A stretch of DNA of 64,000 bases, from positions 32,632-96,631 of the forward strand of contig CAMJMR010000001.1 in assembly GCA_946407095.1 (NCBI GenBank), in the 5' to 3' direction. The translations under genes were made by a program, and so were the position numbers. This stretch comes from an uncultured Selenomonadales bacterium (lineage in GTDB: Bacteria > Bacillota > Negativicutes > Selenomonadales > Selenomonadaceae). The notes under the pieces were generated by a model. The model ran no database searches, had not been told where the DNA came from, and saw only the letters and a program-made list of their open reading frames with translations. Below are positions 1 to 64,000 of the stretch, piece after piece; within the stretch, counting starts at the first letter, position 1; each line of letters opens with the position of its first letter.

Positions 1-697
1 TCGGTATCCTGCGCAGAGCCGCCTCGACGTAGATGACGAACACGATCATTGCGATTGCTATCAGCGCGAAGAGCACGACGCTGAAATAATTTATCGTGCC
101 CGCCTGGACGTATTGGAAAATCGTCGCAATGTTTTTCGGCAAAGCCGCCACGATGCCCGCGAAGATTATCAGCGAAATGCCGTTGCCGACGCCCTGCGCG
201 GTTATCTGTTCGCCAATCCACATCAAGAGCGTGGTGCCCGCCGTCAGCGTTATCGCGATTATCAAGATGTTGACGGGGTTTGGATTGAGAATCGCCGCCT
301 TGAGCCCGATTGACATTCCGATTGCTTGAAGGAAAGCCAGCACGACAGTCAGCTTGCGCGTGACGCGAGTGGATTTCTTGTGACCTTCCGCGCCTTCCTT
401 CGACCACTGCTCAAGCGTGGGGACAACGACCGTCAACAGCTGCATGATAATCGCCGCGTTGATGTAGGGCGTGATGCTCATTGCGAAGATTGAGAACTTG
501 CTGAACGCGCCGCCCGAAAATAAATCCAACAGCCCGAATAAGCTTCCGTTGTTGAAAAGCTGTTCGATGGCCGAAGGGTCTACGCCGGGCACGGGGATGT
601 GCGTCCCCATGCGGAACACCGCGAACATAATCAGCGTAAAGATGATTCGTTGCCTAAGCTCAGGTATCTTGAAGATGTTTGACAGAGCCGCCAGCAC
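1..697 (-). CDS. secY: Preprotein translocase subunit SecY, N-terminal part (3' end runs off the window)
   Basis: Absent from the ORF track because the window edge truncates it. Reverse-strand translation from GTG at 697 gives VLAALSNIFKIPELRQRIIFTLIMFAVFRMGTHIPVPGVDPSAIEQLFNNGSLFGLLDLFSGGAFSKFSIFAMSITPYINAAIIMQLLTV. It lies directly after rplO, as in spc operons. Confidence 0.85.
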   Translation of the reverse strand, partial: MLAALSNIFKIPELRQRIIFTLIMFAVFRMGTHIPVPGVDPSAIEQLFNNGSLFGLLDLFSGGAFSKFSIFAMSITPYINAAIIMQLLTVVVPTLEQWSKEGAEGHKKSTRVTRKLTVVLAFLQAIGMSIGLKAAILNPNPVNILIIAITLTAGTTLLMWIGEQITAQGVGNGISLIIFAGIVAALPKNIATIFQYVQAGTINYFSVVLFALIAIAMIVFVIYVEAALRRIP

Positions 698-698
698 T

Positions 699-1139
699 TC
701 AAATCACCTCATGCGAGCCGCCTGCCGCCTCAATCTTTTGAATCGCGGATTTGGTGAAGCCTTGCGCTTTGACAGTCAATTTCTTGGTCAGTTCGCCGTT
801 GCCGAGAATGCGCACGCCGTCGAGGACGTTTTTGAGAATGCCCATTTCTACGAGCGCGACGGCGTCGACGGTCATGTCGTCATCGAAGACGTTGAGCGTT
901 TCGACGTTGACTTCGGCGTATTCCTTGCGCCAAATGTTTTTAAAGCCGCGTTTGGGCAAGCGACGATAAATGGGCATCTGCCCGCCTTCAAAGCCCGGAC
1001 GAACGCCGCCGCCGCTGCGAGACTTTTGGCCTTTGTGGCCGCGTCCCGACGTTTTGCCGCAGCCGGAGCCCGTGCCGCGTCCGAGACGAGTTTTATCCTT
1101 GCGCGCGCCATCGGCCGGCTTGAGTTCGTGCAATTTCAT
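699..1139 (-). CDS. rplO: 50S ribosomal protein L15
   Basis: The 146 aa ORF ([26 protein letters not shown]...) has the L15 Gly/Arg-rich N-terminus. Operon order fits. Confidence 0.95.
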
Positions 1140-1159
1140 AAGCTTAACCCCCTTCCGAT

Positions 1160-1366
1160 TTATTTTGCAACCTTATCTGCCGCGTCTTCGACTTCTTCGA
1201 CCTTCACGAGATGTTCGACCTTGTGAATTTGACCGCGAATGGTCGGGGAGTCGGGCAGAATCGAAAAGGAATTCAGCTTGCGCAATCCGAGCGAGCGGAC
1301 GGTTTTGCGTTGAGTTTCGGGAGTGCCGATGACGCTTCTGACCAATGTAATTTTCAGCTTAGCCAT
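1160..1366 (-). CDS. rpmD: 50S ribosomal protein L30
   Basis: 68 aa [31 protein letters not shown]..., located between rpsE and rplO. Confidence 0.9.
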
Positions 1367-1379
1367 TAATCAGCCCTCC

Positions 1380-1880
1380 TTAGTTGAAAAGTTCGGCGAC
1401 GGTCTTGCCGCGCAGTTCGGCGACGACTTGAGCGCGCTTTAGCATTTTGAGGCCTTCGAGTGTGGCGCGCACCATGTTGTTGGGGTTGGATGAGCCGAGC
1501 GATTTAGTCAAGATGTCGTGTACGCCCGCCAGTTCCAAGACGGCACGAGCGGGGCCGCCCGCGATGACGCCGGTACCTTTGGAGGCGGGGCGCAACATGA
1601 CTTTGCCCGCGCCGAAGACGCCGACGATGCCGTGAGGAATCGAACGGTCTTTGAGCGCGACCTCGATGAGATTTTTCTTCGCGTCGTCCACGCCCTTGCG
1701 AATCGCTTCGGGAACTTCGGCAGCCTTGCCGAGCCCGACGCCGACTTTACCTTCGCGGTTGCCGACGACGACCAGCGCGCTGAATGAGAATCTGCGACCG
1801 CCCTTGACGACTTTTGCGACACGATTTATAAAGACAACCTTCTCCTCGAATTCGGGAGTTTCAGTTTCATTTCGGGGCAT
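1380..1880 (-). CDS. rpsE: 30S ribosomal protein S5
   Basis: 166 aa ORF with the S5 motifs [10 protein letters not shown] and VGVGLGKA. Confidence 0.95.
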
Positions 1881-1898
1881 TAGTTCAGCCTCCTTTGC

Positions 1899-2258
1899 TT
1901 AGAATTTGAGACCGCCTTCGCGAGCCGCTTCAGCCAAAGCCGCAACGCGTCCGTGGTAAATGTAGCCGCCGCGATCGAAGACGACTTCGCTGATGCCCTT
2001 TTCCAGAGCTTTTTTGGCGATAGCCGCGCCGACAGCCTTTGCCGCCGCGATGTTGCCGCCTTTGCCTTTGAAGTCTTTATCGAGCGAGCTTGCCGCCGCG
2101 AGCGTCATGCCCTTTTCGTCGTCGATAATCTGGGCGTAGATGTGCGCCAACGAGCGGAACACATTCAAGCGCGGACGCTCTGCCGTGCCCGCCACGCGGT
2201 TGCGAACGCGCAGATGTCTCTTTTGGCGAGTTTTGTTTTTGTCTGCCTTAAGAAGCAC
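1899..2258 (-). CDS. rplR: 50S ribosomal protein L18
   Basis: 119 aa ORF ending ...[26 protein letters not shown], the canonical L18 C-terminus. Confidence 0.95.
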
Positions 2259-2297
2259 TTTCGGACTTCCTCCTTCGCCATGGATTTAAAAAATTTT

Positions 2298-2702
2298 TTA
2301 GTCGCGGAAATCGTCGTGCTCCGCGATAATTTCAATCTCGTTGCCTTCGGGGTCGACGACGACAGCCTCGTAATAGCCGTCGCCGGTGGTGCGTGCGCCG
2401 CTTACGACGATAACGCCTTCCGCGTCGAATTTTTTCATCATGTCGTCAACGTCCTTGCGGTCGCCGACACAAATCGCGATGTGGTGGTAACCCGTGCGGT
2501 AGCGGTCTTTTTTCGGGTCGGCGGAGCTGTTGCGCGTCATAATTTCCAAACGCGAGCCGTCCGCGAAGCTCAAGAAGTAATTGCTGAAGTCGTTGCGGAA
2601 GTTGGTGTACTTTGAGCCCGCCTTCGCGTTGAAGTACTTGACGAAGAAATCTTTCTCCGCCTCCAAATCGTTGACGTACATAGCGACGTGGTCGATTTTC
2701 AT
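2298..2702 (-). CDS. VOC/glyoxalase-family protein inserted between rplF and rplR
   Basis: 134 aa ORF. MKIDHVAMYVNDLEAEKDFF...HIAICV...VVDPEGNEIEI is the typical glyoxalase/bleomycin-resistance/dioxygenase fold signature. Confidence 0.8.
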   Translation of the reverse strand: MKIDHVAMYVNDLEAEKDFFVKYFNAKAGSKYTNFRNDFSNYFLSFADGSRLEIMTRNSSADPKKDRYRTGYHHIAICVGDRKDVDDMMKKFDAEGVIVVSGARTTGDGYYEAVVVDPEGNEIEIIAEHDDFRD

Positions 2703-2744
2703 GATTGTTACCTCCGTTCAAACTTTCTGATCGGCAGTCGAGAA

Positions 2745-3296
2745 TTACTTCTTGCCCTTGGCGCCTGCCTTGCCTTCCTTGCGGCGGATGTGTTCGCCCG
2801 CGTATTTGATGCCTTTGCCCTTGTAGGGTTCGGGTTCGCGCCAACCGCGAATGTTGGCGGCGACCGCGCCGACGAGTTCCTTATCGATGCCGTGGACTGT
2901 TATCGTCGTGGCAGTGGGCGCGTCGAGCGTGATACCCTTAGGCGGTTCGATAATCACGGGGTGAGAGTAGCCGAGCGACAGGTTCAAGTTCTTGCCCTGC
3001 TTGGCGGCACGATAGCCGACGCCCGCGATTTCGAGATTTTTGGTGAAGCCTGTGGTCACGCCGACGACCATGTTGTTGATCAGCGTGCGCGAGAGTCCGT
3101 GCAGACTTCTGTGCGTTTTATCGTCCGAGGGGCGCGTCACCGTCAAGACGCCGTCCTCAATGCTTATTTTCATTTCCGTGGAGATCTTGCGGGACAATTC
3201 GCCCTTGGGACCTTTGACGTGCACCAGATTATCTTCACCGACACTTACGGTGACGCCGGCGGGGATGTGTATTGGTGCCCTTCCGATTCGTGACAT
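2745..3296 (-). CDS. rplF: 50S ribosomal protein L6
   Basis: 183 aa [20 protein letters not shown]... Confidence 0.95.
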
Positions 3297-3317
3297 GTCA
3301 GCACCTCCAAAAGTTTT

Positions 3318-3716
3318 TTACCAGACGTAAGCGATAACTTCACCGCCGAGGCCTGCTTTGCGAGCCTGCTTGTCGCTCATGATGCCTTGCGAGGTGGAGA
3401 TAATCGCGATACCGAGCCCGCCGAGCACACGTGGAATATCTTTCCGTTTGGTGTATTGGCGAAGCCCCGGCCTGGAGATGCGCTTGATGCCCGTAATGAC
3501 TTTTTCGCGTTCGGGACCGTATTTAAGCTTGACGGTCAAAACGCCCTGCTTATTGTCCTCTGCGAAGGTGAAATCTTTGATGAAACCTTCCCGCTTGAGC
3601 ACGTCGGCGATAGCGACTTTGATTTTGGAGCCGGGAATTTCAACCTTGTCGTGGTAGACGGAATTGGCATTGCGAATGCGAGTGAGCATATCCGCAATAG
3701 GATCAGTCATTCCCAT
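3318..3716 (-). CDS. rpsH: 30S ribosomal protein S8
   Basis: 132 aa ORF ...[14 protein letters not shown].... An AGGAGG Shine-Dalgarno sits 11 nt upstream of the first ATG. Confidence 0.95.
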
Positions 3717-3747
3717 AGAATCGATATCCTCCTTTCGATTGAATGAA

Positions 3748-3933
3748 TTACCAACTGGATTTGGTTATACCGGGGATGTCGCCGGCGTAGCTGTGGACAC
3801 GGAAGCAGATGCGGCACATTTGGAACTTGCGGATGTAGCCGTGGGGTCTGCCGCAGATTTTGCAGCGGTTGTACTTGCGGGTCGAGAATTTGGGTTCTTT
3901 GCTCCACTTTTCGATTAAAGCTTTCTTCGCCAT
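3748..3933 (-). CDS. rpsN: 30S ribosomal protein S14, type Z (zinc-binding, 61 aa)
   Basis: 61 aa ORF with the CKICGRP...CRIC zinc-ribbon cysteines. Confidence 0.95.
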
Positions 3934-3976
3934 TTGATAATCACTTCCTGACTAACTGAAATGTTGACGTTACGAA

Positions 3977-4068
3977 GCTAGCAATGCGCAGCGTTGCGTA
4001 TGGACGCGGTGACCAACTTTGAACAGAATAACGTTGGAGCGCGACCGCAGGATGCAACGTCACGTTGC
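3977..4068 (+). repeat. Family-1 palindrome-ended element, copy 1 (subtype a)
   Basis: GCTAGCAATGCGCAGCGTTGCGTATGGACGCGG...GGATGCAACGTCACGTTGC. It aligns with the copies at 31436, 31610 and 46380, and overlaps the last codons of rplE. Confidence 0.8.
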
Positions 4069-4602
4069 GGCGAACGGCATACCCAAGAGCGAGAGGAATT
4101 CACGCGCCTCTTCGTCGGATTTGGCCGTCGTGACGATGATAATATCCATGCCGCGAATTTTTTCGATTTTGTCGTATTCGATTTCGGGGAAGATGAGCTG
4201 TTCCTTGACGCCGATAGCGTAATTGCCTCTGCCGTCGAAGGAATTTCTGCTGACGCCTCTGAAGTCGCGAACGCGCGGCAAGGCAACGTTCATGAACTTG
4301 TCGAGGAATTCATACATACGGCGGCCGCGCAGGGTGACTTTGCAACCGATAGGCATACCGGTGCGGAGTTTCCAGGCGGCAAGGGATTTGCGTGCGCGAG
4401 TGATGACGGGCTTTTGGCCTGCGATAGTGGTCAAGTCGGCAACGGCCGATTCGAGGACTTTGGCATTGCCGACGGCATCGCCGCACGCCATATTGATGAC
4501 GATTTTTTCAAGCTTGGGCACCTGCATGACGTTCTTGTAAGAGAATTTTTGGGTCAAAGCGGGAATAACTTCGGCTTTGTACTTGTCGAGAAGTCTGCTC
4601 AA
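4060..4602 (-). CDS. rplE: 50S ribosomal protein L5
   Basis: 180 aa [23 protein letters not shown].... The last codons and the stop come from the family-1 terminal hairpin. Confidence 0.95.
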
Positions 4603-4614
4603 GATAACACCTCC

Positions 4615-4938
4615 TTACTCAATGACTTCGCCGCATTTTTTGCATACGCGAGCGTTTTTGCCGTTAATGTCCTTGTGGCCGATACGAGTGGGCTTGTTGC
4701 AAGCGGGGCAAACGAGCTGAACTTTGCAAGCGTGCAAGGGCATTTCCTTGGTGATGATGCCGCCGTTGGGAACTTTGAGGCTGGGCTTGCTGTGGCGTTT
4801 GACTTTGTTGACGCCTTCGACGACGACCTTGCCTGCTTTGGGCATGGCGGTGATGATTTTGCCCTGCTTGCCCTTATCCTTGCCGGAAAGGACGACGACC
4901 GTGTCGCCCTTTTTGACGTGCAGTTTAACCAGTGACAA
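4615..4938 (-). CDS. rplX: 50S ribosomal protein L24
   Basis: 107 aa ORF with a KOW-like segment [20 protein letters not shown]. Confidence 0.95.
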
Positions 4939-4956
4939 CTCGGCACCTCCTTTCCT

Positions 4957-5325
4957 TTACAAAACTTCGGGCGCGAGAGAAATAATTTTCATGAAGTCTT
5001 TATCGCGAAGTTCGCGGGCAACGGGTCCGAAAATACGCGTGCCGCGCGGGGTTTTGTCCTCTTTGATGATGACGGCGGCATTTTCGTCGAAGCGAATGTA
5101 GGAGCCGTCGGGGCGGCGCAAGCCCTTCTTGGAACGAACGACGACCGCTTTGACGACGTCGCCCTTTTTGACTTGACCGCCGGGCGTGGCGGATTTGACG
5201 GAGGCAACGATGATGTCGCCGATGTTGGCGTAGCGGCGGAAGGAGCCGCCGAGGACGCGAATGCACATAATTTCCTTTGCGCCGGTGTTATCGCCGACGT
5301 TGAGGCGCGATTGTTGCTGAATCAC
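4957..5325 (-). CDS. rplN: 50S ribosomal protein L14
   Basis: 122 aa [21 protein letters not shown]... Confidence 0.95.
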
Positions 5326-5346
5326 GATTTAACCTCCTTTCTTTGA

Positions 5347-5423
5347 CTAGGGAATTAGGGAACTAGGTTTTAGGGAATTAGTAAAAAGCTGTTTCCCTGC
5401 TTCCCTAATGCTCTGTTTCCCTA
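5347..5423. repeat. Inverted array of TAGGGAA / TTCCCTA heptamer-like units (potential long imperfect hairpin) in the rpsQ-rplN spacer
   Basis: Three TAGGGAA units at 5347-5382 face three TTCCCT(A) units at 5391-5423. The array abuts the rpsQ stop codon. Confidence 0.6.
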
Positions 5424-5687
5424 CTTAGCCTTCTCGACGATTTGAACGAGCCGCCAACGTTTTTCCTTCGACAGCGGGCGCGTTTCCATGATAGAAACTT
5501 TATCGCCGACGTGTGCTTCGCCGTTTTCGTCATGAGCCTTGAACTTGACGGTGCGCTTGACGGCTTTTTTGTAAAGTTTGTGCTGAACGAGTTCTTCAAT
5601 GGCGACGACGATGGTCTTGTCCATTTTATCGCTGACGACCTTGCCGACGCGCACTTTGCGCTCGTTGCGTTTGATTTGTTCGCTCAC
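5421..5687 (-). CDS. rpsQ: 30S ribosomal protein S17
   Basis: 88 aa ORF ...[19 protein letters not shown]... Confidence 0.95.
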
Positions 5688-5699
5688 GATAACGCCTCC

Positions 5700-5900
5700 T
5701 TACTGACGAATGCCGAGCGCGGCTTCATGCTGAATGGTTTTGATTTGGGCGATGGAGCGTTTGACTTCGCGAATGCGCATGGGGTTTTCGAGCTGACCCG
5801 TGGCGTGCTGAAAGCGGAGGTTGAAAAGTTCTTCCTTGAGCGATTTGATTTTTTCGGTCTGTTCGTCGGCTGACAAATCGCGAATTTCATTAACTTTCAT
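5700..5900 (-). CDS. rpmC: 50S ribosomal protein L29
   Basis: Uses an internal ATG of the 5700..6164 [43 protein letters not shown] is canonical L29. The upstream part of that ORF is out-of-frame overlap with rplP. Confidence 0.9.
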
Positions 5901-6444
5901 GAGCGTCACCGCCTTCTTTGGCAGCAGATTCAGCCGCTTGAGCTTCTGCCGCGTGTTCCTGTTCGTAGGCGGCGTGAGCGGCGCGCTTGGCATCTGCGAG
6001 AGTTTCATTAACGACGGGGACGTAAACGTCACCTTGGTGGTCTGAAACGATGAATTTGGTTTTAATGGGCAACTTGTGGCCGGCAAGGCGCATTGCTTCG
6101 GCGGCAATCTCTTTCGGGACGCCTGCCATTTCAAACAAGACGCGACCGGGCTTGACGACGGCAACCCAGTATTCGGGCGAGCCTTTGCCGCTGCCCATAC
6201 GAGTTTCGGCGGGTTTGGCAGTGACGGGCTTGTCGGGGAAAATTTTTATCCAGACTTGACCGCCGCGGCGAATGTAACGCGTCATTGCGATACGAGCCGC
6301 CTCAATCTGACGATTGGTTATCCAAGCGGGCTCAAGCGCGACCAAACCGTACTGACCGTGAGCGATCGTGTTGCCGCGATTGGATTTGCCCTTCATGCGA
6401 CCGCGGAATTGCTTGCGGTACTTCGTCCTCTTCGGAATCAACAT
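5890..6444 (-). CDS. rplP: 50S ribosomal protein L16 with an Ala/Glu-rich C-terminal extension of about 45 aa
   Basis: 184 aa [22 protein letters not shown]...[10 protein letters not shown], followed by ...[39 protein letters not shown]. It overlaps the rpmC start by 11 nt. Confidence 0.9.
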
Positions 6445-7121
6445 TACGCTTCGCCCCCTTCAGCTTGACGGACGCCCTTGTCCTTTTTGTCGGGGAGAAT
6501 TTCGCCCTTGAAAATCCAAACCTTGATGCCGATGCGCCCGTAAGTGGTGTTCGCCTCCGCGAAACCGTAATCGATGTCTGCGCGCAGGGTGTGCAAGGGG
6601 ATTGAGCCTTCGCGGTAGGATTCGCTGCGAGCAATTTCCGCGCCGCCGAGGCGACCGCTGCACGCGATTTTGATACCCTTGGCACCGAGGCGCATTGTCC
6701 TGCCGACAGCCTGTTTCATGGCGCGGCGGAAGGCGATACGGCGTTCCAACTGCGAGGCGATATTTTCTGCCACGAGCAACGCGTCCAAATCGGGTTGGCG
6801 AATCTCCATGATGTTAATATCGACGCGCTTTTCGGTGAGCTTCTTGAGTTTGTTTTTGATGTCCTCTATGCCCGCGCCGCCGCGTCCGATAACCATACCG
6901 GGCTTGGCAGTGTGAATCGTAAGCTTGAGGCGTTTTTCCGAGCGTTCAATCTCAATGCGCGAGACGCCCGCCGAGGACAACTGCTTATCGGTTTTGATGG
7001 CCTTGCGGATTTTGATGTCTTCGTGAAGATTTGTCGCGAAGTCCTTATCGGCATACCATTTCGCGTCCCACGTCTTGACTATGCCGAGGCGAATTCCGTG
7101 CGGATGTACCTTCTGACCCAA
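6444..7121 (-). CDS. rpsC: 30S ribosomal protein S3
   Basis: 225 aa [27 protein letters not shown]... Confidence 0.95.
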
Positions 7122-7139
7122 ACCGTTTCCCTCCTTCGA

Positions 7140-7505
7140 TTATTTTTGTTCGTCGACAGTTTCTTTTTCGCTGACGACAACCGTGATATGCGAGGTGTGC
7201 TTGAGGATGCCGAACGCTTGACCGCGCGAGCGGGGGTGATACCTTTTGATTGTCGGTCCCTGGTCGACGAAACAAGTCGAGACGAAAAGTTTTTCGGCGT
7301 CCATGTCGAAATTGTTTTCGGCGTTGGCTACGGCACTCTTGAGCACTTTGGCAATGAGCCCCGAGCCGCGTTTGGGCGTGAATTTCAAAATCGCGAAGGC
7401 GTCCGCAACGTCCTTGCCGCGAATCAAATCCATGACGATGCGGACTTTGCGCGGCGCAATTCTCACATACTTGGCGATTGCTTTGGCTTCCTTGACTTCT
7501 GCCAC
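7140..7505 (-). CDS. rplV: 50S ribosomal protein L22
   Basis: 121 aa ORF ...[21 protein letters not shown]... Confidence 0.95.
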
Positions 7506-7541
7506 GTGATGACCTCCTTTCGACAGCCTTTAGCTGACAGA

Positions 7542-7823
7542 TTATTTGAGCGACATTTTGCGTTCTTCGCCGGCGTGACCTTTGAAAGTGCGCGTGGGAG
7601 CGAATTCGCCGAGCTTGTGCCCGACCATATCTTCCGTGACGTAAACAGGTACGTGCTTGCGGCCGTCGTGGACGGCGATTGTGTGTCCGACGAACGCAGG
7701 AAGAATCGTTGAGCTGCGCGACCAGGTGCGGATGACTTTCTTATCGTTGGCGTCGTTGAGAGCCTCGATTTTCTGCAAAAGCTTTTCCTGCACGAACGGG
7801 CCTTTCTTAACAGACCTGGACAA
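7542..7823 (-). CDS. rpsS: 30S ribosomal protein S19
   Basis: 93 aa [14 protein letters not shown]...[16 protein letters not shown]. Confidence 0.95.
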
Positions 7824-7843
7824 AGTTGTTTCCTCCTTCCCGC

Positions 7844-8668
7844 TTACTTACGCCGACGAACGATAAGCTTGTCGGATGCTTTCTTCTTGCGAGTCTTGGC
7901 ACCCATAGCGCACTTGCCCCACTTGGTGACGGGGTGCTTGCGGCCGACAGGGCTGCGACCTTCGCCGCCGCCGTGCGGATGGTCTACAGGGTTCATTGCC
8001 ACGCCGCGATTGGCGGGACGAATGCCCATCCAGCGCGAACGACCTGCCTTGCCGATTGTGATGTTCTCGTGGTCAAGGTTGCCGACCTGTCCGATAGTTG
8101 CGCGGCAGTTGATGTGAACTTTGCGCACTTCGCCCGACGGCATACGAATCGTCGCGTAAATTCCCTCTTTGGCCATGAGCTGAGCCGCTGCGCCAGCACT
8201 GCGAACGAGTTGCCCGCCCTTGCCGATTTTCAGTTCGATGTTGTGAATCATGGTGCCGACGGGGATATTTTTCAGCGGCAAGGCGTTTCCGGTCTTGATG
8301 TCGGCTTCCGCGCCAGATTCGACCTTATCGCCGACCTTGAGCCCGTTGGGCGCGAGGATGTAGCGTTTTTCGCCGTCCGCGTAGTTGAGCAGGGCGATGC
8401 GCGCGCTGCGATTCGGATCGTATTCAATCGTTGCGACCTTGGCGGGGATGCCGTCTTTGTTGCGCTTGAAGTCGATTATGCGATAGCGACGCTTATGCCC
8501 GCCGCCTTGGTGACGAACCGTCAAACGTCCCTGCTGATTGCGACCGCCGTGCTTTTTGAGCGGCGCGAGCAAAGATTTTTCGGGCTTGTCCGTCGTGATT
8601 TCCTCGAACGTCGAAACTGTCATGTGACGGCGTCCGGGCGTGTAGGGCTTGAAAGATTTAATTCCCAC
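7844..8668 (-). CDS. rplB: 50S ribosomal protein L2
   Basis: 274 aa ORF ...[16 protein letters not shown]... Confidence 0.95.
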
Positions 8669-8698
8669 TTACGTTTTACCTCCTTTGTCGAAAAATTT

Positions 8699-8980
8699 TT
8701 AAGCTCCGAAGAGTTCAATCGTCTGACCCGCCGCGAGCTTGACGATAGCTTTTTTGTAGCTGTTGGTCTTGCCGACCGTGCGGCCGCGACGTTTGGTCTT
8801 GCCCTTGACGTTAATCGTGTTGACCGCCAAAACGTCGACTTTGAAAATTTCCTCGACGGCTGCGGCGATTTGAATCTTGTTGGCGCGCTTATCGACGACG
8901 AAGACGAATTTGCCCTCCGTCATCAAGTCGGTGGAACGTTCGCTGATAAGCGGGCGAATCAAAATGTCTCTGGCCTCCAT
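8699..8980 (-). CDS. rplW: 50S ribosomal protein L23
   Basis: 93 aa ORF, positioned between rplD and rplB. Confidence 0.9.
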
Positions 8981-9606
8981 TACGCGTACACCTCCTCAAT
9001 CTTCGCGACGGCGTCCTTGGTGAGGAAGAGTTTATCGCTGTTGAGAATGTCATAGACGTTGAGCTGAAGCGCGGCGATAGCCTTGGCGTTCTGCAGGTTG
9101 TTCGACGAGCGCGTTACGTTGTCGATGAGTTCGCGGGTAATGAACAGCGACTTGCAACCGTCGACGCCGAAAGTCTTTTGAAGTTCGACGAACTTTTTGG
9201 TCTTGGGCTCGTCGAAGTCAAGCTTATCCAGGACGATTAAATTGCCTTCGTTGAGCTTGTCGGTGAGGACGCACTTCAAAGCAAGGCGACGCTGTTTGCG
9301 CGGCATGGTGAAGGCGTAGTTGCGGGGATGCGGTCCGAAGATTGTGCCGCCGCCGCGCCAAAGGGGACTTCTGCGGGAACCTGCGCGGGCGCGACCTGTG
9401 CCTTTTTGCCGCCAAGGTTTTCTGCCGCCGCCGCGAACATCTGCGCGGGTTTTGGTATCGTGCGTGCCGAGTCTCCACGACGCCATTTGCATGACGACCG
9501 CTTGATGGACAAGCCCTTCGTTAATCTCGACGCTGAAAATTTCTTCGCTGAGTTCGATATCGCCGACCTTTTTGTTGGCCATATCGTAGACTGCTACAGT
9601 TGGCAT
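8980..9606 (-). CDS. rplD: 50S ribosomal protein L4
   Basis: 208 aa ORF ...[20 protein letters not shown]... Confidence 0.95.
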
Positions 9607-9630
9607 TATCTCGTATCCTCCTTTCGATGA

Positions 9631-10281
9631 TTATTTGTGCTTGCGCGTGGGCTTAACGGTTTCGCGGACGATGACGAGGCTTTTCTTCGCGCCGGGGATT
9701 GCGCCCTTGATTAAGAGCAAATTCCTGTCGGCGTCGACCTTAACGACCGTCAACCGCTGAATCGTCGTGCGAATGCCGCCCATGCGTCCGGGAAGCCGCT
9801 TGCCTTTGATGACGCGACCGCCGGGGCCGGAAAGCATTGCGCCTGTTGAGCCGGGCTCGCGGTGTGACTTTGAGCCGTGACCCATGGGGCCGCGCGCGAA
9901 GTTGTGACGCTTGATTGAGCCCGCGAAGCCTTTGCCCTTCGACGTGCCGATAACGTCAACCAATTCGCCCGCCGCGAAGATGTCTACGCCGATGACGTCG
10001 CCGACCTTGTATTCGGACTCCGCCGCAAGACGCAATTCGCGAATGAACTTGACGGGTTTGACTTCAGCCTTCTTGAACTGACCCATGTCGGGCTTGTTGA
10101 CTCTGTCCTCTTTGACTTCGCCGAAGCCGAGCTGAACCGCGCAGTAGCCGTCGGTGTCGACGGTCTTGTTGCGAATGACGACGTTGTTGCCCGTTTCGAC
10201 TACCGTGACGGGAATGACGCGCCCTTCCTCCGTGAAGATTTGCGTCATGCCGAGCTTAATGCCTAAAATCGCCTTTGCCAA
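9631..10281 (-). CDS. rplC: 50S ribosomal protein L3
   Basis: The L3 sequence (M)AKAILGIKLGMTQIF... starts at TTG 10281, preceded by GGGAGGTG. The longer track ORF to 10386 overlaps rpsJ and is rejected. Confidence 0.9.
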   Translation of the reverse strand: MAKAILGIKLGMTQIFTEEGRVIPVTVVETGNNVVIRNKTVDTDGYCAVQLGFGEVKEDRVNKPDMGQFKKAEVKPVKFIRELRLAAESEYKVGDVIGVDIFAAGELVDVIGTSKGKGFAGSIKRHNFARGPMGHGSKSHREPGSTGAMLSGPGGRVIKGKRLPGRMGGIRTTIQRLTVVKVDADRNLLLIKGAIPGAKKSLVIVRETVKPTRKHK

Positions 10282-10297
10282 TGTTTTCACCTCCCGA

Positions 10298-10609
10298 TTA
10301 AACCTTAATCTCGATGTCAACACCGGCGGGCAAATCCAGCCGCATGAGCGCATCAACCGTCTTGTGGGTCGGCTGAAGGATGTCAATCAAGCGTTTGTGC
10401 GTGCGCATCTCGAATTGTTCACGCGAATCCTTGTTGATGTGCGGCGAGCGCAGGATTGTGTAGATGTTCTTTTCTGTCGGCAAGGGGATGGGACCCGATA
10501 CCAACGCGCCGGTTTTCTTGGCGGTCTCCACAATCTTGGCCGCGCTCTGGTCCAACGACTTGTGGTCGTAGGCTTTGAGGCGAATCCTGATTTTCTGTTG
10601 CTTTGCCAA
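10298..10609 (-). CDS. rpsJ: 30S ribosomal protein S10
   Basis: 103 aa [25 protein letters not shown]... Confidence 0.95.
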
Positions 10610-10737
10610 AACAATTCCTCCTTAGTCGGAAGTCTTAGCTTCCAACGTTGCTCCGTAGCAGTTCCCTCGACAAGGCGGAATGTTCCTTGCCTAGCAATCT
10701 GCCGTGTCAAAGCTTAGCGGCGTGTTGCGAATAAAAA

Positions 10738-10766
10738 TTATAGCAAGCGTTGCCGTCGGTTTCAAG
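10738..10766 (-). promoter_or_regulatory. Candidate sigma-A promoter of the S10 operon
   Basis: On the minus strand: TTGAAA, 17 nt spacer, TATAAT, with an A/T tract upstream. It lies about 130 nt upstream of rpsJ. Confidence 0.55.
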
Positions 10767-10780
10767 AAAAATTTTTTTAC

Positions 10781-11078
10781 AGCGTGACGTTGCAAGGGAC
10801 AGAGGCGCGCATGGACGCGCGCCGCCCGCGTCTTGTTGCGTGATGCAACAACAGCGGGCACGAGCGGCTTCGGCTTGGCTCAACGTTTCGCCCACGACGT
10901 CTGAACGCCCCCGCGAGGGGTCTTTTCTTTTGCAACTTTTCTTTGGACAAGCAAAGAAAAGTTGATCCTAAACATAAAAGTTATTGAACCGTTGAATCGA
11001 AGGGAACCGCCGCCGCCACGACAAGCCCAAGCTGTCTTTGCGCCCTTTTGCTTAGCCAACGAAAGGACGCCCGCCCCT
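10781..11078 (-). repeat. Family-2 structured element, long form (copy a); candidate ncRNA
   Basis: The reverse complement aligns with 33251-33546: 5' hairpin CCTTTCGTTGGCTAAGCAAAAGGG, P1 AACTTTTCTTTG...CAAAGAAAAGTT, an ATCAC-loop hairpin, and a terminal GC hairpin with GTCCAT loop. Confidence 0.75.
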
Positions 11079-11161
11079 AATCAGCAACAGCGGCCGGCAA
11101 TCAGTTTTTGGGCTGACTACCGACCGCCTCACCGATTTATTGACTGAGTGTCAAAAAATTT

Positions 11162-12367
11162 TTACGCTTCAAGAATCTCGATAACACGACCCGAACCGAC
11201 CGTATGACCGCCCTCGCGGATAGCGAAGAGCAAGCCTTTTTCAATCGCAATCGGGGTAATGAGCTCGACCGTCATTTCGATGTGATCGCCGGGCATGCAC
11301 ATTTCAGCGGCGTTGCCGTTGGTGTCTTTCAGGTCGCTGACTACGCCCGTGACGTCCGTCGTGCGGAAGTAGAATTGCGGACGATAGTTCGCGAAGAACG
11401 GAGTGTGACGGCCGCCTTCGTCCTTGGTCAAGACGTAAACTTGAGCTTTGAACTTCGTGTGCGGATGAATCGAACCGGGCTTGGCGATAACTTGACCGCG
11501 TTCAATTTCCTTGCGGTCGACGCCGCGCAGGAGGACACCGACGTTGTCGCCGGCAACCGCGCTGTCGAGGAGCTTGCGGAACATTTCAATGCCCGTGGCA
11601 ACCGACTTGCGGGGCTCGTCGCGAAGACCAACGATCTCAACCGGCTCGTTGAGTTTCAACATGCCGCGCTCAACACGACCCGTCGCAACCGTGCCGCGTC
11701 CCGTAATCGTGAAGACGTCTTCAACCGGCATAAGGAAGGGCTTATCGGTGTCGCGGGTAGGAGTCGGAATGTATTCGTCGACAGCGTCAAGCAGCTTGAG
11801 GATGTTTTTCTTTTGTTCTTCGTCGCCTTCGAGGGCAAGCAGAGCCGAGCCCGCGATAACGGGAATGTCGTCGCCGGGGAATTCGTATTTGCTCAAAAGT
11901 TCGCGGACTTCCATTTCGACGAGTTCAAGGAGTTCGGGGTCGTCGACTTGGTCAACCTTGTTGAGGAAAACGACAATGGCGGGGACGCCGACCTGACGGG
12001 CAAGCAGAATGTGTTCGCGCGTCTGAGGCATGGGACCGTCGGAGGCAGCAACGACGAGAATCGCGCCGTCCATTTGCGCCGCGCCCGTGATCATGTTCTT
12101 GATATAGTCGGCGTGGCCGGGGCAGTCGACGTGAGCATAATGGCGTTTTTCGGTCTCGTATTCGACGTGCGCGGTGTTAATCGTGATGCCGCGTTCGCGT
12201 TCTTCAGGCGCCTTGTCGATGTTCTCATAGGATTCGTATTTCGCGAAACCCTTTTCAGAGAGGATCTTGGTAATGGCAGCCGTCAACGTGGTCTTGCCGT
12301 GGTCGATGTGTCCGATAGTACCGATGTTTACGTGGGGTTTACTGCGGTCAAATTTCTGTTTTGCCAT
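11162..12367 (-). CDS. tuf: Elongation factor Tu
   Basis: 401 aa ORF ...[15 protein letters not shown]...DCPGHADY... Confidence 0.97.
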
Positions 12368-12410
12368 AAAATGAACAACTCCTTAGTTGTAAAAAAATTT
12401 TCTGAGCCTC

Positions 12411-12433
12411 TAATCCCTAGTTCCTAGTTCCTA
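12411..12433. repeat. CTAG-heptamer tandem array (CCTAGTT-type units) that includes the fusA stop codon
   Basis: TAATCCCTAGTTCCTAGTTCCTA. The period-7 TAGs fall in all three frames on both strands. Confidence 0.7.
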
Positions 12434-14512
12434 CACAGGCTCTCCCTTGTATCTCGCAACAATCGCTTCCGAAATATTTTTCGGAACTTCGTCGTAGTAG
12501 GCAACTTCCATTGAGTAGGTACCGCGCCCTTGAGTCTTTGAGCGCAGGTCGGTTGAGTAGCCGAACATTTCGGACAGCGGCACGAACGCGTGAATGATTT
12601 GCAAGTTGTTGCGCGGCTCCATGCCGTCAATCTTCCCGCGCCGCGAATTCAAATCGCCGATAACGTCGCCCATGTAATCTTCGGGCACGGTGACTTCAAC
12701 CTTGACGTAGGGCTCCAGCAGGACGGGCTTAGCCTTTTCGGCCGCCGCCTTGAACGCCATAGAGCCCGCGATTTTGAAGGCCGCCTCGCTCGAATCGACT
12801 TCGTGGAAGCTGCCGTCGTAAACGGTCGCCTTCACGTCGACAATCGGGAAACCGGCAAGCACGCCGTTCTCCATTGCCTGCTTAATGCCCGCCTCAATCG
12901 GATTGATGTACTCTTTGGGAATGACGCCGCCGACGATTTTATTTTCAAAGACGAAGCCGCCGCCGGTCTCGTTGGGCTCAATTTCAATCCAACAATGACC
13001 GTATTGCCCGTGACCGCCCGTTTGACGGACGAATTTGCCTTCGCCCTTTTGCGTCTTGCGAATGGTCTCGCGGTAAGCAACTTGCGGCTCGCCAACCTTG
13101 CAGTCGACGTGAAACTCTTGCAACATGCGGTCGACGATGATTTGCAAATGCAATTCGCCCATGCCCGAAATAATGACTTGTCCCGTCTCGGCGTCGGTGC
13201 GGACTTTGAAAGTCGGATCTTCCTCGGCAAGTTTTTGGAGCGCGATTCCCATTTTATCCTGGTCGTTTTTGGTGGAGGGTTCGACGGCCACGGAAATGAC
13301 GGGGTCGGGGAATTCCATTGACTCAAGGATAATCGGGTGCGCCTCGTCGCAGAGGGTGTCGCCGGTCGTCGTGTCCTTCAAGCCGACAGCCGCCGCGATG
13401 TCGCCGCTGTAAACAACGTCGATTTCCTTGCGGTTGTTGGCGTGCATTTGCAGGATTCGCCCGATGCGTTCCTTTTTGCCCTTCGTCGAGTTGTAGACGT
13501 AGCTGCCGCTTTTCAGCGAGCCGCTGTAGACGCGGAAGAACGCCAGCTTGCCAACGAACGGGTCAGTCATAATCTTGAACGCCAACGCGGCAAAAGGTTC
13601 GTCGTCGCTTGCAGGGCGGGTATCTTCGGTGCCGTCGGGCTTGGTGCCCTCAATCGGCGGAATATCTGTCGGGGCGGGCATATAGTCAACAATCGCGTCC
13701 AAAAGCGGCTGAACGCCGCGATTTCGGTAGGACGTGCCGCAAGTGACGGGCGTCATTTTGCATTCGATTGTCGCCTTGCGAATCACGGCCTTGACTTCGT
13801 CGATTGTGACTTCTTCGCCGCCGAGATATTTTTCCATGAAGTCGTCGTCGAGTTCCGCGCAGGACTCAAGCAACTTGTCGCGATAATCTTCCGCCATGTC
13901 AATCATATCGGCGGGGATGTCGACTTCCTTTGAAACTTTGCCGAGGTCGTCGTCATAGACGATAGCCTCCATCTTGACGAGGTCGACAATGCCTTGGAAG
14001 CTGTCCTCCGCGCCGATTGGCAGTTGAATCGCAACGGCATTGGTGTGAAGTCTGTCGCGCATCATCTGAATGACGTGATAGAAATCTGCGCCCGTGATGT
14101 CCATTTTGTTGACGTAAGCCATGCGCGGGACGTTGTAGCGTTCGGCTTGCCGCCAAACAGTTTCCGTTTGAGGTTCGACGCCGCCGCGAGCCGTAAGAAT
14201 CGCAAGCGCGCCGTCCAAAACTCTCAAAGACCTTTCGACTTCGACCGTGAAGTCAACGTGACCGGGCGTGTCGATGATGTTGATTCGGTGATTCTTCCAG
14301 AAACAAGTCGTTGCGGCCGACGTGATTGTAATGCCGCGTTCCTGTTCCTGCTTCATCCAGTCCATAGTCGCCGCGCCTTCGTGAACTTCGCCGAGCTTGT
14401 GATTGACACCCGTGTAAAACAAAATCCTTTCGGTCGTCGTCGTCTTGCCGGCGTCTATGTGCGCCATGATACCGATGTTGCGAGTTTTTTCCAGTGAAAA
14501 CTCTCTTGACAC
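12431..14512 (-). CDS. fusA: Elongation factor G
   Basis: 693 aa ORF ...[25 protein letters not shown]... Confidence 0.97.
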
Positions 14513-14524
14513 GAAACTTGCTCC

Positions 14525-15040
<516 letters not shown>

Positions 15041-15424
15041 TTATTTCTTCTTGGCTTTAGCTTTCTTCGCGCCGTATTTGGAACGCGCTTGCTTGCGGTC
15101 TTGCACGCCGGCGGTATCGAGTGAGCCGCGAATGATATGGTAGCGAACACCCGGCAAGTCCTTGACGCGTCCGCCGCGAATTAAAACAACGCTATGTTCC
15201 TGCAGATTATGCCCGATACCGGGAATATAAGCAGTGACTTCAATAGCGTTGGTCAAGCGGACACGGGCAACTTTGCGAAGTGCCGAATTCGGTTTCTTGG
15301 GCGTCGTCGTGTAAACGCGAGTGCACACGCCGCGTTTCTGCGGGCACTCCTTCAGAGCCGGAGCGGTTGATTTTTCCTCCAACATCTGACGACCTTTTCT
15401 GACCAGTTGATTAATGGTTGGCAT
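15041..15424 (-). CDS. rpsL: 30S ribosomal protein S12
   Basis: [13 protein letters not shown]... starts at ATG 15424, preceded by GGAAGGAGGTGGG. The track ORF start at 15442 is an upstream in-frame ATG. Confidence 0.95.
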
Positions 15425-15472
15425 GCGCCCACCTCCTTCCAAAATGTTCAGTGCCTTGTCAAAAGCGCGCCT

Positions 15473-15501
15473 ATGTTATCATTGGCAAAAATGGCTGTCA
15501 A
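15473..15501 (-). promoter_or_regulatory. Candidate sigma-A promoter upstream of rpsL
   Basis: On the minus strand: TTGACA, 17 nt spacer, TAACAT. Confidence 0.45.
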
Positions 15502-15662
15502 CGGCGTCATGACGCGACCTTTCAGCACGCCATCTCTGAACAAAATTTGTCTGACAGAAGCGGCGCAATCGGCGGCGGGGCGCGAAAGTGTTCCTCTGCA
15601 AAAAAATAATCCCTTCCGCATGAATTTTCGTTACGCAAGGGATGTTGTCAAATGATTTTTGT

Positions 15663-16511
15663 TTATAAAAGCCGTCGACGCTCCTCGACGTAAAGAGCCT
15701 TAACGCTGATGTCGACCGCGTGAACAATCATGCCCGTGGTGAACTCGACCGCCTCGCGAACATAAGCCTGCGTCTGCCGAATCAGCGTCGGGATGTGGTT
15801 GCCGTAACTCAAGACGACTTCGCAGGAAATGGTCAAGCCGTGGTCGTCGTCGCCCTTCAGCAGGTGCTTGACCGTGACGCCCTTCAAACTCTTGACGAAC
15901 TCCCGCGCCTTTACGATTCGCTCAACGACCGCCTCGATAACTCTGTCGTCGATAATCAGCTTGCCGTAGTAGCTGAACACGGGGCGCACGATTGACTTTT
16001 CGCCAAGCTTGCGGCGGCGGACGTTCGACTGCTTGAAAATCGATTGCAAAGGATTAACCAGGTAGCCCGAAAAATGCGGCTTGAGTTCAATCGTCGGGAC
16101 GGGGATTATGTGCTTGCCCTCCTTGAGGCGGTGGAATTGCGCCGTTTCAATCTCCGCGCGCGACGCAATGTCTTCAATGCGAACGATAAGCTGAATCGAC
16201 GGCAGCTTGAGCGTCTTGGCGATTTTGTGCACCATGTTTTCCGATGTGCCGATAACCAAAATTCTGTGCGGCTGAATGCGATGAATCGCCTCGCGAACGT
16301 CGTCGGCGTGACCCGGCAAAACGAAAATCGCACGCCGCACAGCCATAATTCGGCTTTTCTCGGTCTTGGCGGATTCGCCCGCTATTATGTGCCCGTCCTT
16401 AATCAAAATCCCGTCGTCGATAATCGCGTCGGCATTGTGCTCGCGGGCTACCTGCAGGGCGCGATGACTCTTCCCCGTGCCGCTCGGTCCTACCAATGCA
16501 ATCACGTCCAC
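15663..16511 (-). CDS. Hypothetical fusion protein: N-terminal P-loop NTPase-like domain plus C-terminal Asp23/Gls24-like domain
   Basis: 282 aa ORF with Walker A GPSGTGKSH at the N-terminus. The C-terminal half (...GKLIIDDRVIEAVVERIV...GVTVKHL...LTISCEVVLSYGNHIPTLIRQTQAYVREAVEFTTGMIVHAVDISVKAL) resembles the Asp23 family. Confidence 0.6.
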   Translation of the reverse strand: MDVIALVGPSGTGKSHRALQVAREHNADAIIDDGILIKDGHIIAGESAKTEKSRIMAVRRAIFVLPGHADDVREAIHRIQPHRILVIGTSENMVHKIAKTLKLPSIQLIVRIEDIASRAEIETAQFHRLKEGKHIIPVPTIELKPHFSGYLVNPLQSIFKQSNVRRRKLGEKSIVRPVFSYYGKLIIDDRVIEAVVERIVKAREFVKSLKGVTVKHLLKGDDDHGLTISCEVVLSYGNHIPTLIRQTQAYVREAVEFTTGMIVHAVDISVKALYVEERRRLL

Positions 16512-16550
16512 TTAATCACTTCCCGAAATCTTAAAGCTGTAAAAATTTTT

Positions 16551-17537
16551 TCACCGCTCGAAGGGATAGACGATACCGAATTGCCTGCGAATCTCGTCCG
16601 CTTGCCGCATGACGGCCAAAGTCTCGGCGTGAGGCATTTCGGGGCATTCGGTGCGCCCTTCGGCTATTGCCCTAAGGCAGGCAAGAACTTCGTATTCAAA
16701 GCCGGTAATCTGCGCGGGCGGAATAATTTCCCGCTTCACGTCGTAGCTGCCGCGATTCGCTCCGTAAATCGTTATCCTTTGCGGATTGATGACGTTTTGC
16801 ACGGCGATATAGCCTTCGCGCCCGTAGACAAAGCCGCTTCGGTCGGTCAAGGTGTACATCGTCGAAAACAGGCTTGCCATCTTGCCGCCCGCGTATTCAA
16901 GCATGATATTGTTCTGCCCGTCGACGCCTGTAGCCGTCGGAATCATTGACGCCGCAATTCGCTTGACTTCGGTACCCATAACCATTGCGGCGAAGTTCAG
17001 CGCGTAGACCGTCAAATCAAGCAGGCAACCGCCCGCCAAGGCAGGATTGGTCAAGCGGTCGTCCTTGTCGATGCGGAAGCCGATATTGGCGGAAACCGTC
17101 ATTGGATCGCCGATTGTGCCGCTCGCGATTATGTCCTTGATAATCTGCGCGGAAGGCAGATAGCGCGTCCACATGGCCTCGGCAAGCAAAAGATTTTTCG
17201 ACTCGGCAAGGGCAATCATTTCCTGCGCCTGCGCGGCGTTCACGGCAAGCGGCTTTTCGCAGAGGACATGCTTACCCGCTTGAAGGGCTTTAATCGTCCA
17301 CTCGCGGTGATGCGAATGCGGCAACGCCACATAAACCAAATCGACCGCGTCGTCGGCAAGCATCTCGTCGTAAGAGCCGTAAGCCCGCTTGACGCCCCAC
17401 TTGTCGGCGAAGGCTTGAGCCTTTTGCAAATTTCTTGAGGCGATAGCGTAACTTTCCGTTTCGTTGAGCGCGGCGACCGTCTTGACCATTTTCACGGCTA
17501 TTGAGCCCGCGCCGATAATTGCCACCTTCATTGCCAA
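16551..17537 (-). CDS. Gfo/Idh/MocA-family oxidoreductase
   Basis: 328 aa ORF with an N-terminal Rossmann motif KVAIIGAGSIA and an EKP motif (LCEKPLA). Confidence 0.85.
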   Translation of the reverse strand: MAMKVAIIGAGSIAVKMVKTVAALNETESYAIASRNLQKAQAFADKWGVKRAYGSYDEMLADDAVDLVYVALPHSHHREWTIKALQAGKHVLCEKPLAVNAAQAQEMIALAESKNLLLAEAMWTRYLPSAQIIKDIIASGTIGDPMTVSANIGFRIDKDDRLTNPALAGGCLLDLTVYALNFAAMVMGTEVKRIAASMIPTATGVDGQNNIMLEYAGGKMASLFSTMYTLTDRSGFVYGREGYIAVQNVINPQRITIYGANRGSYDVKREIIPPAQITGFEYEVLACLRAIAEGRTECPEMPHAETLAVMRQADEIRRQFGIVYPFER

Positions 17538-17582
17538 GTACCTCCGACCGTTTGTTGAAATATTTTATCGCAACGACGCAGC

Positions 17583-19241
17583 TTAGGCAAGGACGGCCAG
17601 CTTGAATCTCTGCGCGGAGGCAAGCATTTCGCCGGCATTTTCGATTGACGCAACCGACTCTTCGCCCGAAGCCATGCGCGCTATCTCGTTGACGCGTTCA
17701 GCCTCGTTTAGCCGCGTGACCTTCGTAAGCGTGCGCCCGTTGACCTCCGACTTGCTGATTTGCAAGTGGACGTCAGCCATGCTCGCGATTTGCGGCAGGT
17801 GCGTTATGCACAAGACTTGCCACCCGCGCGAAATTTCGGAAATGCACTCGGCAACGGTTTTGGCAGTGACGCCGCCCAAGCCCGTGTCAATCTCGTCGAA
17901 GACCATAACTCTGTCGTAATCGCCGCGCTGTTCCGACGCCAAGACGATTTTTATCGCCAAAGCTATCCTCGACAGCTCGCCGCCCGATACAATCTCCGAT
18001 AACGAAAATTTTTCCTCGCCGACGTTCGCGCAAAATAAAATGTCAGCCTTATCGCCGCCGTTCTCCGAAAGTTTTTCAGCCGCCTCAACGACTATTTCAA
18101 ACTGCGCCCGCGCCATTCCCAGCCGTTGAATTTCCCGCTCGATTTTCGCGCTTAAGTTGTTCGCCGACGCCTGCCGCAATACCAAAAGTTTCTCCGCGCA
18201 GATTTTTGTTTGACGTTCAAGCTCGCCGACTTCCGCTTGAAGCTCCGACACGTCCGAATCAAAATTTTCTACCGACGCGATGTCGACGCGAATTTTCTCC
18301 AGCCGCTGTAAAATTTCGTTGACCGACGCGCCGTATTTTTTTAACCGCGAAATTTCGTCAGCCCGCGCATGAAGTTCATTCAATCTTTCGGGCGAAAAGT
18401 CCAAGCCGTCGCCGTAGTCGCGTATCTCGTCGTAAGCCTCTCGCAAGGCAATTTCCGCGTCCTCCAAAAGTTTCCGCGCAGGGTTCAGCTTGTCGTCGTA
18501 GCGCGCCACCGCGTCCAAATGCTTCGACACTCGCGCCAATGCCGTCAAAACGTCGAAGTCGCCGTCGTTGAGAATCTGCGCGGAGGCTTGAACGCTTTCG
18601 GCTATTTTCTCGGCGTGCGAAAGTTTTTTTATCTCCGCGTCAAGCTTAACGTCTTCATCGGGCTTGAGCTTCGCCGCCGATATTTCCCGCGCCTGCCAAC
18701 GCAAAAATTCCAGCCGCTGAAGATTTTCCTCACGCGCAGAAAGTTTCTTCGCCAACGAACGTTTTTTGGAATTCAGCTCGCCGTAGGACTCCGCGAACAC
18801 TTTCAACGCGTCATAAATTTCCGCCGTGTCAATCAGCCGATAAATTTCTTTTTCGCGCAGGAGTTCAAGATTTTTATTTTGGTCGTGCATGTCCAAGAGT
18901 GCCGCGCCGTATTTCCGCAACTGCGCAAGAGTTATCGGCTTGCCGTCCACTGCGACAGAATTTTTGCCAGTGCGCGAAATTTTCCGCTCGATTGTGAGTT
19001 CGACGATGTCGCGGGCCGGAAAGCTGTTCTCTATCAAGAAAACCGCTTTGACGCGCAGGAAGTCCGCGCCCTTGCGAATCTTACTTGCGCCCAATCTGTT
19101 GCCGAGAATCGCGCCCAAAGCCTCAATCAAAATCGATTTGCCCGCGCCCGTCTCGCCCGTCAAGATGTTCAAGCCCGCGCCGAATTCGACAGTCACGTTT
19201 TCAATCAGCGCGAAATTTTCAATCGTCAAAGTCTTAAGCAT
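17583..19241 (-). CDS. recN: DNA repair protein RecN
   Basis: 552 aa ORF MLKTLTIENFALIENVTVEFGAGLNILTGETGAGKSI..., with a C-terminal SGGELSR signature. Confidence 0.93.
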   Translation of the reverse strand: MLKTLTIENFALIENVTVEFGAGLNILTGETGAGKSILIEALGAILGNRLGASKIRKGADFLRVKAVFLIENSFPARDIVELTIERKISRTGKNSVAVDGKPITLAQLRKYGAALLDMHDQNKNLELLREKEIYRLIDTAEIYDALKVFAESYGELNSKKRSLAKKLSAREENLQRLEFLRWQAREISAAKLKPDEDVKLDAEIKKLSHAEKIAESVQASAQILNDGDFDVLTALARVSKHLDAVARYDDKLNPARKLLEDAEIALREAYDEIRDYGDGLDFSPERLNELHARADEISRLKKYGASVNEILQRLEKIRVDIASVENFDSDVSELQAEVGELERQTKICAEKLLVLRQASANNLSAKIEREIQRLGMARAQFEIVVEAAEKLSENGGDKADILFCANVGEEKFSLSEIVSGGELSRIALAIKIVLASEQRGDYDRVMVFDEIDTGLGGVTAKTVAECISEISRGWQVLCITHLPQIASMADVHLQISKSEVNGRTLTKVTRLNEAERVNEIARMASGEESVASIENAGEMLASAQRFKLAVLA

Positions 19242-19820
19242 TTACTTTTTGCCCGTGGAGCCGCGTTTAGTCAAGGGGACGCCTTCCTTGCACAGCGGGC
19301 AATTATCGGGCTCGTAAGTCTCAACGTCCATGTGCAACAGCGCGAAGGCGGGCACGTCGTCGAAAGCAGCTTTGCCGCCCGACCTGTCGACAAGCATGGC
19401 AACCGCCACGGGCACGCCGCCGAATTGCTTAACCACGTCGATGACCTCGCGAACGGAGCCGCCCGTCGTGACAACATCCTCGACAATCAAGACGCGTTCG
19501 CCCTCGTGCAGGTTGAAGCCTCTGCGGAAAGTCATTTTGCCGTCGACGCGCTCGGTGAAGATAGCCCGCGTGCCCAATGCCTTACCCGTCTCGTGCGCAA
19601 GGATGATGCCGCCCGTCACGGGGCCGACGACCGTTTCAATCTGCGCGTCCTTGAAGTGTTCCGCCATAGCTTTGCAAAGTTTCTCGGTCATTTCGGGGTG
19701 CTGAAGGACGTTGAATTTCTCGACGTAGTGCGGACTGTGTTTGCCGCTGGTGAGTTTGAAGTGGCCGTGCATAATCGCGTTCGTCTCGACAAGCAAATCG
19801 TAAACTTCTTTTTCCGTCAT
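19242..19820 (-). CDS. pyrE: Orotate phosphoribosyltransferase
   Basis: 192 aa ORF with the PRPP-binding motif VLIVEDVVTTGGS. Confidence 0.9.
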   Translation of the reverse strand: MTEKEVYDLLVETNAIMHGHFKLTSGKHSPHYVEKFNVLQHPEMTEKLCKAMAEHFKDAQIETVVGPVTGGIILAHETGKALGTRAIFTERVDGKMTFRRGFNLHEGERVLIVEDVVTTGGSVREVIDVVKQFGGVPVAVAMLVDRSGGKAAFDDVPAFALLHMDVETYEPDNCPLCKEGVPLTKRGSTGKK

Positions 19821-19822
19821 GA

Positions 19823-20545
19823 TTAAATGCCTCTCATTTCGTTAAGGATTTTTAAAGCCGCGTCGCGGGGATTGGCCGCCGCCCGAATCGGTCTGCCGAT
19901 AACCAAATGCGTCGCGCCGTTTTGAAGAGCCGCCCTCGGTGTGGAAATGCGTTGCTGGTCGTTGATGTCGGCTCCCGCAGGACGGATGCCCGGCGTCACG
20001 ATTAAAAAGTTTTCGCCGCAAGCTTCCCGAATCAATTTCGCCTCCTGCGGCGAGGCGACCACGCCGTCAAGTCCTGCCGCCTGCGCCTGCTTCGCGAAGT
20101 CGACAACTTGTTCCGAAATTTTCAACGCGCCGCACCATTCCGCTTGAGCGATGCTCGTCAGGACGGTTATGGCGATTAGTTTCGGACGTTCGACGCCGCG
20201 CAGGGCTGCCTCCTTGCCGAGAGCCTCCGCCGCCGTTTTCATCATGGTGAAGCCGCCCGCCGCGTGCACGTTGAGAATGTTCGCGCCCAAGTTCATCAGC
20301 GAACACAAGCCGCCCGCCACCGTGTTGGGGATGTCGTGAAGTTTCAAGTCAAGGAAAATTTTTTTTTCCTGCGCCTTTAGCCACTCGACGACGCCCGCGC
20401 CGACGCTGTAGAAAAGTTCCATGCCGACTTTGTAAAATGTGACGCTGTCGCCCAAGGTGTCGACGAGTTTCTTTACGTCGTCGAACGTGTGGAAGTCCAG
20501 GGCAACTATCAATCGTTCGTCCGCCATGTTTGATACCTCCGCCAA
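19823..20545 (-). CDS. pyrF: Orotidine 5'-phosphate decarboxylase
   Basis: 240 aa ORF ...LIVALDF...FLDLKLHDIPNT.... The start could instead be the second ATG at 20527. Confidence 0.9.
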   Translation of the reverse strand: MAEVSNMADERLIVALDFHTFDDVKKLVDTLGDSVTFYKVGMELFYSVGAGVVEWLKAQEKKIFLDLKLHDIPNTVAGGLCSLMNLGANILNVHAAGGFTMMKTAAEALGKEAALRGVERPKLIAITVLTSIAQAEWCGALKISEQVVDFAKQAQAAGLDGVVASPQEAKLIREACGENFLIVTPGIRPAGADINDQQRISTPRAALQNGATHLVIGRPIRAAANPRDAALKILNEMRGI

Positions 20546-20639
20546 AAATTTTCTTGAAAAATTCTGTGCAAAGCCTTAAAATCCTTTTCGGCGGTCGGGA
20601 ACTAGAACGTCCTCAAAATTCAACGTAAGGAGTCGGATA

Positions 20640-21263
20640 ATGGTTCACGAAATAAACAATCCAATAATCAATCACAAACTTGCCCTGCTTCGCCGCAAAG
20701 AGACGTTGCCAAAAGATTTTCGTGCGCTCGTCGAAGATATCGCCTCCCTGTTGACTTACGAAGTCGGAAAAAATTTTGAGACGCAGACGATTGAAATTGA
20801 AACGCCGCTTCAAAGTTGCCGCGCAGAATTTCTGGACGAGAAAAATTTTGTCGTCGTGCCGATTCTCCGCGCAGGCTTGGCGATGGCGGACGGCGCGTTG
20901 AAAATTTTGCCGAACGCCTCCGTCGGGCATATCGGGCTTTATCGCGACGAAGTAACCTTCGCGCCCGTCGAATACTGTTTCAAGATGCCGCCGCACTTCA
21001 GCGAAAAAATTTTGCTCGTCGTCGACCCGATGCTTGCCACGGGCGGCAGTGCCTCCGCCGCGATTCAATTACTTAAAAATCACGGCGCGAAGAAAATTTT
21101 TTTTATGTGCATACTTTCTGCACCGCGCGGGCTCGAAAAAATTTCGGGCGACCACCCCGACGTTGAGATTTACACGACGGCGATTGACGACGGCTTGAAC
21201 GACAGCTGCCATATCGTGCCCGGGCTCGGCGACGCTGGCGACAGAATTTTCGACACGCTATAA
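20640..21263 (+). CDS. upp: Uracil phosphoribosyltransferase
   Basis: 207 aa ORF ...ILRAGLAM...LVVDPMLATGGSA... Confidence 0.93.
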   Translation: MVHEINNPIINHKLALLRRKETLPKDFRALVEDIASLLTYEVGKNFETQTIEIETPLQSCRAEFLDEKNFVVVPILRAGLAMADGALKILPNASVGHIGLYRDEVTFAPVEYCFKMPPHFSEKILLVVDPMLATGGSASAAIQLLKNHGAKKIFFMCILSAPRGLEKISGDHPDVEIYTTAIDDGLNDSCHIVPGLGDAGDRIFDTL

Positions 21264-21299
21264 AAAATTTTATGTCATACCGAAGGAGTGATTCTATAA

Positions 21300-22301
21300 A
21301 TGTGGCGCGGACTTTACACGGCGGCGACCGGCATGATAAGCGAACAGAAACGCACAGACGTTATCGCGAACAACATAGCCAACGCCGCGACGACCGGTTA
21401 CAAACGCGACTTGACCGTTCACAAGGAATTTCATGAGCTGTTGATTAAGCGCGTCAACGACTTTGAGGAGGGCGGCACTGTCGGCTTGAGCGTTGCGCCG
21501 TTCAATTCGCTGGCGGAACTGGGCACGTCTCGCGAAGACGTCACGCAAATCAAGGGCTTCAACGCCGACCCGTTCAATCGCCCGAATATCGGACGGCTCG
21601 GCTTGGGCGACTACATCGACGAAGTTGCCGTCGACTATCAGCAGGGTGCGCTTGAGTCGACGGGCAACACTTACGACTTGGCGATTGTCGGCGACGGTTT
21701 CTTTGCCGTGCAGACGCCCGAAGGCGTGCGCTACACTCGCAACGGAGCATTCTTCAAAAACAACGCGGGCTTCCTGCAAGACATTCGCGGCTACAATCTG
21801 CTGGACACGCAGGGCAACCCGATTCGCATTCCCGCCAATGTTCGCGACTCGCAAATCTCAATCATGGGCAACGGCACCGTCACTGCGCCCGGCAACGCCA
21901 CGCAGCTCAACGAAGTGACCAATCGCCTTGAAGCTGTCGGCAATATGGCGGCTCGGCAAGTGTTGGCGCAAATTCAGTTCGTCGAATTCGGCAACCGCCT
22001 CGCGACGCAAAAGCAGGGCGACAACCTTTACTACGTCGTGGCGGACAACGAAGGCAACGACCCTCAAGCGCAAGCCGTCGGGCAAAACGTTCAGGCGCGA
22101 ATCATGAATCCCAATGCCCAACCGCGTCCCGCGTCGGGCGAAATCCTTCAAGGCACGCTGGAAAAATCCAATACGGCAATCGTGACGGAAATGGTTGAAC
22201 TGATTCACAATCAGCGCATGTATGAGGCGAATGCAAAAGCCGTCCTGTCGCAAGATTCGATGCTTGACAAGTCGGTTAATACCGTCGGAGCCATGGGCTA
22301 A
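21300..22301 (+). CDS. Flagellar basal-body rod protein, FlgF/FlgG family
   Basis: 333 aa ORF with N-terminal GMISEQKRTDVIANNIANAATTGYK and C-terminal LEKSNTAIVTEMVELIHNQRMYEANAKAV motifs. Confidence 0.85.
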   Translation: MWRGLYTAATGMISEQKRTDVIANNIANAATTGYKRDLTVHKEFHELLIKRVNDFEEGGTVGLSVAPFNSLAELGTSREDVTQIKGFNADPFNRPNIGRLGLGDYIDEVAVDYQQGALESTGNTYDLAIVGDGFFAVQTPEGVRYTRNGAFFKNNAGFLQDIRGYNLLDTQGNPIRIPANVRDSQISIMGNGTVTAPGNATQLNEVTNRLEAVGNMAARQVLAQIQFVEFGNRLATQKQGDNLYYVVADNEGNDPQAQAVGQNVQARIMNPNAQPRPASGEILQGTLEKSNTAIVTEMVELIHNQRMYEANAKAVLSQDSMLDKSVNTVGAMG

Positions 22302-22330
22302 GGAGGTGACGGCAACTAGGAATGAAAAAA

Positions 22331-22361
22331 CTAGTTCCTAGTTCCCAGTTCCTAGTTCCTC
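22331..22361. repeat. CTAG-heptamer tandem array upstream of the ABC ATPase gene
   Basis: ACTAGTTCCTAGTTCCCAGTTCCTAGTTCCT. An inverted single unit AACTAGGAA lies at 22315. Confidence 0.7.
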
Positions 22362-22365
22362 AACT

Positions 22366-23085
22366 ATGATTGAGATTAAAGGCTTGAAAAAATCTTTCGG
22401 CGACCTGCACGTCCTCAAAGGCATTGACTTGCACATTGACGAGCGCGAAGTCGTCGTGATAATCGGTCCTTCGGGCAGCGGCAAGTCGACGCTCTTGCGT
22501 TGCATAAATTTTTTGGAGGAGCCCACGGGCGGCACGATAACCGTTGACGGCATCCCCATGGACAGCGAGGCTAACGTCAACAAAGTCCGCGAAGAAGTCG
22601 GCATGGTTTTCCAACGCTTCAATCTGTTCCCGCATATGACCGTTCTCGACAACATCACGCTTGCGCCGATGAAAGTTCGCAAGATTGAACGTTCACGCGC
22701 CGAACAGACCGCGCAGGATTTGCTTGACCGCGTCGGCTTGGGCGACAAGGCGGAGGCTTATCCGAATCAGCTTAGCGGCGGACAGCAACAACGCGTTGCA
22801 ATCGCGCGCGCCCTGGCAATGCAACCTAAGGTTATGCTGTTCGACGAGCCAACAAGCGCGCTTGACCCCGAAATGGTCGGCGAAGTCCTCGACGTCATGC
22901 AACGCCTCGCCGAAAGCGGAATGACTATGATAATCGTCACGCATGAGATGGGTTTTGCCCGCGAAGTCGGCACGCGGCTGCTCTTCGTCGACGGCGGCTA
23001 TATCGTCGAACAGGGCAAACCCAAAGACGTTTTTGAAAACCCGAAGGAAGAACGAACAAAAGCATTCCTGTCGAAAATTCTGTAG
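22366..23085 (+). CDS. Polar amino-acid ABC transporter ATP-binding protein (GlnQ/HisP-like), orphan
   Basis: 239 aa ORF with Walker [10 protein letters not shown], signature [15 protein letters not shown] and Walker [12 protein letters not shown]. No permease or binding-protein gene is adjacent. Confidence 0.9.
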
Positions 23086-23097
23086 GAGGCCGGACTC

Positions 23098-24226
23098 ATG
23101 AAAGTTGCGATTTGCGGTTATCCGCCACTCGCTCTGCAAGTTCAGGAGAGCTTAAAAACCAGCGGCATCGAATTCAAATTTTTTATCTAAGACTTTGTAT
23201 CGACGCGGGGAAAGGACAATTTAGTTACCAATCTTCCGCTGATAAATTTTTTTGAATTCAGGCGGCTCGTAAACGCGGACGAACTTGACGGAGTGATTAT
23301 CGCCGAAGACTTCATGAGCCCTTTCACTAAGCAGGTCGTCAATGCCCTCAAGTTTTATAACATTCCTCAAGTCGGCTTAATCTCATTCAATAACGTTAGC
23401 CCTTCGCCGATTTATTGGCTCGACACGACCAAAATTTTTCTCCCCTATCTTGAATCGGATATAACGGATCACTGTAATTTGAATTGTCGCGGCTGTTGCC
23501 ATTTCGCTAACTTCTCACTGGAAGACGAATTTTATCCGCTGGAAAATTTTAGGCGCGATATCAGCCGAATAGCACAAACGTGTGACGTTTTGAAGTTCCG
23601 CTTGCTGGGCGGCGAGCCGCTGGTCATGAAAAATTTCGACGAATACATGAACATTGCACGACAATACTTTCCGAAAAGTGCTTTGGAATTCGTGACAAAC
23701 GGCTTGCTTATTCCGTCGCTTCCACAGAAAATCCTCGATACCCTCCGCGAAACAAGATGCGTAATTCATTTTTCGCTCTATCCTCCAACCGCTAAAATAT
23801 TGGAAAAAATAACAGCCAGGTTGCGCGAGAATTCCATACCTTATGACGTAGCGAAGAAGGTTGAAAATTTTGCGGCGCAAATGACACTTAACGGCAACAA
23901 TAACCCCGGTAAATCAATCGCCGCCTGCAGATGTAACGAATGCCGTTCCATTCGCAACGGCAGAATTTACAAATGCCCGATTGATGCCGCGTGCTACAAG
24001 TTTGCCAAAAAGTTCGAGTTAAAAAAATTCGCTTCACCGACGGGCATTGACATTTTTTTCGCCGAATTTTTCTTCATTGCTTCCCTTGCTGGACGGCGAT
24101 GTTGAGCTGTGTCATTGGTGCGGCGAAATGCATCGTGAAATTCCGTGGAGCACTTCAAATAAGCCGGAGCTTGAAGATTTTCTTGTTAATCCCGATGAGA
24201 TAAAAAATTTCCGTTGAAATGTCGCG
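23098..24226 (+). pseudogene. Radical SAM protein gene, disrupted by an in-frame TAA and a frameshift in a T7 tract
   Basis: ATG 23098 opens the same frame as ORF 23293..24105 but hits TAA at 23188. A CNLNCRGCC radical SAM cluster motif is present. After TTTTTTT (24052-24058) the conserved-looking C-terminus ...LDGDVELCHWCGEMHREIPW... continues in another frame to the stop at 24224-24226. Confidence 0.65.
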
Positions 24227-24253
24227 TTCCAAACCGGTATAAGCATAAACAAG

Positions 24254-24281
24254 TGCCTCGACTTGAGTCGGGGCATTTTTT
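24254..24281 (+). terminator. Rho-independent terminator after the radical SAM gene
   Basis: Hairpin TGCCTCGACTTGAGTCGGGGCA followed by TTTTTT. Confidence 0.6.
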
Positions 24282-24283
24282 GT

Positions 24284-24312
24284 TTGACACGCAAAAAAGC
24301 TTATCTTATACT
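24284..24312 (+). promoter_or_regulatory. Candidate sigma-A promoter of the bacteriocin-export operon
   Basis: TTGACA (24284-24289), 17 nt spacer, TATACT (24307-24312), about 40 nt upstream of the ATG at 24353. Confidence 0.55.
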
Positions 24313-24352
24313 TTCAAGCGAAAAATCGCTGAAGGGAGGGCGAATATTTTAA

Positions 24353-25525
24353 ATGAAAAAATCCTACATGATTGGACTCGTCCTAATCTTGCTGTTCGCG
24401 GTCTCAATGATAGCTTACGGCGCATGGCTGAATCAAACCGGCGAAAATCAAATAGCAGAGCGCATGGAAAATCGAACAATCCCGCTTCAAGGAGCAAAGG
24501 CTCAAGTGCGCGATTTCTATCCGCGAATCGAAATGGAAACGGTAAATCTTTACTCGGAGGAAATGGCGGATGCGGTCGCGCTGATTGACGGGCGTATCGA
24601 AGGAATTTTCGTGTCGAAGAACTCAAACGTTCGGCGCGGGCAAGTTATCTTCTCTCTGGTGAACGACGACATTCCGCTGAAGATTCAGCAGGCGGAAAGT
24701 TCAATCGCCAAGGCGGAGGCTCAGCTCGCCAACGCCAAAAACAACTACGCCCGCTACACGCGCCTGATGGAACGCGACGCAACCTCTAAAGAAAAATTCG
24801 ACGAGGCGGAGGCGGCTTTCTTCGCGTCGACGGCGGCTTTGAAAGAGGCGCAAACCGTTAAGGAACAGCTTTTGGTTCAATCTGCGCGGCAAGACGTCAT
24901 TGCCCCGATAGACGGCGAAATTTTGATTCTGTACAAGCAACAGGGCGCATACGTTCAAGCGGGCACGCCGTTGGCATTGGTCGGAAATTTTTCTCGGCTG
25001 TACTTTTCCATGCCGATTGACGACAGACACGCCAAGCGCATTGCCGTGGGCGATAGCGCGGAATTGAGTTTCACAACCAGCCAAATTTTGCGCAAGGCTT
25101 ACGACACCGAATACGCGGCGGGCAATCGCGGCGACGCCGAAATTTTTACGGTTTCCGTGCGCGATATCATGCCTCCCTTGAATGAGCCCGCGACACTTCG
25201 CAAAATCGTTTGGGAAGTCGATAACCGCGTCGGGCTCCTCGAACAGCAAGCCTACAGCGGCGCAATCATAAGGTCTTCGCGCTCCAGAAAACTTTTGGCT
25301 GTCCCGCTCGACGCAATGACCGATTCAAAGCACAATGCAGTTTTCATCGTCACGCCGCAAAATACAATCGAACGCCGCTCTGTCAAGACGGGCGCGGACG
25401 ACGGCGAATACATTGAGATTCTCACGGGCTTGAAGGAGGGCGACACCGTCATCACGTCCGCTGCCGAAGGGCTCGAAGACGGCATGAAAGTCACCGTGAC
25501 TTTGACGGGAGGCGATGACACTTGA
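24353..25525 (+). CDS. HlyD-family / efflux periplasmic adaptor (membrane fusion protein)
   Basis: 390 aa ORF with an N-terminal transmembrane helix, a lipoyl-like segment GRIEGIFVSKNSNVRRGQVIFSL, a coiled-coil region and a C-terminal beta-barrel. Confidence 0.85.
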   Translation: MKKSYMIGLVLILLFAVSMIAYGAWLNQTGENQIAERMENRTIPLQGAKAQVRDFYPRIEMETVNLYSEEMADAVALIDGRIEGIFVSKNSNVRRGQVIFSLVNDDIPLKIQQAESSIAKAEAQLANAKNNYARYTRLMERDATSKEKFDEAEAAFFASTAALKEAQTVKEQLLVQSARQDVIAPIDGEILILYKQQGAYVQAGTPLALVGNFSRLYFSMPIDDRHAKRIAVGDSAELSFTTSQILRKAYDTEYAAGNRGDAEIFTVSVRDIMPPLNEPATLRKIVWEVDNRVGLLEQQAYSGAIIRSSRSRKLLAVPLDAMTDSKHNAVFIVTPQNTIERRSVKTGADDGEYIEILTGLKEGDTVITSAAEGLEDGMKVTVTLTGGDDT

Positions 25526-26484
25526 GGCAACAGAATTCGCAAATTTTCAGCCAAGAAGCTCTCGACAAATTACGCTCGCCCGAAAAACTCGATACCATGT
25601 TACCAATAACGACGCCCGTCAGCTGGATAGGACTAATCGCCGTATTGGTTTTATTATTTTCTGTCGTGCTGTGGTCGATTTATGGCGCGTTCACGGTCAA
25701 GGCGGACGGCATGGGGCTAATCATGGACTCGGCGGGCGTCATGAACGTTTCGCACACCGCCAACGGGAAAATCGCGCAGCTTTACGTTCGTCCCGGCACG
25801 CGGGTTAAAAAGGGCGACTTGATAGCGCACATGGAACAGGCTCAACAATCCGCCGACACTCGCATGGCGCAATACGGCATGGGCTTGGCGTCAAGCGACC
25901 GCGACGCTATGGGGCGCGCTTACCAATACGACGCCAAACGCTATCAGCAGGACGTGGCGGAGGATATTTACAGCGACTACGACGGCATTGTTGATGAAGT
26001 TATGGTGGACGTCGGGACGCTCGTCACTGCCGGCACCCCGATTTGCTCGGTGCGCATGACCCAAAACCGCGACGACTTGACGGGCTTGCTGTACATTCCG
26101 CTCGACAAGGGCAAGCGCGTCGAAGCGGGTATGACGATTCAGCTCGCTCCCAACGGCGCGGACGTTTCGCAAACGGGCTCGTTGCTCGGCGTCGTGCGTT
26201 CCGTTTCCCAATACCCGATAACCGCGCAGGGCATTCAGCAACACCTCGGCAATCCCCAACTCGCGCAATGGATTTTACAGGCGCAAAACTCTTCGCTAAT
26301 GGAAGTGACTTTCGACCTCGTCAAAGACGCGGACGACAAGTCGGGCTACCTGTGGACTTCTCACGTCGGCGAACACAAACCCGTAACGGCGGGCTCGTTC
26401 TGTACGGGCTCGATTATCATTGAGCGCAAGCCGCCGATTGAAAAAGTTTTCTACAAGCTCAGTCAGTGGCTAAGGAACAGATGA
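25522..26484 (+). CDS. NHLP/NHLM bacteriocin-system secretion protein (HlyD family)
   Basis: 320 aa ORF. IFSQEALDKLRSPEKLDTMLPITTPVSWI... is the typical N-terminus of the NHLM_micro_HlyD family. It is coupled to the two ABC genes downstream. Confidence 0.8.
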   Translation: MRQQNSQIFSQEALDKLRSPEKLDTMLPITTPVSWIGLIAVLVLLFSVVLWSIYGAFTVKADGMGLIMDSAGVMNVSHTANGKIAQLYVRPGTRVKKGDLIAHMEQAQQSADTRMAQYGMGLASSDRDAMGRAYQYDAKRYQQDVAEDIYSDYDGIVDEVMVDVGTLVTAGTPICSVRMTQNRDDLTGLLYIPLDKGKRVEAGMTIQLAPNGADVSQTGSLLGVVRSVSQYPITAQGIQQHLGNPQLAQWILQAQNSSLMEVTFDLVKDADDKSGYLWTSHVGEHKPVTAGSFCTGSIIIERKPPIEKVFYKLSQWLRNR

Positions 26485-28700
26485 TGGAAATAATTGACAA
26501 GATAAAAGATTTTTTCGGCCTCGGTAAGTCTCGCGTCAAAGTGCCGACGATTTTGCAAATGGAGGCGACCGAATGCGGCGCGGCTTCCTTGTCGATGATT
26601 TTGTCTCATTACGGCTTGTGGCTGCCGCTGGAAAAGCTTCGTCAAGAATGCGGCGTCAATCGCGACGGCTCAAAGGCAAGTTGCGTGATTCGGGCGGCTC
26701 GCAATCGCGGGTGCACCGCCAACGGCTATCGCTGGAAGGCCGACCGACTCAAAGAGCTGATGGAGTTCCCGCTGATTATTCACTGGGAATTTAATCACTT
26801 CGTCGTGCTGGAGGGCATTAAGGGCGACACGGTTTATCTGAACGACCCCGCGATGGGCAGGCGCACCGTCAAGTGGGATGATTTCCGCACGTCTTACACG
26901 GGCGTGGCGTTGCACGTCGTCCCCAATGAGGCTTTCAAGCGCGAAGGCGAACGCTACAACATCTTCAAGGACGTGGCAAGGAAACTCGCGAAGGACAAGT
27001 GGGCGGTGCTGTTCATTGTCCTGCTCAACCTCGGCATGATTATTCCGGGGCTCGCCTCGCCGGTCTTCAGCCAAATTTTCCTCGACGACATACTGACCAA
27101 AAAGCATCCCGATTGGATGTTCAACTTCTGCCTGGCAATGACGGTGTCTTGGGTCGTGTGCGGCTTCATGACGTGGCTACAAGCCGTTATCTTGACGCGC
27201 TGGCAACAAAAATTGACGCTCGCCGACTCAAGCAGTTTCTTCTGGCACCTGTTGCGCTTGCCCATGCAGTTTTTCAATCAGCGTTTCGCGGGCGAAGTGG
27301 CGTCGCGCGTCAACTTCAACGAATCAATCGCGGGCGTCTTATCGGGGCCGGCGGCATTGGCGATTCTGAATTTCCTCGTCGCGATTTTTTATTTGCTGTT
27401 GCTGCTCCAATATCACGTGACCTTGACGCTGATAGGCATTTTCTTTTCCAGTATCAACATAATAATTTTCTTCGCCCTGCGCCGACACCTAACCGATATG
27501 AACATGAAAATTCAGCAGGACGCGGGCAAGGAATACGGCACGACCATGAACGGGCTCATGATGATTGAGACGATTAAGGCGAACGGCAACGAGTCCGATT
27601 TCTTCGCGAAGTGGGCGGGCTACCGCGCCAAAGTCCTCAAGGCGGGTCAAGACGTCGCGCTGTGGCAGATGACGGCAACGATTATCCCGACGCTGTTCGG
27701 CGGCATTAACGGCGCGCTGATTATGACAATCGGCGGCTTCTCGATAATGGACGGCGTTTTGACGGCGGGCATGTTCACTGCCTTCCAAAGTTTGATGGGC
27801 AGCTTTCAAGCACCTGTCGGCGCATTGCTCGGCTTAGGCTCGACGCTCCAGACGACCGAAATGCAAATGCAACGCCTCGACGACGTGCGCAAGTATGAAA
27901 TTGACGATTTGAATTGCTGCGATGAAAAACTTCCCGAAGGCAAGCCGATTGAACGCCTCAACGGCGAACTTGAGCTTAAAGATATCGACTTCGGCTACAG
28001 CCCGCTGGAAAAGCCGCTTATCAGCAAATTTTCTCTGCACATTGAGCCGGGGCATTGGGTGGCGGTCGTCGGCGAGAGCGGTTCGGGCAAATCGACCGTC
28101 GCCAAGGTCGTCACGGGCATTTACGAGGAATGGAGCGGCGAAGTTCGTTTCGACGGCGTGATTCGGCGTGAATTGCCCCGCGCTGTTATCGTCAATTCGA
28201 TTTCCGCCGTCGACCAAGACGTTTTCCAAATCACGGGCACGATTGCGCAAAACCTGTCGCTGTTCGACGATTCTGTTCGGCGCACGGACATCATTCAGGC
28301 GGCGAAGGACGCTTGCATTCACGAAGACATTTTGCAACTGGAAAAGGGCTACGATTCGGAAGTGTCGGAAGGCGGCTTGAACTTCAGCGGCGGGCAACGT
28401 CAACGCCTGGAGATAGCTCGCGCCCTTGCCACCAATCCGTCACTGCTTGTCCTGGACGAAGCAACCAGCGCGCTCGACCCCATGACGGAGCAAACCGTTC
28501 TTGAAAACATTCGGCGGCGCGGCTGTTCGTGCTTAATCGTTGCGCACAGACTTTCTACGATTCGCGATTGCGACGAGATTATCGTCTTGCAACACGGACA
28601 AGTCGTCGAACGCGGCACGCATCGCGAAATGATTCAGCACGACGGAGCGTATAAGCGGCTGATTGAGGAACGAAGTCAGGAGAGTGACGCGCTTGAGTAA
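26466..28700 (+). CDS. Bacteriocin export ABC transporter, C39 peptidase/permease/ATPase subunit
   Basis: 744 aa ORF with a C39 domain (QMEATECGAASLSMIL...HFVVLEG), six transmembrane helices, Walker A GESGSGKST and signature FSGGQRQRLEIARAL. Confidence 0.9.
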   Translation: MAKEQMMEIIDKIKDFFGLGKSRVKVPTILQMEATECGAASLSMILSHYGLWLPLEKLRQECGVNRDGSKASCVIRAARNRGCTANGYRWKADRLKELMEFPLIIHWEFNHFVVLEGIKGDTVYLNDPAMGRRTVKWDDFRTSYTGVALHVVPNEAFKREGERYNIFKDVARKLAKDKWAVLFIVLLNLGMIIPGLASPVFSQIFLDDILTKKHPDWMFNFCLAMTVSWVVCGFMTWLQAVILTRWQQKLTLADSSSFFWHLLRLPMQFFNQRFAGEVASRVNFNESIAGVLSGPAALAILNFLVAIFYLLLLLQYHVTLTLIGIFFSSINIIIFFALRRHLTDMNMKIQQDAGKEYGTTMNGLMMIETIKANGNESDFFAKWAGYRAKVLKAGQDVALWQMTATIIPTLFGGINGALIMTIGGFSIMDGVLTAGMFTAFQSLMGSFQAPVGALLGLGSTLQTTEMQMQRLDDVRKYEIDDLNCCDEKLPEGKPIERLNGELELKDIDFGYSPLEKPLISKFSLHIEPGHWVAVVGESGSGKSTVAKVVTGIYEEWSGEVRFDGVIRRELPRAVIVNSISAVDQDVFQITGTIAQNLSLFDDSVRRTDIIQAAKDACIHEDILQLEKGYDSEVSEGGLNFSGGQRQRLEIARALATNPSLLVLDEATSALDPMTEQTVLENIRRRGCSCLIVAHRLSTIRDCDEIIVLQHGQVVERGTHREMIQHDGAYKRLIEERSQESDALE

Positions 28701-31383
28701 AAATTTTTCGCTTAAGGCCGGCGAACGCTTTCGATTGCAGGACGGCGAACGGCTCGCGCTGATTGAGTCGGGCAAGGTCGAAGTCTACGTCGTCACTCGC
28801 GCCGAGGGTTCCTTCCGTCAGCAATTCTTGGTTGAGTTGACGGCGGGGGAGGCGGCTTTCCCGTCGCTTGACGAATTTGAGCAGACCGAAACGCTGATTT
28901 ACGCCGCCGAAGACTCGCAAATAAAAATCCTCACGTTCGACGAAGCAGAGCCCGCCGCGTTGAAAAATTTCATGCGCAACTGGTTCGCCGAGCTGATTAA
29001 GTTGCCGTGGCTGCGCCTGCTTGCCGACAAGGGCGACGACGTTCTAATCACGTGGCTGGACGGCACGGTTCTGGAGGGCGCGGACGATTTGACCGACGCC
29101 TTCCGCGAAAACGAAGAAATTTTTTCAATGCTGTTGGGCGTGCGCTTCCAAGCGGAGGATAAGCGTTTCTCTCAACGCGTCGAAGTCCGCACGCGCAATC
29201 AGCGGCGACTGCTTGACAACTCGATAGCAAACCTCCTCGGCGAAGAAACGACCCAATACAGCGAAACGACCGAACGCGCCGAACTTTTGGAGGAGGCGTC
29301 TTTTATCGTGCGGCGGGCTGCCGTTGCGCTGAACATGCCGACCGACAACATCAAACTCGACCCCGAAATCGTTCGCAAGCTCGACCAAATCAGATTGATT
29401 CGGCGGCTCGTTCAAAAGGGCAACATGCAGATGCGCCTTATCGAACTCGTCGAAGACTGGCATAAAAACGACAGCGGCGTCATAATCGGCTACTACGGCG
29501 AACGAAAGACCCTTGCCGTCTTCGTGCCGACCGCGCCCGACAAATACAAGCTAATCACCAAGGACAAGCCCGAAGGCATCCCGATAACCGACGACGTTGC
29601 CGCGCAGATTGACAGGAGTGCCTTTGAATGCTACGGCGGCTTCCCTGCGCGGGAACTGGGCATTCTCGACCTGATGAAGTTCATTTTCAAGCAGTGCTGG
29701 ATTTCCGACTACAAAACCGTCATCGTTATCAGCCTCGTATCGGGTTTGATTCCGTTGGCAATGCCGCTGGTGACGGAAACGATTTTCGCCGACATAATCC
29801 CGATTCTCGACCGTCAAGGGCTCGCGACCGTCACGCAGGTCATCATGGTCACAAGCTTCACGACGGCGTCATTGGGCATCGTCCGCACGATAGCCGTCAT
29901 GCGAATCACAACGCGCATGAACATGGCGACGGAGGCGGCTCTTTGGGGACGACTGCTCACCTTGCCGACGAAATTTTTCCGCCGGTTCACCTCCGGCGAA
30001 TTGGCAAGCCGCATGAACGGTATCAGCGTCATCAAAGGGCTCGTCAGCGCAGATTTTATCGGCGGGCTGTTCGGCTTCGTCTTCAGCTTCTGGAGCATCT
30101 TTTTGATGTGCTACTACAGCCTCAAGCTCACTGCGGTGGCGGTGGTTATCTGGTTCGTCTACGCGATTGTCACGGCGTTCATCTATCGGCGCGTCATAAA
30201 CTTTCAGCGCAGCCTTATCGCCGCCAACAACAAGGAGGCGGGCATTGTCCAACAGATTTTCAAAGGGCTTGCCAAGTTCCGCGAACACGGCGCGGAGAAT
30301 CAAGCTTACTGGTTGTGGAGCGGCGTCTTCGGCGAAACGTGGAAATGGAACTTGAAACTGCGCTGGCAAAGCAACTACAACATGATTATCGGCAGCGTTC
30401 AGCCGTTTATCTTGACGATGGCACTTTACTATATCGCGGTCTACGGCATTAACGAGGTCGGCCCCAACGGGCAAATGGTTCAAGGCATAACCTACGCGCA
30501 GTTCATTGCGTTCCAAGGAGCCTTCTCAAGCTTCAACGCCACGCTGAACGGGATTGTTCCGCTTGTCGGTCAATACTTCGCGATTCAGCCGCACATTGAA
30601 AACTTGCGCCCGATACTCAAGGAAGTGCCCGAAAGCGTCGGCGAAAAGGCGGACGCGGGCATTTTGAGTGGCGCGATTGAACTCAACGGCGTGACGTTCG
30701 CCTACAACGAGGGGCATGACGTTTTGCACGAAGTCAGCTTCAAGATAGCGGCGGGCGAGAACGTTGCGATAGTCGGGCGGTCGGGTTGCGGCAAGTCGAC
30801 GCTTGTAAGGTTGCTTTTGGGTTTCGAGACGCCGCGCAAGGGCTCAATCTACTTCGACGGTCAAGACTTGGCTGAACTCAACTTGCCGAGCGTCAGAACT
30901 CAAATGGGCGTCGTGTTGCAAAACGGTCAGCTCATGCAAGGCGACATCTTCACGAACATAATCGGCACCAACGCCTTGACGCAGGAGGACGCATGGCAGG
31001 CGGCCGAGGCGGCGGGCATTGCGGCTGATATCGCGATGATGCCCATGGGTATGCAAACCGTCATCAGCGAGGGCTCAACCAATATCAGCGGCGGACAACG
31101 GCAAAGGATTTTGATAGCCCGCGCCCTGGTTACCAAACCGTCAATCCTAATCTTCGACGAGGCGACCAGCGCGCTTGACAACCGAACTCAAGCCATCGTC
31201 ACAAAGAGCCTGGACAGCCTCAACGCCACGCGAATAATCGTTGCCCACCGCTTGTCGACGATTCGCAACTGCGACAGGATTTTGGTCATGGACGCGGGCA
31301 GGATTGTCGAGAACGGCACCTTCGACGATTTGGTTGCGCAAGGCGGGATTTTTGCTAACTTGGTCAAACGTCAGACGGCTTAA
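28684..31383 (+). CDS. Bacteriocin export ABC transporter, permease/ATPase subunit with an N-terminal cNMP-binding-like domain
   Basis: About 900 aa, with Walker A GRSGCGKST and signature ISGGQRQRILIARAL. The GTG at 28684 is preceded by AGGAGA. The track ORF begins at TTG 28663. Confidence 0.88.
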   Translation: MTRLSKNFSLKAGERFRLQDGERLALIESGKVEVYVVTRAEGSFRQQFLVELTAGEAAFPSLDEFEQTETLIYAAEDSQIKILTFDEAEPAALKNFMRNWFAELIKLPWLRLLADKGDDVLITWLDGTVLEGADDLTDAFRENEEIFSMLLGVRFQAEDKRFSQRVEVRTRNQRRLLDNSIANLLGEETTQYSETTERAELLEEASFIVRRAAVALNMPTDNIKLDPEIVRKLDQIRLIRRLVQKGNMQMRLIELVEDWHKNDSGVIIGYYGERKTLAVFVPTAPDKYKLITKDKPEGIPITDDVAAQIDRSAFECYGGFPARELGILDLMKFIFKQCWISDYKTVIVISLVSGLIPLAMPLVTETIFADIIPILDRQGLATVTQVIMVTSFTTASLGIVRTIAVMRITTRMNMATEAALWGRLLTLPTKFFRRFTSGELASRMNGISVIKGLVSADFIGGLFGFVFSFWSIFLMCYYSLKLTAVAVVIWFVYAIVTAFIYRRVINFQRSLIAANNKEAGIVQQIFKGLAKFREHGAENQAYWLWSGVFGETWKWNLKLRWQSNYNMIIGSVQPFILTMALYYIAVYGINEVGPNGQMVQGITYAQFIAFQGAFSSFNATLNGIVPLVGQYFAIQPHIENLRPILKEVPESVGEKADAGILSGAIELNGVTFAYNEGHDVLHEVSFKIAAGENVAIVGRSGCGKSTLVRLLLGFETPRKGSIYFDGQDLAELNLPSVRTQMGVVLQNGQLMQGDIFTNIIGTNALTQEDAWQAAEAAGIAADIAMMPMGMQTVISEGSTNISGGQRQRILIARALVTKPSILIFDEATSALDNRTQAIVTKSLDSLNATRIIVAHRLSTIRNCDRILVMDAGRIVENGTFDDLVAQGGIFANLVKRQTA

Positions 31384-31435
31384 GGGGGATTTGGCATGAA
31401 GAATTTTTTGACGACCTTAAGCGCGGCGATTGAGT

Positions 31436-31528
31436 GGGCTAGCAATGCGCAGCGTTGCGTTTTGACGCGGCGAATACGTTTGAATCATGAGCGACACGGC
31501 GCGCTATCCGGATGCAACGTCACGTTGC
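31436..31528 (+). repeat. Family-1 element, copy 2 (subtype a)
   Basis: GGGCTAGCAATGCGCAGCGTTGCGTTTTGACGCGGCGAATACGTTTGAATCATGAGCGACACGGCGCGCTATCCGGATGCAACGTCACGTTGC. Confidence 0.85.
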
Positions 31529-31609
31529 CGAACTTAGTCAAGCGTCAGACGGCTTAAGGGGGATTTGGCATGAAGAATTTTTTGACGACCTTAAGCGCGG
31601 CGATTGAGT

Positions 31610-31702
31610 GGGCTAGCAATGCGCAGCGTTGCGTTTTGACGCGGCGAATACGTTTGAATCATGAGCGACACGGCGCGCTATCCGGATGCAACGTCACGTT
31701 GC
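31610..31702 (+). repeat. Family-1 element, copy 3 (identical to copy 2)
   Basis: Identical sequence, 174 nt downstream of copy 2. Confidence 0.85.
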
Positions 31703-31744
31703 CGAACTTAGTCAAGCGTCAGACGGCTTAAGGAGTGATTCGTT

Positions 31745-33250
31745 ATGAAAAAATTTTTGGCGGCTTTAGCGACAGCGGCGTTACTTTTTCCGAACACGAC
31801 TCAAGCCGCCGAAGGCGTGAGTTTGACGCTTGACGACGCGATTGAACTTGCGCTGAAGAACAACCGCCTAATCGAGCAGTCGACGGCGGACAGGGAGGCA
31901 GCCAAGTGGAATTTGTCAGCCGTGCGCCGCAATGCGGGTCCCATACTCAGCTGGTCTTCGTCGTTAAACCATATCGGCGGCAGATTTTATCGCAGAAACT
32001 ATCGCAACATCAGGGACGATGTCAAAGCGCGAAATGCGGAGTACAGAGCGACTTACGGCTACGAGCCCTACAACATGAATCTTTACCCGAATTACAATTA
32101 CGAAGGCACGCACAGCTTGACGTTGCGAATGCCGGTGTACACGGGCGGGCGTCTTGAGAATCAGCGGGAGTCAGCGCGCTACACTCTGAACGCTGCCGAT
32201 TTGACGCTTGAAAATTCTCGTCAGCAAGTCAAGTACCAAGCGGCGGCGGCTTACTATCGCGTCCTTCAGCAAGAAAGTTTGGTCGGCGTGCAGGAGCAGG
32301 CGGTTCGGCTTTTGCAAGAGCACTTGCGCATGGTTTCCACCCAATACGAAGTCGGCACCGTCGCCAAGTCGGATGTGCTTGCCACCAACGTTCAGCTTGC
32401 CAACAGCCAACAGAGCTTGACCACCGCGCAGGGCAATTATCAAACCGCCGTCGCGCAACTCAACAACGTTTTGGGTTTGCCCGTCGACACCGAAATTGCC
32501 GCGAGCGATAAGATTAATTTCGTCAAATACGGCTTGAGCGAGGCTGATTGCCTTGACTACGCCTTGAGCCACCGCCCCGACGGAATTGCCGCCGTTTACG
32601 CCGCCAAGCGAGCCGGAGCTGATGTTTCCGCCGCAAAGAGCGGTTTTCGCCCGAATGTTTCGGCTATCGTGCAAGGAATAGCCACGGGCGAAAGTTACTT
32701 CAAAGCAGACCATCGAAGCGAACGTTTGTCGGTCGGCGTCGAGATGACTTGGAATATTTTCGACAACGGCATTACCTCCGCGCAGGTTCAGCAATACAAG
32801 GCCGTCGAGCGCAGAGCCGAGTCGGTCGCCCGCCAACAGATTGAAACGATTCAGCTTGAAGTGCACAGCGCGTATATCGCCTTGAAGACCGCCGAGAAAA
32901 ATATCGAGACGACAGCCGCCGCCGTCGACAAGGCGGAGGAGGAATTCGCCATCGCGCAAGTCCGCTACGTCGAGGGCGTCGACACCAACTTGAACGTCAT
33001 GAACGCGCAGGAAAAGGTCGTCGAGACGCGCAACAACTACTACGCCGCCGTTTACAACTACAACACGAGCCGCGCGCAACTGGAAAAGGCAATGGGCGTT
33101 CCCGTCGCGATTGACGCGTTGCTTTACGCCGAAGCGGAACAGGAAGGCAAATCGTCGCCGAAGTCCTTGGAGGCGGCCGCCGTCAATCAAAATGATTCGT
33201 CGGAGGCTGAAGTCGTCAAAGAATCGCCCGCGCCCTTCGACAAGCAATGA
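31745..33250 (+). CDS. TolC-family outer-membrane efflux protein
   Basis: 501 aa ORF with a signal peptide MKKFLAALATAALLFPNTTQA and two repeated TolC halves (...LTLDDAIELALKNNRLIEQ...). Confidence 0.9.
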   Translation: MKKFLAALATAALLFPNTTQAAEGVSLTLDDAIELALKNNRLIEQSTADREAAKWNLSAVRRNAGPILSWSSSLNHIGGRFYRRNYRNIRDDVKARNAEYRATYGYEPYNMNLYPNYNYEGTHSLTLRMPVYTGGRLENQRESARYTLNAADLTLENSRQQVKYQAAAAYYRVLQQESLVGVQEQAVRLLQEHLRMVSTQYEVGTVAKSDVLATNVQLANSQQSLTTAQGNYQTAVAQLNNVLGLPVDTEIAASDKINFVKYGLSEADCLDYALSHRPDGIAAVYAAKRAGADVSAAKSGFRPNVSAIVQGIATGESYFKADHRSERLSVGVEMTWNIFDNGITSAQVQQYKAVERRAESVARQQIETIQLEVHSAYIALKTAEKNIETTAAAVDKAEEEFAIAQVRYVEGVDTNLNVMNAQEKVVETRNNYYAAVYNYNTSRAQLEKAMGVPVAIDALLYAEAEQEGKSSPKSLEAAAVNQNDSSEAEVVKESPAPFDKQ

Positions 33251-33546
33251 CGGGCGGACTCCTTTCGTTTGCTAAGCAAAAGGGCGCAAAGACAGCTCGG
33301 CTTGACATTCGCGGCGTGTCTCTTCGATTCAACGTTTGAATGATTTTTATGTTTAGGATCTACTTTCTTTCACTGGCGAAAGAAAGTAGCAAAGAAAGCC
33401 ACCACTGCGCGTGGGGCGGATACCGACCACCGCCGCAACGTTCGCGTCCCAGTCAGCCACTCGTGCCGCTGTCGACGCATCACGCGTCGAAGTCGCGGCG
33501 GCCGCCCGTCCATGGGCGGCCTCGTCCTCTGCAACGTATCACTGCA
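33251..33546 (+). repeat. Family-2 structured element, long form (copy b); candidate ncRNA
   Basis: Starts directly after the tolC stop. The segment 33361-33501 is identical to 53139-53279. Confidence 0.8.
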
Positions 33547-33592
33547 TAAAAAATCCCCTCAACCTGCGCGGTTGCGGGGATAATTTTTTTTC
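33547..33592. terminator. Bidirectional rho-independent terminator (family-2 element/tolC on plus, leuB on minus)
   Basis: AAAAAA TCCCCTCAACCTGCGCGGTTGCGGGGA TAATTTTTTTTT. Confidence 0.65.
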
Positions 33593-33602
33593 GTATTCGA
33601 GC

Positions 33603-34667
33603 TTAGAGGTTGTCGCAAATGATTTCGGTAACCTGCGCGGTGCCGACTTTCTTAAAGCCGTCGGTGTAAATGTCAGCGGTGCGCCAGCCGTCAGCGAGCG
33701 TCTTGTCAATCGCCGCTTCAATCGCCTTAGCCGCCGCCTCCTGCCTTAGGCTGTAACGCAAAAGCATCGCCGCGCTCAAAATCGTGCCCATGGGGTTGGC
33801 GAGGTCTTTGCCGGCAATGTCGGGCGCGGAGCCGTGAATCGGTTCGTAAAGGCTGGTCAGTTCGCCGATTGACGCGCTGGGCATTAAGCCTATCGAGCCG
33901 CCGATAACCGCCGCTTCGTCGCTGAGGATGTCGCCGAAAATGTTGTTCGTGACGATAACGTCGAATTGCTTCGGGTTGAGGACGAGCTGCATGGCGGCGT
34001 TGTCGACGTAAAGATGATTCAGCTCAACGTCGGGGAAATGCTTCGCCACATCGACGACGACTTTCCGCCAGAGCCTGCTTGCCGCCAGGACGTTCGCCTT
34101 GTCGACCGAAGTCACTTTGCCGCGCCGCAACTTCGCCGTCTCAAATGCGAGCTTCGTGATTCGTTCGATTTCGGGCACGGAATAAATTTCGGTGTCCCAA
34201 GCCTGTTCGACGCCGTTGACTTGTTCAGATTCGCAACGCGGTCCGAAGTAAATGCCGCCGACCAATTCGCGGACGATAAGCAAATCGGAGCCGCCGACGA
34301 GTTCGGGCTTGAGCGGCGAAGAGTTAATCAGTTCGGGATAAACTTTCGTCGGGCGCAGGTTCGCGAAGAGTCCGAGCCCTTTGCGCAAGCCGAAGATAGC
34401 TTTTTCGGGGCGCAGGTGCACGGGCAGGCTGTCCCACTTCTTGCCGCCGACCGCGCCGAATAAAACGCCGTCAGCCTTTTTGCACGCGTCGAGGGCTTCG
34501 TCAGTGAGCGGCGTCCCGAATTTTTCATAGGACGTGCCGCCCGCGTCGCGATAATCGTATTCCAAGCCGAGCTTGAACTTTTCGTCGACCTTCTGCAAAA
34601 CCTTGACGGCGGAGGCGGTTATCTCTTGCCCAATGCCGTCGCCGGGTATGACAATGATTTTTTTCAT
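33603..34667 (-). CDS. leuB: 3-isopropylmalate dehydrogenase
   Basis: [16 protein letters not shown]... from ATG 34667. The longer track ORF overlaps the PFOR 3' end. Confidence 0.92.
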
Positions 34668-34671
34668 GGTA

Positions 34672-37600
34672 TCACTTTCCTGCGAGAATTTTGTAGCCGT
34701 TAATGCGTTCTTCGGCATCGTGCTGTGTCTTTTCAAAGAGAGCCTGCGCGGCGTCGGGGAAGTTGCGCTTCAAGGACGAATAACGGACTTCGCCCATAAG
34801 GAATTCTTGGAACTTGCTGAAGTCGGGCTCCTTGCTGTCGAGCGTGAAAGGATTCTTGCCCGCCGCTGCGAGTTGAGGATTGAAACGCCAATTAGCCCAG
34901 TAGCCGCACTGAACGGCGAGCTTGCCCTCCAGTTGGCTTGAACCCATGCCCTTGCGTATGCCGTGATTGATGCAGGGCGCGTAGGCGATAATCAACGACG
35001 GACCGGGATAAGCCTCCGCCTCCGTGACGGCTTTGAGCAGCTGATTCTGGTCTGCGCCCATCGAGACTTGCGCAACGTAGACGTAGCCGTAACTCATCGC
35101 CATCTTGCCTAGGTCTTTCTTCTTGGTGCGCTTGCCTGTCGCCGCGAATTGCGCGATAGCCGCAGCCGGAGTCGCCTTCGACGCTTGACCGCCCGTGTTC
35201 GAGTAGACTTCCGTATCGAAGACAAAGACGTTGACATCTTCGCCGCTTGCCAAAACGTGGTCAAGCCCGCCGTAGCCGATATCGTAAGCCCAGCCGTCGC
35301 CGCCGAGTATCCATTGCGAGCGCTTCACGAAAAAGTCGCGGTTGTCGAAGATTTTATTCAGCAGTTCGTCCGAGCCCTTTTGAGCGGCAAGCAACGCCGT
35401 CAACTTATCTGCGCGGTCGCGAGTGCCTTCGCTGACGTCGCGGTTGTCCTTCCAGTCGGTCAAAGCCGCTACCAGTTCCTTGTTCCTTGTTCCTTGTTCC
35501 TGAATTGCTTGTTCGACTTCGTTGGCCAACATTTCACGAATCGCCTTGACGCCGAGGAACATGCCCAAGCCGTATTCGGCGTTGTCTTCAAAGAGCGAAT
35601 TGCCCCAAGCGGGACCGTGACCCTTGAAATTTTTGGTGTAGGGCATTGCCGGTGCCGACGCGCCCCAAATCGACGAGCAACCCGTAGCGTTGGCAATCAT
35701 CATGCGGTCGCCGTAAAGTTGCGTCAAAAGTTTTGCGTAAGGCGTTTCGCCGCAACCCGCGCAGGCTCCGCTGAACTCAAACAGCGGCTTTTCAAACTGA
35801 CTGCCGATAACGGTCGTCTTCTTCGTCGGATTCTCTTTTTGAGCGAGCTTGACGCCGTAATCGAAAATTTTCTGCCGAGCCATCGCCTTGTCGTCGAACT
35901 TGACCATTTCCAACGCCTGCTTCGGACAAACCTGCGCGCAGTTGCCGCAGCCGAGGCAGTCGTAGGTTGAGACGGCGATTGTCACGTCATACTTGCCGCG
36001 AGAAATTTTCGACGGAATAGCCTCCATGCCTTCGGGCGCGGCCTTGAGTTCGTCTTCGGTCGTGAGAATCGGGCGAATAGCGGCATGCGGGCAAACGAAC
36101 GAACATTGATTACAGCCGATGCATTTTGACTTGTCCCACGCGGGAACTTTGATAGCCGTGCCGCGTTTTTCGTAGGCCGTGCCGCCGACGGGGAATGTGC
36201 CGTCCGCCAAGTCGACAAACTTGCTGACAGCCAACTCGTCGCCTTCCTGCCGATTCATGACGTTTTGGATGTCGGTGACGAATTCGGGCGGGTCGACTTG
36301 TTTCAGGTTGCGATTCATGCTTGTGTCGTCGACGTCCCACGTGCTTGTGTCGACTTTGTGCAGAGCCTCAATGCCCTTGTCAATCGCGCCGCAGTTCATG
36401 TCGACGACGTTTTGCCCCTTCGAGCCGTAAGATTTTTCGACGGCGTCCTTGAGGTACTTAACAGCCTCGTCAATCGGAATGATGTTCGCCAGCTTGAAGA
36501 AGGCGGCTTGCATGACCATGTTGAAGCGTCCGCCCAAGCCGAGTTCGCCCGCGATTTTCACGGCGTTGACGGTGTAGACTTGAATGTCGTTGTCCTTGAT
36601 GTAGCGTTTCATTGCGGGCTTGAGCTTATGACCGAGCTTTTCGTCGCTCCAGTCGGTGTTGAGCAGGAAGGTGCCGCCCTTTTTCAAGCCCGCGATAAGA
36701 TTGTAATGATGAACGTAGCTTTTCTGCGAGCAGCTTACGAAGTCGGGCTTGGTGATAAGATACGGCGAGGTTATGGGCAACTTGCCGAAGCGCAGGTGGC
36801 TCATGGTGATGCCGCCGGATTTTTTCGAGTCGTAGGCGAAGTAAGCTTGCGCGTAAAGGTCGGTGTTGTCGCCGATGATTTTAATCGCGGACTTGTTCGC
36901 GCCGACGGTGCCGTCAGAGCCGAGACCCCAGAACTTGCAAGCGGTCGTGCCTTCGGGCGTCAAGTCAACGTCGTGATGACCCGTCACGAGGGATTTGTTG
37001 GACACGTCGTCGTTAATGCCGATAGTGAAGCCGTCAAGCGGCGAATCCTTTTTGAGTTCGTCGAAGACCGCAAGCAGTTGGTCGGGCGTGGTGTCCTTGC
37101 CGCCCAAGCCGAAACGTCCGCCGACGATAACGGGCTTGTCGGCCACGTCGTAGAAAGCGGCTTTAACGTCAAGATACAGGGGCTCGCCGACGGAGCCGCT
37201 TTCCTTCGTGCGGTCGAGGACGGCGATTTTCTTTACGGTTTTGGGAATGGCGTTGAGGAAGTGCTTGACGCTGAACGGGCGGTAGAGGTGGACGCTCACG
37301 ACGCCGACTTTTTCGCCCTGCGCGTTGAGGTAAGCCGCCGCCTCGTTTGCGGTTTGACAGCCCGAACCGATAGCGATAATGACGCGGTCGGCATCGGGCG
37401 CGCCGCTGTAGTCGAAGATGTGATGTTCGCGCCCCGTGACCTTTGCCACGTCAGTCATAATCTCTTCGACGATATCGGGCAGGCGGTCGTAGTTGTTGTT
37501 GACGGTTTCGCGAATCTGGAAGTAGACGTCGGGATTGGTGGCGGTGCCGCGCATGACGGGGTGGTCGGGATTGAGGGCGTTGCGGCGGAAGGCGTTGACC

Positions 37601-38196
37601 GCGTCGAAGTCCAAAAGCTTTGCCAAGTCGGCGTAGTCAATCAGCTCAATCTTTTGAATCTCGTGACTGGTGCGGAAGCCGTCGAAGAAATTTATAAACG
37701 GAATGCGTCCCTTAATCGCCGCAAGGTGAGCCACTGCCGACAAGTCCATGACTTCTTGCACGCTTGACTCGGCGAACATGGCGCAACCCGTCTGCCGCGC
37801 CGCCATTACGTCTTGATGGTCGCCGAAGATTGACAGCGTCGACGTGGCCAGTGCCCGCGCAGATACGTGGAAGACGCCCGGCAACATTTCGCCCGCGATT
37901 TTGTACAGATTTGGTATCATGAGCAGGAAGCCTTGCGAGGCGGTGTAAGTCGTCGTGAGTGCGCCCGCTTGCAACGAGCCGTGAACGGTGCCTGCCGCGC
38001 CCGCCTCCGATTGCATTTCCACCAAACGAACTTTCTGCCCGAAAATATTTTTGACGCCATGCGCTGCCATAACGTCGACATCTTCAGCCATAGGCGACGA
38101 CGGCGTTATCGGGTAAATCGCGGCCACGTCCGTGAATGCGTAGGACACATACGCCGCTGCCTGATTGCCGTCCATCGTCTTCATTTTCTTGCCCAT
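34672..38196 (-). CDS. nifJ: Pyruvate:ferredoxin (flavodoxin) oxidoreductase
   Basis: 1174 aa ORF MGKKMKTMDGNQAAAYVSYAFTDVAAIYPITPSSPMAE..., with two 4Fe-4S ferredoxin motifs (CIGCNQCSFVCPH and CLGCGNCAQVCP). Confidence 0.96.
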   Translation of the reverse strand: MGKKMKTMDGNQAAAYVSYAFTDVAAIYPITPSSPMAEDVDVMAAHGVKNIFGQKVRLVEMQSEAGAAGTVHGSLQAGALTTTYTASQGFLLMIPNLYKIAGEMLPGVFHVSARALATSTLSIFGDHQDVMAARQTGCAMFAESSVQEVMDLSAVAHLAAIKGRIPFINFFDGFRTSHEIQKIELIDYADLAKLLDFDAVNAFRRNALNPDHPVMRGTATNPDVYFQIRETVNNNYDRLPDIVEEIMTDVAKVTGREHHIFDYSGAPDADRVIIAIGSGCQTANEAAAYLNAQGEKVGVVSVHLYRPFSVKHFLNAIPKTVKKIAVLDRTKESGSVGEPLYLDVKAAFYDVADKPVIVGGRFGLGGKDTTPDQLLAVFDELKKDSPLDGFTIGINDDVSNKSLVTGHHDVDLTPEGTTACKFWGLGSDGTVGANKSAIKIIGDNTDLYAQAYFAYDSKKSGGITMSHLRFGKLPITSPYLITKPDFVSCSQKSYVHHYNLIAGLKKGGTFLLNTDWSDEKLGHKLKPAMKRYIKDNDIQVYTVNAVKIAGELGLGGRFNMVMQAAFFKLANIIPIDEAVKYLKDAVEKSYGSKGQNVVDMNCGAIDKGIEALHKVDTSTWDVDDTSMNRNLKQVDPPEFVTDIQNVMNRQEGDELAVSKFVDLADGTFPVGGTAYEKRGTAIKVPAWDKSKCIGCNQCSFVCPHAAIRPILTTEDELKAAPEGMEAIPSKISRGKYDVTIAVSTYDCLGCGNCAQVCPKQALEMVKFDDKAMARQKIFDYGVKLAQKENPTKKTTVIGSQFEKPLFEFSGACAGCGETPYAKLLTQLYGDRMMIANATGCSSIWGASAPAMPYTKNFKGHGPAWGNSLFEDNAEYGLGMFLGVKAIREMLANEVEQAIQEQGTRNKELVAALTDWKDNRDVSEGTRDRADKLTALLAAQKGSDELLNKIFDNRDFFVKRSQWILGGDGWAYDIGYGGLDHVLASGEDVNVFVFDTEVYSNTGGQASKATPAAAIAQFAATGKRTKKKDLGKMAMSYGYVYVAQVSMGADQNQLLKAVTEAEAYPGPSLIIAYAPCINHGIRKGMGSSQLEGKLAVQCGYWANWRFNPQLAAAGKNPFTLDSKEPDFSKFQEFLMGEVRYSSLKRNFPDAAQALFEKTQHDAEERINGYKILAGK

Positions 38197-38263
38197 AAGC
38201 TATCAAAGTTCTCCTCTCAATTAAATTGCGGGGAATTATATCACGCGTCTATAAAAAAGTAAA

Positions 38264-38285
38264 CCGCGCCGCATATATTGAAAAG
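38264..38285 (+). repeat. Left 22-bp direct repeat bounding the low-GC insertion
   Basis: CCGCGCCGCATATATTGAAAAG, versus CCGCGCCGCATACATTGAAAAG at 39488-39509. Confidence 0.8.
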
Positions 38286-38335
38286 TTTCAAGCAAACATT
38301 TATAATAATAGAAAATAATTTTGGAGGGGAATTTA

Positions 38336-39480
38336 ATGATACGAATTCATCAAGGTCAAGTTTCGACTTCAGAAGACAATTCGACCCTGTCCACAGTGAT
38401 TGACATCGGTGATGTGAAAAAAAACGTTTGCCTTTCCGTCAGTAAAGAATATGGGCAATTTTTGTCGCCCGAACGCGCTGATTACGGACTTGTCGGAATG
38501 CTCGCCTATGCTCTGCGGAATAAGCACGACATCATTTGCGAGGCTCCCGTCACCGACGAATTACTCTACAACATTCGCGAATTGCTTATCCCGACGTTCG
38601 TCCGCAGCGACGCAAGAAATTATCCCGTCAAGATTAACGCGGAAGTTGCCCCGCCGCTTGATAAACTCGACGTTGCACAAGTAACGTGTGGGGGGGGGTT
38701 GGTACCGGTATCTCTTGCGGCGTAGACAGCTTTTATGCCGTTCTCAAACACTTTAATTCCGTTTATCCGAGCCGGAACTTAACGCACCTTTGCATTTTCA
38801 ATAACGGTTCGATTAACAGCTGCTATGGCGTGGAAAATATTCCGTACATTAAGCAGAAAGTTTTTGAGCGGGCGGAAGCCGTGGCTAAGGAATTTAATCT
38901 GCCGCTCCTCAAGCTTGAATCGAATTTCCAAGACGTAGTCCCGCAAAGTCACCTGCGAACGCATACCTATATGGATGCTTTAGCGATTTATTCCCTCCAA
39001 AAACTTTGGCGAACGTATTATTACAGCAGTACGTACTCTTTCGCTGATTTCTCCTTGCAAAAAAATTTTGATAACGATCCTGCGCATTTTGAGCCGCTCT
39101 TATGGGATTGTTTTTCCACTTCCAAGTTGAAAATAATTTCATCGGGCAGTGAGGGCGACCGCAACGATAAAGTTGATTTTATAGCCGACAACCCGATTGC
39201 GCAAAAATATCTGCACGTCTGTTTGAAAAAGGCTACGAATTGCGGCTGGTGTCCAAAATGCTTGCGGACACTCTTGGCACTGGACGCGGCGAACAAACTC
39301 GATAACTTCAGAGAATGTTTTAACATCGACGCCTACCTTAAAGCGCGCAATAAAGCTTTCGTCTATTTGTACAATACAATCAAAAAAGAACCCGACCAGC
39401 CTTTCTTCGCGAAGACTTACAAAATTCTTTACGAGCGCCATAAAAATTTTTTCGATAATCTGAGTAGTAAGAACAAATAA
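38336..39480 (+). pseudogene. PP-loop (adenine nucleotide alpha-hydrolase, QueC-like) protein gene split at a G9 tract; candidate phase-variable gene
   Basis: ORFs 38321..38725 and 38686..39480 overlap at GGGGGGGGG (38690-38698). Adding one G fuses them into about 381 aa carrying GISCGVDS (SGGxDS-like) and a C-terminal NCGWCPKCLRT zinc-ribbon-like motif. ATG 38336 is preceded by GGAGGGG. Confidence 0.6.
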
Positions 39481-39487
39481 TAGCACT

Positions 39488-39509
39488 CCGCGCCGCATAC
39501 ATTGAAAAG
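39488..39509 (+). repeat. Right 22-bp direct repeat bounding the low-GC insertion
   Basis: 21 of 22 positions identical to 38264-38285. Confidence 0.8.
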
Positions 39510-39546
39510 AGCCTCCCGCTTGCCGAGAGGCTCTAAATTTTTTTTT
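39508..39546 (+). terminator. Rho-independent terminator
   Basis: AGAGCCTC...GAGGCTCT stem followed by a T9 run. Confidence 0.6.
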
Positions 39547-39555
39547 ACGCCAAGT

Positions 39556-41106
39556 TTATTTGAGGAAGGGGAATTTCGCCTTCAAGTCGTCGGACACTTC
39601 GTCTTTGAGGTGCGGGTGCGGAATGCCGAAGTCCAGCTTGTAAAATTCCAATCGGTCAATCTCAAGCAGTTCGTTTTCGGGCACGAAGATAATTTTCTGC
39701 GAAGTGCGCTTGGGATAAATCCGCGCCGAAAGAACTTCCGCGCCGTCGTTTATGAAGACTTCGACGCTTGAGCGGTCGATAAAGATGTGGAGCTTGAGCT
39801 TTTCTTGCGGTTCGATTTGAATTTCGCGGACGGGAGTGAAGCCGCCGATAGGTTCGCCCGAATTGGTGCGGTCAAATTTGAATGTGCCGTCCGAATTGTA
39901 AGTCAAAACGGTTTGCTCGATGTCGGAGGCGCGCAGGGCAATGGAAAACTTTTTCGACTCTGCCGCGTCAATCGTCAAGACAAGTTCGCAAGCCTCGCCC
40001 GCCACGCCGTCGAAGGTCGTCGCCTCGTCAATCACAACGTCTTCAAGGATTATCGGCTTCCACTTGCGGAGCTTTTCAAGTTCTTTAACGGGCGTGGAGA
40101 AAATTTTTCCGTCCTTGACGTGAAGTTCGCGCGGGATACTCATATGCCCCGCCCAACCGTCTTTGGTCTCGTGCATTTCGACATTCCACATATCCAGCCA
40201 GCCGATCATGACCGTCCTGCCGTCGGGCGTTTCCATGACTTGCGGCGCATAGAAGTCAAAGCCTTTGTCGAGATATTGAAAGTCGCCGTGCGCGAAGAGT
40301 CCGTTTCTGTAGTTGAGCTTGCCGATAAGCACGCCCGCTACCTTGTCGAAATAAAATCTGCCGTCGTCGGTCGGCAAGTCCATAGGCGAGAAAACCAGCA
40401 CGTCTTCCCCGTCAATCTCTGCGAAGTTCGGGCATTCCCACATGCCGCCGAGAGTTCCGTCACTGCGCGCGGAAATTGCCTTGCACCGCCACGACTTGGT
40501 CAAGTCTTTCGACTCAAACAAAAGGATTTGCCCGTGAGCCATGTCGGGCGTGCGCGAGCCGAGTACCGCGTAATATTTGCCGTTGTGCACCCAAACTTTC
40601 GGGTCGCGGATGTCATGGATGGAAACGTCTTTGTCCGCAACTTCAATCTCTTCGATAATCGGATTCTTCGCGGACTTTTCAAAGTGAATGCCGTCTTCCG
40701 AGCTTGCAAGGCATTGGAATTCGATATGCCCGTAACCTATCGCGGCTTCCTCCTCCGGCGTCGCACTGAGGTGGCCGGTGTACATGAGGTAAAGCTTGCC
40801 GTCCTTTTCGATAGCGGAGCCCGAAAAACAGCCGCCGCCCGCCTCGTAGGGCTCTTCGGGCGTCAAAGCAATGGGCAAATGTTTCCAATAGGCCAAATCG
40901 TCGCTTACGACGTGACCCCAATGCATGGGACCCCAGCGCGGCTCGTAAGGGTAATGCTGATAGAAAAAGTGGTATTGCCCTTTGTAAAAGCACATGCCGT
41001 TAGGGTCGTTGCACCAGCCGAAGGGCGGCGCAATGTGATAGCGCGGGTACCAACGGGCGTCGGTTATTTGCGCGAAGGGTTGAAAGTTTTCAATTTGTTC
41101 TGCCAT
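39556..41106 (-). CDS. Glycoside hydrolase family 32 (sucrose-6-phosphate hydrolase / beta-fructofuranosidase-like)
   Basis: 516 aa ORF with the motifs WCNDPNG, RDPKV and MWECP. Confidence 0.9.
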   Translation of the reverse strand: MAEQIENFQPFAQITDARWYPRYHIAPPFGWCNDPNGMCFYKGQYHFFYQHYPYEPRWGPMHWGHVVSDDLAYWKHLPIALTPEEPYEAGGGCFSGSAIEKDGKLYLMYTGHLSATPEEEAAIGYGHIEFQCLASSEDGIHFEKSAKNPIIEEIEVADKDVSIHDIRDPKVWVHNGKYYAVLGSRTPDMAHGQILLFESKDLTKSWRCKAISARSDGTLGGMWECPNFAEIDGEDVLVFSPMDLPTDDGRFYFDKVAGVLIGKLNYRNGLFAHGDFQYLDKGFDFYAPQVMETPDGRTVMIGWLDMWNVEMHETKDGWAGHMSIPRELHVKDGKIFSTPVKELEKLRKWKPIILEDVVIDEATTFDGVAGEACELVLTIDAAESKKFSIALRASDIEQTVLTYNSDGTFKFDRTNSGEPIGGFTPVREIQIEPQEKLKLHIFIDRSSVEVFINDGAEVLSARIYPKRTSQKIIFVPENELLEIDRLEFYKLDFGIPHPHLKDEVSDDLKAKFPFLK

Positions 41107-41118
41107 AAGATCACTCCT

Positions 41119-41325
41119 TTAAATAAAACCGTGATGTTTGAGTTGCCGATAAAGCGACCAGCCCGCGACGGGGAAGCCCAAGAAAATTCCTGCAAGCCGC
41201 CCTTTGCCGCCGAGCCCGAAATAATCGTCGACCAGCCCGCCGACGTACAGGCAAATAAAAATTACGGCAGCGATATAAATCCCAACGCCTGAGAGAATCG
41301 CCGCCGCCTTCCAAAAATTATTCAT
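41119..41325 (-). CDS. Small membrane protein, AtpZ/AtpI-like
   Basis: 68 aa ORF with two predicted transmembrane helices (...ILSGVGIYIAAVIFICLYVGGLVDDYFG...LAGIFLGFPVAGWSLY). Confidence 0.55.
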   Translation of the reverse strand: MNNFWKAAAILSGVGIYIAAVIFICLYVGGLVDDYFGLGGKGRLAGIFLGFPVAGWSLYRQLKHHGFI

Positions 41326-41328
41326 GCC

Positions 41329-42291
41329 TTAGACAAGCACGCTTGCCAAACGAACAAGTTCGGGGTCAAGCGGCTTTTTGTTGTTGACTGAATCGAACAG
41401 ATTAATCGAAACGACTTTGCCTTCGTCGAAACCGAAAACGACATCGGACACGCCCGAAATTATTGCCAAGGCCGCACGTTCGCCGAGCTGGGAAGCCTTC
41501 ATGCGGTCTTCGACAGTCGGCGAGCCGCCGCGCTGAATGTGTCCGAGAATCGATACGCGGGTGTCAATGCCCGTCTTTTCCTCGACGACGTTCTTCAAGC
41601 CGACGCCGCTGCACGCGCCTTCCGCCACGACGATTATGCTGTAGCGGCGGCCGCCCTTGTACGATTCGACAATCTCTTCGCACATCTCATCGATATTGTA
41701 TTTGACTTCGGGAACGATAATGTATTCCGCGCCCGAGGCAATGCCCGAAACCATAGCCAGCCAGCCCGACGTGTGACCCATGACCTCAACGACCATGATG
41801 CGCCGATGCGCCGACGCCGTGTCGCGCAGTTTATTTATCGCCTCGACTGCCGTATTCGCCGCCGTGTCGCAGCCGATTGTGTAGTCCGTGCCCCAAACGT
41901 CGTTGTCTATCGTGCCCGGCAAGCCGACTATCGGAATGCCGCCCATCTTCGACAAAAGAGAGCCGCCCGTCAAAGAGCCGTCGCCGCCGATTATGACCAG
42001 ACCTTCAATCCCGTGCTTCTGCAAGTTCTCCAAGCCCTTGCGGCGTCCTTCCTCCGTCTTGAACTCTTTGCAACGTGCCGTGCCCAAAAACGTGCCGCCG
42101 CGCTGAATCAAATCGCTGACGCTCCGACGCTCCAATTCTTTAATTTCGTCGTTAAGCATGCCCCTGAATCCGTTAAAGATACCAAAAACTTTGACACCTT
42201 CGAAAAGCGCCGTGCGGACAACAGCCCTCGCCGCCGCGTTCATGCCGGGGCTGTCGCCGCCCGATGTCATTACCGCTAAACTTTTCAGCAT
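41329..42291 (-). CDS. pfkA: ATP-dependent 6-phosphofructokinase
   Basis: MLKSLAVMTSGGDSPGMNAA... from ATG 42291, preceded by GGGAGGGG. Confidence 0.93.
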   Translation of the reverse strand: MLKSLAVMTSGGDSPGMNAAARAVVRTALFEGVKVFGIFNGFRGMLNDEIKELERRSVSDLIQRGGTFLGTARCKEFKTEEGRRKGLENLQKHGIEGLVIIGGDGSLTGGSLLSKMGGIPIVGLPGTIDNDVWGTDYTIGCDTAANTAVEAINKLRDTASAHRRIMVVEVMGHTSGWLAMVSGIASGAEYIIVPEVKYNIDEMCEEIVESYKGGRRYSIIVVAEGACSGVGLKNVVEEKTGIDTRVSILGHIQRGGSPTVEDRMKASQLGERAALAIISGVSDVVFGFDEGKVVSINLFDSVNNKKPLDPELVRLASVLV

Positions 42292-42505
42292 AAATTTTTC
42301 CCCTCCCACTCAATCTTCTGCATAGGTACTACCGCGAACATTTTAAAGAATTTCGTTGCAAAAGTAAAGCAAATTTTCAACGGCGTTGCTTGAAATTTTA
42401 AAGCCCGTTGGTTAGAATAACGTTGTCAACGTAACCAACCGCAGGGCTCAAAGTATTTTCGTTATTTTAACCGCCCTGCAGGATTTTTGCAAGGAGGAAT
42501 TTTCC

Positions 42506-43270
42506 ATGAGGAGCACAGAGACAAAACGCCGCATCCTCAAAGAGGCGAAGCTCGCCTTCGACGCGCTGATGAAATGCTATCCGTTCACGACGGACGACAT
42601 CGAAGGGGAAGAATGGCGCGACTACCCCAACTACGGCAACGGGGACTACCAAATCTCCACTTTCGCGCGCATTAAGTCTTTGAAAAACGGTCGCGTCAAA
42701 ATTTTGAAACCCTGGTTTAGCGGGGAATACATGCAAATCGAACTTTGCCAAGACGGCGTTCAAAAGACGTTCCAAGTCCATCGCCTCGTCGCCGAAACTT
42801 TCATCCCCAATTCCGATAACCTGCCTGAGGTGAATCATCGCGACGGGCGGAAGTACAACAACCACGTGTCAAATCTGGAATGGGTGACCCACGCCCAGAA
42901 CATGCGCCACGCCGTTGATACGGGTTTGCAAATTGGCTTGAGTGGCGAAGACAATCCGCGAGCTAAACTCATCGGTGAACAGATTGTTTACATTCGCGAG
43001 AATCCCGACGGCTTGACAGGCAAAGAATTGGCAGAAATGTTTGGCGTGTCTGAAATTGCGGTCAGTGATATTCAAACTGGTAAAACCTACAAAAATGTGG
43101 GCGGCAAAATTCGCGAGACAAAACGGAAACGCACCCCCGACGAGATTCGCGCCAAAATCCGCGCAGAGTACAGAAAGGGCGTCCCCGGTTGCGGCTTGCA
43201 GGCTCTTGCTAAAAAGTACAAGCTCAATCCAACGACAATACGCGACATAGTCAACAAGGACGAAGACTGA
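42506..43270 (+). CDS. Free-standing HNH homing-endonuclease-like protein (NUMOD4 + HNH_3 + C-terminal HTH repeats)
   Basis: 254 aa ORF ...EEWRDYPNYGNGDYQISTFARIKSL...VHRLVAETFIPNSDNLPEVNHRDGRKYNNHVSNLEWVTHAQN... Confidence 0.85.
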   Translation: MRSTETKRRILKEAKLAFDALMKCYPFTTDDIEGEEWRDYPNYGNGDYQISTFARIKSLKNGRVKILKPWFSGEYMQIELCQDGVQKTFQVHRLVAETFIPNSDNLPEVNHRDGRKYNNHVSNLEWVTHAQNMRHAVDTGLQIGLSGEDNPRAKLIGEQIVYIRENPDGLTGKELAEMFGVSEIAVSDIQTGKTYKNVGGKIRETKRKRTPDEIRAKIRAEYRKGVPGCGLQALAKKYKLNPTTIRDIVNKDED

Positions 43271-43370
43271 CAGCTTAACCTGACGAGCCGCGCCGCAAGC
43301 GATTGTTAATTGGCGGTGACCGTGATAAAATGCTTCCGCAGTGAAAATCGACATGAAGGGAGCTTTTCAA

Positions 43371-44228
43371 ATGGGTTCTTCTGAAATAAAAAACTTCGGT
43401 ATCCTCGGCTACCCGGTGGGTCACTCAATGTCGCCGCGCATCTACAGGGCGGCGTTCGACGCGGCAGGCTTCCCGAATTACAATTACGTTCCGTTGCCAA
43501 CGCACGCAGGCAAGCTTTACTTCGCGGTCGAGGGGCTCAAGGGCTTGGACTTTCGCGGGGCGAACGTGACGATACCGCACAAGTCGACGATAATGAAATT
43601 CCTGGACGCGGTCGACGCAGACGCAATGATAATCGGCGCGGTGAACACGGTCGTAAACGACGGCGGCATCTTGACGGGCTACAACACGGACGTTTACGGC
43701 TTCCTTGCCGCGCTTGCCGAGGCGAATTTTTTGGCTGAAGACTGCCACGCGGTGATATTGGGAGCGGGCGGCGCGGCTCGTGCGGTTTTGTGGGGCTTGT
43801 GCAAGCGGCGGGCTGAATGCATAACGATAGGCGCGCGCAATCCTCAAAAGGCTGACGCATTGGCGAAAGATTTTCTGAACTACGGGCGCGTCGAGGGCTT
43901 CGATTGGCATTCGGACGAGTTCAAGGAAATGGTTCGGACGGCCGATATCGTCATAAACACGACGCCGCTGGGCATGTATCCCGAAGTGGACGATATGCCG
44001 CCGATTGACTTAAAGCTTTTGCCGGAAGGCGCGCTGGTCTACGATATAATTTACAATCCCGCCGAAACTAAACTGCTTAGGACTGCGCGGGCGATGGGTT
44101 TGCCGACGCTTGACGGCTTGTCGATGTTGCTGTTGCAGGGCAAAGAGGCTTATCGGCTGTTCACGGGCGAGTTGCCCGACTTGGACGTCATGAAGGCCGC
44201 ATTGGAAGAGGGGCTCAACCTTCGCTGA
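43371..44228 (+). CDS. aroE: Shikimate dehydrogenase
   Basis: ...FGILGYPVGHSMSPRIY...NVTIPHK...NTD.... ATG 43371 is preceded by AAGGGAG. The track ORF starts earlier, at 43341. Confidence 0.88.
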   Translation: MGSSEIKNFGILGYPVGHSMSPRIYRAAFDAAGFPNYNYVPLPTHAGKLYFAVEGLKGLDFRGANVTIPHKSTIMKFLDAVDADAMIIGAVNTVVNDGGILTGYNTDVYGFLAALAEANFLAEDCHAVILGAGGAARAVLWGLCKRRAECITIGARNPQKADALAKDFLNYGRVEGFDWHSDEFKEMVRTADIVINTTPLGMYPEVDDMPPIDLKLLPEGALVYDIIYNPAETKLLRTARAMGLPTLDGLSMLLLQGKEAYRLFTGELPDLDVMKAALEEGLNLR

Positions 44229-44287
44229 ATAATCGCAATGGTGGCGGGCGCGTCCCTTCAATTCGTCATTCGATTAAATTTATTTTT

Positions 44288-44461
44288 TAAATCTACTTTC
44301 TTTGTGCGGACAAAGAAAGTAGCAAAGAAAACCGCCGCTACGCGCGGGGCGAAGGGTCGTTACCCGCGCCGCCCGATATTTTCAGCGTGCTTGCGCCGAC
44401 GGTATTTGCGTCACGCAAATGCGTCGGCGACGGCCGCCCATCCTTGGGCGGCCTCTTTTTT
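44288..44461 (+). repeat. Family-2 structured element, short form (copy c), ending in a canonical terminator; candidate ncRNA
   Basis: P1 TACTTTCTTTGTGCGGACAAAGAAAGTA, a TCAC-loop hairpin ATTTGCGTCACGCAAAT, and a terminal hairpin GGCCGCCCATCCTTGGGCGGCC followed by TCTTTTTT. Confidence 0.75.
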
Positions 44462-44482
44462 AGATGATTGTCTTAAAAATTT

Positions 44483-45685
44483 TTGACGGTGATATTCATG
44501 ACGGACTTTGACGAGCAACTTAGGAAATTGATTCACATGGAGCGGCACAACTTCGCAGGCTCTTCGTCGCGCGCCATAGTGGAGCTGGTGAATTTGCTTT
44601 TCGACTTCGCGATAAAAATGCGGGCGTCCGACTTGCACCTGGAGCCGTATGAAAAATCGTTGCGCGTGCGCTATCGAATCGACGGGCAATTACAGGAACT
44701 TCATCAGCCGTTACCGCTAAGCTTGGCGGATGCGCTGACTTCCCGAATAAAAATTTTGGCGCGCATGGATACGACTGCCGCCTTCCTGCCGCTGGACGGA
44801 GCAATTCGTTTCGGGAACGTCGAAATGCGCGTGGCAAGTATGCCGTCGTTCGGCGCGGAGAGTTTGACGATACGCCTGCTTGATTCGTCGTTGGAATTGC
44901 ACCGCCTCAAAGATTTGGGCTTCACGGCGGAGAATGAAAAAATTTTCCGGCAAATGACGAACACGGCGGCGGGCATGATAATTTTGACGGGGCCGATGAA
45001 TTCGGGCAAGTCGACGACGCTTTACGCCGCGTTGCGCGAACTCAACCAGCCGTCGCGTTCGATAATGACGCTTGAAGATCCGATTGAACAGCACGTCGAG
45101 GGAATAAGTCAAGTGCAAGTCAACGAGAAAACGGGTTTGACGTTCGCGGCGGGCTTGCGAGCGATGTTGCGCATGGACTGCAACGTTTTAATGGTCGGGG
45201 AGGCTCGTGACGCGGAGACTTCCAAAATAGCGGTGCGCGCCGCGCTGACGGGTCATTTGATTTTCACGACGTTGCACGCCAACGATTCATGCAGTGCGGT
45301 CTTCCGCATGTTGGAAATGGGCGTTGAACCGTATTTGTTGGCGGCGACGCTTAACGGCGTGGTGGCACAGCGGTTGGTTAGGCGGCTTTGTCCGAAGTGC
45401 AAGAAAATCTGCGCGGACGGGACGTTTGAGGCGGTCGGTTGCTCGGAATGTCGTGGCACGGGCTACAGCGGACGAATCGCCTTGCATGAGATTTTGCGCG
45501 TCGATAAGGATTTGCGCTCGCTGATTCTTACCAGCCGCGACTTGGATGAGATAAGAGCCTTTGCCCTTGACGCGGGCTTGAAGACTTTGGCTGACGACGC
45601 TTTTGAAAAAGTCCGCGCAGGTGTCACGACACTTGACGAAATCAGACGCGTGTTGGGCATGGATTTTATCAAAGGAGCTGATTAA
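44483..45685 (+). CDS. GspE/PilB-family secretion ATPase (lacks the N-terminal N1E domain)
   Basis: 400 aa ORF with Walker A GPMNSGKST, Asp/His boxes and a tetracysteine CPKC...CSEC motif. The start codon is uncertain (TTG 44483 or ATG 44498). Confidence 0.85.
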   Translation: MTVIFMTDFDEQLRKLIHMERHNFAGSSSRAIVELVNLLFDFAIKMRASDLHLEPYEKSLRVRYRIDGQLQELHQPLPLSLADALTSRIKILARMDTTAAFLPLDGAIRFGNVEMRVASMPSFGAESLTIRLLDSSLELHRLKDLGFTAENEKIFRQMTNTAAGMIILTGPMNSGKSTTLYAALRELNQPSRSIMTLEDPIEQHVEGISQVQVNEKTGLTFAAGLRAMLRMDCNVLMVGEARDAETSKIAVRAALTGHLIFTTLHANDSCSAVFRMLEMGVEPYLLAATLNGVVAQRLVRRLCPKCKKICADGTFEAVGCSECRGTGYSGRIALHEILRVDKDLRSLILTSRDLDEIRAFALDAGLKTLADDAFEKVRAGVTTLDEIRRVLGMDFIKGAD

Positions 45686-45687
45686 TT

Positions 45688-46371
45688 TTGCTTGACGAAA
45701 AAAAAGTTGCGTTCATAACGTGCGTGAACAGCGATTGGTGGTACAGCGAGTGCCGCCTTTACCTGGAGCACTTGACGATACCCGACGGCATGACGGCCGA
45801 GTTTATCGACGTGCGCGACGCAAAATCCATGACGGCGGGCTACAACCGCGCAATGAAAAATTCCGACGCCAAGTACAAAATTTATCTGCACCAAGACACT
45901 TTCGTCGTCAACAAGAATCTTATCGCCGACTTGCTGAAAATTTTTCGCGACGAGACAATCGGTGTCGTGGGAGTGATTGGTTGCATGAACTTGCCCGCGA
46001 CGGGCGTTTGGTGGGACGGCTTGAGGACTTACGGGCGCGTGCTTCATGCTTGCGAGCCCGAAAGTGTCGTCGATTCGCATTGCGACGAACCCGAAGGCGA
46101 TTATCAGGAAGTCGAATCGGTTGACGGTTTATTTTTGGCGACGCAGTACGATTTGCCGTGGCGCGAAGATTTGTTCGACGGTTGGCATCTTTACGACACA
46201 TCGCTCTGCAAGGAAATGAGCCGAGCCGGTTATCGGGTTGTCGTGCCGAATCAGTCGGCGGATTTTTGGTGCATACACTGCCCGAAGGAAAAACCGCTTG
46301 ACCCGCGCTATCGCCGCTACCAAAAAATTTTCCTTGCCGAATACGGCGACGAACTTAATCCCGAAGTTTAA
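45688..46371 (+). CDS. Glycosyltransferase-like protein (GT2-like fold)
   Basis: 227 aa ORF ...VAFITCVNSDWWYSECRLYLEHL...YNRAMKNSDAKYKIYLHQD...VDGLFLATQ... Confidence 0.7.
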   Translation: MLDEKKVAFITCVNSDWWYSECRLYLEHLTIPDGMTAEFIDVRDAKSMTAGYNRAMKNSDAKYKIYLHQDTFVVNKNLIADLLKIFRDETIGVVGVIGCMNLPATGVWWDGLRTYGRVLHACEPESVVDSHCDEPEGDYQEVESVDGLFLATQYDLPWREDLFDGWHLYDTSLCKEMSRAGYRVVVPNQSADFWCIHCPKEKPLDPRYRRYQKIFLAEYGDELNPEV

Positions 46372-46379
46372 AAGTTGGT

Positions 46380-46473
46380 GGGCTAGAAATGCGCATGCAT
46401 TTCGTATCGGCGCGGCGATACCGTTTGAATTACGGAAGCTAAGGCGCGCTATCAGGATGCAACGTCACGTTGC
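46380..46473 (+). repeat. Family-1 element, copy 4 (subtype a, diverged 5' arm)
   Basis: GGGCTAGAAATGCGCATGCATTTCGTATCGGCGCGGCGATACCGTTTGAATTACGG...GCGCGCTATCAGGATGCAACGTCACGTTGC. Confidence 0.8.
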
Positions 46474-46568
46474 CGCCGCTACCAAAAAATTTTCCTTGCC
46501 GAATACGGCGACGAACTCAATCCGGAGGTGTAAAGTGGAAGACATCAAACCGAGCTTGAGCCGCTTTA

Positions 46569-46663
46569 AAAGCGGCGAAACATATAACGCGTTTAAGCGT
46601 CCGGTAACTTCAGCCAGTCGCCGCGCATAAAATTTATCAACGAACTTTATTGGGAGGTTTGAC
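46569..46663 (-). repeat. Family-1 element, copy 5 (subtype b, diverged or truncated)
   Basis: The plus strand reads CCGCTTTAAAAGCGGCGAAACA...GTCGCCGCGCATAAAAT.... It aligns with 59846 and 63517. Confidence 0.6.
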
Positions 46664-47548
46664 GTGGAAGACATTAAACCGAGCTTGACCGAATTCATTT
46701 ACGGCGAAGATTTTTGGCAAAGAATTTTGGTCGTCGAGAGCGCAGATTATCTTGCCGAGTTGCGCGAGCGGTTCCCGACGGATGAAATTTTTTTTGTCAC
46801 TACGAACGAGGATTTTCATTCCGACGGCGTGAAAACTTTCGTGCTTGACTATCGCGAGGAGCGACTGCCCTTCGACGAAGAATTTTTCGACGCGATTATC
46901 GGAGACTTGACGCTTGAGGTCGTGACTAACCCGCAAGACATAGCGGCGGGCTTTTCGACGTTCATTAAGCAGACGGGCTGTTGGCTGACGAGTTTCCGCA
47001 ACCTTCGCCATTGGAAGGTCATCGAAAAGCTGATGCGCGGCGTTTCGGGAGGAATAGTTTCGCGGCTGTACACGCGCACCGAATTCGAGCGGTTGCTTTA
47101 CGCGTCGTTCTATAAGGAAGTGCAACTGTTGCCGCTGAAAAAAAACGCGCCGCCCGAACTTTTGGCGCGGCTTATCGATTGCGGCTTCGACAACTTCGAC
47201 GACGACTTGCAGACAGAATTTTGGCTGGTAAGAGCGGCGCGCTCAATGCCGGAACTTGCGCTGTTGAAGTCAATGTTCACGCCCGACATCCGCGCAGAGC
47301 TGTCGCGCCTCCTTCACCGCATCGAATACGACGTTGCAACCGAGGACAGCGTTCAAAAGTTTTGGCGGCTATTCGACGCACAGGGTCTTTTCACGGACTA
47401 CGCGGCGGCGTTCATTCGGTCGGTCGTCGTGCACCGCGAACATTTTTGGCGCAACATGAAAATTTTTTCCGCCCGCGCAGAGCTTGACGCGATAATCGAC
47501 GAGGCGGAATCAATGTACGACTTCGATACGGGTAATCGTCTGCTGTGA
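46664..47548 (+). CDS. Hypothetical protein (weak class-I methyltransferase-like features)
   Basis: 294 aa ORF from GTG 46664, preceded by GGGAGG. No strong motif recognised. Confidence 0.6.
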   Translation: MEDIKPSLTEFIYGEDFWQRILVVESADYLAELRERFPTDEIFFVTTNEDFHSDGVKTFVLDYREERLPFDEEFFDAIIGDLTLEVVTNPQDIAAGFSTFIKQTGCWLTSFRNLRHWKVIEKLMRGVSGGIVSRLYTRTEFERLLYASFYKEVQLLPLKKNAPPELLARLIDCGFDNFDDDLQTEFWLVRAARSMPELALLKSMFTPDIRAELSRLLHRIEYDVATEDSVQKFWRLFDAQGLFTDYAAAFIRSVVVHREHFWRNMKIFSARAELDAIIDEAESMYDFDTGNRLL

Positions 47549-47603
47549 GCAATAACAGCGAACGAAAGGGCAACCCGCCGCCTAAGATATTGACAACTCG
47601 CCC

Positions 47604-47632
47604 TTGACACAAAAAAATCGCTCGTCTATAAT
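47604..47632 (+). promoter_or_regulatory. Consensus sigma-A promoter of the rpmH operon
   Basis: TTGACA (47604-47609), 17 nt spacer, TATAAT (47627-47632), 40 nt upstream of the rpmH start. Confidence 0.7.
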
Positions 47633-47671
47633 CGGCGTTGTCTTGAATCTCTTTGTAAGGAGGTGTCGGGC

Positions 47672-47806
47672 TTGAAGAGAACTTTTCAACCAAACACACA
47701 CTGGCGCAAAAAAACGCACGGCTTTCGCGAACGCATGAAGACGAAGGGCGGTCGGCTTGTCATCAAAAGACGCCGCGCTCGTGGCAGGAAAGTGCTTACA
47801 GCTTAA
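47672..47806 (+). CDS. rpmH: 50S ribosomal protein L34
   Basis: Too short for the ORF track. TTG start after AAGGAGG. Translation: [44 protein letters not shown]. Confidence 0.9.
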
Positions 47807-47814
47807 GCTACGGC

Positions 47815-47842
47815 AGGTCACTATCGAAGTGGCCTTTTTTTT
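47815..47842 (+). terminator. Hairpin plus T-run between rpmH and rnpA (terminator or attenuator)
   Basis: GGTCAC TATCGAA GTGGCC followed by T8. Confidence 0.5.
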
Positions 47843-47867
47843 CGCTTATCGGCAGACGGAGGACGCC

Positions 47868-48215
47868 ATGTTTCGATTGAGCAAGGCTGAAATATTTCGC
47901 GGCAAACACGACTTCAACGCGGTACACAATCACGGACGCTCGTTCGCGAATCATGCATTGGTTTTGCTTGTCGTCCAAGACGAACGCTACAACGGCAAAG
48001 TCGGCTTCGCGGCGGGCAAAAAGCTCGGCGGTGCTGTCGTTCGCAACCGCGTCAAGCGTTTGATGCGCGAGTCTTATCGCCTCAATAAAAATTCCCTCCG
48101 TCGTGATTGCGGAATGATTCTTGTCGGGCGCAAGTTTCTGGTTACCGCCAAGTTCAAGGACGCCGAAAAGGCTTTCCGCGACTTGTGCAGGCGCGCCAAA
48201 CTCTTAAAGCCATGA
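47868..48215 (+). CDS. rnpA: Ribonuclease P protein component
   Basis: [26 protein letters not shown]...[15 protein letters not shown] (RNR motif). Uses an internal ATG of track ORF 47757..48215. Confidence 0.88.
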
Positions 48216-48421
48216 CAAGATTTCTTATAGCTTTGATAAAGTTTTATAGGCGGTGGTTATCGCCTTTGAAGCCGCCGTGTTGCCGATTCGTGCCGACGTG
48301 TTCGGCTTATGCCGTCGACGCGCTGAAAAAATACGGCTGGGCTCGCGGCAGTTGGTTGACGCTTAAACGAATTCTGCGTTGCAACCCGTGGAGCAAAGGC
48401 GGCTACGACCCCGTTCCCTAA
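48212..48421 (+). CDS. yidD: Membrane protein insertion efficiency factor YidD
   Basis: [42 protein letters not shown].... ATGA overlap with the rnpA stop. Confidence 0.9.
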
Positions 48422-48442
48422 GTCCTTAAAGGATGTGATGTT

Positions 48443-49120
48443 TTGGACGAACCCGGAATCTTCGGCAGTATCTTCGCCCCGATAGAATATCTTTTGAGCA
48501 CCGCGCTGAATGCGCTTTATTCCTTCCTTGAAATTGTCGGCGTGCCCAATTACGGCTGGGCGATTGCTTTGCTGACCATACTGATAAAAATTTTGCTCTA
48601 CCCGCTCACGAAAAAGCAAATCGAATCGGCCAAGGCCATGCAACGTCTTCAGCCACAAATGAAAAAAATTCAGGAGAAGCACAAGGACAATCCGCAACTG
48701 ATGCAACAAAAAATGATGGAGCTTTACCAGAAAGAGGGCGCCAATCCGATGTCGGGTTGCCTGCCCATGTTGGCTCAAATGCCGATTTTGATGGGCATGT
48801 ACTACACGCTGTACAATTTCGATTACGGCAACGCAGACCCGTCGTTCCTGTGGGTACCGCATTTGTCAAACACCGACCCGACTTACGTTTTGCCCTTCCT
48901 GAGCGCGGCAACAACTTTCCTCATGCAAAAGACGATGTCGTCAAGCAGTGCCGACGGCAATCCGCAAATGCGAATCATGATGGCGATTATGCCGATTTTT
49001 ATTGGTTGGATAAGCTTAAATTTCCCAGCGGGGCTCGTGCTTTATTGGGTAGTCAATAACTTGGCGCAAATAGCTCAACAGCTGTGGATGAACAGAAAAG
49101 ACGATAAGGAGGCCGCTTAA
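48443..49120 (+). CDS. yidC: Membrane protein insertase YidC (short Firmicute/Oxa1 type)
   Basis: 225 aa ORF ...LLYPLTKKQIESAKAMQRLQPQMKKIQEKHKDNPQ...GANPMSGCLPMLAQMPIL... Confidence 0.92.
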   Translation: MDEPGIFGSIFAPIEYLLSTALNALYSFLEIVGVPNYGWAIALLTILIKILLYPLTKKQIESAKAMQRLQPQMKKIQEKHKDNPQLMQQKMMELYQKEGANPMSGCLPMLAQMPILMGMYYTLYNFDYGNADPSFLWVPHLSNTDPTYVLPFLSAATTFLMQKTMSSSSADGNPQMRIMMAIMPIFIGWISLNFPAGLVLYWVVNNLAQIAQQLWMNRKDDKEAA

Positions 49121-49921
49121 ATGGCGAATGTGATTGAAAAGACCGGCAAGACGGTAGACGAGGCACTTCAAGCGGCAGCCGCAGAACTCGGCGTGGCGGC
49201 AAGCGAAGTGGAATACGAAATTTTGGAGACGCCGACGAAAAGATTGTTCGGCTTATTCGGAGAGACGCCCGCGAAAATCCGCGCTTCAATCAAAGTCAGC
49301 GAGCCGCCGCCCGTCGTCGAGGAGCCTGCAACGGTCGCCGTCGAAGGATCTGCGCGGACGGTCGAAGAGCCCGTTCAACCTGCTCAACCCGAACAGCCCA
49401 CGATTGAACCGATATTGGAGCCGTCGCCCGTCGAAGAGTTTTCGGACGAAGCAGACTTTGAAAAGGCTGTCGACGCGGCGAAAAATTTCTTGCGGGAAGT
49501 TTTCGCGGCAATGCAGTTGGAGGCAACAATCGAAGTCGAAGAGACGGAGGAAAGCGTCAAGCTCAACCTTAGCGGCAAGGGCTTGGGCATTCTAATCGGC
49601 AGGCGCGGGCAAGCACTGGACGCCTTGCAATATCTGCTGAACTTGGCGGTCAATCGCAAGAGCGAGGAGAAATTTTTCTTCACGCTGGATGTCGAGGATT
49701 ATCGCCGCCGCCGCGAAGAGGCTTTGATTAAGCTTGCCAAAAGTGTCGCCGAACGCGCCATTAAAACCCGTCGCGAAGTCCGCTTGGAGCCGATGAGCCG
49801 TCACGAGCGAAAAATCATTCACACCATTCTGCAGGACAACGACCGCGTCGAAACGCACAGCACGGGCGAAGAGCCTTATCGTTACGTCATTGTCACGCCT
49901 GTCAAGCGCGGCAGGAGGTAA
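49121..49921 (+). CDS. jag: RNA-binding protein Jag/KhpB (Jag_N, KH, R3H)
   Basis: 266 aa ORF with a C-terminal LEPMSRHERKIIHTILQDNDRVETHSTGEEPYRYVIV (R3H domain). Confidence 0.9.
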   Translation: MANVIEKTGKTVDEALQAAAAELGVAASEVEYEILETPTKRLFGLFGETPAKIRASIKVSEPPPVVEEPATVAVEGSARTVEEPVQPAQPEQPTIEPILEPSPVEEFSDEADFEKAVDAAKNFLREVFAAMQLEATIEVEETEESVKLNLSGKGLGILIGRRGQALDALQYLLNLAVNRKSEEKFFFTLDVEDYRRRREEALIKLAKSVAERAIKTRREVRLEPMSRHERKIIHTILQDNDRVETHSTGEEPYRYVIVTPVKRGRR

Positions 49922-49924
49922 AGC

Positions 49925-50611
49925 ATGGGTTTCTACGACGATTATAATTTCGACGGGCTGAAATTTTTTTCTAAACTGCAAGACAAAACTTGGATCACTG
50001 TTTCCAAGCCTTGCCAAAAATTTTTGTCCGTCATCAATCAACTAAAGACATCTTCAACGCTAACGGTTGCTGAAGTCGGCATCGGTTTCGGCGCAACGGC
50101 TTTGCAGGTTTTGAAAATGCTTCGCACAGATGACGTTTATTATGCCTTCGACTTTGAAGACCGTCTTCAAGATTTTGCGAGCGATTTGCAGGCGCGCGAT
50201 TTCGGCATAACGTGTGAAGTTGTTTTGGCGGGCAACTCTCACAACGAGTGGGATTCGTACAACTGGAACTTGAGCAACATGATTTTCCGAATGCGCGAAC
50301 GGAAACAGGCGGGCATTTTCGACGCGGTCTATCTGGACGGCGCGCATACGTTCCTGCATGACGGGCTGGCGGTTTGCTTGCTGAAGGAGCTCATCAAAGA
50401 CGGAGGCTTTCTGATTCTTGACGATCTGTTTTGGAGGTACTCGAACAGTAAATTGGGACAAAAGCATTCCGGCGGACGCCTCACGCGGGAACAGATGGAA
50501 GATTATCAAGTCTTGCGCGTGCAGGAGCTTTTCCTAAGCAACGACCCGAATTTTGAAAAGCTTTCGCCGCCGAATGCTTATCGCGGTGTTTTCCGCAAGC
50601 GTCCGCGCTGA
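49925..50611 (+). CDS. Class I SAM-dependent methyltransferase (TylF/Methyltransf_24-like)
   Basis: 228 aa ORF ...VAEVGIGFGATAL...VYLDGAHTFLHDGLAVCLLKELIKDGGFLILDD... Confidence 0.7.
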   Translation: MGFYDDYNFDGLKFFSKLQDKTWITVSKPCQKFLSVINQLKTSSTLTVAEVGIGFGATALQVLKMLRTDDVYYAFDFEDRLQDFASDLQARDFGITCEVVLAGNSHNEWDSYNWNLSNMIFRMRERKQAGIFDAVYLDGAHTFLHDGLAVCLLKELIKDGGFLILDDLFWRYSNSKLGQKHSGGRLTREQMEDYQVLRVQELFLSNDPNFEKLSPPNAYRGVFRKRPR

Positions 50612-50635
50612 CAACACAAACGACATAAAAAAACG

Positions 50636-50664
50636 CCCTTCCGATTTCGGAGGGGCATTTTTTA
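50636..50664. terminator. Bidirectional rho-independent terminator (methyltransferase on plus, flgE on minus)
   Basis: AAAAAAA CGCCCTTCCGATTTCGGAGGGGC ATTTTTT. Confidence 0.7.
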
Positions 50665-50681
50665 TTTCAAGCCGCCAAAGC

Positions 50682-52439
50682 TTAACGTTTCATGTTGACG
50701 ACCGTTTCAAGCATCTCGTCGGCGACCGTCGTCATCTTGGAGTTGGCTTGGAAGCCGCGCTGCGTGACAATCATATCGGCGAACTCGGTTGCCAAATCGA
50801 CGTTCGACATTTCAAGCGCGGAAGCCGTGACCGTCAAGCCGAAACTGTCGACCGTCCTGACGTTTGCTTGGCCGGAGTTGTTCGACTCTTGGTAAATCGT
50901 CGTGCCGACCTTCGTCAAGCCGGCGGCGTTGGTGAACTGCGCGACTGCGATTTGAGCCTCGGTGCGAATCAAGCCGTTGGTGTAGGTGCCCGTGATGATT
51001 CCGCTGGAGTCTACCGCCACGCTCTGGAGGATGCCCGCCGCGTTGCCGTTGGTCGTCGGGAAGGAGCTCGTTGCGCTGGCATATTGCGTCAAGCCGTCGA
51101 AGCTTATGATAGCCTGGTTCGACGCCGCGCCGTTGCCCTCGGAATATTCAAAGGTGATGGAGGCGTTTTCGTCTTGCCCGTTGGAAATGAATTGTCCTCT
51201 GTCGTTGAAGTAAATGTAGTTGACGTTGTTCATGGTGCCTACGGTTCTTGAGCCGTCCGTTTCGGGGTTGCCGTTGGCTTGGCTACGCTCGTATCTGTTC
51301 GTGAAGTTTTCGGAGGCAGGACCCGCTTCCCCGACGCCCGGTGCGATATAAACTCTCCAGCGGTTGTAGAAAACGACTTGGTCGGTAGTAGCCGTACCTT
51401 CCTGAGGCTCACCGTTCGCGTCCGTGTAAGTGTAAGTGTAGCCCGTAATGGTTCTTGTCGGACGACCTTGATCATCTGTTCCCTCTTCCACTGTGGGAGT
51501 TATGTTGGTGATGTTGGTGGCACCTTCGGGCGGATTCAGGATTGTTGCCGAAGCTGCCGCGTTGATGTCGCTCAAGTTGCCGTCTTGTGAATCGTAGTCC
51601 TTGTCGATAAGCACGGTGACTTCGTGCTTGCTACCCAAAGAATCGTAAACGGTGGCGAGCGTCGTCACGGGGACGCTGTGATTGACTTCATAGTAGCCGT
51701 CGGTGACGTTCATTTTGGTGCCGTCTCTGAAGGTTATCTGCGCGGCGATGATTGTTTTCCCGTCGACGTTGACGCTTGTGGTTATGGGGCCGGGAGCACC
51801 TTCGCCTTCTTCGCCTTCAGCTGTAGTTGTTACGGCATTTATTTCGTCCTGAGTGACGCCCGTGGCGGCGGTGAAAGTGATTCTTTCGATAATGCGCGAT
51901 TCTCTGTCGAGATTGCCGTTGTATGTCATTTGAGTTGTCTCGGCGGCGTCCATAGTTTTGCCCGTGGGGACTATGACATCGGTCGCCAAGCCGTTGGTAT
52001 CAAGGACGCCGTCGGAGGTGGCATTCCAGCCTTGCACGCGCAAGCCGTTGCCGGGCATGACGTAATAGCCTCGCTCGTCGAACATGAACGCGCCGTTGCG
52101 GGTGTAGTAATTTTGTTCGCCGTCGCCGAGGACGAAAAGCCCGTTGCCCGCCAGTGCAAGGTCGGTATTCTTGCCGGTCTGTTGCGGCGAGGCATCTTGG
52201 AACAAGAGGTCGATACTTTCTACGTTGACGCCCAAGCCGATTTGGCGCGGGTTGACGCCGCCGCGTGTGTCCGTTGCCGCCGAGGCGTTGCGGCTCAGTT
52301 GCGAAAGCATATCGGAAAAAGTCGTGCGGCTGGATTTAAAGCCGATTGTGTTGATGTTGGCGATGTTGTTGCCAATAACGTCCATGCGTGTCTGGTGACT
52401 CTTTAAGCCGGAAACGCCGGAGTACAGGGAACGCATCAT
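50682..52439 (-). CDS. flgE: Flagellar hook protein FlgE
   Basis: 585 aa ORF MMRSLYSGVSGLKSHQTRMDVIGNNIANINTIGFK...ALEMSNVDLATEFADMIVTQRGFQANSK... Confidence 0.92.
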   Translation of the reverse strand: MMRSLYSGVSGLKSHQTRMDVIGNNIANINTIGFKSSRTTFSDMLSQLSRNASAATDTRGGVNPRQIGLGVNVESIDLLFQDASPQQTGKNTDLALAGNGLFVLGDGEQNYYTRNGAFMFDERGYYVMPGNGLRVQGWNATSDGVLDTNGLATDVIVPTGKTMDAAETTQMTYNGNLDRESRIIERITFTAATGVTQDEINAVTTTAEGEEGEGAPGPITTSVNVDGKTIIAAQITFRDGTKMNVTDGYYEVNHSVPVTTLATVYDSLGSKHEVTVLIDKDYDSQDGNLSDINAAASATILNPPEGATNITNITPTVEEGTDDQGRPTRTITGYTYTYTDANGEPQEGTATTDQVVFYNRWRVYIAPGVGEAGPASENFTNRYERSQANGNPETDGSRTVGTMNNVNYIYFNDRGQFISNGQDENASITFEYSEGNGAASNQAIISFDGLTQYASATSSFPTTNGNAAGILQSVAVDSSGIITGTYTNGLIRTEAQIAVAQFTNAAGLTKVGTTIYQESNNSGQANVRTVDSFGLTVTASALEMSNVDLATEFADMIVTQRGFQANSKMTTVADEMLETVVNMKR

Positions 52440-52661
52440 AGTAAATCACTTCTCCTTTGCTAATTCGGCATTTTTGCCGGAGGTCAGATTCGTTTGACTG
52501 TTCCTTGTCTGCCGAGATTCCATTAAATCGTCTGACCCGATGTTTCAAAATTTTATCAAGCTTGCGCTTGACTTGCTAACTATATCGGAAGTCGTCGTCG
52601 GCAACTTAAATTTTTTTACAAGCGGCAATGTGACGGCCTCAAACTTCGCAACGTGTTCGTG

Positions 52662-53015
52662 CTAAAAAAGGCTGTTTCGACGGCGTTGCGCGGCAAGGCG
52701 ACGGGCAGCGGCTATTTGTCCGTGCGATTTATCTATCTTGTAGACGTAAGCCATGACTTCGGCTATCGCCTTGTAAAGTTCGGGCGGGATTTCGCGGTCA
52801 ATCTCAAGAGCCATCAGCATATTGACGAGCGTCTTGTCTTGGTAGACGGGAACGGAATTTTTCTGCGCGGCCTCCAAAATATGTTCGGCTACGTGCCCGC
52901 GTCCTTTGGCTATCACTTTCGGTGCAAGGTCGCGTTCTGCCTCATACTTCAAGGCGACGGCTTTGCGTTGAGCTGTGGCGTTCGCCGCCGAAGGGTTGTT
53001 TGCTATTCCTGCCAT
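52662..53015 (-). CDS. FlhB C-terminal-domain-like protein (EscU/YscU/HrcU family)
   Basis: 117 aa ORF ...AVALKYEAERDLAPKVIAKGRGHVAEHILEAAQKNSVPVYQDKTLV... Confidence 0.85.
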   Translation of the reverse strand: MAGIANNPSAANATAQRKAVALKYEAERDLAPKVIAKGRGHVAEHILEAAQKNSVPVYQDKTLVNMLMALEIDREIPPELYKAIAEVMAYVYKIDKSHGQIAAARRLAAQRRRNSLF

Positions 53016-53085
53016 TTCAATCCATCCTTGTCAGTGAACTTTAACCGATTATATTTGCCGCCAACTTTACCGTCAAGGAGTGGTT

Positions 53086-53324
53086 GCCCTTTCGTTTGCT
53101 AAGCAAAAGGGCTCAAAGACAGCTTTTGATTTTAAATCTACTTTCTTTCACTGGCGAAAGAAAGTAGCAAAGAAAGCCACCACTGCGCGTGGGGCGGATA
53201 CCGACCACCGCCGCAACGTTCGCGTCCCAGTCAGCCACTCGTGCCGCTGTCGACGCATCACGCGTCGAAGTCGCGGCGGGCGCGCGTCCATGCGCGCCCT
53301 CATTCTCTGCAACTCATTCGTTGC
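53086..53324 (+). repeat. Family-2 structured element, intermediate form (copy d); candidate ncRNA
   Basis: Carries the 5' hairpin CCCTTTCGTTTGCTAAGCAAAAGGG. The core is identical to copy b. The terminal hairpin GGGCGCGCGTCCATGCGCGCCC differs from copy b by compensatory changes. Confidence 0.8.
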
Positions 53325-53338
53325 TTTATCAACAGTCC

Positions 53339-55264
53339 CTAACTATCACGTTTCTTGCGGAGCTGAAGGAAGAGAATTGCCGCGAAAATCGCAACGCCCG
53401 CAATATCCGTGACGAGCCCCGGCTTAATCATCAAGAGGCCGCCCGCGCCCAAAAGCACGCGTTGCCACTTCAACAGCGGAGCGGCAAGATAGCCGATAAG
53501 CGACGCGCTCAACGCGACCATGCCGACAATCGCCGTCAAAAGCGACAATATCAGCCCGCCCGTCACGCCGTTGACGAGCAACAGTTCAGGGCTGAGCACG
53601 AACATGTAAGGGATTATGAACGCCGCGATTGCCAGCTTTGACGCGTTGATTCCCGTCCTTAACGCATTGCCACCCGATATGCCCGACCCCGCGTAGGCCG
53701 CCAAGGCTACGGGCGGAGTGACGTCCGCGATTATCCCGAAGTAGAAAACGAACATGTGAGCCGCCAAAATCGGCACGCCCATTTGAATCAGCGCGGGCGC
53801 GGCTATCGTCGACGTGATGACGTAATTTGCTGTGGTAGGCACGCCCATGCCCAAAAGTATCGCCGTTATCATCGTGAGGAACATTGCGGGCAACGCCATG
53901 CCGCCCGACAAATCCAAAAGTGCGGACGCAAGCTTGAGCCCGACGCCCGTCTTCGTCACGACGCCGATTATAATGCCGGCCGCCGCGCAGGCTACCAAGA
54001 CGCCCAAAACATTCCGTGCGCCCGTCTCCAATCCTTTGACGATTGCGGCGGGCGTCATTCTTGTTTCCTTGCGCAAGCTGCTGACGACGATTGACAAGAT
54101 TATCGCGACCAAGGCCGCGCGCATGGGCGTGTAGCCGCTGACGAGCAGATAGACGATAACAATCAGCGGTATCGCCAAATGCCCGCGCGTCCTGAACAGT
54201 TCGCCGAGCTTCGGCAGTTCTGCGCGGGGCAAGCCCTTTAAGTCGTTGCGCTTAGCCTCGAAGTGCACGCCGAGCCATACGCCGATAAAATACAACGCCG
54301 CAGGGATGACGGCCGCCTTGACGATTTCGACGTAGGGCACGCCGACGAATTCCGCCATAAGGAAGGCCGCCGCGCCCATAACCGGAGGCATCAGCTGACC
54401 GCCCGTAGACGCCGCCGCTTCGACCGCGCCCGCGAAGTCTTTGTGATAGCCGAGCTTTTTCATCATCGGTATGGTTAGCGAGCCCGTCCCGACGACATTG
54501 GCGACCGAAGAGCCGCTGACCGTCCCCATCAGCCCGCTTGACAACACTGCCACTTTAGCGGGGCCGCCGCTTGCCCAACCCGCGATTGAATTCGCAACGT
54601 CTATGAAAAATTTTCCGAGACCCGTCCCCTCCAAGTACGCGCCGAACAGGATAAACAGGAATATGAACGTCGACGAGACGCCCAGCGGTATGCCGAAAAT
54701 GCCTTCCGTCGTGAAGTAGACATGGCTGACGAAATGATCTATCGTCAAGCCTCTGTGCGCCAAAATCCCCGGCATGTACGGTCCCGCGAAGGCGTAACTT
54801 ATGAAAAACAAAACGACGCAGACCATCGGGATTCCGACCACGCGTCGCGCCGCCTCAATTACTAAAATGATTCCAATCGCGCCAATTATTACGTCCGTCG
54901 ACGTTGGCAAGGCCGCCCGCAAAATTAATTCGCGATAGTTCAGGACGATATAGGCGGGCATTGCTGCGCCCAAGACTGCAAGCACTCCGTCAAGCGGGTG
55001 AAGTTTGTCGCGCCGCCAAGATTTTCGCGTCGGGTAAAGCAGAAACGATAAGCATAAGCCGAAGCCCAAATGAATCGCCCGCTGGATTTGCGCGTCGAGC
55101 AGTCCGAAGCTTGCCGTATAGAGTTGGAAGACCGAAAAGCTTATCGCCAAGGCGGAAACTACTTTTGCCATAGCTCCCGCATATTCCATGGTGTTCGATT
55201 CGGCGTCGTACTTTTTCAAGACCTCCTCGGCAGACATTTCTTTTTTTTCGGGCACAGGTTGCAC
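53339..55264 (-). CDS. TRAP transporter fused permease subunit (TAXI-type)
   Basis: 641 aa polytopic membrane ORF with the typical fused DctQM-like organisation. Confidence 0.88.
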   Translation of the reverse strand: MQPVPEKKEMSAEEVLKKYDAESNTMEYAGAMAKVVSALAISFSVFQLYTASFGLLDAQIQRAIHLGFGLCLSFLLYPTRKSWRRDKLHPLDGVLAVLGAAMPAYIVLNYRELILRAALPTSTDVIIGAIGIILVIEAARRVVGIPMVCVVLFFISYAFAGPYMPGILAHRGLTIDHFVSHVYFTTEGIFGIPLGVSSTFIFLFILFGAYLEGTGLGKFFIDVANSIAGWASGGPAKVAVLSSGLMGTVSGSSVANVVGTGSLTIPMMKKLGYHKDFAGAVEAAASTGGQLMPPVMGAAAFLMAEFVGVPYVEIVKAAVIPAALYFIGVWLGVHFEAKRNDLKGLPRAELPKLGELFRTRGHLAIPLIVIVYLLVSGYTPMRAALVAIILSIVVSSLRKETRMTPAAIVKGLETGARNVLGVLVACAAAGIIIGVVTKTGVGLKLASALLDLSGGMALPAMFLTMITAILLGMGVPTTANYVITSTIAAPALIQMGVPILAAHMFVFYFGIIADVTPPVALAAYAGSGISGGNALRTGINASKLAIAAFIIPYMFVLSPELLLVNGVTGGLILSLLTAIVGMVALSASLIGYLAAPLLKWQRVLLGAGGLLMIKPGLVTDIAGVAIFAAILFLQLRKKRDS

Positions 55265-55268
55265 CTCC

Positions 55269-55673
55269 TCAAATTTTGTAAATCATCGGGCTGACGTATT
55301 CGGCAATGCGTTCGTCGTGTGTAATGAAAAGCATATCGTCGACAATCGCCTGGCACAGCATGAGCCTGTCGAACGGGTCGCAGTGCGGCGGCGTGTTTTC
55401 CTTGCGCGTCAAATTTTTTACTTCGAGTGCGTGCAAAACATCGAGCGGTAGCGGCTTAAAGCCGGCTTGCAGACAGTACAGCAAAATTTCTTCGCCGCTG
55501 TAAGGCATTTGGTCGGGATGATTCGTGTGCTTGAAGTCAATCTCAAAAATCGACAACGAGCTGAAATAAATTTCGTTGGATTCGTCCAATATCATGTTGC
55601 GGGCTTTGAGCGACAACCTTTCATCGCCTTTGAAATACCAAACAAGAATGTGCGTGTCGAGTAAAAGTTTCAT
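55269..55673 (-). CDS. PIN-domain toxin (VapC family)
   Basis: MKLLLDTHILVWYFKGDERLS...DPFDRLMLCQAIVDDMLFITHDERI from ATG 55673. 4-nt overlap with the upstream antitoxin gene. Confidence 0.88.
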   Translation of the reverse strand: MKLLLDTHILVWYFKGDERLSLKARNMILDESNEIYFSSLSIFEIDFKHTNHPDQMPYSGEEILLYCLQAGFKPLPLDVLHALEVKNLTRKENTPPHCDPFDRLMLCQAIVDDMLFITHDERIAEYVSPMIYKI

Positions 55674-55966
55674 TTCTTCACCTCGTAACTGTCGGCAACA
55701 TCGCGCCAAATTTCCGCGTCCATAGCGTTGAAGAGTTCGTCGAAGTTGGGCGGAAGGTCGTGCTTATCCTTGGCGATACCGAAGAGGCGGCGGCGAGACG
55801 TAACGGGTTTTTCCTCTTTGACGCGGGGCAAGTCTTCCTTAATCGGGCTCATCTTGATAATCGGCTTGCCCTGGAAGGTCAAGTACACTTCCTCCAGCGG
55901 GTCGCTCAAAAGCGTCACCAGTTCGGAAAATTTTTCCTTGGCGTCGATAACGTTTATGTACTTCAT
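55670..55966 (-). CDS. Type II antitoxin (Phd/YefM-like N-terminus)
   Basis: MKYINVIDAKEKFSELVTLLSDPLEEVYLTFQGKPIIKMSPI... from ATG 55966. Confidence 0.75.
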   Translation of the reverse strand: MKYINVIDAKEKFSELVTLLSDPLEEVYLTFQGKPIIKMSPIKEDLPRVKEEKPVTSRRRLFGIAKDKHDLPPNFDELFNAMDAEIWRDVADSYEVKK

Positions 55967-56156
55967 CTCAATCGCTCCTTTGATTTTGGTCGACGGAAAA
56001 TTTCTACAGGCGGCGGCGTTTTTCCTGCAGAGGGCTTGCGGTTGAAATTGCGCTGGCATTGAACTATAATCAATCGGATTATCTAGGGGCAGTTGGTAAC
56101 GTCAAACAGTGACGGTTCTTTTTTCGCCTGACGAAAGTTGTCGCGCGCTCGCCGGT

Positions 56157-56250
56157 CGCTTTAAAAGCGACGGAACAGCAAGGGCGCGGCGATTCCCTTA
56201 AGTCATCGACGAGTTTCAACGCGCTATCTGGGTCAAGCTTCAAGCTTGCG
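56157..56250 (+). repeat. Family-1-related element, copy 6 (mosaic: subtype-b hairpin at the 5' end, subtype-a-like hairpin at the 3' end)
   Basis: GTCGCTTTAAAAGCGACGGAACAGCAAGGGCGCGGCGA...GCGCTATCTGGGTCAAGCTTCAAGCTTGC. The 3' hairpin covaries with GCAACGTCACGTTGC. Confidence 0.6.
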
Positions 56251-56328
56251 CCTCGTCATACGAAAAAATTCCTCGTCACATCCCGATTTTGAATTACCAA
56301 CACACCCTAAGCAAGGAGGATTCTTTCA

Positions 56329-56775
56329 ATGAAAGTTATATTGCAGGAAGACGTTAAGAAAGTCGGCTTAAAGGGCGACGTCGTCGAAGTGTCGGACGGC
56401 TACGGCCGCAATTATCTTTTGCCGCGCAAGTTGGCGATTGAGGCGAACGTTGCCAATCTGAATTCGGCGAAAGTCAAGGCCGAAAACAAGGCGCGCAAGG
56501 CTCGGCAGGAGGCTGACGAGGCTAAGCTTTTGGGCGCACAGCTTGAGAAAATTTCCGTGAAAATCCCCGTGCGAATCGGTAAGGACGGAAAACTTTTCGG
56601 CTCGGTGGGCGGCTCGGACGTCGCCAAGGCTCTCAAGGAAAATCACGGGCTGAACGTCGACAAGCGCAAAATTTCCGTCCAAGGCGAAGTGACGGGCGCG
56701 GGCACCTACGACGCCGTCATCAAGCTTCACCCCGAAGTCACGACGAAAATCAAGCTTGAAGTCGTCGAAGGCTGA
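56329..56775 (+). CDS. rplI: 50S ribosomal protein L9
   Basis: 148 aa ORF MKVILQEDVKKVGLKGDVVEVSDGYGRNYLLPRKLA... Confidence 0.95.
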   Translation: MKVILQEDVKKVGLKGDVVEVSDGYGRNYLLPRKLAIEANVANLNSAKVKAENKARKARQEADEAKLLGAQLEKISVKIPVRIGKDGKLFGSVGGSDVAKALKENHGLNVDKRKISVQGEVTGAGTYDAVIKLHPEVTTKIKLEVVEG

Positions 56776-56778
56776 ATC

Positions 56779-58944
56779 ATGTTTAGAAAATTTTTTAAGG
56801 CATTGAGCGGGAAGAAAGAATCGCGCCGACAGCGACAGGAAACCGACATTGAGCGCGAAATTTCCGCGATTTACGCCATCCTCGTCGAAGTCATGGGCTC
56901 CGACAGATTGGTTTTGCAGGCGGGCAAGATGGACGCCCTCCGCTACATGCGCTCGAATGACCCCGCCGAACGCGTCCTTGCCCTGCGCAGAATCCTTGAG
57001 GAAAATCCTACGCTCGCGCCGCCGCCCAAGCCCAACGAACTTAAAGAACAAGTCATGGCTCTTTCGGAGCTGATAGCCGACATCATGGCGCGTCGACAGG
57101 TTGAAGACAAAATTGAACGCAAGATTAACGAGAAGCTTGAAAAGGAACATCAAGACTACGTCAAGGATATTCGTATGCAAGTTTTGCGCGAAGAGAACAA
57201 TTCCGAATCGCCGCACGACCAAAAGAAGCGCGAAGACCTTCAAGCCCTCGAAGACATTCACTTGACGCAATCGGTTATGGAATTGCTTAGGCCGAAGACG
57301 CTTGAAGAAATCGTCGGGCAGGGACGCGCCGTCAAGTCGTTGCGCTCAAAGCTTGCGTCGCCCTACCCGCAACATCTGATTTTGTACGGCCCGCCGGGCG
57401 TCGGCAAAACCACGGCGGCGCGGCTGATATTGGAGGCGGTGCGCGGCACAGAACTAAGTCCCTTCGGCGAAAATGCGCCCTTCGTGGAAACGGACGGCAC
57501 GACCCTCCGCTGGGACCCGCGTGACGTGACGAATCCGCTTTTGGGCTCGGTGCACGATCCGATTTATCAGGGCGCGCAACGTCAGCTTGCCGACAGCGGC
57601 GTCCCCGAACCGAAACCCGGTCTTGTCACGGACGCGCACGGCGGCATCCTGTTCATCGACGAAATCGGCGAAATGGATATCATGTTGCAGAACAAGCTGC
57701 TGAAAGTCTTGGAGGACAAGCGAGTTTTCTTCGAGTCGAGCTACTACGACCCTGCCGACGAAAAAGTTCCGCCTTACGTCAAAATGCTGTTCGAGAACGG
57801 TGCGCCCGCCGACTTCGTGCTTATCGGTGCCACGACCCGCGAACCTTCCGCGCTCAATCCCGCATTGCGTTCGCGTTGTGCAGAAATTTACTTCGAGCCG
57901 TTGACGCCCGCTCATATCGTCGAAATCGTCAACAACGCCGCGCAGAAGCTCAACGTCGAGCTTGAGGACGGGCTTGCCGAAACAATCAGCGAATACACGA
58001 TTGAAGGGCGCAAGGCGATTAACATTCTTGCCGACGCCTACAGCTTGGCTCTTGACCGCGCCGAGGAAAAAGTTTTGCACATCGACCGCCCCGTCAAAAT
58101 CGAAATGCGCGACGTGTACGAAGTGGCGCAAGTTAGCCGGCTTTATCAATACGTCACGCGCAAGGCGTCGAGCAAGGCGGCAGTCGGGCACATCTTCGGG
58201 CTGGGCGTCAGCGGCTTTATCGGCTCCGTCATCGAGATTGAGGCTGTCGTCTTCGCGGCGGAAAAGGGCAAGGGCACGATTCGCTTCAACGAGACGGCGG
58301 GCTCCATGGCGAAGGATTCGGTCTTCAATGCGGCGAGCGTCCTGCGCGGCGTGACGGGCAAAGACATTCACGACTTCGACGTGCACATAAACGTTATCGG
58401 CGGCGGCAACATCGACGGACCGAGCGCGGGCACGGCGATTTTGGCGGCGTTGGTCAGTGCAGTCACGGGCAAGCGCATTCGGCAAGACGTGGCTGTTACG
58501 GGCGAAATTTCCTTGCAGGGCAAAGTTCGGCCTGTCGGCGGCGTCTTCGAGAAGGCTTACGGCGCAAAGCAGGCGGGCATTAAGACGTTGGTTATCCCGA
58601 AGGAAAACGCCAAAGACATTCCGAAAGGACACTTGGGCTTGAAGATATTCGCAGTCGAGACGGCGGAGGAGGCTTTCAAAAAAATTTTCGCGGACGCGGT
58701 TGAATTCGTCGGCAAGCAAACGGTTTCGTTGGACAAAGACGAACAAACAGCTTTGACACCCACGCCATCGTCGAAAGACGAACAGATAAAAAAAAGCAAC
58801 GTGACGTTGCACCCAGATAGCGCGCTGAAAGATTGCGCCGACATTGATTCGACCCCCGCGTCGTCGTCGAAAGACGAACAGATAAAAAAAATTTCCTCAA
58901 CGACTGTGACGTCGGAGGAATTGGAAATGCTTACGAGCGATTGA
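56779..58944 (+). CDS. Lon-family ATP-dependent protease (LonC/LonB-like) with a repeat-derived C-terminal tail
   Basis: 721 aa ORF with Walker A GPPGVGKTT and a Lon protease Ser motif DGPSAGTAILAALVS. The tail after about residue 650 contains duplicated SSKDEQIKK and an embedded family-1 fragment. Confidence 0.88.
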   Translation: MFRKFFKALSGKKESRRQRQETDIEREISAIYAILVEVMGSDRLVLQAGKMDALRYMRSNDPAERVLALRRILEENPTLAPPPKPNELKEQVMALSELIADIMARRQVEDKIERKINEKLEKEHQDYVKDIRMQVLREENNSESPHDQKKREDLQALEDIHLTQSVMELLRPKTLEEIVGQGRAVKSLRSKLASPYPQHLILYGPPGVGKTTAARLILEAVRGTELSPFGENAPFVETDGTTLRWDPRDVTNPLLGSVHDPIYQGAQRQLADSGVPEPKPGLVTDAHGGILFIDEIGEMDIMLQNKLLKVLEDKRVFFESSYYDPADEKVPPYVKMLFENGAPADFVLIGATTREPSALNPALRSRCAEIYFEPLTPAHIVEIVNNAAQKLNVELEDGLAETISEYTIEGRKAINILADAYSLALDRAEEKVLHIDRPVKIEMRDVYEVAQVSRLYQYVTRKASSKAAVGHIFGLGVSGFIGSVIEIEAVVFAAEKGKGTIRFNETAGSMAKDSVFNAASVLRGVTGKDIHDFDVHINVIGGGNIDGPSAGTAILAALVSAVTGKRIRQDVAVTGEISLQGKVRPVGGVFEKAYGAKQAGIKTLVIPKENAKDIPKGHLGLKIFAVETAEEAFKKIFADAVEFVGKQTVSLDKDEQTALTPTPSSKDEQIKKSNVTLHPDSALKDCADIDSTPASSSKDEQIKKISSTTVTSEELEMLTSD
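58796..58860 (-). repeat. Family-1 element fragment, copy 7, inside the Lon-like ORF
   Basis: The plus strand reads GCAACGTGACGTTGCACCCAGATAGCGCGC.... It is flanked by 28-bp direct repeats at 58768-58795 and 58864-58891. Confidence 0.75.
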
Positions 58945-58953
58945 ACTTTACGA

Positions 58954-58976
58954 GCTGCCTGCGGGCGGCTTTTTTT
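58954..58976 (+). terminator. Rho-independent terminator after the Lon-like gene
   Basis: GCTGCCTGCGGGCGGC followed by TTTTTTT. Confidence 0.6.
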
Positions 58977-59002
58977 ATTAGGATTAAGACTGCAAACACG
59001 CC

Positions 59003-59791
59003 CTAATAAAAGACTTCTTGCAAGCACAAGCCCTGCGCGGGCGCGGTGGCGGGTACGAGGCTCCTGTCGCAAGCGGCGAAAATTTTTCGGAAGCCGTCGA
59101 CGCTCACCCTGCCTCTGCCGACCGCCGCCGTCAACGCCACGATGTTGCGCGCCATGTGGTACAGAAAGCCGCTCGCGTGAATTTTTATCGTCAAAACCTC
59201 GCTGCCGAAAAGTTCATCGTCGAAAATCTCCGCCGCGTAAATCGTTCGGACAGGATTCATATTCGGCGCGCCGCCCGCCGCCTTGAAGCTCGAATAGTCG
59301 TGCGTGCCGACCAAGACGCTCAAAGCCTCGCGCATGGCCGCAACGTCCAATGCTCTGAACTCGTGCCAAGCAAACCTGTTGGCAAAGGGATTCGACGCCG
59401 CGCCGCGCAGGATTCGATACAGATAGATTTTGCTCTTCGCGCTGTGCAATGCGCTGAAATTTTTATCGACCTCTCGCGCCTCGCGAACGACGATATCGGC
59501 GGGCAAGACCGAACTCGCCGCCAACGGGATTTTGTCCAAGGCAATGCGTCCGTCCGTAAAAAAATTGACGACCTGCCCGAATGCGTGAACGCCCGCGTCC
59601 GTCCTGCCTGCCGCCGCCAATTCTATCTTGTCGCCGAAAATTTTCGTCAGCCGCTCCTCCAAAACGTTTTGGACTGCCACGCGCGGCGGACTTTGCCACT
59701 GAAAGCCGTTGTAGTTCGTGCCGTCGTAAGCAACCGTCAGCGCGATGTTCCGCCGCCGAAGTTTCATTGCCTGTCTGTTTTCAAACCGCAT
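59003..59791 (-). CDS. truA: tRNA pseudouridine(38-40) synthase TruA
   Basis: 262 aa ORF ...IALTVAYDGTNYNGFQWQ...AAGRTDAGVHA... Confidence 0.92.
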   Translation of the reverse strand: MRFENRQAMKLRRRNIALTVAYDGTNYNGFQWQSPPRVAVQNVLEERLTKIFGDKIELAAAGRTDAGVHAFGQVVNFFTDGRIALDKIPLAASSVLPADIVVREAREVDKNFSALHSAKSKIYLYRILRGAASNPFANRFAWHEFRALDVAAMREALSVLVGTHDYSSFKAAGGAPNMNPVRTIYAAEIFDDELFGSEVLTIKIHASGFLYHMARNIVALTAAVGRGRVSVDGFRKIFAACDRSLVPATAPAQGLCLQEVFY

Positions 59792-59840
59792 CCGTTATTC
59801 TCCGATAAATTTTTCTTGCCGACCTTCGACTCAAGCCGCC

Positions 59841-59943
59841 GCCGCCCGCTTTAAAAGCGGGGGAACAGTTAGCGCGTTGCAACTGACGACAAAGGAAACG
59901 TTATCGCCGCGTTCATACGCAACGCCGGCGCATTGCTAGCCCG
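59841..59943 (-). repeat. Family-1 element, copy 8 (subtype b)
   Basis: The plus strand reads GCCGCCCGCTTTAAAAGCGGGGGAACAGTTAGCGCGTTGCAACTGACG...GCCGCGTTCATACGCAACGCCGGCGCATTGCTAGCCC. Confidence 0.8.
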
Positions 59944-59960
59944 ATAAAATGGTTGGATTC

Positions 59961-62450
59961 TCAATTTTTCTTGCCGACCTTCGACTCAAGCCGCCTACGC
60001 AGTTCGTTATGAAAATCTTCCGCGCCCGCCTTGAATTTGACCTCGACGCAGATGACGTAGACCGGAATGCTCCACGCCTGCCGCGCCACTTCGTCCGGAA
60101 TTTTAACGGCGTCCTTTTCCGTCACAACAATCATTTCCGCCGCGAACGACTCCGCCCGCCGCAAGATGTCTTCCATTTCCGCAACCGTGTAGTCGTGGTG
60201 GTCGGGATAGCGCAGGCTCGAAATTATTTCCGCTCCCAAATCGCTTAGCGTCCTCTCGAACGACGCGGGGTTGCCGATAGCCGAAACCGCCATCACCTTC
60301 CGCCCGCGTAAAATCTCGACGCTGACGCCCTCGCCCGCCAAATCGACCGACCAATCGGCAAGCGGTATCAGGCAGCGCGGCTCGTGTATGCTCTCGACAA
60401 TCTGCGCGGCGGCATTGTACTTTTGAACGGTCTCGCGAATCAGCTCGCAAGAACCCTCGCGGGCTTGGTCAACCTTCGTCATGAGGCAAACATCTGCGCG
60501 GCTGATATGGGAAATGGATTCGCGCAACGTGCCGCGCGGCAAAAGGTGCCCGTTCCCGAAGACGGACACCGCGTCAATCAGCAGAATGTCGAAGTCGCGA
60601 ATGATTTGCCAATGTTGAAAGCCGTCGTCAAGAATCACGACCTCCGCGCCGAAATTTTCAATGGCGTATTGCCCCGTGACGGCTCGCCGCGCTCCGATTA
60701 GCACAGGGACATTCGGCAGGTGCTTGGCAAGCATGTAGGCTTCGTCGCCCGCCTCCGTCGCGTCCATTTTGAGCGTCTTGCCGTCGCTTACGATGCCGAC
60801 TTCGCCGTAAAATTTCGCCCGGTAGCCGCGATTGAGAATCACGACGCGATAGCCCATGTCGCGAATTTCCTTCGCCAGCCGTTGAGCCGTAGGCGTTTTG
60901 CCCGTCCCGCCGACCGTTATGTTGCCCAGGCTTATGACGAAACATTTCAGCCGCTCCTTGCCCGAAAAGCCCAAATCGTAGCCGAGTAGCCGCAGATTGA
61001 CCAGCCCTTTGTAGACCAGCGAGGCAAGATACATGACGAAAATCATCAGCGGCGTGAAGGCTCCGCGAACTTCTTCGTCGTGAATCAGCTTGAGGAAATA
61101 CGTTTGAACGTTTTCAATTTTCTCTGTCGTGCGGAGGCGGCGGGCGTTTTCCTTGGCCTCGTATTCGGTGAGCATTTGCCTTAGCAGGACGGCCGACTTG
61201 CGCGACGCGCCGCGATTCTCATGGACAATCTTAATCGTCTCTTCCTCAAGGCGTTGGCGTTCGGCGGGTTCGTCGAAAAGTTTCTTCGCCTGCGCGGCAA
61301 GTTCGTCAGCGTCCTTGACCGTGACGCAAGCGTTGCGATTCTTGAACAGCGCGTGCAAGTCTTTAAAATTTTCCATGTGGTGCCCGACGATAATCGCCTT
61401 GCCGTGCGCCGCCGGCTCAAGGATATTGTGGCCGCCGTGAGAAACCAGACTGCCGCCGACGTAAATCACGTTGCCGACGCTGTAGACTTGACCGAGTTCG
61501 CCGATAGTGTCGAGGATGATTATGTCTTCGCCCTTGGGCGGACGCTTTTGGAGTTCGGTGCGCGTGCCGACGGTGAAGCCTGCCGCCTTGCACAGCGCGA
61601 CGACTTCACGGGTGCGCAAAAGTTCGCGCGGGGCAATGACGAGCCGAGCCTTGGGATGATCTTCGCGAATAGCCTTGAACGCCTTGAGCACGAAATTTTC
61701 TTCGCCGCGATGCGTGCTGCCCGCCAAAAAAATTTCCGTGGCGTCCGTCAAGCCCATGTCCGACAAAATCTTGGCGCGTTGAGCGTCCGTGACATCGGTG
61801 TAGGTTTGGTCGAATTTCGTATTGCCCGTGACGATGACGAGGTCTTCAGGCGCACCGAGCTGCTTGACGTAGCCCGCGTCGACACTTGACGCCATAGCGA
61901 ACAGCTTGACCGTGCCGATCATATCGCGCAGGATTGAGAACATGTACTTGTAACGCTTGACGCTCTTTTCGGAAATGCGCCCGTTGACCATCATGACGGG
62001 CACTTGATGTTCGCGCGCCGCTTTGAGGAAGTTCGGCCACAGCTCCGTTTCGACGTTCAGAAAGACGCGCGGGAAAATTTTTTTGAAGACCGACTCCGAA
62101 ACGAACGGCAAATCCAGCGGGAAGTAGATTATGCTGTCCGCGTCTTTGATGATTCGGTTCGCCATTTCGTAGCCTGAAGTCGTCACGACCGACACGAGGA
62201 TTGGCGATTTGGGGAATTCGCGGCGGAACTCTTTAATCAGCGGGCTTGTGGCGACGATTTCTCCGACCGACGCCGCGTGCACCCATATGCAATTTTTTTT
62301 CGCCACGGGGTCCAGTGCGCCCTTCGGGAAGAAGCCGAAGCTTTGACGGATTCGCTCCACGAAGCCGCGCTCCCGTATCGAACGAATCATGAACACCGGG
62401 ATAATCAGTATCACGACGAGTATCGCCGCCAAGTTGTAAAGTAATTGCAA
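59961..62450 (-). CDS. Bifunctional fusion: Kdo transferase (WaaA/KdtA) plus tetraacyldisaccharide 4'-kinase (LpxK)
   Basis: 829 aa ORF. The N-terminal half has WVHAASVGE and GT30 features. The C-terminal half has VISLGNITVGGTGKTP (LpxK P-loop). Confidence 0.88.
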   Translation of the reverse strand: MQLLYNLAAILVVILIIPVFMIRSIRERGFVERIRQSFGFFPKGALDPVAKKNCIWVHAASVGEIVATSPLIKEFRREFPKSPILVSVVTTSGYEMANRIIKDADSIIYFPLDLPFVSESVFKKIFPRVFLNVETELWPNFLKAAREHQVPVMMVNGRISEKSVKRYKYMFSILRDMIGTVKLFAMASSVDAGYVKQLGAPEDLVIVTGNTKFDQTYTDVTDAQRAKILSDMGLTDATEIFLAGSTHRGEENFVLKAFKAIREDHPKARLVIAPRELLRTREVVALCKAAGFTVGTRTELQKRPPKGEDIIILDTIGELGQVYSVGNVIYVGGSLVSHGGHNILEPAAHGKAIIVGHHMENFKDLHALFKNRNACVTVKDADELAAQAKKLFDEPAERQRLEEETIKIVHENRGASRKSAVLLRQMLTEYEAKENARRLRTTEKIENVQTYFLKLIHDEEVRGAFTPLMIFVMYLASLVYKGLVNLRLLGYDLGFSGKERLKCFVISLGNITVGGTGKTPTAQRLAKEIRDMGYRVVILNRGYRAKFYGEVGIVSDGKTLKMDATEAGDEAYMLAKHLPNVPVLIGARRAVTGQYAIENFGAEVVILDDGFQHWQIIRDFDILLIDAVSVFGNGHLLPRGTLRESISHISRADVCLMTKVDQAREGSCELIRETVQKYNAAAQIVESIHEPRCLIPLADWSVDLAGEGVSVEILRGRKVMAVSAIGNPASFERTLSDLGAEIISSLRYPDHHDYTVAEMEDILRRAESFAAEMIVVTEKDAVKIPDEVARQAWSIPVYVICVEVKFKAGAEDFHNELRRRLESKVGKKN

Positions 62451-62478
62451 TTAACGCGCTCCTGTTCGTAAAAATATT

Positions 62479-63324
62479 TCAAGCGTCCCATTCACAGACG
62501 AAACCGGAATTTTCAAGGTTGTAAAAGGGTAATACTCCGTCGCCTCCTGATTCAACCATATCATTCCAAAATCCATTAAATCCCGGATGCCTGTATATGG
62601 TCAAGACATTTTCACCATATTTTCCGCCATTGTTCGGTTCTCCCTTGTACCAGTTGGAATAAGAAAATTTTTCGCCGGTAATCCAAACAAAATTGCCGTC
62701 CGAATCTCTGATGCCGCCCGTCCAATAGTAGCCTTTCGTTCCGCGATTGATTATCAAATCTTGAACGAACGCCTGCTCCACGCCCGAAGTTATGGTTACC
62801 AAATGACCTCCGAGGGATTCGCAATAAGTTTTGGCGTCATTCCAAGTGAGCCCCGTGTCGATAATTTTGTAGCTGTGACCGTTGTGTTCGTATTTTACGG
62901 CATCGGCGGGGATATTTTTAGCGTGAATATTTCCATGAGAGTCAATGAAGTCGTCAATATTCCGTTTCAGCTCGTCGCTGTCGATTATTACCGTGATCGT
63001 CACGAAAACTTGAACTGCATCGTTGACCAAAGTTTTTTCTATCTGCGTGTCCGTGATTTTCAAGACACCCGCTGTCATCGTTATGATGTCGTCCTCGACA
63101 AGCTCAAAATCGCGGAGTTCGGAACGAGTTCTGATATAGACGCCGGCTTTTTCGCGCGCATTCCGCAGAGCATAAGTTTTCGCCCGTTCGATGATTTGTT
63201 CCTGCGTCTCGGCTTCGCTCATTGTCGCCTTGCCCTCGCCGGTGTAAGTTTCAACCTCGGCCTGCGCGGCGGACATAAAAAATAAACTGCAGACGATAAG
63301 CAGCGTTGCCAAAAACTTTTTCAC
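62479..63324 (-). CDS. Secreted protein or lipoprotein with a C-terminal C-type lectin domain
   Basis: GTG 63324 after GGGAGGTG. Signal peptide (M)KKFLATLLIVCSLFFMSAAQA. C-terminus ...LTWNDAKTYCESLGGHLVTITSGVEQAFV...YWTGG...WYKGEPNN...WNDM...FVCEW. Confidence 0.8.
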   Translation of the reverse strand: MKKFLATLLIVCSLFFMSAAQAEVETYTGEGKATMSEAETQEQIIERAKTYALRNAREKAGVYIRTRSELRDFELVEDDIITMTAGVLKITDTQIEKTLVNDAVQVFVTITVIIDSDELKRNIDDFIDSHGNIHAKNIPADAVKYEHNGHSYKIIDTGLTWNDAKTYCESLGGHLVTITSGVEQAFVQDLIINRGTKGYYWTGGIRDSDGNFVWITGEKFSYSNWYKGEPNNGGKYGENVLTIYRHPGFNGFWNDMVESGGDGVLPFYNLENSGFVCEWDA

Positions 63325-63515
63325 GAGCCCGCACCTCCCACAAAAAATTTTGTCGATTATAACACAGCGCACAAAAAAAATCTGCCGCTTGTAAGTGACA
63401 GATTAAATTTTTTAAAATTACGAAGTGCTCTTTAGCATTTATCAAAAACGATTCGTAACTTTAGGAGAATGGAAGATGAACTTATCGGCTGAAAACATTT
63501 CGGTGACGCTCGGCG

Positions 63516-63597
63516 CCCGCTTTAAAAGCGGGGGAACAGCGGACGCGCCTCAACGTTTCACTGCTTAAAGTTGGTCGCCCGCGTCCATACGCATTGC
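63516..63597 (-). repeat. Family-1 element, copy 9 (subtype b)
   Basis: The plus strand reads CCCGCTTTAAAAGCGGGGGAACAGCGGACGCGCC...GTCGCCCGCGTCCATACGCATTGC. It is flanked by direct repeats of about 65 bp. Confidence 0.8.
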
Positions 63598-63623
63598 TTC
63601 GTAACTTTAGGAGGGATTGAAAG

Positions 63624-64000
63624 ATGAACTTATCGGCTGAAAATATTTCGGTGACGCTCGGCGGCAAAGAGATTTTGCGCGATTTGAATTACGAATTCCC
63701 TTCGGGCAAGCGCACGGCGATAATCGGCGCGAACGGCGCGGGCAAGTCCACTTTGCTGAAGGTGCTTTGCCTGCTCAACGAAAATTTTTCGGGACGCGTG
63801 ACGCTCGACGGGCAAGACATTCGCGCACTCGGCAGAAAAAATTTGGCAAAGGTAATGGCAATCTTGCCGCAAGAACGCGACGCGCCGCAAGATACGACCG
63901 TCAAGCAGTTGGTTTCATTTGGACGCTTTCCGCACAGAAAATTTTTCAGCGGCACCTCGAAGGAGGACGACGCGGCTGTTCAAAACGCCTTGGCACTCAC
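63624..64000 (+). CDS. ABC transporter ATP-binding protein (iron-siderophore/cobalamin FecE/FepC-like), 5' part
   Basis: MNLSAENISVTLGGKEILRDLNYEFPSGKRTAIIGANGAGKSTLLK.... Runs off the window end. Confidence 0.85.
   Translation, partial: MNLSAENISVTLGGKEILRDLNYEFPSGKRTAIIGANGAGKSTLLKVLCLLNENFSGRVTLDGQDIRALGRKNLAKVMAILPQERDAPQDTTVKQLVSFGRFPHRKFFSGTSKEDDAAVQNALAL

What the first reader, a model, noticed from the sequence alone, without database searches (positions are those of the whole stretch)
46312..46690. Two adjacent family-1 insertions flanked by duplicated gene termini whose copies differ only at synonymous sites
Seen directly. The local structure is:
- GT-like gene 3' end (46312-46371, RRYQKIFLAEYGDELNPEV*);
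- element copy 4;
- a second copy of the same 60 nt (46474-46541);
- a decoy copy of the next gene's start (GTG GAA GAC ATC AAA CCG AGC TTG A, 46543-46567);
- element copy 5;
- the real start (46664, GTG GAA GAC ATT AAA CCG AGC TTG A).

The two 60-nt copies differ at 4 positions: CTT/CTC, CCC/CCG, GAA/GAG and GTT/GTG. All are third-position synonymous changes. The start copies differ by ATC/ATT, also synonymous.

Together with the loci at 31357 (2 differences) and 63476 (1 difference), that gives 8 of 8 differences synonymous within unambiguous duplicated coding sequence. Non-coding parts of the same duplications carry indels.

Inference. Random drift of a dead copy would give mostly non-synonymous changes. 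The second copies therefore look like sequence that evolved as coding DNA, for example an allele from a diverged strain. Candidate explanations:
- recombination through the element between alleles carrying it at slightly different positions;
- Campbell-like integration of a small element-plus-homology molecule;
- frequent excision through the direct repeats, which would keep both copies under selection;
- a strain-chimeric assembly joined through the repeat.
Basis: partly seen in the sequence, partly recalled or inferred. Interest (0 to 1): 0.85.

Follow-up and report, generated by a model that had tools for sequence, protein, structure and literature searches.

The report
Hairpin-ended mobile elements duplicating gene ends
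Two copies of a small, previously undescribed hairpin-ended mobile DNA element sit between two genes of a rumen bacterium; each insertion duplicated 49-61 bases of the target, so both genes kept an intact end, and the same hairpin marks similar elements in several bacterial phyla and their viruses.

Summary
The structure is real. Corrected coordinates:
- live glycosyltransferase (GT) 3' end: 46312-46372
- element E4: 46373-46473 (+)
- dead copy of the GT end: 46474-46534
- dead start of the next gene: 46535-46559
- element E5: 46560-46639 (-)
- second copy of the junction: 46640-46688, with the live start at 46664

Seven related metagenome contigs carry the uninterrupted junction, so these are insertions with 61- and 49-nt target duplications.

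The elements are non-coding and 50-120 nt long. They have variable 5' ends and a constant 3' palindrome (GCAACGTCACGTTGC or CCGCTTTTAAAGCGG).

The exact 19-mer GGRTGCAACGTCACGTTGC occurs in more than 118 loci of Selenomonadales, Clostridia, Fusobacteriota, Verrucomicrobiota and Planctomycetota, and in 46 viral contigs. In 32 of 125 genomic hits, a 22-95-nt repeat of upstream sequence starts right at the hairpin end.

"Only synonymous" is partly true. At 46312, at least two of the four changes lie in the live copy. Segments released from function do carry non-synonymous changes. At 31357 the two copies match different natural alleles, and divergence jumps across the element, which points to recombination.

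A 33-nt duplication that is absent from a strain 96.8% identical has identical copies, so copies start out identical. The enzyme is unknown. No matching family was found.

The parts
45688..46371 (+). Glycosyltransferase gene (Pfam Glyco_tranf_2_5); its last 60 nt plus stop lie in the duplicated segment
46312..46372 (+). F1: live 3' end of the glycosyltransferase gene. This is the target-duplication copy that abuts the 5' end of element E4. It carries CTT, CCC, GAA and GTT; the embedded GGAGG is lost.
46373..46473 (+). Element E4 (101 nt): 5' hairpin GAAATGC-GCAT-GCATTTC, CGCG...CGCG core, terminal palindrome GCAACGTCACGTTGC at 46459-46473
46474..46534 (+). F2: dead copy of the gene's 3' end. 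It starts directly at the E4 hairpin end and keeps the CCGGAGGTG found in all orthologues.
46511..46559 (+). X1: hairpin-side copy of the 49-nt target duplication of E5. It overlaps the last 24 nt of F2 and holds the dead start GTGGAAGACATCAAACCGAGCTTGA (46535-46559). That start opens a 31-codon ORF ending at 46630.
46560..46639 (-). Element E5 (80 nt, inverted, lacks the 5' hairpin): terminal palindrome GCCGCTTTTAAAGCGGC at its 3' end, which is the left end in window coordinates
46640..46688 (+). X2: copy of the 49-nt duplication abutting the 5' end of E5. The first 24 nt are a decayed remnant of the glycosyltransferase end that keeps GGGAGG. The live GTG start of the next gene is at 46664.
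46664..47548 (+). Downstream gene (294 aa, no Pfam family). In orthologues its start directly follows or overlaps the glycosyltransferase stop.
31357..31767 (+). Sister locus: [79-nt junction copy][95-nt element] x2, then the live junction. The tandem unit is 174 nt (58 codons). Each unit is a 53-codon relay ORF (31396-31557, 31570-31731) that ends 12-13 nt before the next start.
59808..59995 (-). Sister locus: element E7 (59841-59962) between identical 33-nt copies (59808-59840, 59963-59995). It is absent from strain L188. It makes a new TGA that shortens KdtA-LpxK by 5 aa.
63456..63663 (-). Sister locus: element E8 (63516-63601) between 60/62-nt copies of the leader plus the first 13 codons of an ABC ATPase gene
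58752..58891 (-). Sister locus: 52-nt 5'-truncated element (58796-58847) plus a 44-nt duplication. The total of 96 nt is in frame inside a + strand gene.
3964..4068 (+). Family copy with no detectable flanking repeat, in an intergenic position
56152..56262 (-). Family copy with no detectable flanking repeat, upstream of rplI (approximate ends)

Best explanation
**What it is.** E4 and E5 are two independent insertions of a non-autonomous mobile element. The element's one constant feature is a 3'-terminal palindromic hairpin preceded by AAYT. The element's 3' end always joins the target exactly at the hairpin end, usually before a pyrimidine. The 5' end is variable or truncated.

**How the duplication arises (inferred).** The two target strands are opened far apart, 6 to about 95 nt, and fill-in duplicates the stretch between the cuts. 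In a compact operon, only insertions whose duplication rebuilds both gene termini survive. That is why the live stop and the live start each keep one complete copy.

**How the copies come to differ.** The copies are identical at birth. Afterwards:
- each segment that still serves a gene accepts only synonymous changes;
- segments released from a function decay or specialise: the ribosome-binding site is lost from the copy that now only encodes the C-terminus, and the coding sequence is lost from the copy that now only serves as leader;
- homologous recombination with element-free or differently arranged alleles, and between the copies, overwrites each side separately up to the element. Dead copies therefore often look like functional alleles.

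**Shown:** the insertions, the duplications, the constant 3' end with a variable 5' end, strain-level polymorphism, and the mosaic pattern.

**Inferred:** the staggered-nick, 3'-anchored copying mechanism and the enzyme behind it. I lean towards a DNA-level, HUH/Rep-like or other hairpin-binding nuclease, because the terminal motif is a perfect palindrome. An RNA/reverse-transcriptase route is not excluded.
For: **Empty sites**
- L119, L120, L121, L122, L124, L129 and L132 have the GT stop and the next start adjacent, with a single copy of the junction.
- L184, L185 and L186 are empty at the 31357 site.
- L188, at 96.8% nt identity, is empty at the 59841 site, and there the two 33-nt copies are identical.

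**Family anatomy**
- Nine copies in the window share the core and one of two palindromes.
- The distance from the repeat end to the hairpin runs from 0 to about 250 nt as a continuum.

**Generality**
- The 19-mer occurs in more than 118 genomic loci across phyla and in 46 viral contigs.
- 32 of 125 genomic hits have a repeat starting at the hairpin end, against 2 in the control.
- In the cultured isolate Propionigenium maris the repeats are only 6-8 nt, T-rich, and sit behind terminators.
- Position +1 is a pyrimidine in 92% of hits, and positions -4 to -1 read AAYT.

**Later evolution of the copies**
- CCC and GAA in F1 are derived and remove GGAGG.
- 46640-46663 decays but keeps GGGAGG.
- Synonymous versus non-synonymous differences are about 28:5.
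- The two copies at 31357 match two natural allele types.
- Identity between the window and L183 is 97.7% upstream and 92.7% downstream of the element.
- The window's live copy shares GCT AAC with L183's dead copy, a mosaic pattern.
- The window and L183 share the 5' junction but hold different elements and different repeat start points. This indicates nested or repeated hits at one hotspot.
Against: - No enzyme was found. No protein family recurs next to the hairpin, and no reverse-transcriptase-like ORF is present in the held loci.
- About three quarters of genomic hits and all 50 viral hits lack a long repeat. Long duplication is therefore not obligatory; it may depend on lineage or on selection.
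- In F2, an island between two elements that recombination can hardly reach, the three sites where it differs from both outer copies (CTC, GTG, ATC) are all third codon positions. Neither drift nor simple refreshment by recombination explains this well.
- The two differences between the tandem units at 31357 fall in the 27 coding nt, with none in the other 147 nt.
- Covariation support for the core fold is weak. The closing stem is invariant.
Confidence: 0.55

Rival explanations
1. Imported flank. The mobile unit is the element plus a piece of its previous host gene, either as a small circle integrating Campbell-style or as a copy that read through into the donor's upstream flank. It enters the homologous gene of another strain by homology, so one copy is foreign from the start.
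For: - At 31357 the copy on the element's 5' side is of the L185 allele type (12-nt spacer, FLTTL). The hairpin-side copy is of the L184/L186 type.
- The dead transporter end carries only synonymous changes, including the two-step TTG>TTA>CTA.
- Tandem [flank+element] arrays occur in the window and in L012, L015, L023, L095 and L101.
Against: - The youngest insertion (E7) has identical copies, and both carry the lineage-specific TCG and GTC.
- F1 and F2 share the lineage-specific CTTGCCGAA, where all orthologues have CTGCGCGAR or a variant.
- The model does not explain how the first copy-element-copy arises at each of dozens of unrelated genes.
- Double-stranded circles of 60-200 bp are physically awkward.
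Confidence: 0.2
2. Both copies are under selection inside the genome. Frequent gene conversion or excision between the copies exposes mutations in the dead copy to selection. Alternatively, the dead termini are translated as short relay ORFs that keep translational coupling across the insertion.
For: - There is a mosaic between the live and dead copies of the window and L183.
- Relay ORFs of 53 codons run from the dead start, through the element, into the dead stop. They end 12-13 nt before the next start, both in the window (31396-31557, 31570-31731) and in L183 with a different element.
Against: - Relay translation would select against stops and frameshifts, not against amino-acid changes.
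- No in-frame ORF crosses E4 into F2; there is a TAG at 46384 and a TGA at 46426 (read directly).
- The dead start at 31531-31609 and the remnant at 46640-46663 do carry non-synonymous changes.
Confidence: 0.12
3. Strain-chimeric assembly. The contig joins two co-occurring strains through the repeated element, so the duplication is not on one molecule.
For: - Nearly all loci with long repeats come from metagenome assemblies.
- Contigs L183 and L185 end inside elements, which shows that the elements disturb assembly.
Against: - The junction from hairpin end to repeat start cannot be produced from two simple alleles unless the element sits at two different, gene-breaking positions, and this would be needed at dozens of loci.
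- An independent assembly (L183, Logan) shares the window's 5' junction.
- Called proteins in other assemblies contain in-frame element plus repeat: P0020 and the L149 terminase.
- A cultured isolate carries the family.
Confidence: 0.03
4. Chance. The duplications are ordinary and the synonymous pattern at this locus is a sampling accident in a few short segments.
For: - There are only 5 differences at this locus, and at least two are in the live copy, where synonymy is forced.
Against: - The ratio of about 28:5 across 12 loci in different genomes is far from the roughly 40% synonymous expected if the dead copy drifts freely (the expectation is my own estimate).
- All polarised changes in the dead copy at 31357 are synonymous.
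Confidence: 0.08

Closest known systems
SINE/LINE-type retroposons (target-primed reverse transcription)
   Same: - A constant 3' end, shared by otherwise unrelated bodies.
- A graded series of 5' truncations.
- Target duplications of variable length.
- An occasional target deletion (window versus L183).
   Different: - No reverse transcriptase was found.
- There is no A-tail.
- The 3' motif is a perfect palindrome, which suggests recognition as DNA.
- The hosts are bacteria and phages, where no such retroposon is known (my own knowledge).
IS1634-group insertion sequences (Mycoplasma)
   Same: They create long direct repeats of variable length at the insertion site. This rests on my own knowledge and on titles and snippets listed.
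   Different: - Those are 1.5-2-kb elements with a DDE transposase gene and terminal inverted repeats.
- Here the elements are 25-120 nt, have no gene, and most copies lack any 5' terminal repeat.
HUH/Rep rolling-circle transposons (IS91, Helitrons, Replitron-1)
   Same: - A hairpin near the 3' end.
- Orientation-specific joining next to a very short target motif.
- Non-autonomous relatives that share only the termini.
- Replitron-1 and some Chlamydomonas Helitrons give variable-length target duplications and fuzzy ends (PMC10288648).
   Different: - Most HUH transposons make no duplication.
- No Rep gene lies next to the elements.
- The only Rep seen is in Microviridae genomes that carry the hairpin, which may be coincidence.
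Prophages e14 and phage 21 in the E. coli icd gene (replacement gene end)
   Same: A duplicated gene 3' end flanks the insert, and the copies differ mainly at synonymous sites. This rests on my own knowledge.
   Different: - Those are 20-40-kb prophages with an integrase, and the substitute end is carried by the phage.
- Here the insert is about 100 nt, hits many genes, and the youngest case has identical copies.
REP/BIME and Rickettsia palindromic elements
   Same: - Short palindromic repeats dispersed at gene ends.
- Some are inserted in frame inside genes (58752-58891, the L149 terminase, P0020).
   Different: - REPs carry a GTAG or CGTC tag, and the survey paper does not mention duplications (PMC3733652).
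- Here the tag is AAYT-GGAT, and repeats of 6-95 nt flank many copies.

Membership tests
MITE derived from a DDE transposon | Terminal inverted repeats at both ends | tested here: not met
   Full-length copies have a second, similar hairpin near the 5' end (GCAATGC-GCA-GCGTTGC). Most copies lack it, and some consist of the 3' hairpin plus 7-15 nt.
MITE derived from a DDE transposon | Target duplication of fixed short length | tested here: not met
   Lengths are 6-8 nt in Propionigenium, 22 to >=95 nt elsewhere, and 33, 44, 49, 60, 61 and 79 nt in the window.
REP/BIME mobilised by RAYT | Unpaired GTAG or CGTC tag beside the palindrome; no target duplication | tested here: not met
   The flank logo is AAYT-GGAT...GC-Y, and repeats are present. 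The defining features come from PMC3733652.
REP/BIME mobilised by RAYT | RAYT (Y1 transposase) gene flanked by the repeats in the same genome | not testable with these tools
   Whole genomes are not held. No recurrent neighbouring protein was found in 118 loci.
IS200/IS605-type palindrome-associated elements | Insertion 3' of a fixed tetra- or pentanucleotide, without duplication | tested here: not met
   Duplications are present, and only position +1 (Y) is biased. A TnpB gene in L191 has no hairpin at its ends.
Integron attC site | R''/L''...L'/R' boxes with GTTRRRY, and a nearby IntI | tested here: not met
   The 3' end reads GTTGCCG/GTTGCY, and the palindrome is only 15-16 nt (read directly). 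No integrase recurs nearby.
Diversity-generating retroelement (TR/VR) | Differences confined to adenines of the template repeat; a reverse transcriptase nearby | tested here: not met
   The differences are T/C, C/G, A/G and T/G at synonymous sites. No RT-like ORF is present.
Non-LTR retroposon (SINE-like) | Constant 3' end, 5' truncation, variable target duplication | tested here: met
Non-LTR retroposon (SINE-like) | RNA intermediate and a partner reverse transcriptase | not testable with these tools
   No RT was found in the held loci. No transcript data are available.
IS1634-group insertion sequences | Long, variable-length direct repeats | tested here: met
IS1634-group insertion sequences | DDE transposase gene between inverted repeats | tested here: not met
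   The elements are non-coding and 25-120 nt long. No autonomous copy was seen in about 180 loci.
HUH rolling-circle transposons | 3' hairpin and a precise end beside a short target motif | tested here: met
HUH rolling-circle transposons | Rep/HUH transposase that recognises the hairpin | tested here: inconclusive
   The only Rep seen is the REP_ORF2-G2P protein of two Microviridae genomes that carry the hairpin. There is none next to chromosomal copies.
Integrative element with a replacement gene end (e14/phage 21 type) | Integrase-encoding element that carries its own copy of the target gene's end | tested here: not met
   There is no gene in the insert. The copies at the youngest insertion are identical and of the host's own allele.
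Any Rfam RNA family | Score at or above the family's gathering threshold | tested here: not met
   There were 0 hits in the whole window, and only chance-level hits at E <= 10 around two copies.

The most novel reading that the evidence does not exclude
The hairpin marks a so far undescribed, cross-phylum class of non-autonomous mobile elements. They integrate by a mechanism anchored at the 3' end with widely staggered cuts: either a bacterial counterpart of target-primed copying or a Rep/HUH-driven route borrowed from single-stranded DNA phages or plasmids. The long duplications let the elements colonise the tightest operon junctions, and even coding sequence, without killing genes. They also create recombination boundaries where alleles of different strains are stitched together.
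Probability: 0.3. Interest if true: 0.9.

Novelty: new variant of a known kind. Interest (0 to 1): 0.72.

Why it matters
- If the family is what it appears to be, small selfish elements can enter overlapping gene junctions, signal peptides and even a phage terminase gene while leaving function intact, because the insertion itself rebuilds what it splits.
- That would change how short duplicated gene fragments, decoy starts and short ORFs in metagenome-assembled genomes should be annotated.
- It gives a ready marker (the 19-mer, or 'DATSRC' when translated in frame) for finding such sites.
- It offers natural pairs of live and released sequence for measuring constraint on embedded ribosome-binding sites.
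- It points to an unidentified hairpin-specific enzyme shared by very different bacteria and their viruses.
- The strain-level presence/absence at 59841 and the rearranged hotspot at 31357 indicate the elements are active now in rumen Selenomonadaceae.

Tried and rejected
- **Rfam.** The search over the window and around two copies found no family.
- **Window's own proteins.** An exact look-up of the window's own downstream protein found nothing on record.
- **Neighbouring proteins.** Clustering all ORFs within 2.5 kb of 130 hairpins gave only housekeeping families and three serine recombinases, with no consistent partner.
- **Autonomous copy.** All-against-all DNA comparison of 5-kb contexts gave only orthologous or near-identical contigs.
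- **Reverse transcriptase.** A Y[AVIM]DD motif scan gave nothing convincing.
- **HNH gene.** The HNH/NUMOD4 gene at 42506-43270 has no relative near other hairpins.
- **TnpB.** The TnpB gene in L191 has no hairpin at its ends.
- **Plasmids.** The collection holds nothing similar to the element.
- **Literature.**
  - Seven full-text searches found no description of the palindrome or of such elements.
  - They returned Replitron-1, read.
  - They also listed papers on IS1634, which I did not open.
- **Core fold.** The consensus fold is uninformative: invariant stems and no compensatory pairs. Support for structure rests only on the swap between the two palindromes and on variants of the 5' hairpin, read by eye.
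- **L038/L068 as outgroups.** This failed because each has another element at the other's site. It does show that hotspots are reused.
- **Error-prone 5'-side copy.** I considered that this copy is made by error-prone synthesis and dropped the idea. Differences are not consistently clustered at that end, and the youngest insertion has none.
Full report
**1. The observation**

Reading 46100-46900 and the repeat search confirm the layout. Exact coordinates come:

| Feature | Coordinates |
|---|---|
| F1 | 46312-46372 |
| Element E4 | 46373-46473 |
| F2 | 46474-46534 |
| Dead start GTGGAAGACATCAAACCGAGCTTGA | 46535-46559 |
| Element E5 | 46560-46639 |
| Second junction copy X2 | 46640-46688 |
| Live GTG start | 46664 |

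- F1 and F2 differ at four positions, and both translate to RRYQKIFLAEYGDELNPEV*.
- The start copies differ by ATC/ATT.
It also covers the last 24 nt of the glycosyltransferase (GT) gene: 46511-46534 versus 46640-46663. That stretch has six differences, including AAT/TAT and CCG/TGG.
- The upstream gene is a Glyco_tranf_2_5 glycosyltransferase. The downstream 294-aa protein matches no Pfam family.

**2. One element family**

- Nine copies in the window align: four in + orientation (3964, 31436, 31610, 46373) and five in - orientation (46560, about 56152, 58796, 59841, 63516).
- They share a core, rCGCGG-variable hairpin-GGCGCG. They end in one of two perfect palindromes, GCAACGTCACGTTGC or CC(C)GCTTTTAAAGCGG(G).
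- Full-length copies have an extra 5' hairpin that varies in a compensated way: GCAATGC/GCGTTGC, GAAATGC/GCATTTC, GCAAGCC/GGCTTGC (read).
- A formal consensus fold gave only invariant stems.
- Rfam has no matching family.

**3. These are insertions with target duplication**

A metagenome scan with the downstream protein returned orthologous loci at 62-87% protein identity.

- *The 46312 site.*
  - Seven contigs (L119, L120, L121, L122, L124, L129, L132) have the GT end and the next start as a single uninterrupted junction, for example ...GACGAACTCAATCCGGAGGTGTGACGTGGAAGACATTAAACCGAGCTTGA.
  - In these contigs the ribosome-binding site GGAGG of the downstream gene lies inside the last GT codons.
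- *The 31357 site.* L184, L185 and L186 (TolC protein 82-84% identical) are empty.
- *The 59841 site.*
  - Strain L188 is empty. Its KdtA-LpxK protein is 99% identical, and nucleotide identity is 96.8% on both sides.
  - The window's two 33-nt copies are identical, and both carry the lineage's own TCG and GTC.
  - Duplications are therefore made at insertion and start out identical. This element is polymorphic among close strains.

**4. The phenomenon is general**

I estimate fewer than ten matches by chance in 596 Gb.
- The hosts are Selenomonadales/Quinella, Clostridia (Oscillospiraceae, Christensenellaceae, Ruminococcus), Fusobacteriaceae including the isolate Propionigenium maris, Chthoniobacterales and other Verrucomicrobiota, and Planctomycetota. 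The 19-mer also occurs in 46 IMG/VR contigs.
- The sequence 5' of the hairpin differs between lineages. Only AAYT-hairpin-Y is shared.
- In 32 of 125 genomic hits (26 loci), a repeat of 22 to >=95 nt of upstream sequence begins within 3 nt of the hairpin end. A control segment 300 nt further on gave 2.
- The distance from the upstream repeat copy to the hairpin, which is the element length, forms a continuum from 0 to about 250 nt.
- In Propionigenium the elements follow terminators and have 6-8-nt T-rich repeats.
- None of the 50 viral hits has a long repeat.
- Tandem [repeat+element] arrays occur at 31357 and in L012, L015, L023, L095 and L101.
- Some copies sit in frame inside genes: 58752-58891 here, twice in a terminase gpA gene, and in the signal peptide of a TolC homologue (P0020).

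**5. What the differences between copies mean**

*At 46312.*
- All seven orthologues have CCG GAG at two of the four sites. CCC and GAA in F1 are therefore derived in the live copy, where only synonymous changes can persist.
- Those two changes abolish the GGAGG that F1 no longer needs.
- The other two sites (CTT/CTC, GTT/GTG) are polymorphic among orthologues.
- The remnant at 46640-46663, which now serves only as leader, lost the GT reading frame but kept GGGAGG.
- This looks like a division of labour between the two copies of a formerly overlapping stop/ribosome-binding-site/start region.
- One oddity remains. F2 is an island between two hairpin ends. At CTC, GTG and ATC it differs from both outer copies, and all three are third codon positions.

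*Across 12 loci.* Taking the longest flanking ORF as the gene, I count about 28 synonymous and 5 non-synonymous differences. My own estimate is that about 40% would be synonymous if dead copies drifted freely.

*At 31357 the evidence for allelic origin is direct.*
- The dead transporter end changed only synonymously relative to three outgroups: TTG>TTA in the window or CTA in L183, AAA>AAG, and GCG>GCT.
- The copy on the element's 5' side has the 12-nt spacer and the FLTTL start of the L185-type allele. The hairpin-side copy has the 13-nt spacer and the FLAAL start of the L184/L186 type.
- The window's live copy shares GCT AAC with L183's dead copy.
- Identity between the window and L183 is 97.7% upstream and 92.7% downstream of the element.

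I conclude that homologous recombination with other alleles, and between the copies, acts separately on the two sides of the insertion. Together with forced synonymy in live segments, this produces the pattern. Imported-flank models are less likely, because the youngest insertion has identical, native copies.

**6. A dynamic hotspot**

- L183 (TolC 97% identical) shares the window's left junction but has a different, shorter element with the other palindrome. Its hairpin-side copy is 41 nt longer.
- In the window, the tail of the supposed decoy start (AAGCGCGGCGATTGA) is really the first 15 nt of that older element's core. The 95-nt element sits inside it.
- L038 and L068 each carry an element at the other's site.
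- In L183 and in both window units, the dead start reads in frame through the element into the dead stop (53 codons). It ends 12-13 nt before the next start, the same spacing as the native junction. This may preserve translational coupling.
- No such frame crosses E4.

**7. Mechanism**

- The anatomy is a precise 3' junction, a variable 5' end, duplications from 6 to 95 nt, and one apparent target deletion. It fits copying that is anchored at the element's 3' end, with the two target strands cut independently.
- Known parallels are target-primed reverse transcription, IS1634-type insertion, and HUH/Rep transposons such as Replitron-1 (PMC10288648).
- The perfect palindromy of both terminal variants suggests recognition as DNA.
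- Two Microviridae genomes that encode a Rep protein carry the hairpin at the end of a conserved non-coding block. This is a lead, not evidence.
- No enzyme could be tied to the elements.

**8. Novelty**

- Full-text searches found neither the palindrome nor a description of such elements.
- I file it as a new variant of a known kind (non-autonomous transposable element), with an unresolved mechanism. There is a real chance that it represents a new class.

Noticed in passing
window 42506-43270 (+): A free-standing protein with HNH_3 endonuclease, NUMOD4 and HTH domains (homing-endonuclease-like), directly upstream of aroE. No relative lies near any other hairpin locus held.
   Followed up: partly
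window 33346-33535, 44279-44351, 53124-53313; also L123:1-100 and L134 near 1180-1230: A second repeat family (up to 178 nt, 97% identity between two copies) with its own hairpin CTACTTTCTTT...AAAGAAAGTAG. In two related contigs it sits just upstream of the orthologue of the 294-aa gene.
   Followed up: no
window 12402, 15011-15055, 22330, 35471: Runs of the heptamer CCTAGTT/CCTTGTT at four places.
   Followed up: no
window 58752-58891: A 52-nt 5'-truncated element plus a 44-nt duplication (96 nt) is in frame inside a + strand gene. It is read as ...TPTPSSKDEQIKK-SNVTLHPDSALKDCADID-STPASSSKDEQIKK...
   Followed up: partly
window 31396-31557 and 31570-31731; L183 1309-1470: Short relay ORFs of 53 codons run from a dead start, through the element, into a dead stop. 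They keep the native 12-13-nt stop-to-start spacing up to the live TolC start.
   Followed up: partly
window 59841-59995 versus L188 2850-2890: - The insertion creates a new TGA at its 5' junction and shortens KdtA-LpxK by 5 aa (KKN* instead of KKNLSEGD*).
- The displaced 9 nt that formerly encoded the C-terminus differ at 5 positions from the 96.8%-identical strain.
   Followed up: partly
L149 620-2602 (IMG/VR contig): A phage terminase large subunit (gpA ATPase and nuclease domains) carries two hairpin elements in frame within its coding sequence.
   Followed up: partly
L172 and L175 (IMG/VR, 5.2-5.3 kb): Microviridae genomes (Phage_F capsid, REP_ORF2-G2P Rep) carry the hairpin at the 3' end of a conserved block of about 120 nt of non-coding sequence downstream of the capsid gene.
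   Followed up: partly
protein P0020 (TolC homologue, 73% identity): Its N-terminus reads MKKFLATCAAI-MFKLSQRQTRQQDATSRC-KKFLATCAAILL. This is an in-frame hairpin element (DATSRC) with a duplicated signal-peptide start, in another lineage at the same gene junction.
   Followed up: no
L191 5427-6539: An IS605 OrfB/TnpB gene lies 1.2 kb from the kdtA-lpxK orthologue of a 95%-identical strain. It has no family hairpin at its ends.
   Followed up: partly
L183 3040-3111 and L185 2400-2464: Two short-read contigs end inside a family element, so these repeats break assemblies and will be under-represented in MAGs.
   Followed up: no

What the first reader, a model, noticed from the sequence alone, without database searches (positions are those of the whole stretch)
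53086..53324. Family 2: multi-copy 175-300 nt element with covarying hairpins, a candidate novel structured RNA
Four copies are present: 10781-11078 (minus strand), 33251-33546, 44288-44461 and 53086-53324.

Seen directly:
- P1 hairpin: TACTTTCTTTC..GAAAGAAAGTA, versus AACTTTTCTTTG..CAAAGAAAAGTT, versus TACTTTCTTTG..CAAAGAAAGTA.
- A conserved linker CAAAGAAA follows P1.
- P2 hairpin: CCAC-TGCGC-GTGG, versus CCGC-TACGC-GCGG, versus CCCC-TCGC-GGGG.
- A possible long-range pairing between CCGCCGC and GCGGCGG.
- A hairpin with a conserved (A)TCAC loop whose stem covaries: TCGACGC/GCGTCGA, versus TTGTTGC/GCAACAA, versus ATTTGCG/GCAAAT.
- A terminal GC hairpin: GGCCGCCCGTCCATGGGCGGCC, versus GGGCGCGCGTCCATGCGCGCCC, versus GGCCGCCCATCCTTGGGCGGCC. 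Only copy c is followed by a U-run.
- Copies b and d are 100% identical over about 141 nt but differ by compensatory changes in the terminal hairpin.
- The long forms add a 5' hairpin CCTTTCGTTTGCTAAGCAAAAGGG and a conserved A/T-rich segment TTCAACGNTTNAATNANTTTTATGTTTAGGATC.
- All copies are intergenic, directly after convergent or co-directional gene ends.

Inference. Candidate identities are an sRNA family, an ORF-less mobile element, or a stand-alone guide-RNA-like scaffold (omega-RNA, reRNA or bridge-RNA type) acting with a protein encoded elsewhere. I do not recognise it as any named RNA family.
Basis: partly seen in the sequence, partly recalled or inferred. Interest (0 to 1): 0.8.

Follow-up and report, generated by a model that had tools for sequence, protein, structure and literature searches.

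The report
Mobile structured repeat with triplex signature
A non-coding element of about 165 bases, present in many copies in rumen Quinella-like bacteria, is a small mobile repeat whose sequence is kept able to fold into hairpins, a pseudoknot and an apparent three-stranded helix, and it matches no described RNA or transposon family.

Summary
There are exactly four copies in the window, and at least 150 distinct copies in Quinella/Selenomonadaceae rumen genomes and metagenomes.

Two features were missed. The P1 loop pairs with the 4-5 nt after the A-rich linker, forming a pseudoknot. The linker is also a strict mirror image of the P1 purine arm (70 of 70 distinct 5' domains), which is the signature of a three-stranded helix.

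The element is not in Rfam and has no linked protein gene. It shows no orientation bias towards neighbouring genes and has no conserved promoter. Stem mismatches show no G·U versus A·C asymmetry, so nothing shows that it acts as RNA rather than as single-stranded DNA, and the functional strand is undecided.

It is mobile. Two clean filled/empty site pairs exist between related genomes. Target duplications vary from 9 to 33 bp and the element ends are ragged. Copies at orthologous sites have exchanged modules.

Best reading: a new family of ORF-less, structure-dependent mobile repeats, moved by an unknown factor acting in trans. It is not a stand-alone sRNA gene and not a guide-RNA scaffold. 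The insertion mechanism is unresolved and looks unusual.

The parts
53086..53324 (+). Copy d, whole element: 5' hairpin, shortened leader, 162-nt core, 3' tail.
53087..53111 (+). Copy d: optional 5' hairpin H0 (CCCTTTCGTTTGCTAAGCAAAAGGG). It is shared with a and b, and similar hairpins precede long forms in other MAGs.
53138..53167 (+). Copy d: P1 hairpin. Pyrimidine arm CTACTTTCTTTC (53138-53149), loop ACTGGC (53150-53155), purine arm GAAAGAAAGTAG (53156-53167).
53168..53175 (+). Copy d: linker CAAAGAAA, a mirror repeat of the P1 purine arm and the candidate third strand of a triple helix.
53176..53179 (+). Copy d: 3' strand of the pseudoknot (GCCA), pairing with TGGC in the P1 loop (53152-53155).
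53180..53196 (+). Copy d: P2 hairpin CCAC-TGCGC-GTGG followed by the conserved GGCG.
53243..53277 (+). Copy d: P4 hairpin. Outer stem GCCGC/GCGGC, inner stem TCGACGC/GCGTCGA, loop ATCAC.
53278..53299 (+). Copy d: P5 terminal hairpin GGGCGCGCG-TCCA-TGCGCGCCC, with the invariant TCC in the loop.
53300..53324 (+). Copy d: 3' tail (TCATTCTCTGCAACTCATTCGTTGC). The tail is variable between copies.
33251..33546 (+). Copy b, long form: H0 33260-33284, P1 33360-33389, linker 33390-33397, pseudoknot strand 33398-33401, P2 33402-33414, P4 33465-33499, P5 33500-33521, tail to 33546.
44288..44461 (+). Copy c, without H0: P1 44293-44322, linker 44323-44331, pseudoknot strand CCGC 44332-44335, P5 44432-44453, then a T-run.
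10781..11078 (-). Copy a, long form, between tuf and the S10 operon: P1 10964-10933, linker 10932-10923, P5 10823-10804.

Best explanation
Family 2 is a non-autonomous mobile repeat without an ORF, confined mainly to uncultured Quinella-like Selenomonadaceae of the rumen.

Anatomy. The unit is a core of 160-170 nt (short form 104-122 nt) with ragged 5' and 3' extensions.

Shown:
- It inserts into intergenic DNA in either orientation and duplicates 9-33 bp of the target.
- Copies later exchange modules by recombination.
- Its sequence is constrained so that one strand folds into the following: a 12-15 bp homopyrimidine/homopurine hairpin (P1); a pseudoknot between the P1 loop and the bases after the linker; a linker that mirrors the purine arm base for base, giving a three-stranded register; and hairpins P2-P5 with conserved loops (RUCC-N-U and AUCAC, or their complements).

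Inferred:
- The fold, in single-stranded DNA or in RNA, is what an unidentified factor encoded elsewhere recognises in order to copy or insert the element. Only lineages that keep the fold spread, which produces the covariation.
That is the canonical major-groove U·A-U / C+·G-C triple helix of an H-type pseudoknot.

Not decided: which strand and which nucleic acid is the active form.
For: Family and distribution. A further 68 hairpin-bearing copies in metagenomes. Core length is tightly 157-170 nt.

Hairpin structure. P1, P4 and P5 keep pairing through many two-sided changes. At least 10 arm variants of P2 exist.

Pseudoknot. Mean pairing is 3.99 bp, against 2.86 ± 0.095 for shuffled partners (maximum 3.27 in 1000 shuffles), with at least 12 covarying combinations.

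Third strand. The first A-run of the linker equals the first T-run of the 5' arm in 70 of 70 distinct domains. It shows no association with the run expected if the linker were a direct copy of the 3' arm. Ten loop/pseudoknot sub-families contain several P1 length classes, and the linker always matches. The same rule holds in unrelated taxa: where P1 has no C-G pair the linker has no G (L048, L217).

Mobility.
- Clean filled/empty pairs: L059/L077, and L060/L082 with an 11-12 bp duplication.
- Flanking direct repeats of 16, 17, 19, 20 and 33 bp, against a null maximum of 13 in 440 comparisons.
- Copies are absent from the window at sites filled in relatives.
- Assemblies break inside the tuf-rpsJ copy.
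- Copies at orthologous sites differ in P1 class, pseudoknot, P4 and P5 while their flanks are 87-89% identical.
- b, d and a form a mosaic.

No partner or regulatory logic.
- 141 neighbouring proteins show no recurrent family and are housekeeping types.
- Orientation relative to flanking genes: 24 antisense, 19 sense, 8 convergent, 3 divergent.
- Sigma-70-like promoters in 4 of 73 copies (top strand) and 8 of 73 (bottom strand).
Against: No mobilising enzyme was found, and there are no terminal inverted repeats or fixed element ends. Only about 10% of copies show a detectable duplication. Target duplications of variable length with ragged ends fit no characterised prokaryotic transposition pathway, so the mechanism is a gap in the explanation.

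Uniform core length and conserved loop sequences could equally reflect a host function. If an RNA intermediate were used, G·U pairs should outnumber A·C, and they do not (14 versus 18 of 1884 pairs). Expression was not tested. The triple helix is inferred from sequence register alone.
Confidence: 0.6

Rival explanations
1. A family of functional small RNAs (trans-acting regulators or protein sponges) made from many loci. On the strand opposite to the reader's, the P5 loop reads UCA-NGGA-UGA, which resembles the CsrA/RsmE hairpin consensus A/UCANGGANGU/A (from my own knowledge). That RNA would also end in a U·A-U triple helix that could protect its 3' end.
For: The fold is elaborate, uniform in length and conserved across species. 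The loop sequences are nearly invariant (TCC in P5). Folding energies are below those of shuffles on both strands (z from -2.6 to -6.0).
Against: There is no conserved promoter on either strand, and only about 10 of 78 copies have a T-run after P5. There is no G·U/A·C asymmetry. In Quinella 2Q5 copies P5 instead carries the AUCAC loop, so GGA is not always present. Copies are not syntenic between species.
Confidence: 0.17
2. A REP/BIME-like element domesticated by the host that acts in cis on neighbouring transcripts or DNA. Possible roles are mRNA 3'-end stabiliser, terminator or insulator, or a binding site for nucleoid proteins or gyrase through cruciform or H-DNA.
For: It is strictly intergenic, with median distances of 80 nt to the upstream gene and 41 nt to the downstream gene. 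It is more often between convergent gene ends than between divergent starts (8 versus 3). Copy c doubles as a terminator-like hairpin. Perfect palindromes without wobble pairs are typical of DNA-level repeats.
Against: With no orientation bias (24 versus 19), a single-strand mRNA role is unlikely. The pseudoknot and conserved loops are not needed for a terminator or stabiliser. Presence is not conserved at orthologous sites.
Confidence: 0.12
3. A retroposon in the style of eukaryotic SINEs. An RNA copy is reverse-transcribed at a nick in the target (target-primed), which would give variable target duplications and variable 5' extents.
For: Target duplications vary from 9 to 33 bp. The 5' extensions vary from 7 to 100 nt and the 3' extensions from 10 to 41 nt. 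Three of seven well-defined 3' junctions abut a C-A-run.
Against: No reverse transcriptase was seen near any copy. There is no excess of G·U. No 5'-truncated copies lacking P1 were found. The 3' end is also ragged. The A5T5 motif at junctions is palindromic and common throughout these genomes.
Confidence: 0.08
4. A stand-alone guide-RNA scaffold (an omega-RNA of TnpB or IscB, or an IS110 bridge RNA) working with a nuclease or recombinase encoded elsewhere.
For: It is multi-copy, about 165 nt, contains a pseudoknot, and has variable sequence beyond the last hairpin.
Against: There is no Rfam hit even at a permissive threshold. No TnpB, IscB, IS110 or Y1 transposase is among the 141 neighbours, and no copy overlaps the end of an ORF. 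The target duplications are not those of IS200/IS605 or IS110.
Confidence: 0.03

Closest known systems
Small interspersed structured repeats of bacteria (REP/BIME of enterobacteria, BOX of pneumococcus, bcr1 of the Bacillus cereus group)
   Same: Dozens to hundreds of intergenic copies of 100-300 nt without an ORF. Modular long and short forms, stable hairpins kept by compensatory change, either orientation, and a mobilising factor that is unknown or acts in trans.
   Different: No sequence similarity. None of those families is described with a pseudoknot plus a mirror-repeat third strand (my own knowledge). REP has the GTAG-headed palindrome and RAYT partners, and bcr1 has a fixed 5-bp duplication. 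Here the duplications vary from 9 to 33 bp.
MITEs derived from DDE-transposase insertion sequences
   Same: Non-autonomous, short, intergenic, flanked by target duplications, and polymorphic between related genomes.
   Different: There is no excess of terminal inverted repeats (flank test: inverted 7.68 versus null 7.42). The ends are not fixed, and duplication length is variable instead of family-specific.
'Insertion with long and variable target duplication' described for restriction-modification genes (Furuta, Abe and Kobayashi 2010, PMC2853133)
   Same: Insertions flanked by long direct duplications of unique target sequence, of variable length, with no recognisable mobility gene. The duplications often include gene ends.
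   Different: Those inserts are gene cassettes of kilobase size and are single events. Here the inserts are families of small structured non-coding repeats, including two other families in the same window.
H-type pseudoknots with a major-groove U·A-U triple helix (telomerase RNA pseudoknot, SAM-II riboswitch) and ENE/MALAT1-type triple helices
   Same: On the bottom strand the order is pseudoknot strand, U-rich strand, pyrimidine arm, loop, purine arm. The U/C strand is parallel to the purine arm and matches it base for base (U over A-U, C over G-C).
   Different: This is a resemblance in architecture only and has not been shown physically. There is no ligand-binding or telomerase context. The stem is 12-15 bp long and the element is multi-copy. 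It may be DNA and not RNA.
IS200/IS605 family ends and their ORF-less derivatives (PATEs); omega-RNA
   Same: Mobility depends on folded single-stranded hairpins. Perfect DNA palindromes without wobble pairs fit this. ORF-less derivatives exist.
   Different: The IS200/IS605 family makes no target duplication and inserts next to a fixed tetra- or pentanucleotide (my own knowledge). No Y1 transposase or TnpB was found near any copy, and there is no Rfam hit.

Membership tests
Any Rfam 15 RNA family (including HEARO/omega-RNA, riboswitches, ribozymes) | Covariance-model score at or above the family gathering threshold | tested here: not met
   0 hits in the whole window. Only chance-level hits at E up to 10 over copy b. 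0 hits in four out-group loci.
TnpB/IscB omega-RNA or IS110 bridge RNA | Encoded at the end of, or next to, a TnpB, IscB or IS110 gene in at least some copies | tested here: not met
   141 flanking proteins: the largest cluster has 4 members, all ABC-transporter parts. No transposase or nuclease domains were found.
MITE (DDE-type) | Terminal inverted repeats and a target duplication of fixed length | tested here: not met
   Inverted flank similarity equals the null. Duplications are 9-12, 11, 16, 17, 19, 20 and 33 bp. The distance from duplication to core varies from 7 to 100 nt (5' side) and from 10 to 41 nt (3' side).
MITE / non-autonomous mobile repeat (broad sense) | Presence/absence polymorphism at orthologous sites with duplication of the target | tested here: met
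   L059 filled versus L077 empty. L060 filled versus L082 empty, with the duplication CTACAGGTGAC.
REP / RAYT system | A 20-40 nt imperfect palindrome headed by unpaired GT[AG]G, with a RAYT (Y1 transposase) gene flanked by REPs | tested here: not met
   GTAG/CTAC is base-paired inside P1 and covaries with GTTG/CAAC (39 UA: 21 AU). No Y1 transposase is among the neighbours. Whole genomes were not searched.
IS200/IS605-derived PATE | No target duplication, and insertion 3' of a fixed short target sequence | tested here: not met
   Target duplications are present and the junction sequences differ between copies.
Cis-regulatory leader / riboswitch | Constant orientation upstream of a recurrent gene family, with an expression platform | tested here: not met
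   Orientation is unbiased (24 antisense, 19 sense). Neighbouring genes are unrelated to one another.
Stand-alone sRNA gene family | Own promoter and terminator at a conserved distance; a discrete transcript | tested here: inconclusive
   Sigma-70-like promoters in 4 of 73 copies (top strand) and 8 of 73 (bottom strand). A T-run follows P5 in about 10 of 78 copies. Only a sigma-70 consensus was scanned, and no expression data were available.
Structured RNA (as opposed to DNA) in general | G·U pairs tolerated on the transcribed strand, so G·U far outnumbers A·C in stems | tested here: not met
   G·T 14 versus A·C 18 among 1884 stem pairs in 152 windows. In P1 there were 0 of either among 1003 pairs.
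H-type pseudoknot with triple helix | Loop-to-downstream pairing that covaries, and a third strand whose sequence tracks the stem base pairs | tested here: met
   The pseudoknot exceeds every one of 1000 partner shuffles. Linker run equals arm run in 70 of 70 domains, with coordinated indels in 10 sub-families. Physical formation is not testable with these tools.
SINE-like retroposon | Reverse-transcriptase partner, defined 3' end with tail, 5' truncations | tested here: inconclusive
   Variable duplications and variable 5' extents fit. However, no 5'-truncated cores were found, the 3' end is ragged, and no reverse transcriptase was seen in about 1 Mb of flanking DNA by clustering. Not all ORFs were annotated.

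The most novel reading that the evidence does not exclude
The element, together with the two other repeat families in the same window, may spread by a pathway not yet described in prokaryotes. In this reading, a folded single strand whose recognition or priming module is an intramolecular triple-helix pseudoknot is inserted at staggered breaks or by template switching. That would produce long target duplications of variable length that keep the neighbouring genes intact. The same Y-arm / R-arm / mirror-strand module recurs in Campylobacterota, Bacteroidota and Clostridia contigs, so it would be a widespread structural device and not a curiosity of one genus.
Probability: 0.3. Interest if true: 0.85.

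Novelty: new variant of a known kind. Interest (0 to 1): 0.62.

Why it matters
Dispersed structured repeats are common in bacteria, yet how most of them move and why they keep their folds is unknown. This family offers unusually clear handles:
- A strict three-strand sequence rule that can be tested by mutation and probing.
- Clean filled and empty sites.
- Variable long target duplications that exclude the usual transposases.
- Sister families in the same genome with even longer duplications.

If the triple helix is real, it would be one of very few natural intramolecular triplexes with comparative support outside riboswitches and eukaryotic or viral RNAs. It would also be the first tied to a mobile element in bacteria.

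In practical terms, these repeats break Quinella assemblies. Their density in this window is about one per 16 kb.

Tried and rejected
- Rfam at gathering and permissive thresholds found nothing.
- blastn against plasmids and phages found no match.
- The viral contig scan gave two chance hits without a hairpin.
- tRNA/tmRNA scan found none.
- Using wobble pairs to assign the strand gave no asymmetry. The first P5 count was biased by my hairpin finder and was redone.
- A first crude ORF caller mis-called strands. It was replaced by a codon-usage model validated on tuf, fusA and others.
- Looking for an own promoter found only a minority sub-family with TTGACT-17-TAACTT.
- Exact-protein look-ups to obtain sister genomes gave either nothing or short contigs that end inside the repeat.
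- I considered a circularly permuted or tandem intermediate, because some 3' tails resemble 5' extensions of other copies. No permuted copies were found, so I dropped it.
- I considered CsrA-type GGA hairpins on the bottom strand. This is weakened because P4, and in Quinella 2Q5 copies P5, carries AUCAC instead.
- I did not build a covariance model. MAFFT columns could not represent the pseudoknot, so it was tested with anchored parsing and partner shuffles instead.
- Literature searches for Quinella repeats or triplex-bearing bacterial repeats found nothing relevant.

Full report

Yes. A pattern built from P1, the linker and GGCG matches exactly these four sites, against zero in 100 shuffles. 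A profile built from 61 copies finds the same four and nothing else significant in the 64 kb.

Flanking genes, from Pfam:
- Copy a lies between tuf and the S10 ribosomal operon, on the same strand as those genes.
- Copy b follows an outer-membrane efflux gene and faces an isocitrate/isopropylmalate dehydrogenase gene.
- Copy c lies between a shikimate dehydrogenase gene and a type II/IV secretion ATPase gene.
- Copy d lies between a DctM-type transporter gene and a small FlhB-like gene, antisense to both.

Rfam has no family for the element, either at gathering scores or at E up to 10.

**2. Relatives elsewhere**

The pattern found more than 93 stretches in one-genome-per-species GTDB contigs. 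Nearly all are uncultured Quinella, Selenomonadaceae or Selenomonadales MAGs from the rumen of sheep, goat, deer and cattle. So the window very probably comes from a Quinella-like organism.

The metagenome scan added 68 further hairpin-bearing copies. Viral contigs, plasmids and phages hold none.

From the first base of P1 to the last base of the terminal hairpin, the core is 157-170 nt in most copies. A short form of 104-122 nt lacks the middle part. Conservation extends about 45 nt upstream, through a T-rich leader, and about 12 nt downstream.

**3. Anatomy and covariation**

RNAalifold on 61 copies recovers P1, the inner stem of P4 and P5, with many sequences changed on both sides of a pair. 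For example, the second pair of P1 is U-A in 39 copies and A-U in 21. P4 pairs show four or five pair types each, and the innermost P5 pair is U-A, C-G or A-U. Some apparent covariation inside P1 is a shift caused by indels and not by substitution. P2 exists in at least ten arm variants.

*A pseudoknot.* The 3' part of the P1 loop is complementary to the 4-5 nt that follow the linker: ACCGAG/CTCG, CGTGCC/GGCAC, AGCGAA/TTCGC, GCAG/CTGC, CTCACC/GGGTG, CCAA/GTTG and others. Mean pairing is 3.99 bp, against 2.86 ± 0.095 when partners are shuffled among copies. None of 1000 shuffles exceeded 3.27.

*A mirror-image linker.* The linker C-A(n)-G-A(m) is a mirror image of the P1 purine arm, not a copy of it.
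- P1 occurs in four length classes (T-runs of 3+3, 3+4, 4+3 and 4+4).
- In 70 of 70 distinct 5' domains the first A-run of the linker equals the first T-run of the 5' arm.
- There is no association with the run expected for a direct repeat of the 3' arm.
- Ten loop/pseudoknot sub-families contain two to four P1 classes, each with the matching linker. The three-way coordinated indels therefore arose repeatedly.
- A protein that reads double-stranded DNA gains nothing from a mirror repeat, and a Watson-Crick alternative helix would favour the opposite arrangement. A mirror repeat of a homopurine tract next to its own hairpin is what a three-stranded helix requires.

**4. Which strand, and RNA or DNA?**

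That implies A·A-U and G·G-C triples, or a minor-groove path for loop 3 of an H-type pseudoknot.

On the opposite strand the same bases read U(m)-C-U(n), parallel to the purine arm A(m)-G-A(n). There they form loop 1 of an H-type pseudoknot, which runs through the deep groove of stem 2. That is the canonical U·A-U / C+·G-C arrangement known from telomerase RNA, SAM-II and MALAT1. To my knowledge, purine-motif triplexes have not been found with RNA strands.

I could not confirm this by other means:
- Isolated stem mismatches show no asymmetry. G·T occurs 14 times and A·C 18 times among 1884 pairs in 152 copies, and neither occurs among 1003 P1 pairs. Ordinary structured RNAs carry many G·U pairs on the transcribed strand. 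Their absence fits a constraint on DNA palindromes or on both strands.
- A sigma-70-like promoter lies within 100 nt in 4 of 73 copies on the top strand and 8 of 73 on the bottom strand (window copies).
- Only about ten copies have a T-run after P5.
- Folding energies are modestly below shuffles on both strands.

**5. Context**

I called genes with a codon-usage model that recovers tuf, fusA and the other known genes of the window. With those calls, copies sit:
- between co-directional genes in antisense orientation, 24 times;
- between co-directional genes in sense orientation, 19 times;
- between convergent genes, 8 times;
- between divergent genes, 3 times.

The 141 nearest proteins form almost only singletons. 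The two clusters of four are ABC-transporter ATPases and permeases, and the other proteins tested are kinases, FtsZ, hydrolases and similar. There is therefore no linked gene and no regulatory logic. Nothing suggests TnpB, IscB, IS110 or RAYT.

**6. Mobility**

*Insertion polymorphism.* Flanking genes of several copies have orthologues in other species at 70-92% identity, but the element is usually not shared. Two pairs are clean.
- In L059 the element lies between a gene start and a conserved spacer, where L077 has an uninterrupted site. The insert is 28 nt of leader, a 168-nt core and 23 nt of tail, bracketed by an imperfect duplication of 9-10 bp.
- In L060 (Quinella 2Q5) the element sits between two overlapping-operon genes, where L082 reads ...CTACAGGTAACGACATG.... 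The 11-12 bp CTACAGGTGAC is duplicated, so the upstream stop codon and the downstream ribosome-binding site both survive.

*Target duplications.* Other copies carry flanking direct repeats of 16 (perfect), 17 (perfect), 19, 20 and 33 bp. Flanks paired at random never exceed 13 in 440 trials.

*Ragged ends.* The distance from duplication to core varies from 7 to 100 nt on the 5' side and from 10 to 41 nt on the 3' side. The ends are therefore not fixed. Even so, the core is always whole, and no 5'-truncated or permuted copies were found.

*Module exchange.* Copies at orthologous sites with the same duplication (L009 and L065) differ in P1 class, pseudoknot, P4 and P5, while their flanks are 87-89% identical. 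In the window, d combines the 5' part of b with the P5 allele of a. Modules are therefore exchanged between copies. Counts of 'compensatory changes' thus count sequences and not independent events, although the diversity of variants that preserve the structure is real.

*Assembly breaks.* Short contigs of an ENA assembly end inside the tuf-rpsJ copy, as expected for a repeat.

**7. Explanation**

The best-supported reading is a non-autonomous mobile repeat whose folded single strand is the substrate of an unidentified factor acting in trans.
- Shown: insertion, target duplication, module exchange, and the pairing and three-strand sequence rules.
- Inferred: that the fold is what the machinery recognises, and that the triple helix forms physically.
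- Open: the nucleic acid, the strand and the enzyme.

Long target duplications of variable length, without any mobility gene, have a published precedent. It is the 'insertion with long target duplication' of restriction-modification genes (PMC2853133), whose mechanism is also unknown. Target-primed reverse transcription or template-switch insertion would both give such products, but I have no direct evidence for either.

The rivals are listed with their tests: a functional sRNA or sponge family, a REP-like cis element, a retroposon, and a guide-RNA scaffold.

**8. Comparison with known families, and novelty**

The element works like REP, BOX, bcr1 or MITE-type repeats but fails the defining tests of each. 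It has no inverted termini, no fixed duplication, no REP head and no RAYT. It also fails the tests for IS200/IS605 derivatives and for omega-RNA or bridge-RNA families.

Its 5' module resembles triplex pseudoknots in architecture only. The module also occurs outside Selenomonadaceae and obeys the same rule there:
- two Halarcobacter copies, one with an all-T/all-A stem and an all-A linker;
- Saprospiraceae and Oscillospiraceae copies with pseudoknots;
- several metagenome families.

I rate the element a new variant of a known kind, namely small interspersed structured repeats. It has two unusual properties that deserve experiments.

Noticed in passing
window 46555-46598, 56150-56193, 59840-59883, 63511-63554: A second small repeat family with the hairpin CCGCTTTAAAAGCGGG followed by GGAACAG. 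The copies at 59846-59962 and 63516-63614 are bracketed by long direct duplications of the target: 59808-59845 with 59963-60000 (38 nt), and 63467-63515 with 63615-63663 (49 nt or more). The latter includes the ribosome-binding site, ATG and first 12 codons of an ABC ATPase gene. The same family occupies, in L072, the site that holds a family-2 copy in L018, and there it is flanked by a repeat of about 35 bp.
   Followed up: partly
It is present as a 174-nt tandem duplication at 31357-31704. Elsewhere it is bracketed by direct duplications of 61 nt (46312-46372 with 46474-46534) and 44 nt (58752-58795 with 58848-58891). The 3' tails of family-2 copies a, b and d carry a similar TGCAACGT-CAC motif.
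   Followed up: partly
window 12402-12432, 15011-15055, 22330-22360, 35471-35501: Runs of the heptamer TAGTTCC (CCTAGTTCCTAGTTCCT). Similar heptamer runs sit beside or inside family-2 copies in other MAGs (L085, L143, L111, L027, L092).
   Followed up: no
many intergenic sites, e.g. window 10762-10775, 44476-44487; loci L055, L024, L041, L072: The palindromic motif A5T5 (AAAAATTTTT) is very frequent in the intergenic DNA of these genomes. It lies at or inside several target duplications of family-2 insertions. It could be a preferred target or a promoter-upstream element.
   Followed up: partly
L048 5357-5413 and 5958-6014 (Halarcobacter); L066/L160 (Saprospiraceae); L074 (Oscillospiraceae); L125/L184, L137, L157, L212/L163/L188/L159/L205, L215, L217 (metagenomes): The P1 hairpin plus mirror-image A-rich linker (CTAC-Y-run ... 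R-run-GTAG-C-mirror run) occurs in unrelated taxa attached to different downstream sequences. Some copies have the pseudoknot and some have a GNRA-like loop instead. In all of them the linker follows the same mirror rule. None matches Rfam.
   Followed up: partly
L080 981-1170 (Ignavibacteriales MAG): A tandem array of hairpin units of about 27-34 nt (AACCTACTTTTCTTG-NNN-CAAGAA...) that ends in a full P1-plus-linker unit. It may be an unrelated array of short repeats, for example an antitoxin RNA array.
   Followed up: no
window 53339-53341 and 53320-53345: The stop codon of the DctM-type transporter gene (minus strand) lies inside a sequence (TTTATCAACAGTCCCTAA) that resembles the motif TTTACCRACAGTCC found downstream of family-2 copies in L073, L085, L092 and L084. 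Those loci have no DctM gene, so part of the gene's 3' end may be repeat-derived.
   Followed up: partly
window 10737-10765 (minus strand): A near-consensus promoter (TTGAAA, 17 nt, TATAAT, with an extended TG) for the S10 ribosomal operon lies directly after copy a. The element therefore sits between the tuf stop codon and the rpsJ promoter without disturbing either.
   Followed up: no

What the first reader, a model, noticed from the sequence alone, without database searches (positions are those of the whole stretch)
63452..63663. Family-1 insertion duplicates the RBS and first 13 codons of an ABC ATPase gene, creating a decoy start
Seen directly:
- 63452-63515 and 63598-63663 are direct repeats covering TTCGTAACTTTAGGAG, the spacer, and ATG AAC TTA TCG GCT GAA AAY ATT TCG GTG ACG CTC GGC G.
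- The upstream copy is fused to the element and gives a 30-aa ORF at 63476-63568: MNLSAENISVTLGARFKSGGTADAPQRFTA*.
- The downstream copy starts the real gene.
- The coding part differs only by AAC/AAT, which is synonymous. The SD-ATG spacer differs by indels.
- The subtype-b hairpin is read as R-F-K-S-G in this decoy ORF and also in the decoy ORF at 46543, so both are in the same frame relative to the hairpin.

Inference. A decoy start immediately upstream of the true RBS could modulate translation of the real gene. The shared frame hints at non-random insertion geometry.
Basis: partly seen in the sequence, partly recalled or inferred. Interest (0 to 1): 0.65.

Follow-up and report, generated by a model that had tools for sequence, protein, structure and literature searches.

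The report
Small mobile repeat with long target duplication
The duplicated ribosome-binding site and first 13 codons are the footprint of an 82-base mobile repeat that copies an unusually long stretch of its target when it inserts, so the "decoy start" looks like a by-product, not a designed regulator.

Summary
Window 63452-63515 and 63598-63663 are direct repeats flanking an 82-nt element, and the upstream copy opens a 30-aa ORF.

Close relatives settle what it is. Four strain contigs with a 97-98% identical ABC ATPase carry one copy of the repeated stretch and no element. The repeat is therefore a 64-66-nt target-site duplication (TSD).

This holds across the family:
- In rumen Selenomonadaceae (Quinella-like) MAGs, 47 of 119 elements ending in the same hairpin (..CTGTTCCnnCGCTTTTAAAGCGnn) have duplications of 15-125 nt. 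Random controls gave 8 of 1500.
- In 37 of the 47 the duplication starts exactly at the hairpin foot.
- The other junction is variable. I found no terminal inverted repeats and no transposase.
- Insertions sit at gene boundaries, so TSDs often copy gene starts or stops.

Decoy frames relative to the hairpin are 5:3:2 across ten cases, and decoy peptides run 5-48 aa.

One thing was unexpected: real and decoy copies differ mostly at third codon positions (25 of 31).

The nearest known cases are IS1634/IS1549 and "insertion with long target duplication" of restriction-modification genes. The enzyme and mechanism remain unknown.

The parts
63389..63418 (+). Promoter-like site (TTGTAA-18-TAAAAT) upstream of both repeat copies
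   Evidence: Consensus scan. It is a pattern match only.
63452..63515 (+). Upstream TSD copy: AGGAG at 63463-63467, ATG at 63476, then 13 codons of the ABC ATPase gene. This is the decoy start.
   Evidence: Its spacer is identical to the single copy in the empty-site contigs L107 and L108.
63476..63568 (+). Decoy ORF, 30 aa plus stop. It reads through the b-hairpin as R-F-K-S-G and stops inside the element.
63516..63597 (-). 82-nt non-coding repeat element, in family orientation on the minus strand. The terminal b-hairpin CCCGCTTTAAAAGCGGG is at 63516-63532. The GCGCG..CTG box, the CGCGGGCGA box and a truncated a-end (GCAATGCG) follow.
   Evidence: nhmmer E = 5e-18; alignments; absent from L107-L110.
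63598..63663 (+). Downstream TSD copy: AGGAGGG at 63609-63615, ATG at 63624. This is the functional start of the gene.
63624..64000 (+). ABC transporter ATP-binding protein gene, cut by the window end. It is 259 aa in L001.
   Evidence: PF00005; homologues named ABC transporter ATP-binding protein.
46312..46691 (+). Double insertion at an operon junction. An a-type element (46373-46473) is flanked by 61-nt repeats 46312-46372 and 46474-46534, which hold the stop of gene A. A b-type element (46561-46639) is flanked by ~49-nt repeats 46512-46560 and 46640-46688, which hold the SD and start of gene B. The decoy ORF is 46535-46630 and the real start is 46664.
59808..59995 (-). b-type long-form element (about 59841-59962) flanked by 33-38-nt repeats. 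These duplicate the 3' end of the kdtA-lpxK fusion gene.
31357..31771 (+). Tandem array (X-E)2-X with a 174-nt unit at 99% identity. X holds the stop of the upstream ABC gene plus the SD and start of the downstream gene. E is an a-type element.
3978..4070 (+). a-type long-form copy with no detectable flanking duplication
56150..56250 (+). Degenerate b-hairpin copy upstream of rplI
   Evidence: weak hits, E = 1e-5.

Best explanation
An 82-nt member of a non-coding dispersed repeat family inserted into the first codons of the ABC ATPase gene. The insertion came with a 64-66-nt target-site duplication (TSD). The downstream copy keeps the gene intact, with SD, ATG and the full ORF. The upstream copy is left behind as an orphan SD plus start that now reads into the element.

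**Shown**
- The insertion and the duplication.
- The family-wide rule of long, variable TSDs.
- A precise junction at the hairpin foot, and a target that begins with a pyrimidine after a T-rich run.
- A variable junction at the other end of the element.

**Inferred**
- A trans-acting enzyme, not found here, recognises the terminal hairpin. The hairpin's stem pairs covary.
- The enzyme joins that end at one nick. The second strand is opened 12-125 nt away, and fill-in synthesis duplicates the interval.
- Only insertions at gene boundaries survive. There, a long TSD leaves one intact copy of each gene end.

The decoy start is most likely a tolerated by-product. The two copies differ the way functional alleles differ: synonymous changes plus spacer variants also seen in strains without the insertion. 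I attribute this to homologous recombination or gene conversion with functional alleles after insertion, not to selection on the decoy.
For: **Empty sites**
- L107 and L108 (ABC protein 98% identical, same lectin gene upstream) and L109 and L110 (97%) carry one copy: ..TTCGTAACTTTAGGAGAATGGAAGATGAAC..CTCGGCGGCAAAGAG.
- In L107 and L108, which also carry the lectin gene, the intergenic spacer is 152 nt against 301 nt in the window, about 149 nt shorter.
- L115 is also empty at this end.

**A second filled/empty pair at the 3' end of the same gene**
- L115 and L116 are empty. L001 and L109 are filled, and L107 is filled as far as its contig reaches (it ends inside the element).

**Family**
- 8 copies in the window and 79 nhmmer hits in 806 kb.
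- More than 104 loci, nearly all from rumen Selenomonadaceae or Quinella MAGs.

**TSD rule**
- 25 of 74 elements score above the 99th percentile of the random control.
- Anchoring on the hairpin, 47 of 119 have a duplication against 8 of 1500 controls. In 37 of the 47 it starts at offset 0. Lengths are 15-125 nt, median 40.
- Further exact TSDs of 12-14 nt exist.

**Target and hairpin**
- The first TSD base is C or T in 30 of 30 cases, and the base after the hairpin is C or T in 117 of 123. The preceding flank is A-rich then T-rich.
- Hairpin outer pairs covary: CC/GG 46, GT/AC 35, GC/GC 24.

**Element properties**
- No real TIRs: the best match is 9 nt.
- Insert length is continuous from 35 to 136 nt.
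- No multi-copy ORF among 878 ORFs.

**Gene boundaries**
- 38 of 40 insertions lie at gene boundaries.

**Allele-like differences**
- 25 of 31 coding differences are at third codon positions, with 22 synonymous against 5 non-synonymous codon differences (p = 9e-8).
- The window's two spacer variants both occur in strains without the insertion.
Against: - No enzyme or autonomous partner was found, so the nick-and-fill mechanism is inferred from the footprints alone.
- About half of the elements show no detectable duplication. They may be old or diverged, or they may have inserted without one.
- All the sequences appear to be metagenome assemblies, and tandem arrays may be mis-sized.
- A promoter-like site lies upstream, the decoy SD and ATG are intact, and every decoy examined keeps its start codon. 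An effect on expression therefore cannot be excluded.
Confidence: 0.82

Rival explanations
1. The decoy start is a selected regulator that behaves like a uORF. Ribosomes loading at the upstream SD/ATG translate a 30-aa peptide through the hairpin and tune translation or mRNA stability of the ABC ATPase gene. Under this reading the insertion geometry is non-random.
For: - A promoter-like site lies upstream of both copies, with no terminator between them.
- The decoy SD and ATG are intact in all 11 duplicated-start cases examined.
- Decoy copies are not decaying neutrally.
- The two window decoys share a frame.
Against: - Frames split 5:3:2 over ten cases.
- Decoy peptides run 5-48 aa with no conservation beyond the hairpin residues, and three stop inside the hairpin.
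- TSDs copy gene ends at least as often as gene starts.
- Close strains do without the insertion.
- The leader fold is unremarkable.
- Intact decoys and the third-position bias are equally explained by recombination or conversion with functional alleles.
Confidence: 0.1
2. The long TSDs are made by a DDE transposase of the IS1634/IS1549 kind acting in trans on a MITE. Both element ends are recognised and the two target strands are attacked far apart.
For: IS1634 and IS1549 produce variable direct repeats of 8-514 bp (PMC2266710). IS1630 produces 19-26 bp (PMC2853133). The TSD range here, 12-125 nt, fits.
Against: - No terminal inverted repeats.
- The end opposite the hairpin is not fixed: 0-60 nt of variable sequence precede the conserved box, and insert length is continuous.
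- No transposase-like multi-copy ORF in about 800 kb around the elements. Whole genomes could not be searched.
Confidence: 0.2
3. Integration is defined at one end and primed on the target. The hairpin end of an RNA or single-stranded DNA copy is used at a nick, synthesis runs towards a variable 5' end, and a distant second nick gives the variable TSD. This is a LINE/SINE-like signature in a bacterium.
For: - The junction at the hairpin is precise, at offset 0 in 37 of 47 cases.
- The opposite junction is variable and insert sizes are continuous.
- Conservation falls away with distance from the hairpin end.
- Very short inserts exist: a 35-nt element, and a 21-nt hairpin module with an 11-nt duplication.
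- Hairpin modules are interchangeable.
- The TSD lengths are variable.
Against: - No reverse transcriptase or other enzyme has been linked to the family.
- The long form has a fairly constant 5' start at (ATCAGCGAG)GCTAGCAATGCG, so 5' truncation is not the whole story.
- The conservation gradient is partly built in, because the loci were selected by the hairpin pattern.
- Variable 5' segments could be diverged target sequence or sequence carried over from earlier sites.
Confidence: 0.15
4. The repeat is an assembly artefact. The X-E-X arrangement is a chimera of strain variants in metagenome assemblies.
For: The sequences appear to be metagenome assemblies. The two copies carry different natural alleles. 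The Logan contig L002 breaks inside the element.
Against: - Both junction types recur in the window and in L001.
- The X-to-element junction is independently present in L002.
- The same architecture appears at 47 or more loci in MAGs from many studies and assemblers.
- An insertion without the duplication would truncate the gene.
Confidence: 0.03

Closest known systems
IS1634 / IS1549 (IS1634 family, related to IS4) and IS1630
   Same: Insertion creates long direct repeats of the target with variable length (8-514 bp; 19-26 bp for IS1630). No accepted mechanistic model exists (PMC2266710, PMC2853133).
   Different: Those are 1.6-1.9 kb autonomous elements with a DDE transposase and terminal inverted repeats. 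The elements here are 35-136 nt and non-coding. They have one conserved hairpin end, no TIRs, and no transposase nearby.
'Insertion with long target duplication' of restriction-modification gene units (Nobusato 2000; Furuta 2010, PMC2853133)
   Same: The target duplications are long and variable (30 to over 400 bp), often overlap the 3' ends of genes, come with no recognisable mobility gene, and can lead to amplification through the repeats. Tandem (X-E)n arrays are seen here too.
   Different: Those are single, kilobase-sized gene cassettes. This is a high-copy family of tiny non-coding elements with a conserved end and a target preference.
MITEs and small dispersed repeats (Correia/NEMIS, RUP, ERIC, BOX, REP/BIME)
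   Same: Short, non-coding, high-copy, hairpin-forming, located between genes, co-transcribed with neighbours, and mosaic in make-up like BIMEs. This comparison rests on my own knowledge of those families.
   Different: Classical MITEs have TIRs and a short fixed TSD. REP/BIME elements have none. Here TSDs run 12-125 nt and only one end is constant.
Non-LTR retroposons (LINE/SINE, target-primed reverse transcription)
   Same: Variable-length TSDs, a constant 3' end, a variable 5' end, and insertion at a T-rich nick site. This is a resemblance in footprint only.
   Different: There is no poly-A, no linked reverse transcriptase, and no evidence for an RNA intermediate. Such elements are not known in bacteria apart from group II introns.
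Upstream ORFs and leader peptides
   Same: A short translatable ORF with its own SD lies upstream of the real start on the same probable transcript.
   Different: The peptide, frame and distance are not conserved across family members, no attenuator structure is present, and close strains lack it.

Membership tests
MITE (miniature inverted-repeat transposable element) | Terminal inverted repeats matching those of a parent IS | tested here: not met
   I aligned the first 28 nt against the reverse complement of the last 28 nt in 37 TSD-delimited elements. The mean score was 6.1 and the maximum 9. Shuffled controls gave a mean of 4.8 and a 95th percentile of 7.
MITE (miniature inverted-repeat transposable element) | Short TSD of fixed length | tested here: not met
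   TSDs run 15-125 nt with a median of 40. Exact TSDs of 12-14 nt also occur.
MITE (miniature inverted-repeat transposable element) | Small, non-coding, multi-copy, with presence/absence polymorphism | tested here: met
   Inserts are 35-136 nt. There are 8 copies in 64 kb and more than 100 loci in MAGs. Filled and empty alleles exist.
IS1634-family-driven element | Long direct repeats of variable length on insertion | tested here: met
   Literature.
IS1634-family-driven element | A DDE transposase of that family in the same genomes, with ends matching the element | tested here: inconclusive
   No multi-copy ORF among 878 ORFs in about 800 kb of flanking sequence. No long element is bounded by the hairpin within 7 kb. 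Whole genomes could not be searched.
REP/BIME-RAYT system | Short palindromic units in mosaic arrangements | tested here: met
   Hairpin modules a, a', b and c are interchangeable and nested. The stems covary.
REP/BIME-RAYT system | No target duplication, and an associated RAYT (TnpA-REP) gene flanked by the repeats | tested here: not met
   Long TSDs are the rule. Genes lying between inverted hairpin pairs in L032 and L035 look like housekeeping genes, judged from their translations only and not confirmed by a domain search. A RAYT gene elsewhere in these genomes was not testable.
Site-specific integrative element that carries a replacement gene end (as with tRNA-targeting islands) | The element carries a fixed copy of the target end and integrates at one cognate site | tested here: not met
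   Each copy is flanked by a different duplicated sequence taken from its own locus. The empty site holds the whole stretch once.
Regulatory uORF / leader peptide | Conserved peptide, frame or spacing relative to the regulated start | tested here: not met
   Frames split 5:3:2, peptides run 5-48 aa, and TSD length varies.
Known RNA family (Rfam) | A match at the gathering threshold | tested here: not met
   No matches in the whole window. RNAalifold on 60 copies finds no conserved core structure (-3.2 kcal/mol) beyond the terminal hairpin.

The most novel reading that the evidence does not exclude
This may be a previously undescribed family of very small hairpin-ended elements in rumen Selenomonadaceae that moves by a mechanism defined at one end only. 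On this reading, integration is primed on the target, perhaps through an RNA or single-stranded DNA copy whose 3' end is the hairpin foot. That would leave SINE-like footprints in a bacterium: a precise 3' junction, a variable 5' end, and TSDs of 12-125 nt. If so, it would be a new mode of bacterial transposition and a tractable model for how long target duplications arise.
Probability: 0.15. Interest if true: 0.85.

Novelty: new variant of a known kind. Interest (0 to 1): 0.58.

Why it matters
**For annotation.** In these genomes, short ORFs that repeat the first codons of the next gene, and orphan gene tails, are insertion footprints. They should not be called as genes or as frameshifts. At the 3' end of this same ABC gene, a second insertion changed the last residues from ..GKKF* to ..GKGI*.

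**For mobile-DNA biology.** Long, variable target duplications have been reported for a few insertion sequences and for restriction-modification cassettes, with no mechanism proposed. This family offers, by extrapolation from the window's density, possibly hundreds of copies per genome. It also has a defined hairpin end, a target preference and natural filled/empty alleles. That makes the question approachable by comparative genomics and by experiment.

**For evolution.** Long TSDs let an element land inside the ends of genes in a compact genome without destroying them.

Tried and rejected
- **Rfam** at gathering threshold on the whole window: no match. **tRNA/tmRNA** scan: none.
- **Viral contigs** scanned for the hairpin end: none.
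- **Autonomous partner**, three approaches, none successful:
  - I searched up to 7 kb upstream of 72 hairpin ends that lack a nearby TSD, looking for a distant matching repeat. Only other repeat families turned up.
  - I clustered 878 ORFs from the loci looking for multi-copy proteins. Only orthologues appeared.
  - I read the genes lying between inverted hairpin pairs in L032 and L035. Judged by eye from their translations, with no domain search, they look like a nitroreductase-like protein, a ferritin-like protein, a lipoprotein and riboflavin synthase.
- **Species-level orthologous sites** (L104, L057 and L003 against the window) were too diverged to serve as empty sites.
- **Exact-protein look-up** for the gene at 46664 returned only the same assembly.
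- **Leader RNA and element DNA folds** are no more stable than shuffled sequence (z = -0.28 and -0.92).
- **First ORF-context pass** using open reading stretches was too noisy. A greedy ORF selection replaced it.
- **Ideas considered and dropped:**
  - A diversity-generating retroelement (template and variable repeats): the differences are not adenine-specific, and every locus has its own repeat.
  - An integron attC site or Xer site: these give no TSD.
  - Cas1-type integration: the duplication would have a fixed length.
- **Literature searches** found no description of this family. The Quinella genome paper contains none of the search terms for transposons, insertion sequences, mobile elements or reverse transcriptase, and its one use of 'repeat' is unrelated.

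Full report
**1. The observation**

The sequence is as described. 63452-63467 and 63598-63613 are identical. 63467-63515 and 63615-63663 match at 94% over 49 nt.

The copies differ in two places. The SD-ATG spacer reads GAATGGAAG in one and GGGATTGAAAG in the other. Codon 7 is AAC in one and AAT in the other, a synonymous change.

The upstream copy runs into an 82-nt insert. It opens a 30-aa ORF at 63476-63568, MNLSAENISVTLGARFKSGGTADAPQRFTA. The downstream copy starts an ABC transporter ATPase gene at 63624. That gene is cut by the window end and is 259 aa in contig L001.

The repeat is far beyond chance. Its flank-duplication score is 106, against a median of 18 and a 99th percentile of 43 in 1000 random placements.

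**2. What the insert is**

63516-63597 is one of eight copies in the window of a repeat of roughly 70-100 nt (nhmmer). The others are:
- 3978-4070
- 31439-31530 and 31613-31704
- 46383-46475
- 46561-46631
- 59846-59939
- a degenerate copy near 56150-56250

Read in family orientation, which is the minus strand at this locus, the parts are:
- an optional 5' module, GCTAGCAATGCGCAGCGTTGCG
- a CGCGGCGA box
- about 35 variable nucleotides
- a GCGCG..CTG box
- a terminal hairpin

The hairpin here is the b type..CTGTTCCnnCGCTTTTAAAGCGnn.

Rfam has no match and there are no tRNAs in the window.

Nearly all are rumen Selenomonadaceae or Quinella MAGs. The ABC ATPase homologues carry the same taxonomic names. 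The window therefore comes from a Quinella-like rumen bacterium.

**3. Proof of insertion with duplication**

Contigs encoding near-identical ABC ATPases give the empty site:
- L107 and L108 (98% protein identity, same C-type-lectin gene upstream) carry a single copy, ..AAAAACGATTCGTAACTTTAGGAGAATGGAAGATGAACTTATCGGCGGAAAATATTTCGGTGACGCTCGGCGGCAAAGAG... L109 and L110 (97%) carry the same stretch once, with a variant SD-ATG spacer.
- In L107 and L108 the spacer between the lectin gene and the ABC gene is 152 nt, against 301 nt in the window, about 149 nt shorter. The repeats are spaced 146-148 nt start to start (alignment A1).
- L115 is empty as well.

The repeat is thus a target-site duplication (TSD) of 64-66 nt, running from TTCGTAAC.. 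to ..CTCGGCG.

A second filled/empty pair lies at the 3' end of the same gene, just past the window:
- In L115 and L116 the ABC gene and the convergent hexapeptide-transferase gene overlap.
- In L001 and L109 an element sits between them and part of the gene end is duplicated. L107 begins the same element, but its contig ends inside it. The ABC C-terminus changes from ..FPLGKKF* to ..FPLGKGI* (alignment A4).

This gives three haplotypes: both insertions, the 3' insertion only, and neither.

**4. Long TSDs are the family rule**

- Every well-preserved window copy except 3978 is flanked by direct repeats of 33-79 nt that contain gene ends.
- Across 806 kb, 25 of 74 nhmmer hits have flank duplications above the 99th percentile of the control.
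- Anchoring on the b-hairpin, 47 of 119 ends have a duplication scoring at least 30 whose right copy begins within 6 nt of the hairpin foot. Random positions gave 8 of 1500. In 37 of the 47 it begins exactly at the foot.
- TSD lengths are 15-125 nt with a median of 40. Several more elements have exact TSDs of 12-14 nt.
- Eight of the 47 are tandem (X-E)n arrays, like 31357-31704 in the window.

**5. Anatomy relevant to mechanism**

- *Hairpin.* The outer pairs of its stem covary (CC/GG 46, GT/AC 35, GC/GC 24). The structure itself is therefore maintained.
- *Target.* The base after the hairpin, which is the first base of the TSD, is a pyrimidine in 117 of 123 cases. It is usually followed by G. 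In the target, the TSD is preceded by an A-rich then T-rich run.
- *Opposite junction.* It is not fixed. Between the left TSD copy and the CGCGGCGA box lie 0-60 nt that differ from copy to copy. Insert length is continuous from 35 to 136 nt.
- *Termini.* There are no meaningful terminal inverted repeats.
- *Conservation.* It falls off with distance from the hairpin. The hairpin-based selection of loci contributes to this.
- *Long form.* A scan of metagenome contigs with the 5' module shows a fairly constant 5' start. It also shows many interchangeable terminal hairpins (a, a', b, c) with compensatory changes.
- *Nested modules.* Hairpin modules are sometimes nested next to each other with duplications of 3-11 nt. 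In L109 a 21-nt b module sits inside an a hairpin with an 11-nt duplication.
- *Enzyme.* No transposase-like multi-copy ORF occurs among 878 ORFs near the elements. No larger element ends in the hairpin. No viral contig carries it.

**6. Gene context and the decoy**

With heuristic gene calls, 38 of 40 TSD-bearing insertions lie at gene boundaries. The TSD overlaps a gene start in about 12 cases and a gene end in about 17.

Duplicated starts therefore follow naturally from long TSDs at gene boundaries. The long TSD is also what allows an insertion inside the first or last codons to leave an intact gene.

In ten cases where a duplicated start reads into the b-hairpin:
- the frames split 5:3:2
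- three decoys stop inside the hairpin
- decoy length runs from 5 to 48 aa

Two window copies sharing a frame has a one-in-three chance.

A promoter-like site (63389-63418) precedes both copies and no terminator-like site intervenes, so the decoy is probably transcribed and may be translated. The leader folds no better than shuffled sequence. I see no evidence for a selected regulatory role, and I cannot exclude an effect.

**7. An unexpected pattern**

This generalises. Over ten duplicated-start pairs:
- 25 of 31 coding differences are at third codon positions
- 22 codon differences are synonymous and 5 are not (p = 9e-8 against one third)
- the non-coding part of the TSDs differs at 23 of 180 positions

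An orphan copy decaying neutrally should not look like this.

At this locus both spacer variants, and both AAC and AAT, occur in strains without the insertion. GGAGAATGGAAG occurs in L107 and L108. GGAGGGATTG.. occurs in L111 and L115. The two window copies are mosaics of alleles present in the population.

The simplest reading is that, after insertion, each copy keeps being overwritten by homologous recombination with functional alleles, or by conversion from the real copy. This is an inference. Selection on the decoys is the less likely alternative.

**8. Comparison with known systems**

- Long, variable direct repeats on insertion are documented for IS1634 and IS1549 (8-514 bp, 'no mechanistic model'; PMC2266710) and for IS1630 (19-26 bp).
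- 'Insertion with long target duplication' is described for restriction-modification cassettes. It often overlaps gene 3' ends and is followed by amplification (PMC2853133).
- The present family shares that footprint. It differs in being tiny, non-coding, high-copy and defined by a hairpin end, without TIRs.
- It resembles REP/BIME elements in its mosaic of palindromic units. REP elements make no TSD.
- I found no description of it. The Quinella genome paper contains none of the search terms for transposons, insertion sequences, mobile elements or reverse transcriptase, and its one use of 'repeat' is unrelated.

**9. Verdict**

- The interpretation as an insertion that duplicates the gene start is right.
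- The idea of a purposeful decoy with non-random frame is not supported.
- What deserves attention is the element family itself: a new variant of small bacterial mobile repeats that makes 12-125-nt target duplications by an unknown mechanism, possibly one defined at a single end.

**10. Caveats**

- All the sequences appear to be metagenome assemblies.
- Gene calls in the survey are heuristic.
- The enzyme is unidentified.
- About half of the copies show no detectable duplication.

Noticed in passing
Window-wide and loci L003-L106: The palindrome AAAATTTT occurs 935 times in 806 kb, 69 times the mononucleotide expectation. AAAAATTTT is about 150 times over-represented. It often lies next to element 5' ends and just before TSDs.
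   Followed up: partly
window 33346-33535, 53124-53313, 44279-44351: A second repeat family, 178 nt at 97% identity between two copies, with the hairpin CTACTTTCTTTC..GAAAGAAAGTAG. In other MAGs, b-type elements sit inside a similar hairpin (TCTTTGGGCAAGCAAAGA..) as a composite repeat.
   Followed up: no
window 12402-12432, 15011-15055, 22330-22360, 35471-35501: Short arrays of a 7-nt unit (CTAGTTC)n lie between genes. Related arrays, (TTAGGAG)n and (GGGACTA)n, lie next to elements in metagenome loci L159, L161 and L166.
   Followed up: no
L001 6626-6802 (just beyond the window end), with L109, L115, L116: A second element sits at the 3' end of the same ABC ATPase gene. Empty alleles have the ABC and hexapeptide-transferase genes overlapping. 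The filled allele changes the ABC C-terminus from ..GKKF* to ..GKGI*.
   Followed up: yes
L109 about 1040-1100; L121, L137, L148, L164: Terminal hairpin modules are nested or swapped, with duplications of 3-11 nt. One example is GCAA[CGTCACGTTGC]TTCCGCCGCTTTCAAAGCGGC[CGTCACGTTGC]. The smallest mobile unit may therefore be a hairpin module of about 20 nt.
   Followed up: partly
Ten duplicated-start pairs, including window 63452/63598 and 46512/46640: Real and decoy copies differ mainly at third codon positions (25 of 31; 22 synonymous against 5 non-synonymous codons). The orphan copies are not decaying neutrally.
   Followed up: partly
window 46312-46372 versus 46474-46534: In the copy that now ends gene A, the SD once embedded for gene B (CCGGAGGTGTAA) has become CCCGAAGTTTAA through three synonymous changes. 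The middle remnant keeps the SD and the GTG.
   Followed up: no
window 59961-62450 (-) and 62479-63324 (-): An 829-aa fusion of Kdo transferase (Glycos_transf_N) and LpxK lies next to a secreted 281-aa protein with a C-type lectin domain. That domain is uncommon in bacteria (Pfam labels).
   Followed up: no
L131 and L150: The same target (GCAGAATTTTATTTTAGTCATAA) carries elements with homologous 5' parts but different terminal hairpins (a' against c). This suggests hairpin replacement after insertion, or repeated use of a hot spot.
   Followed up: no
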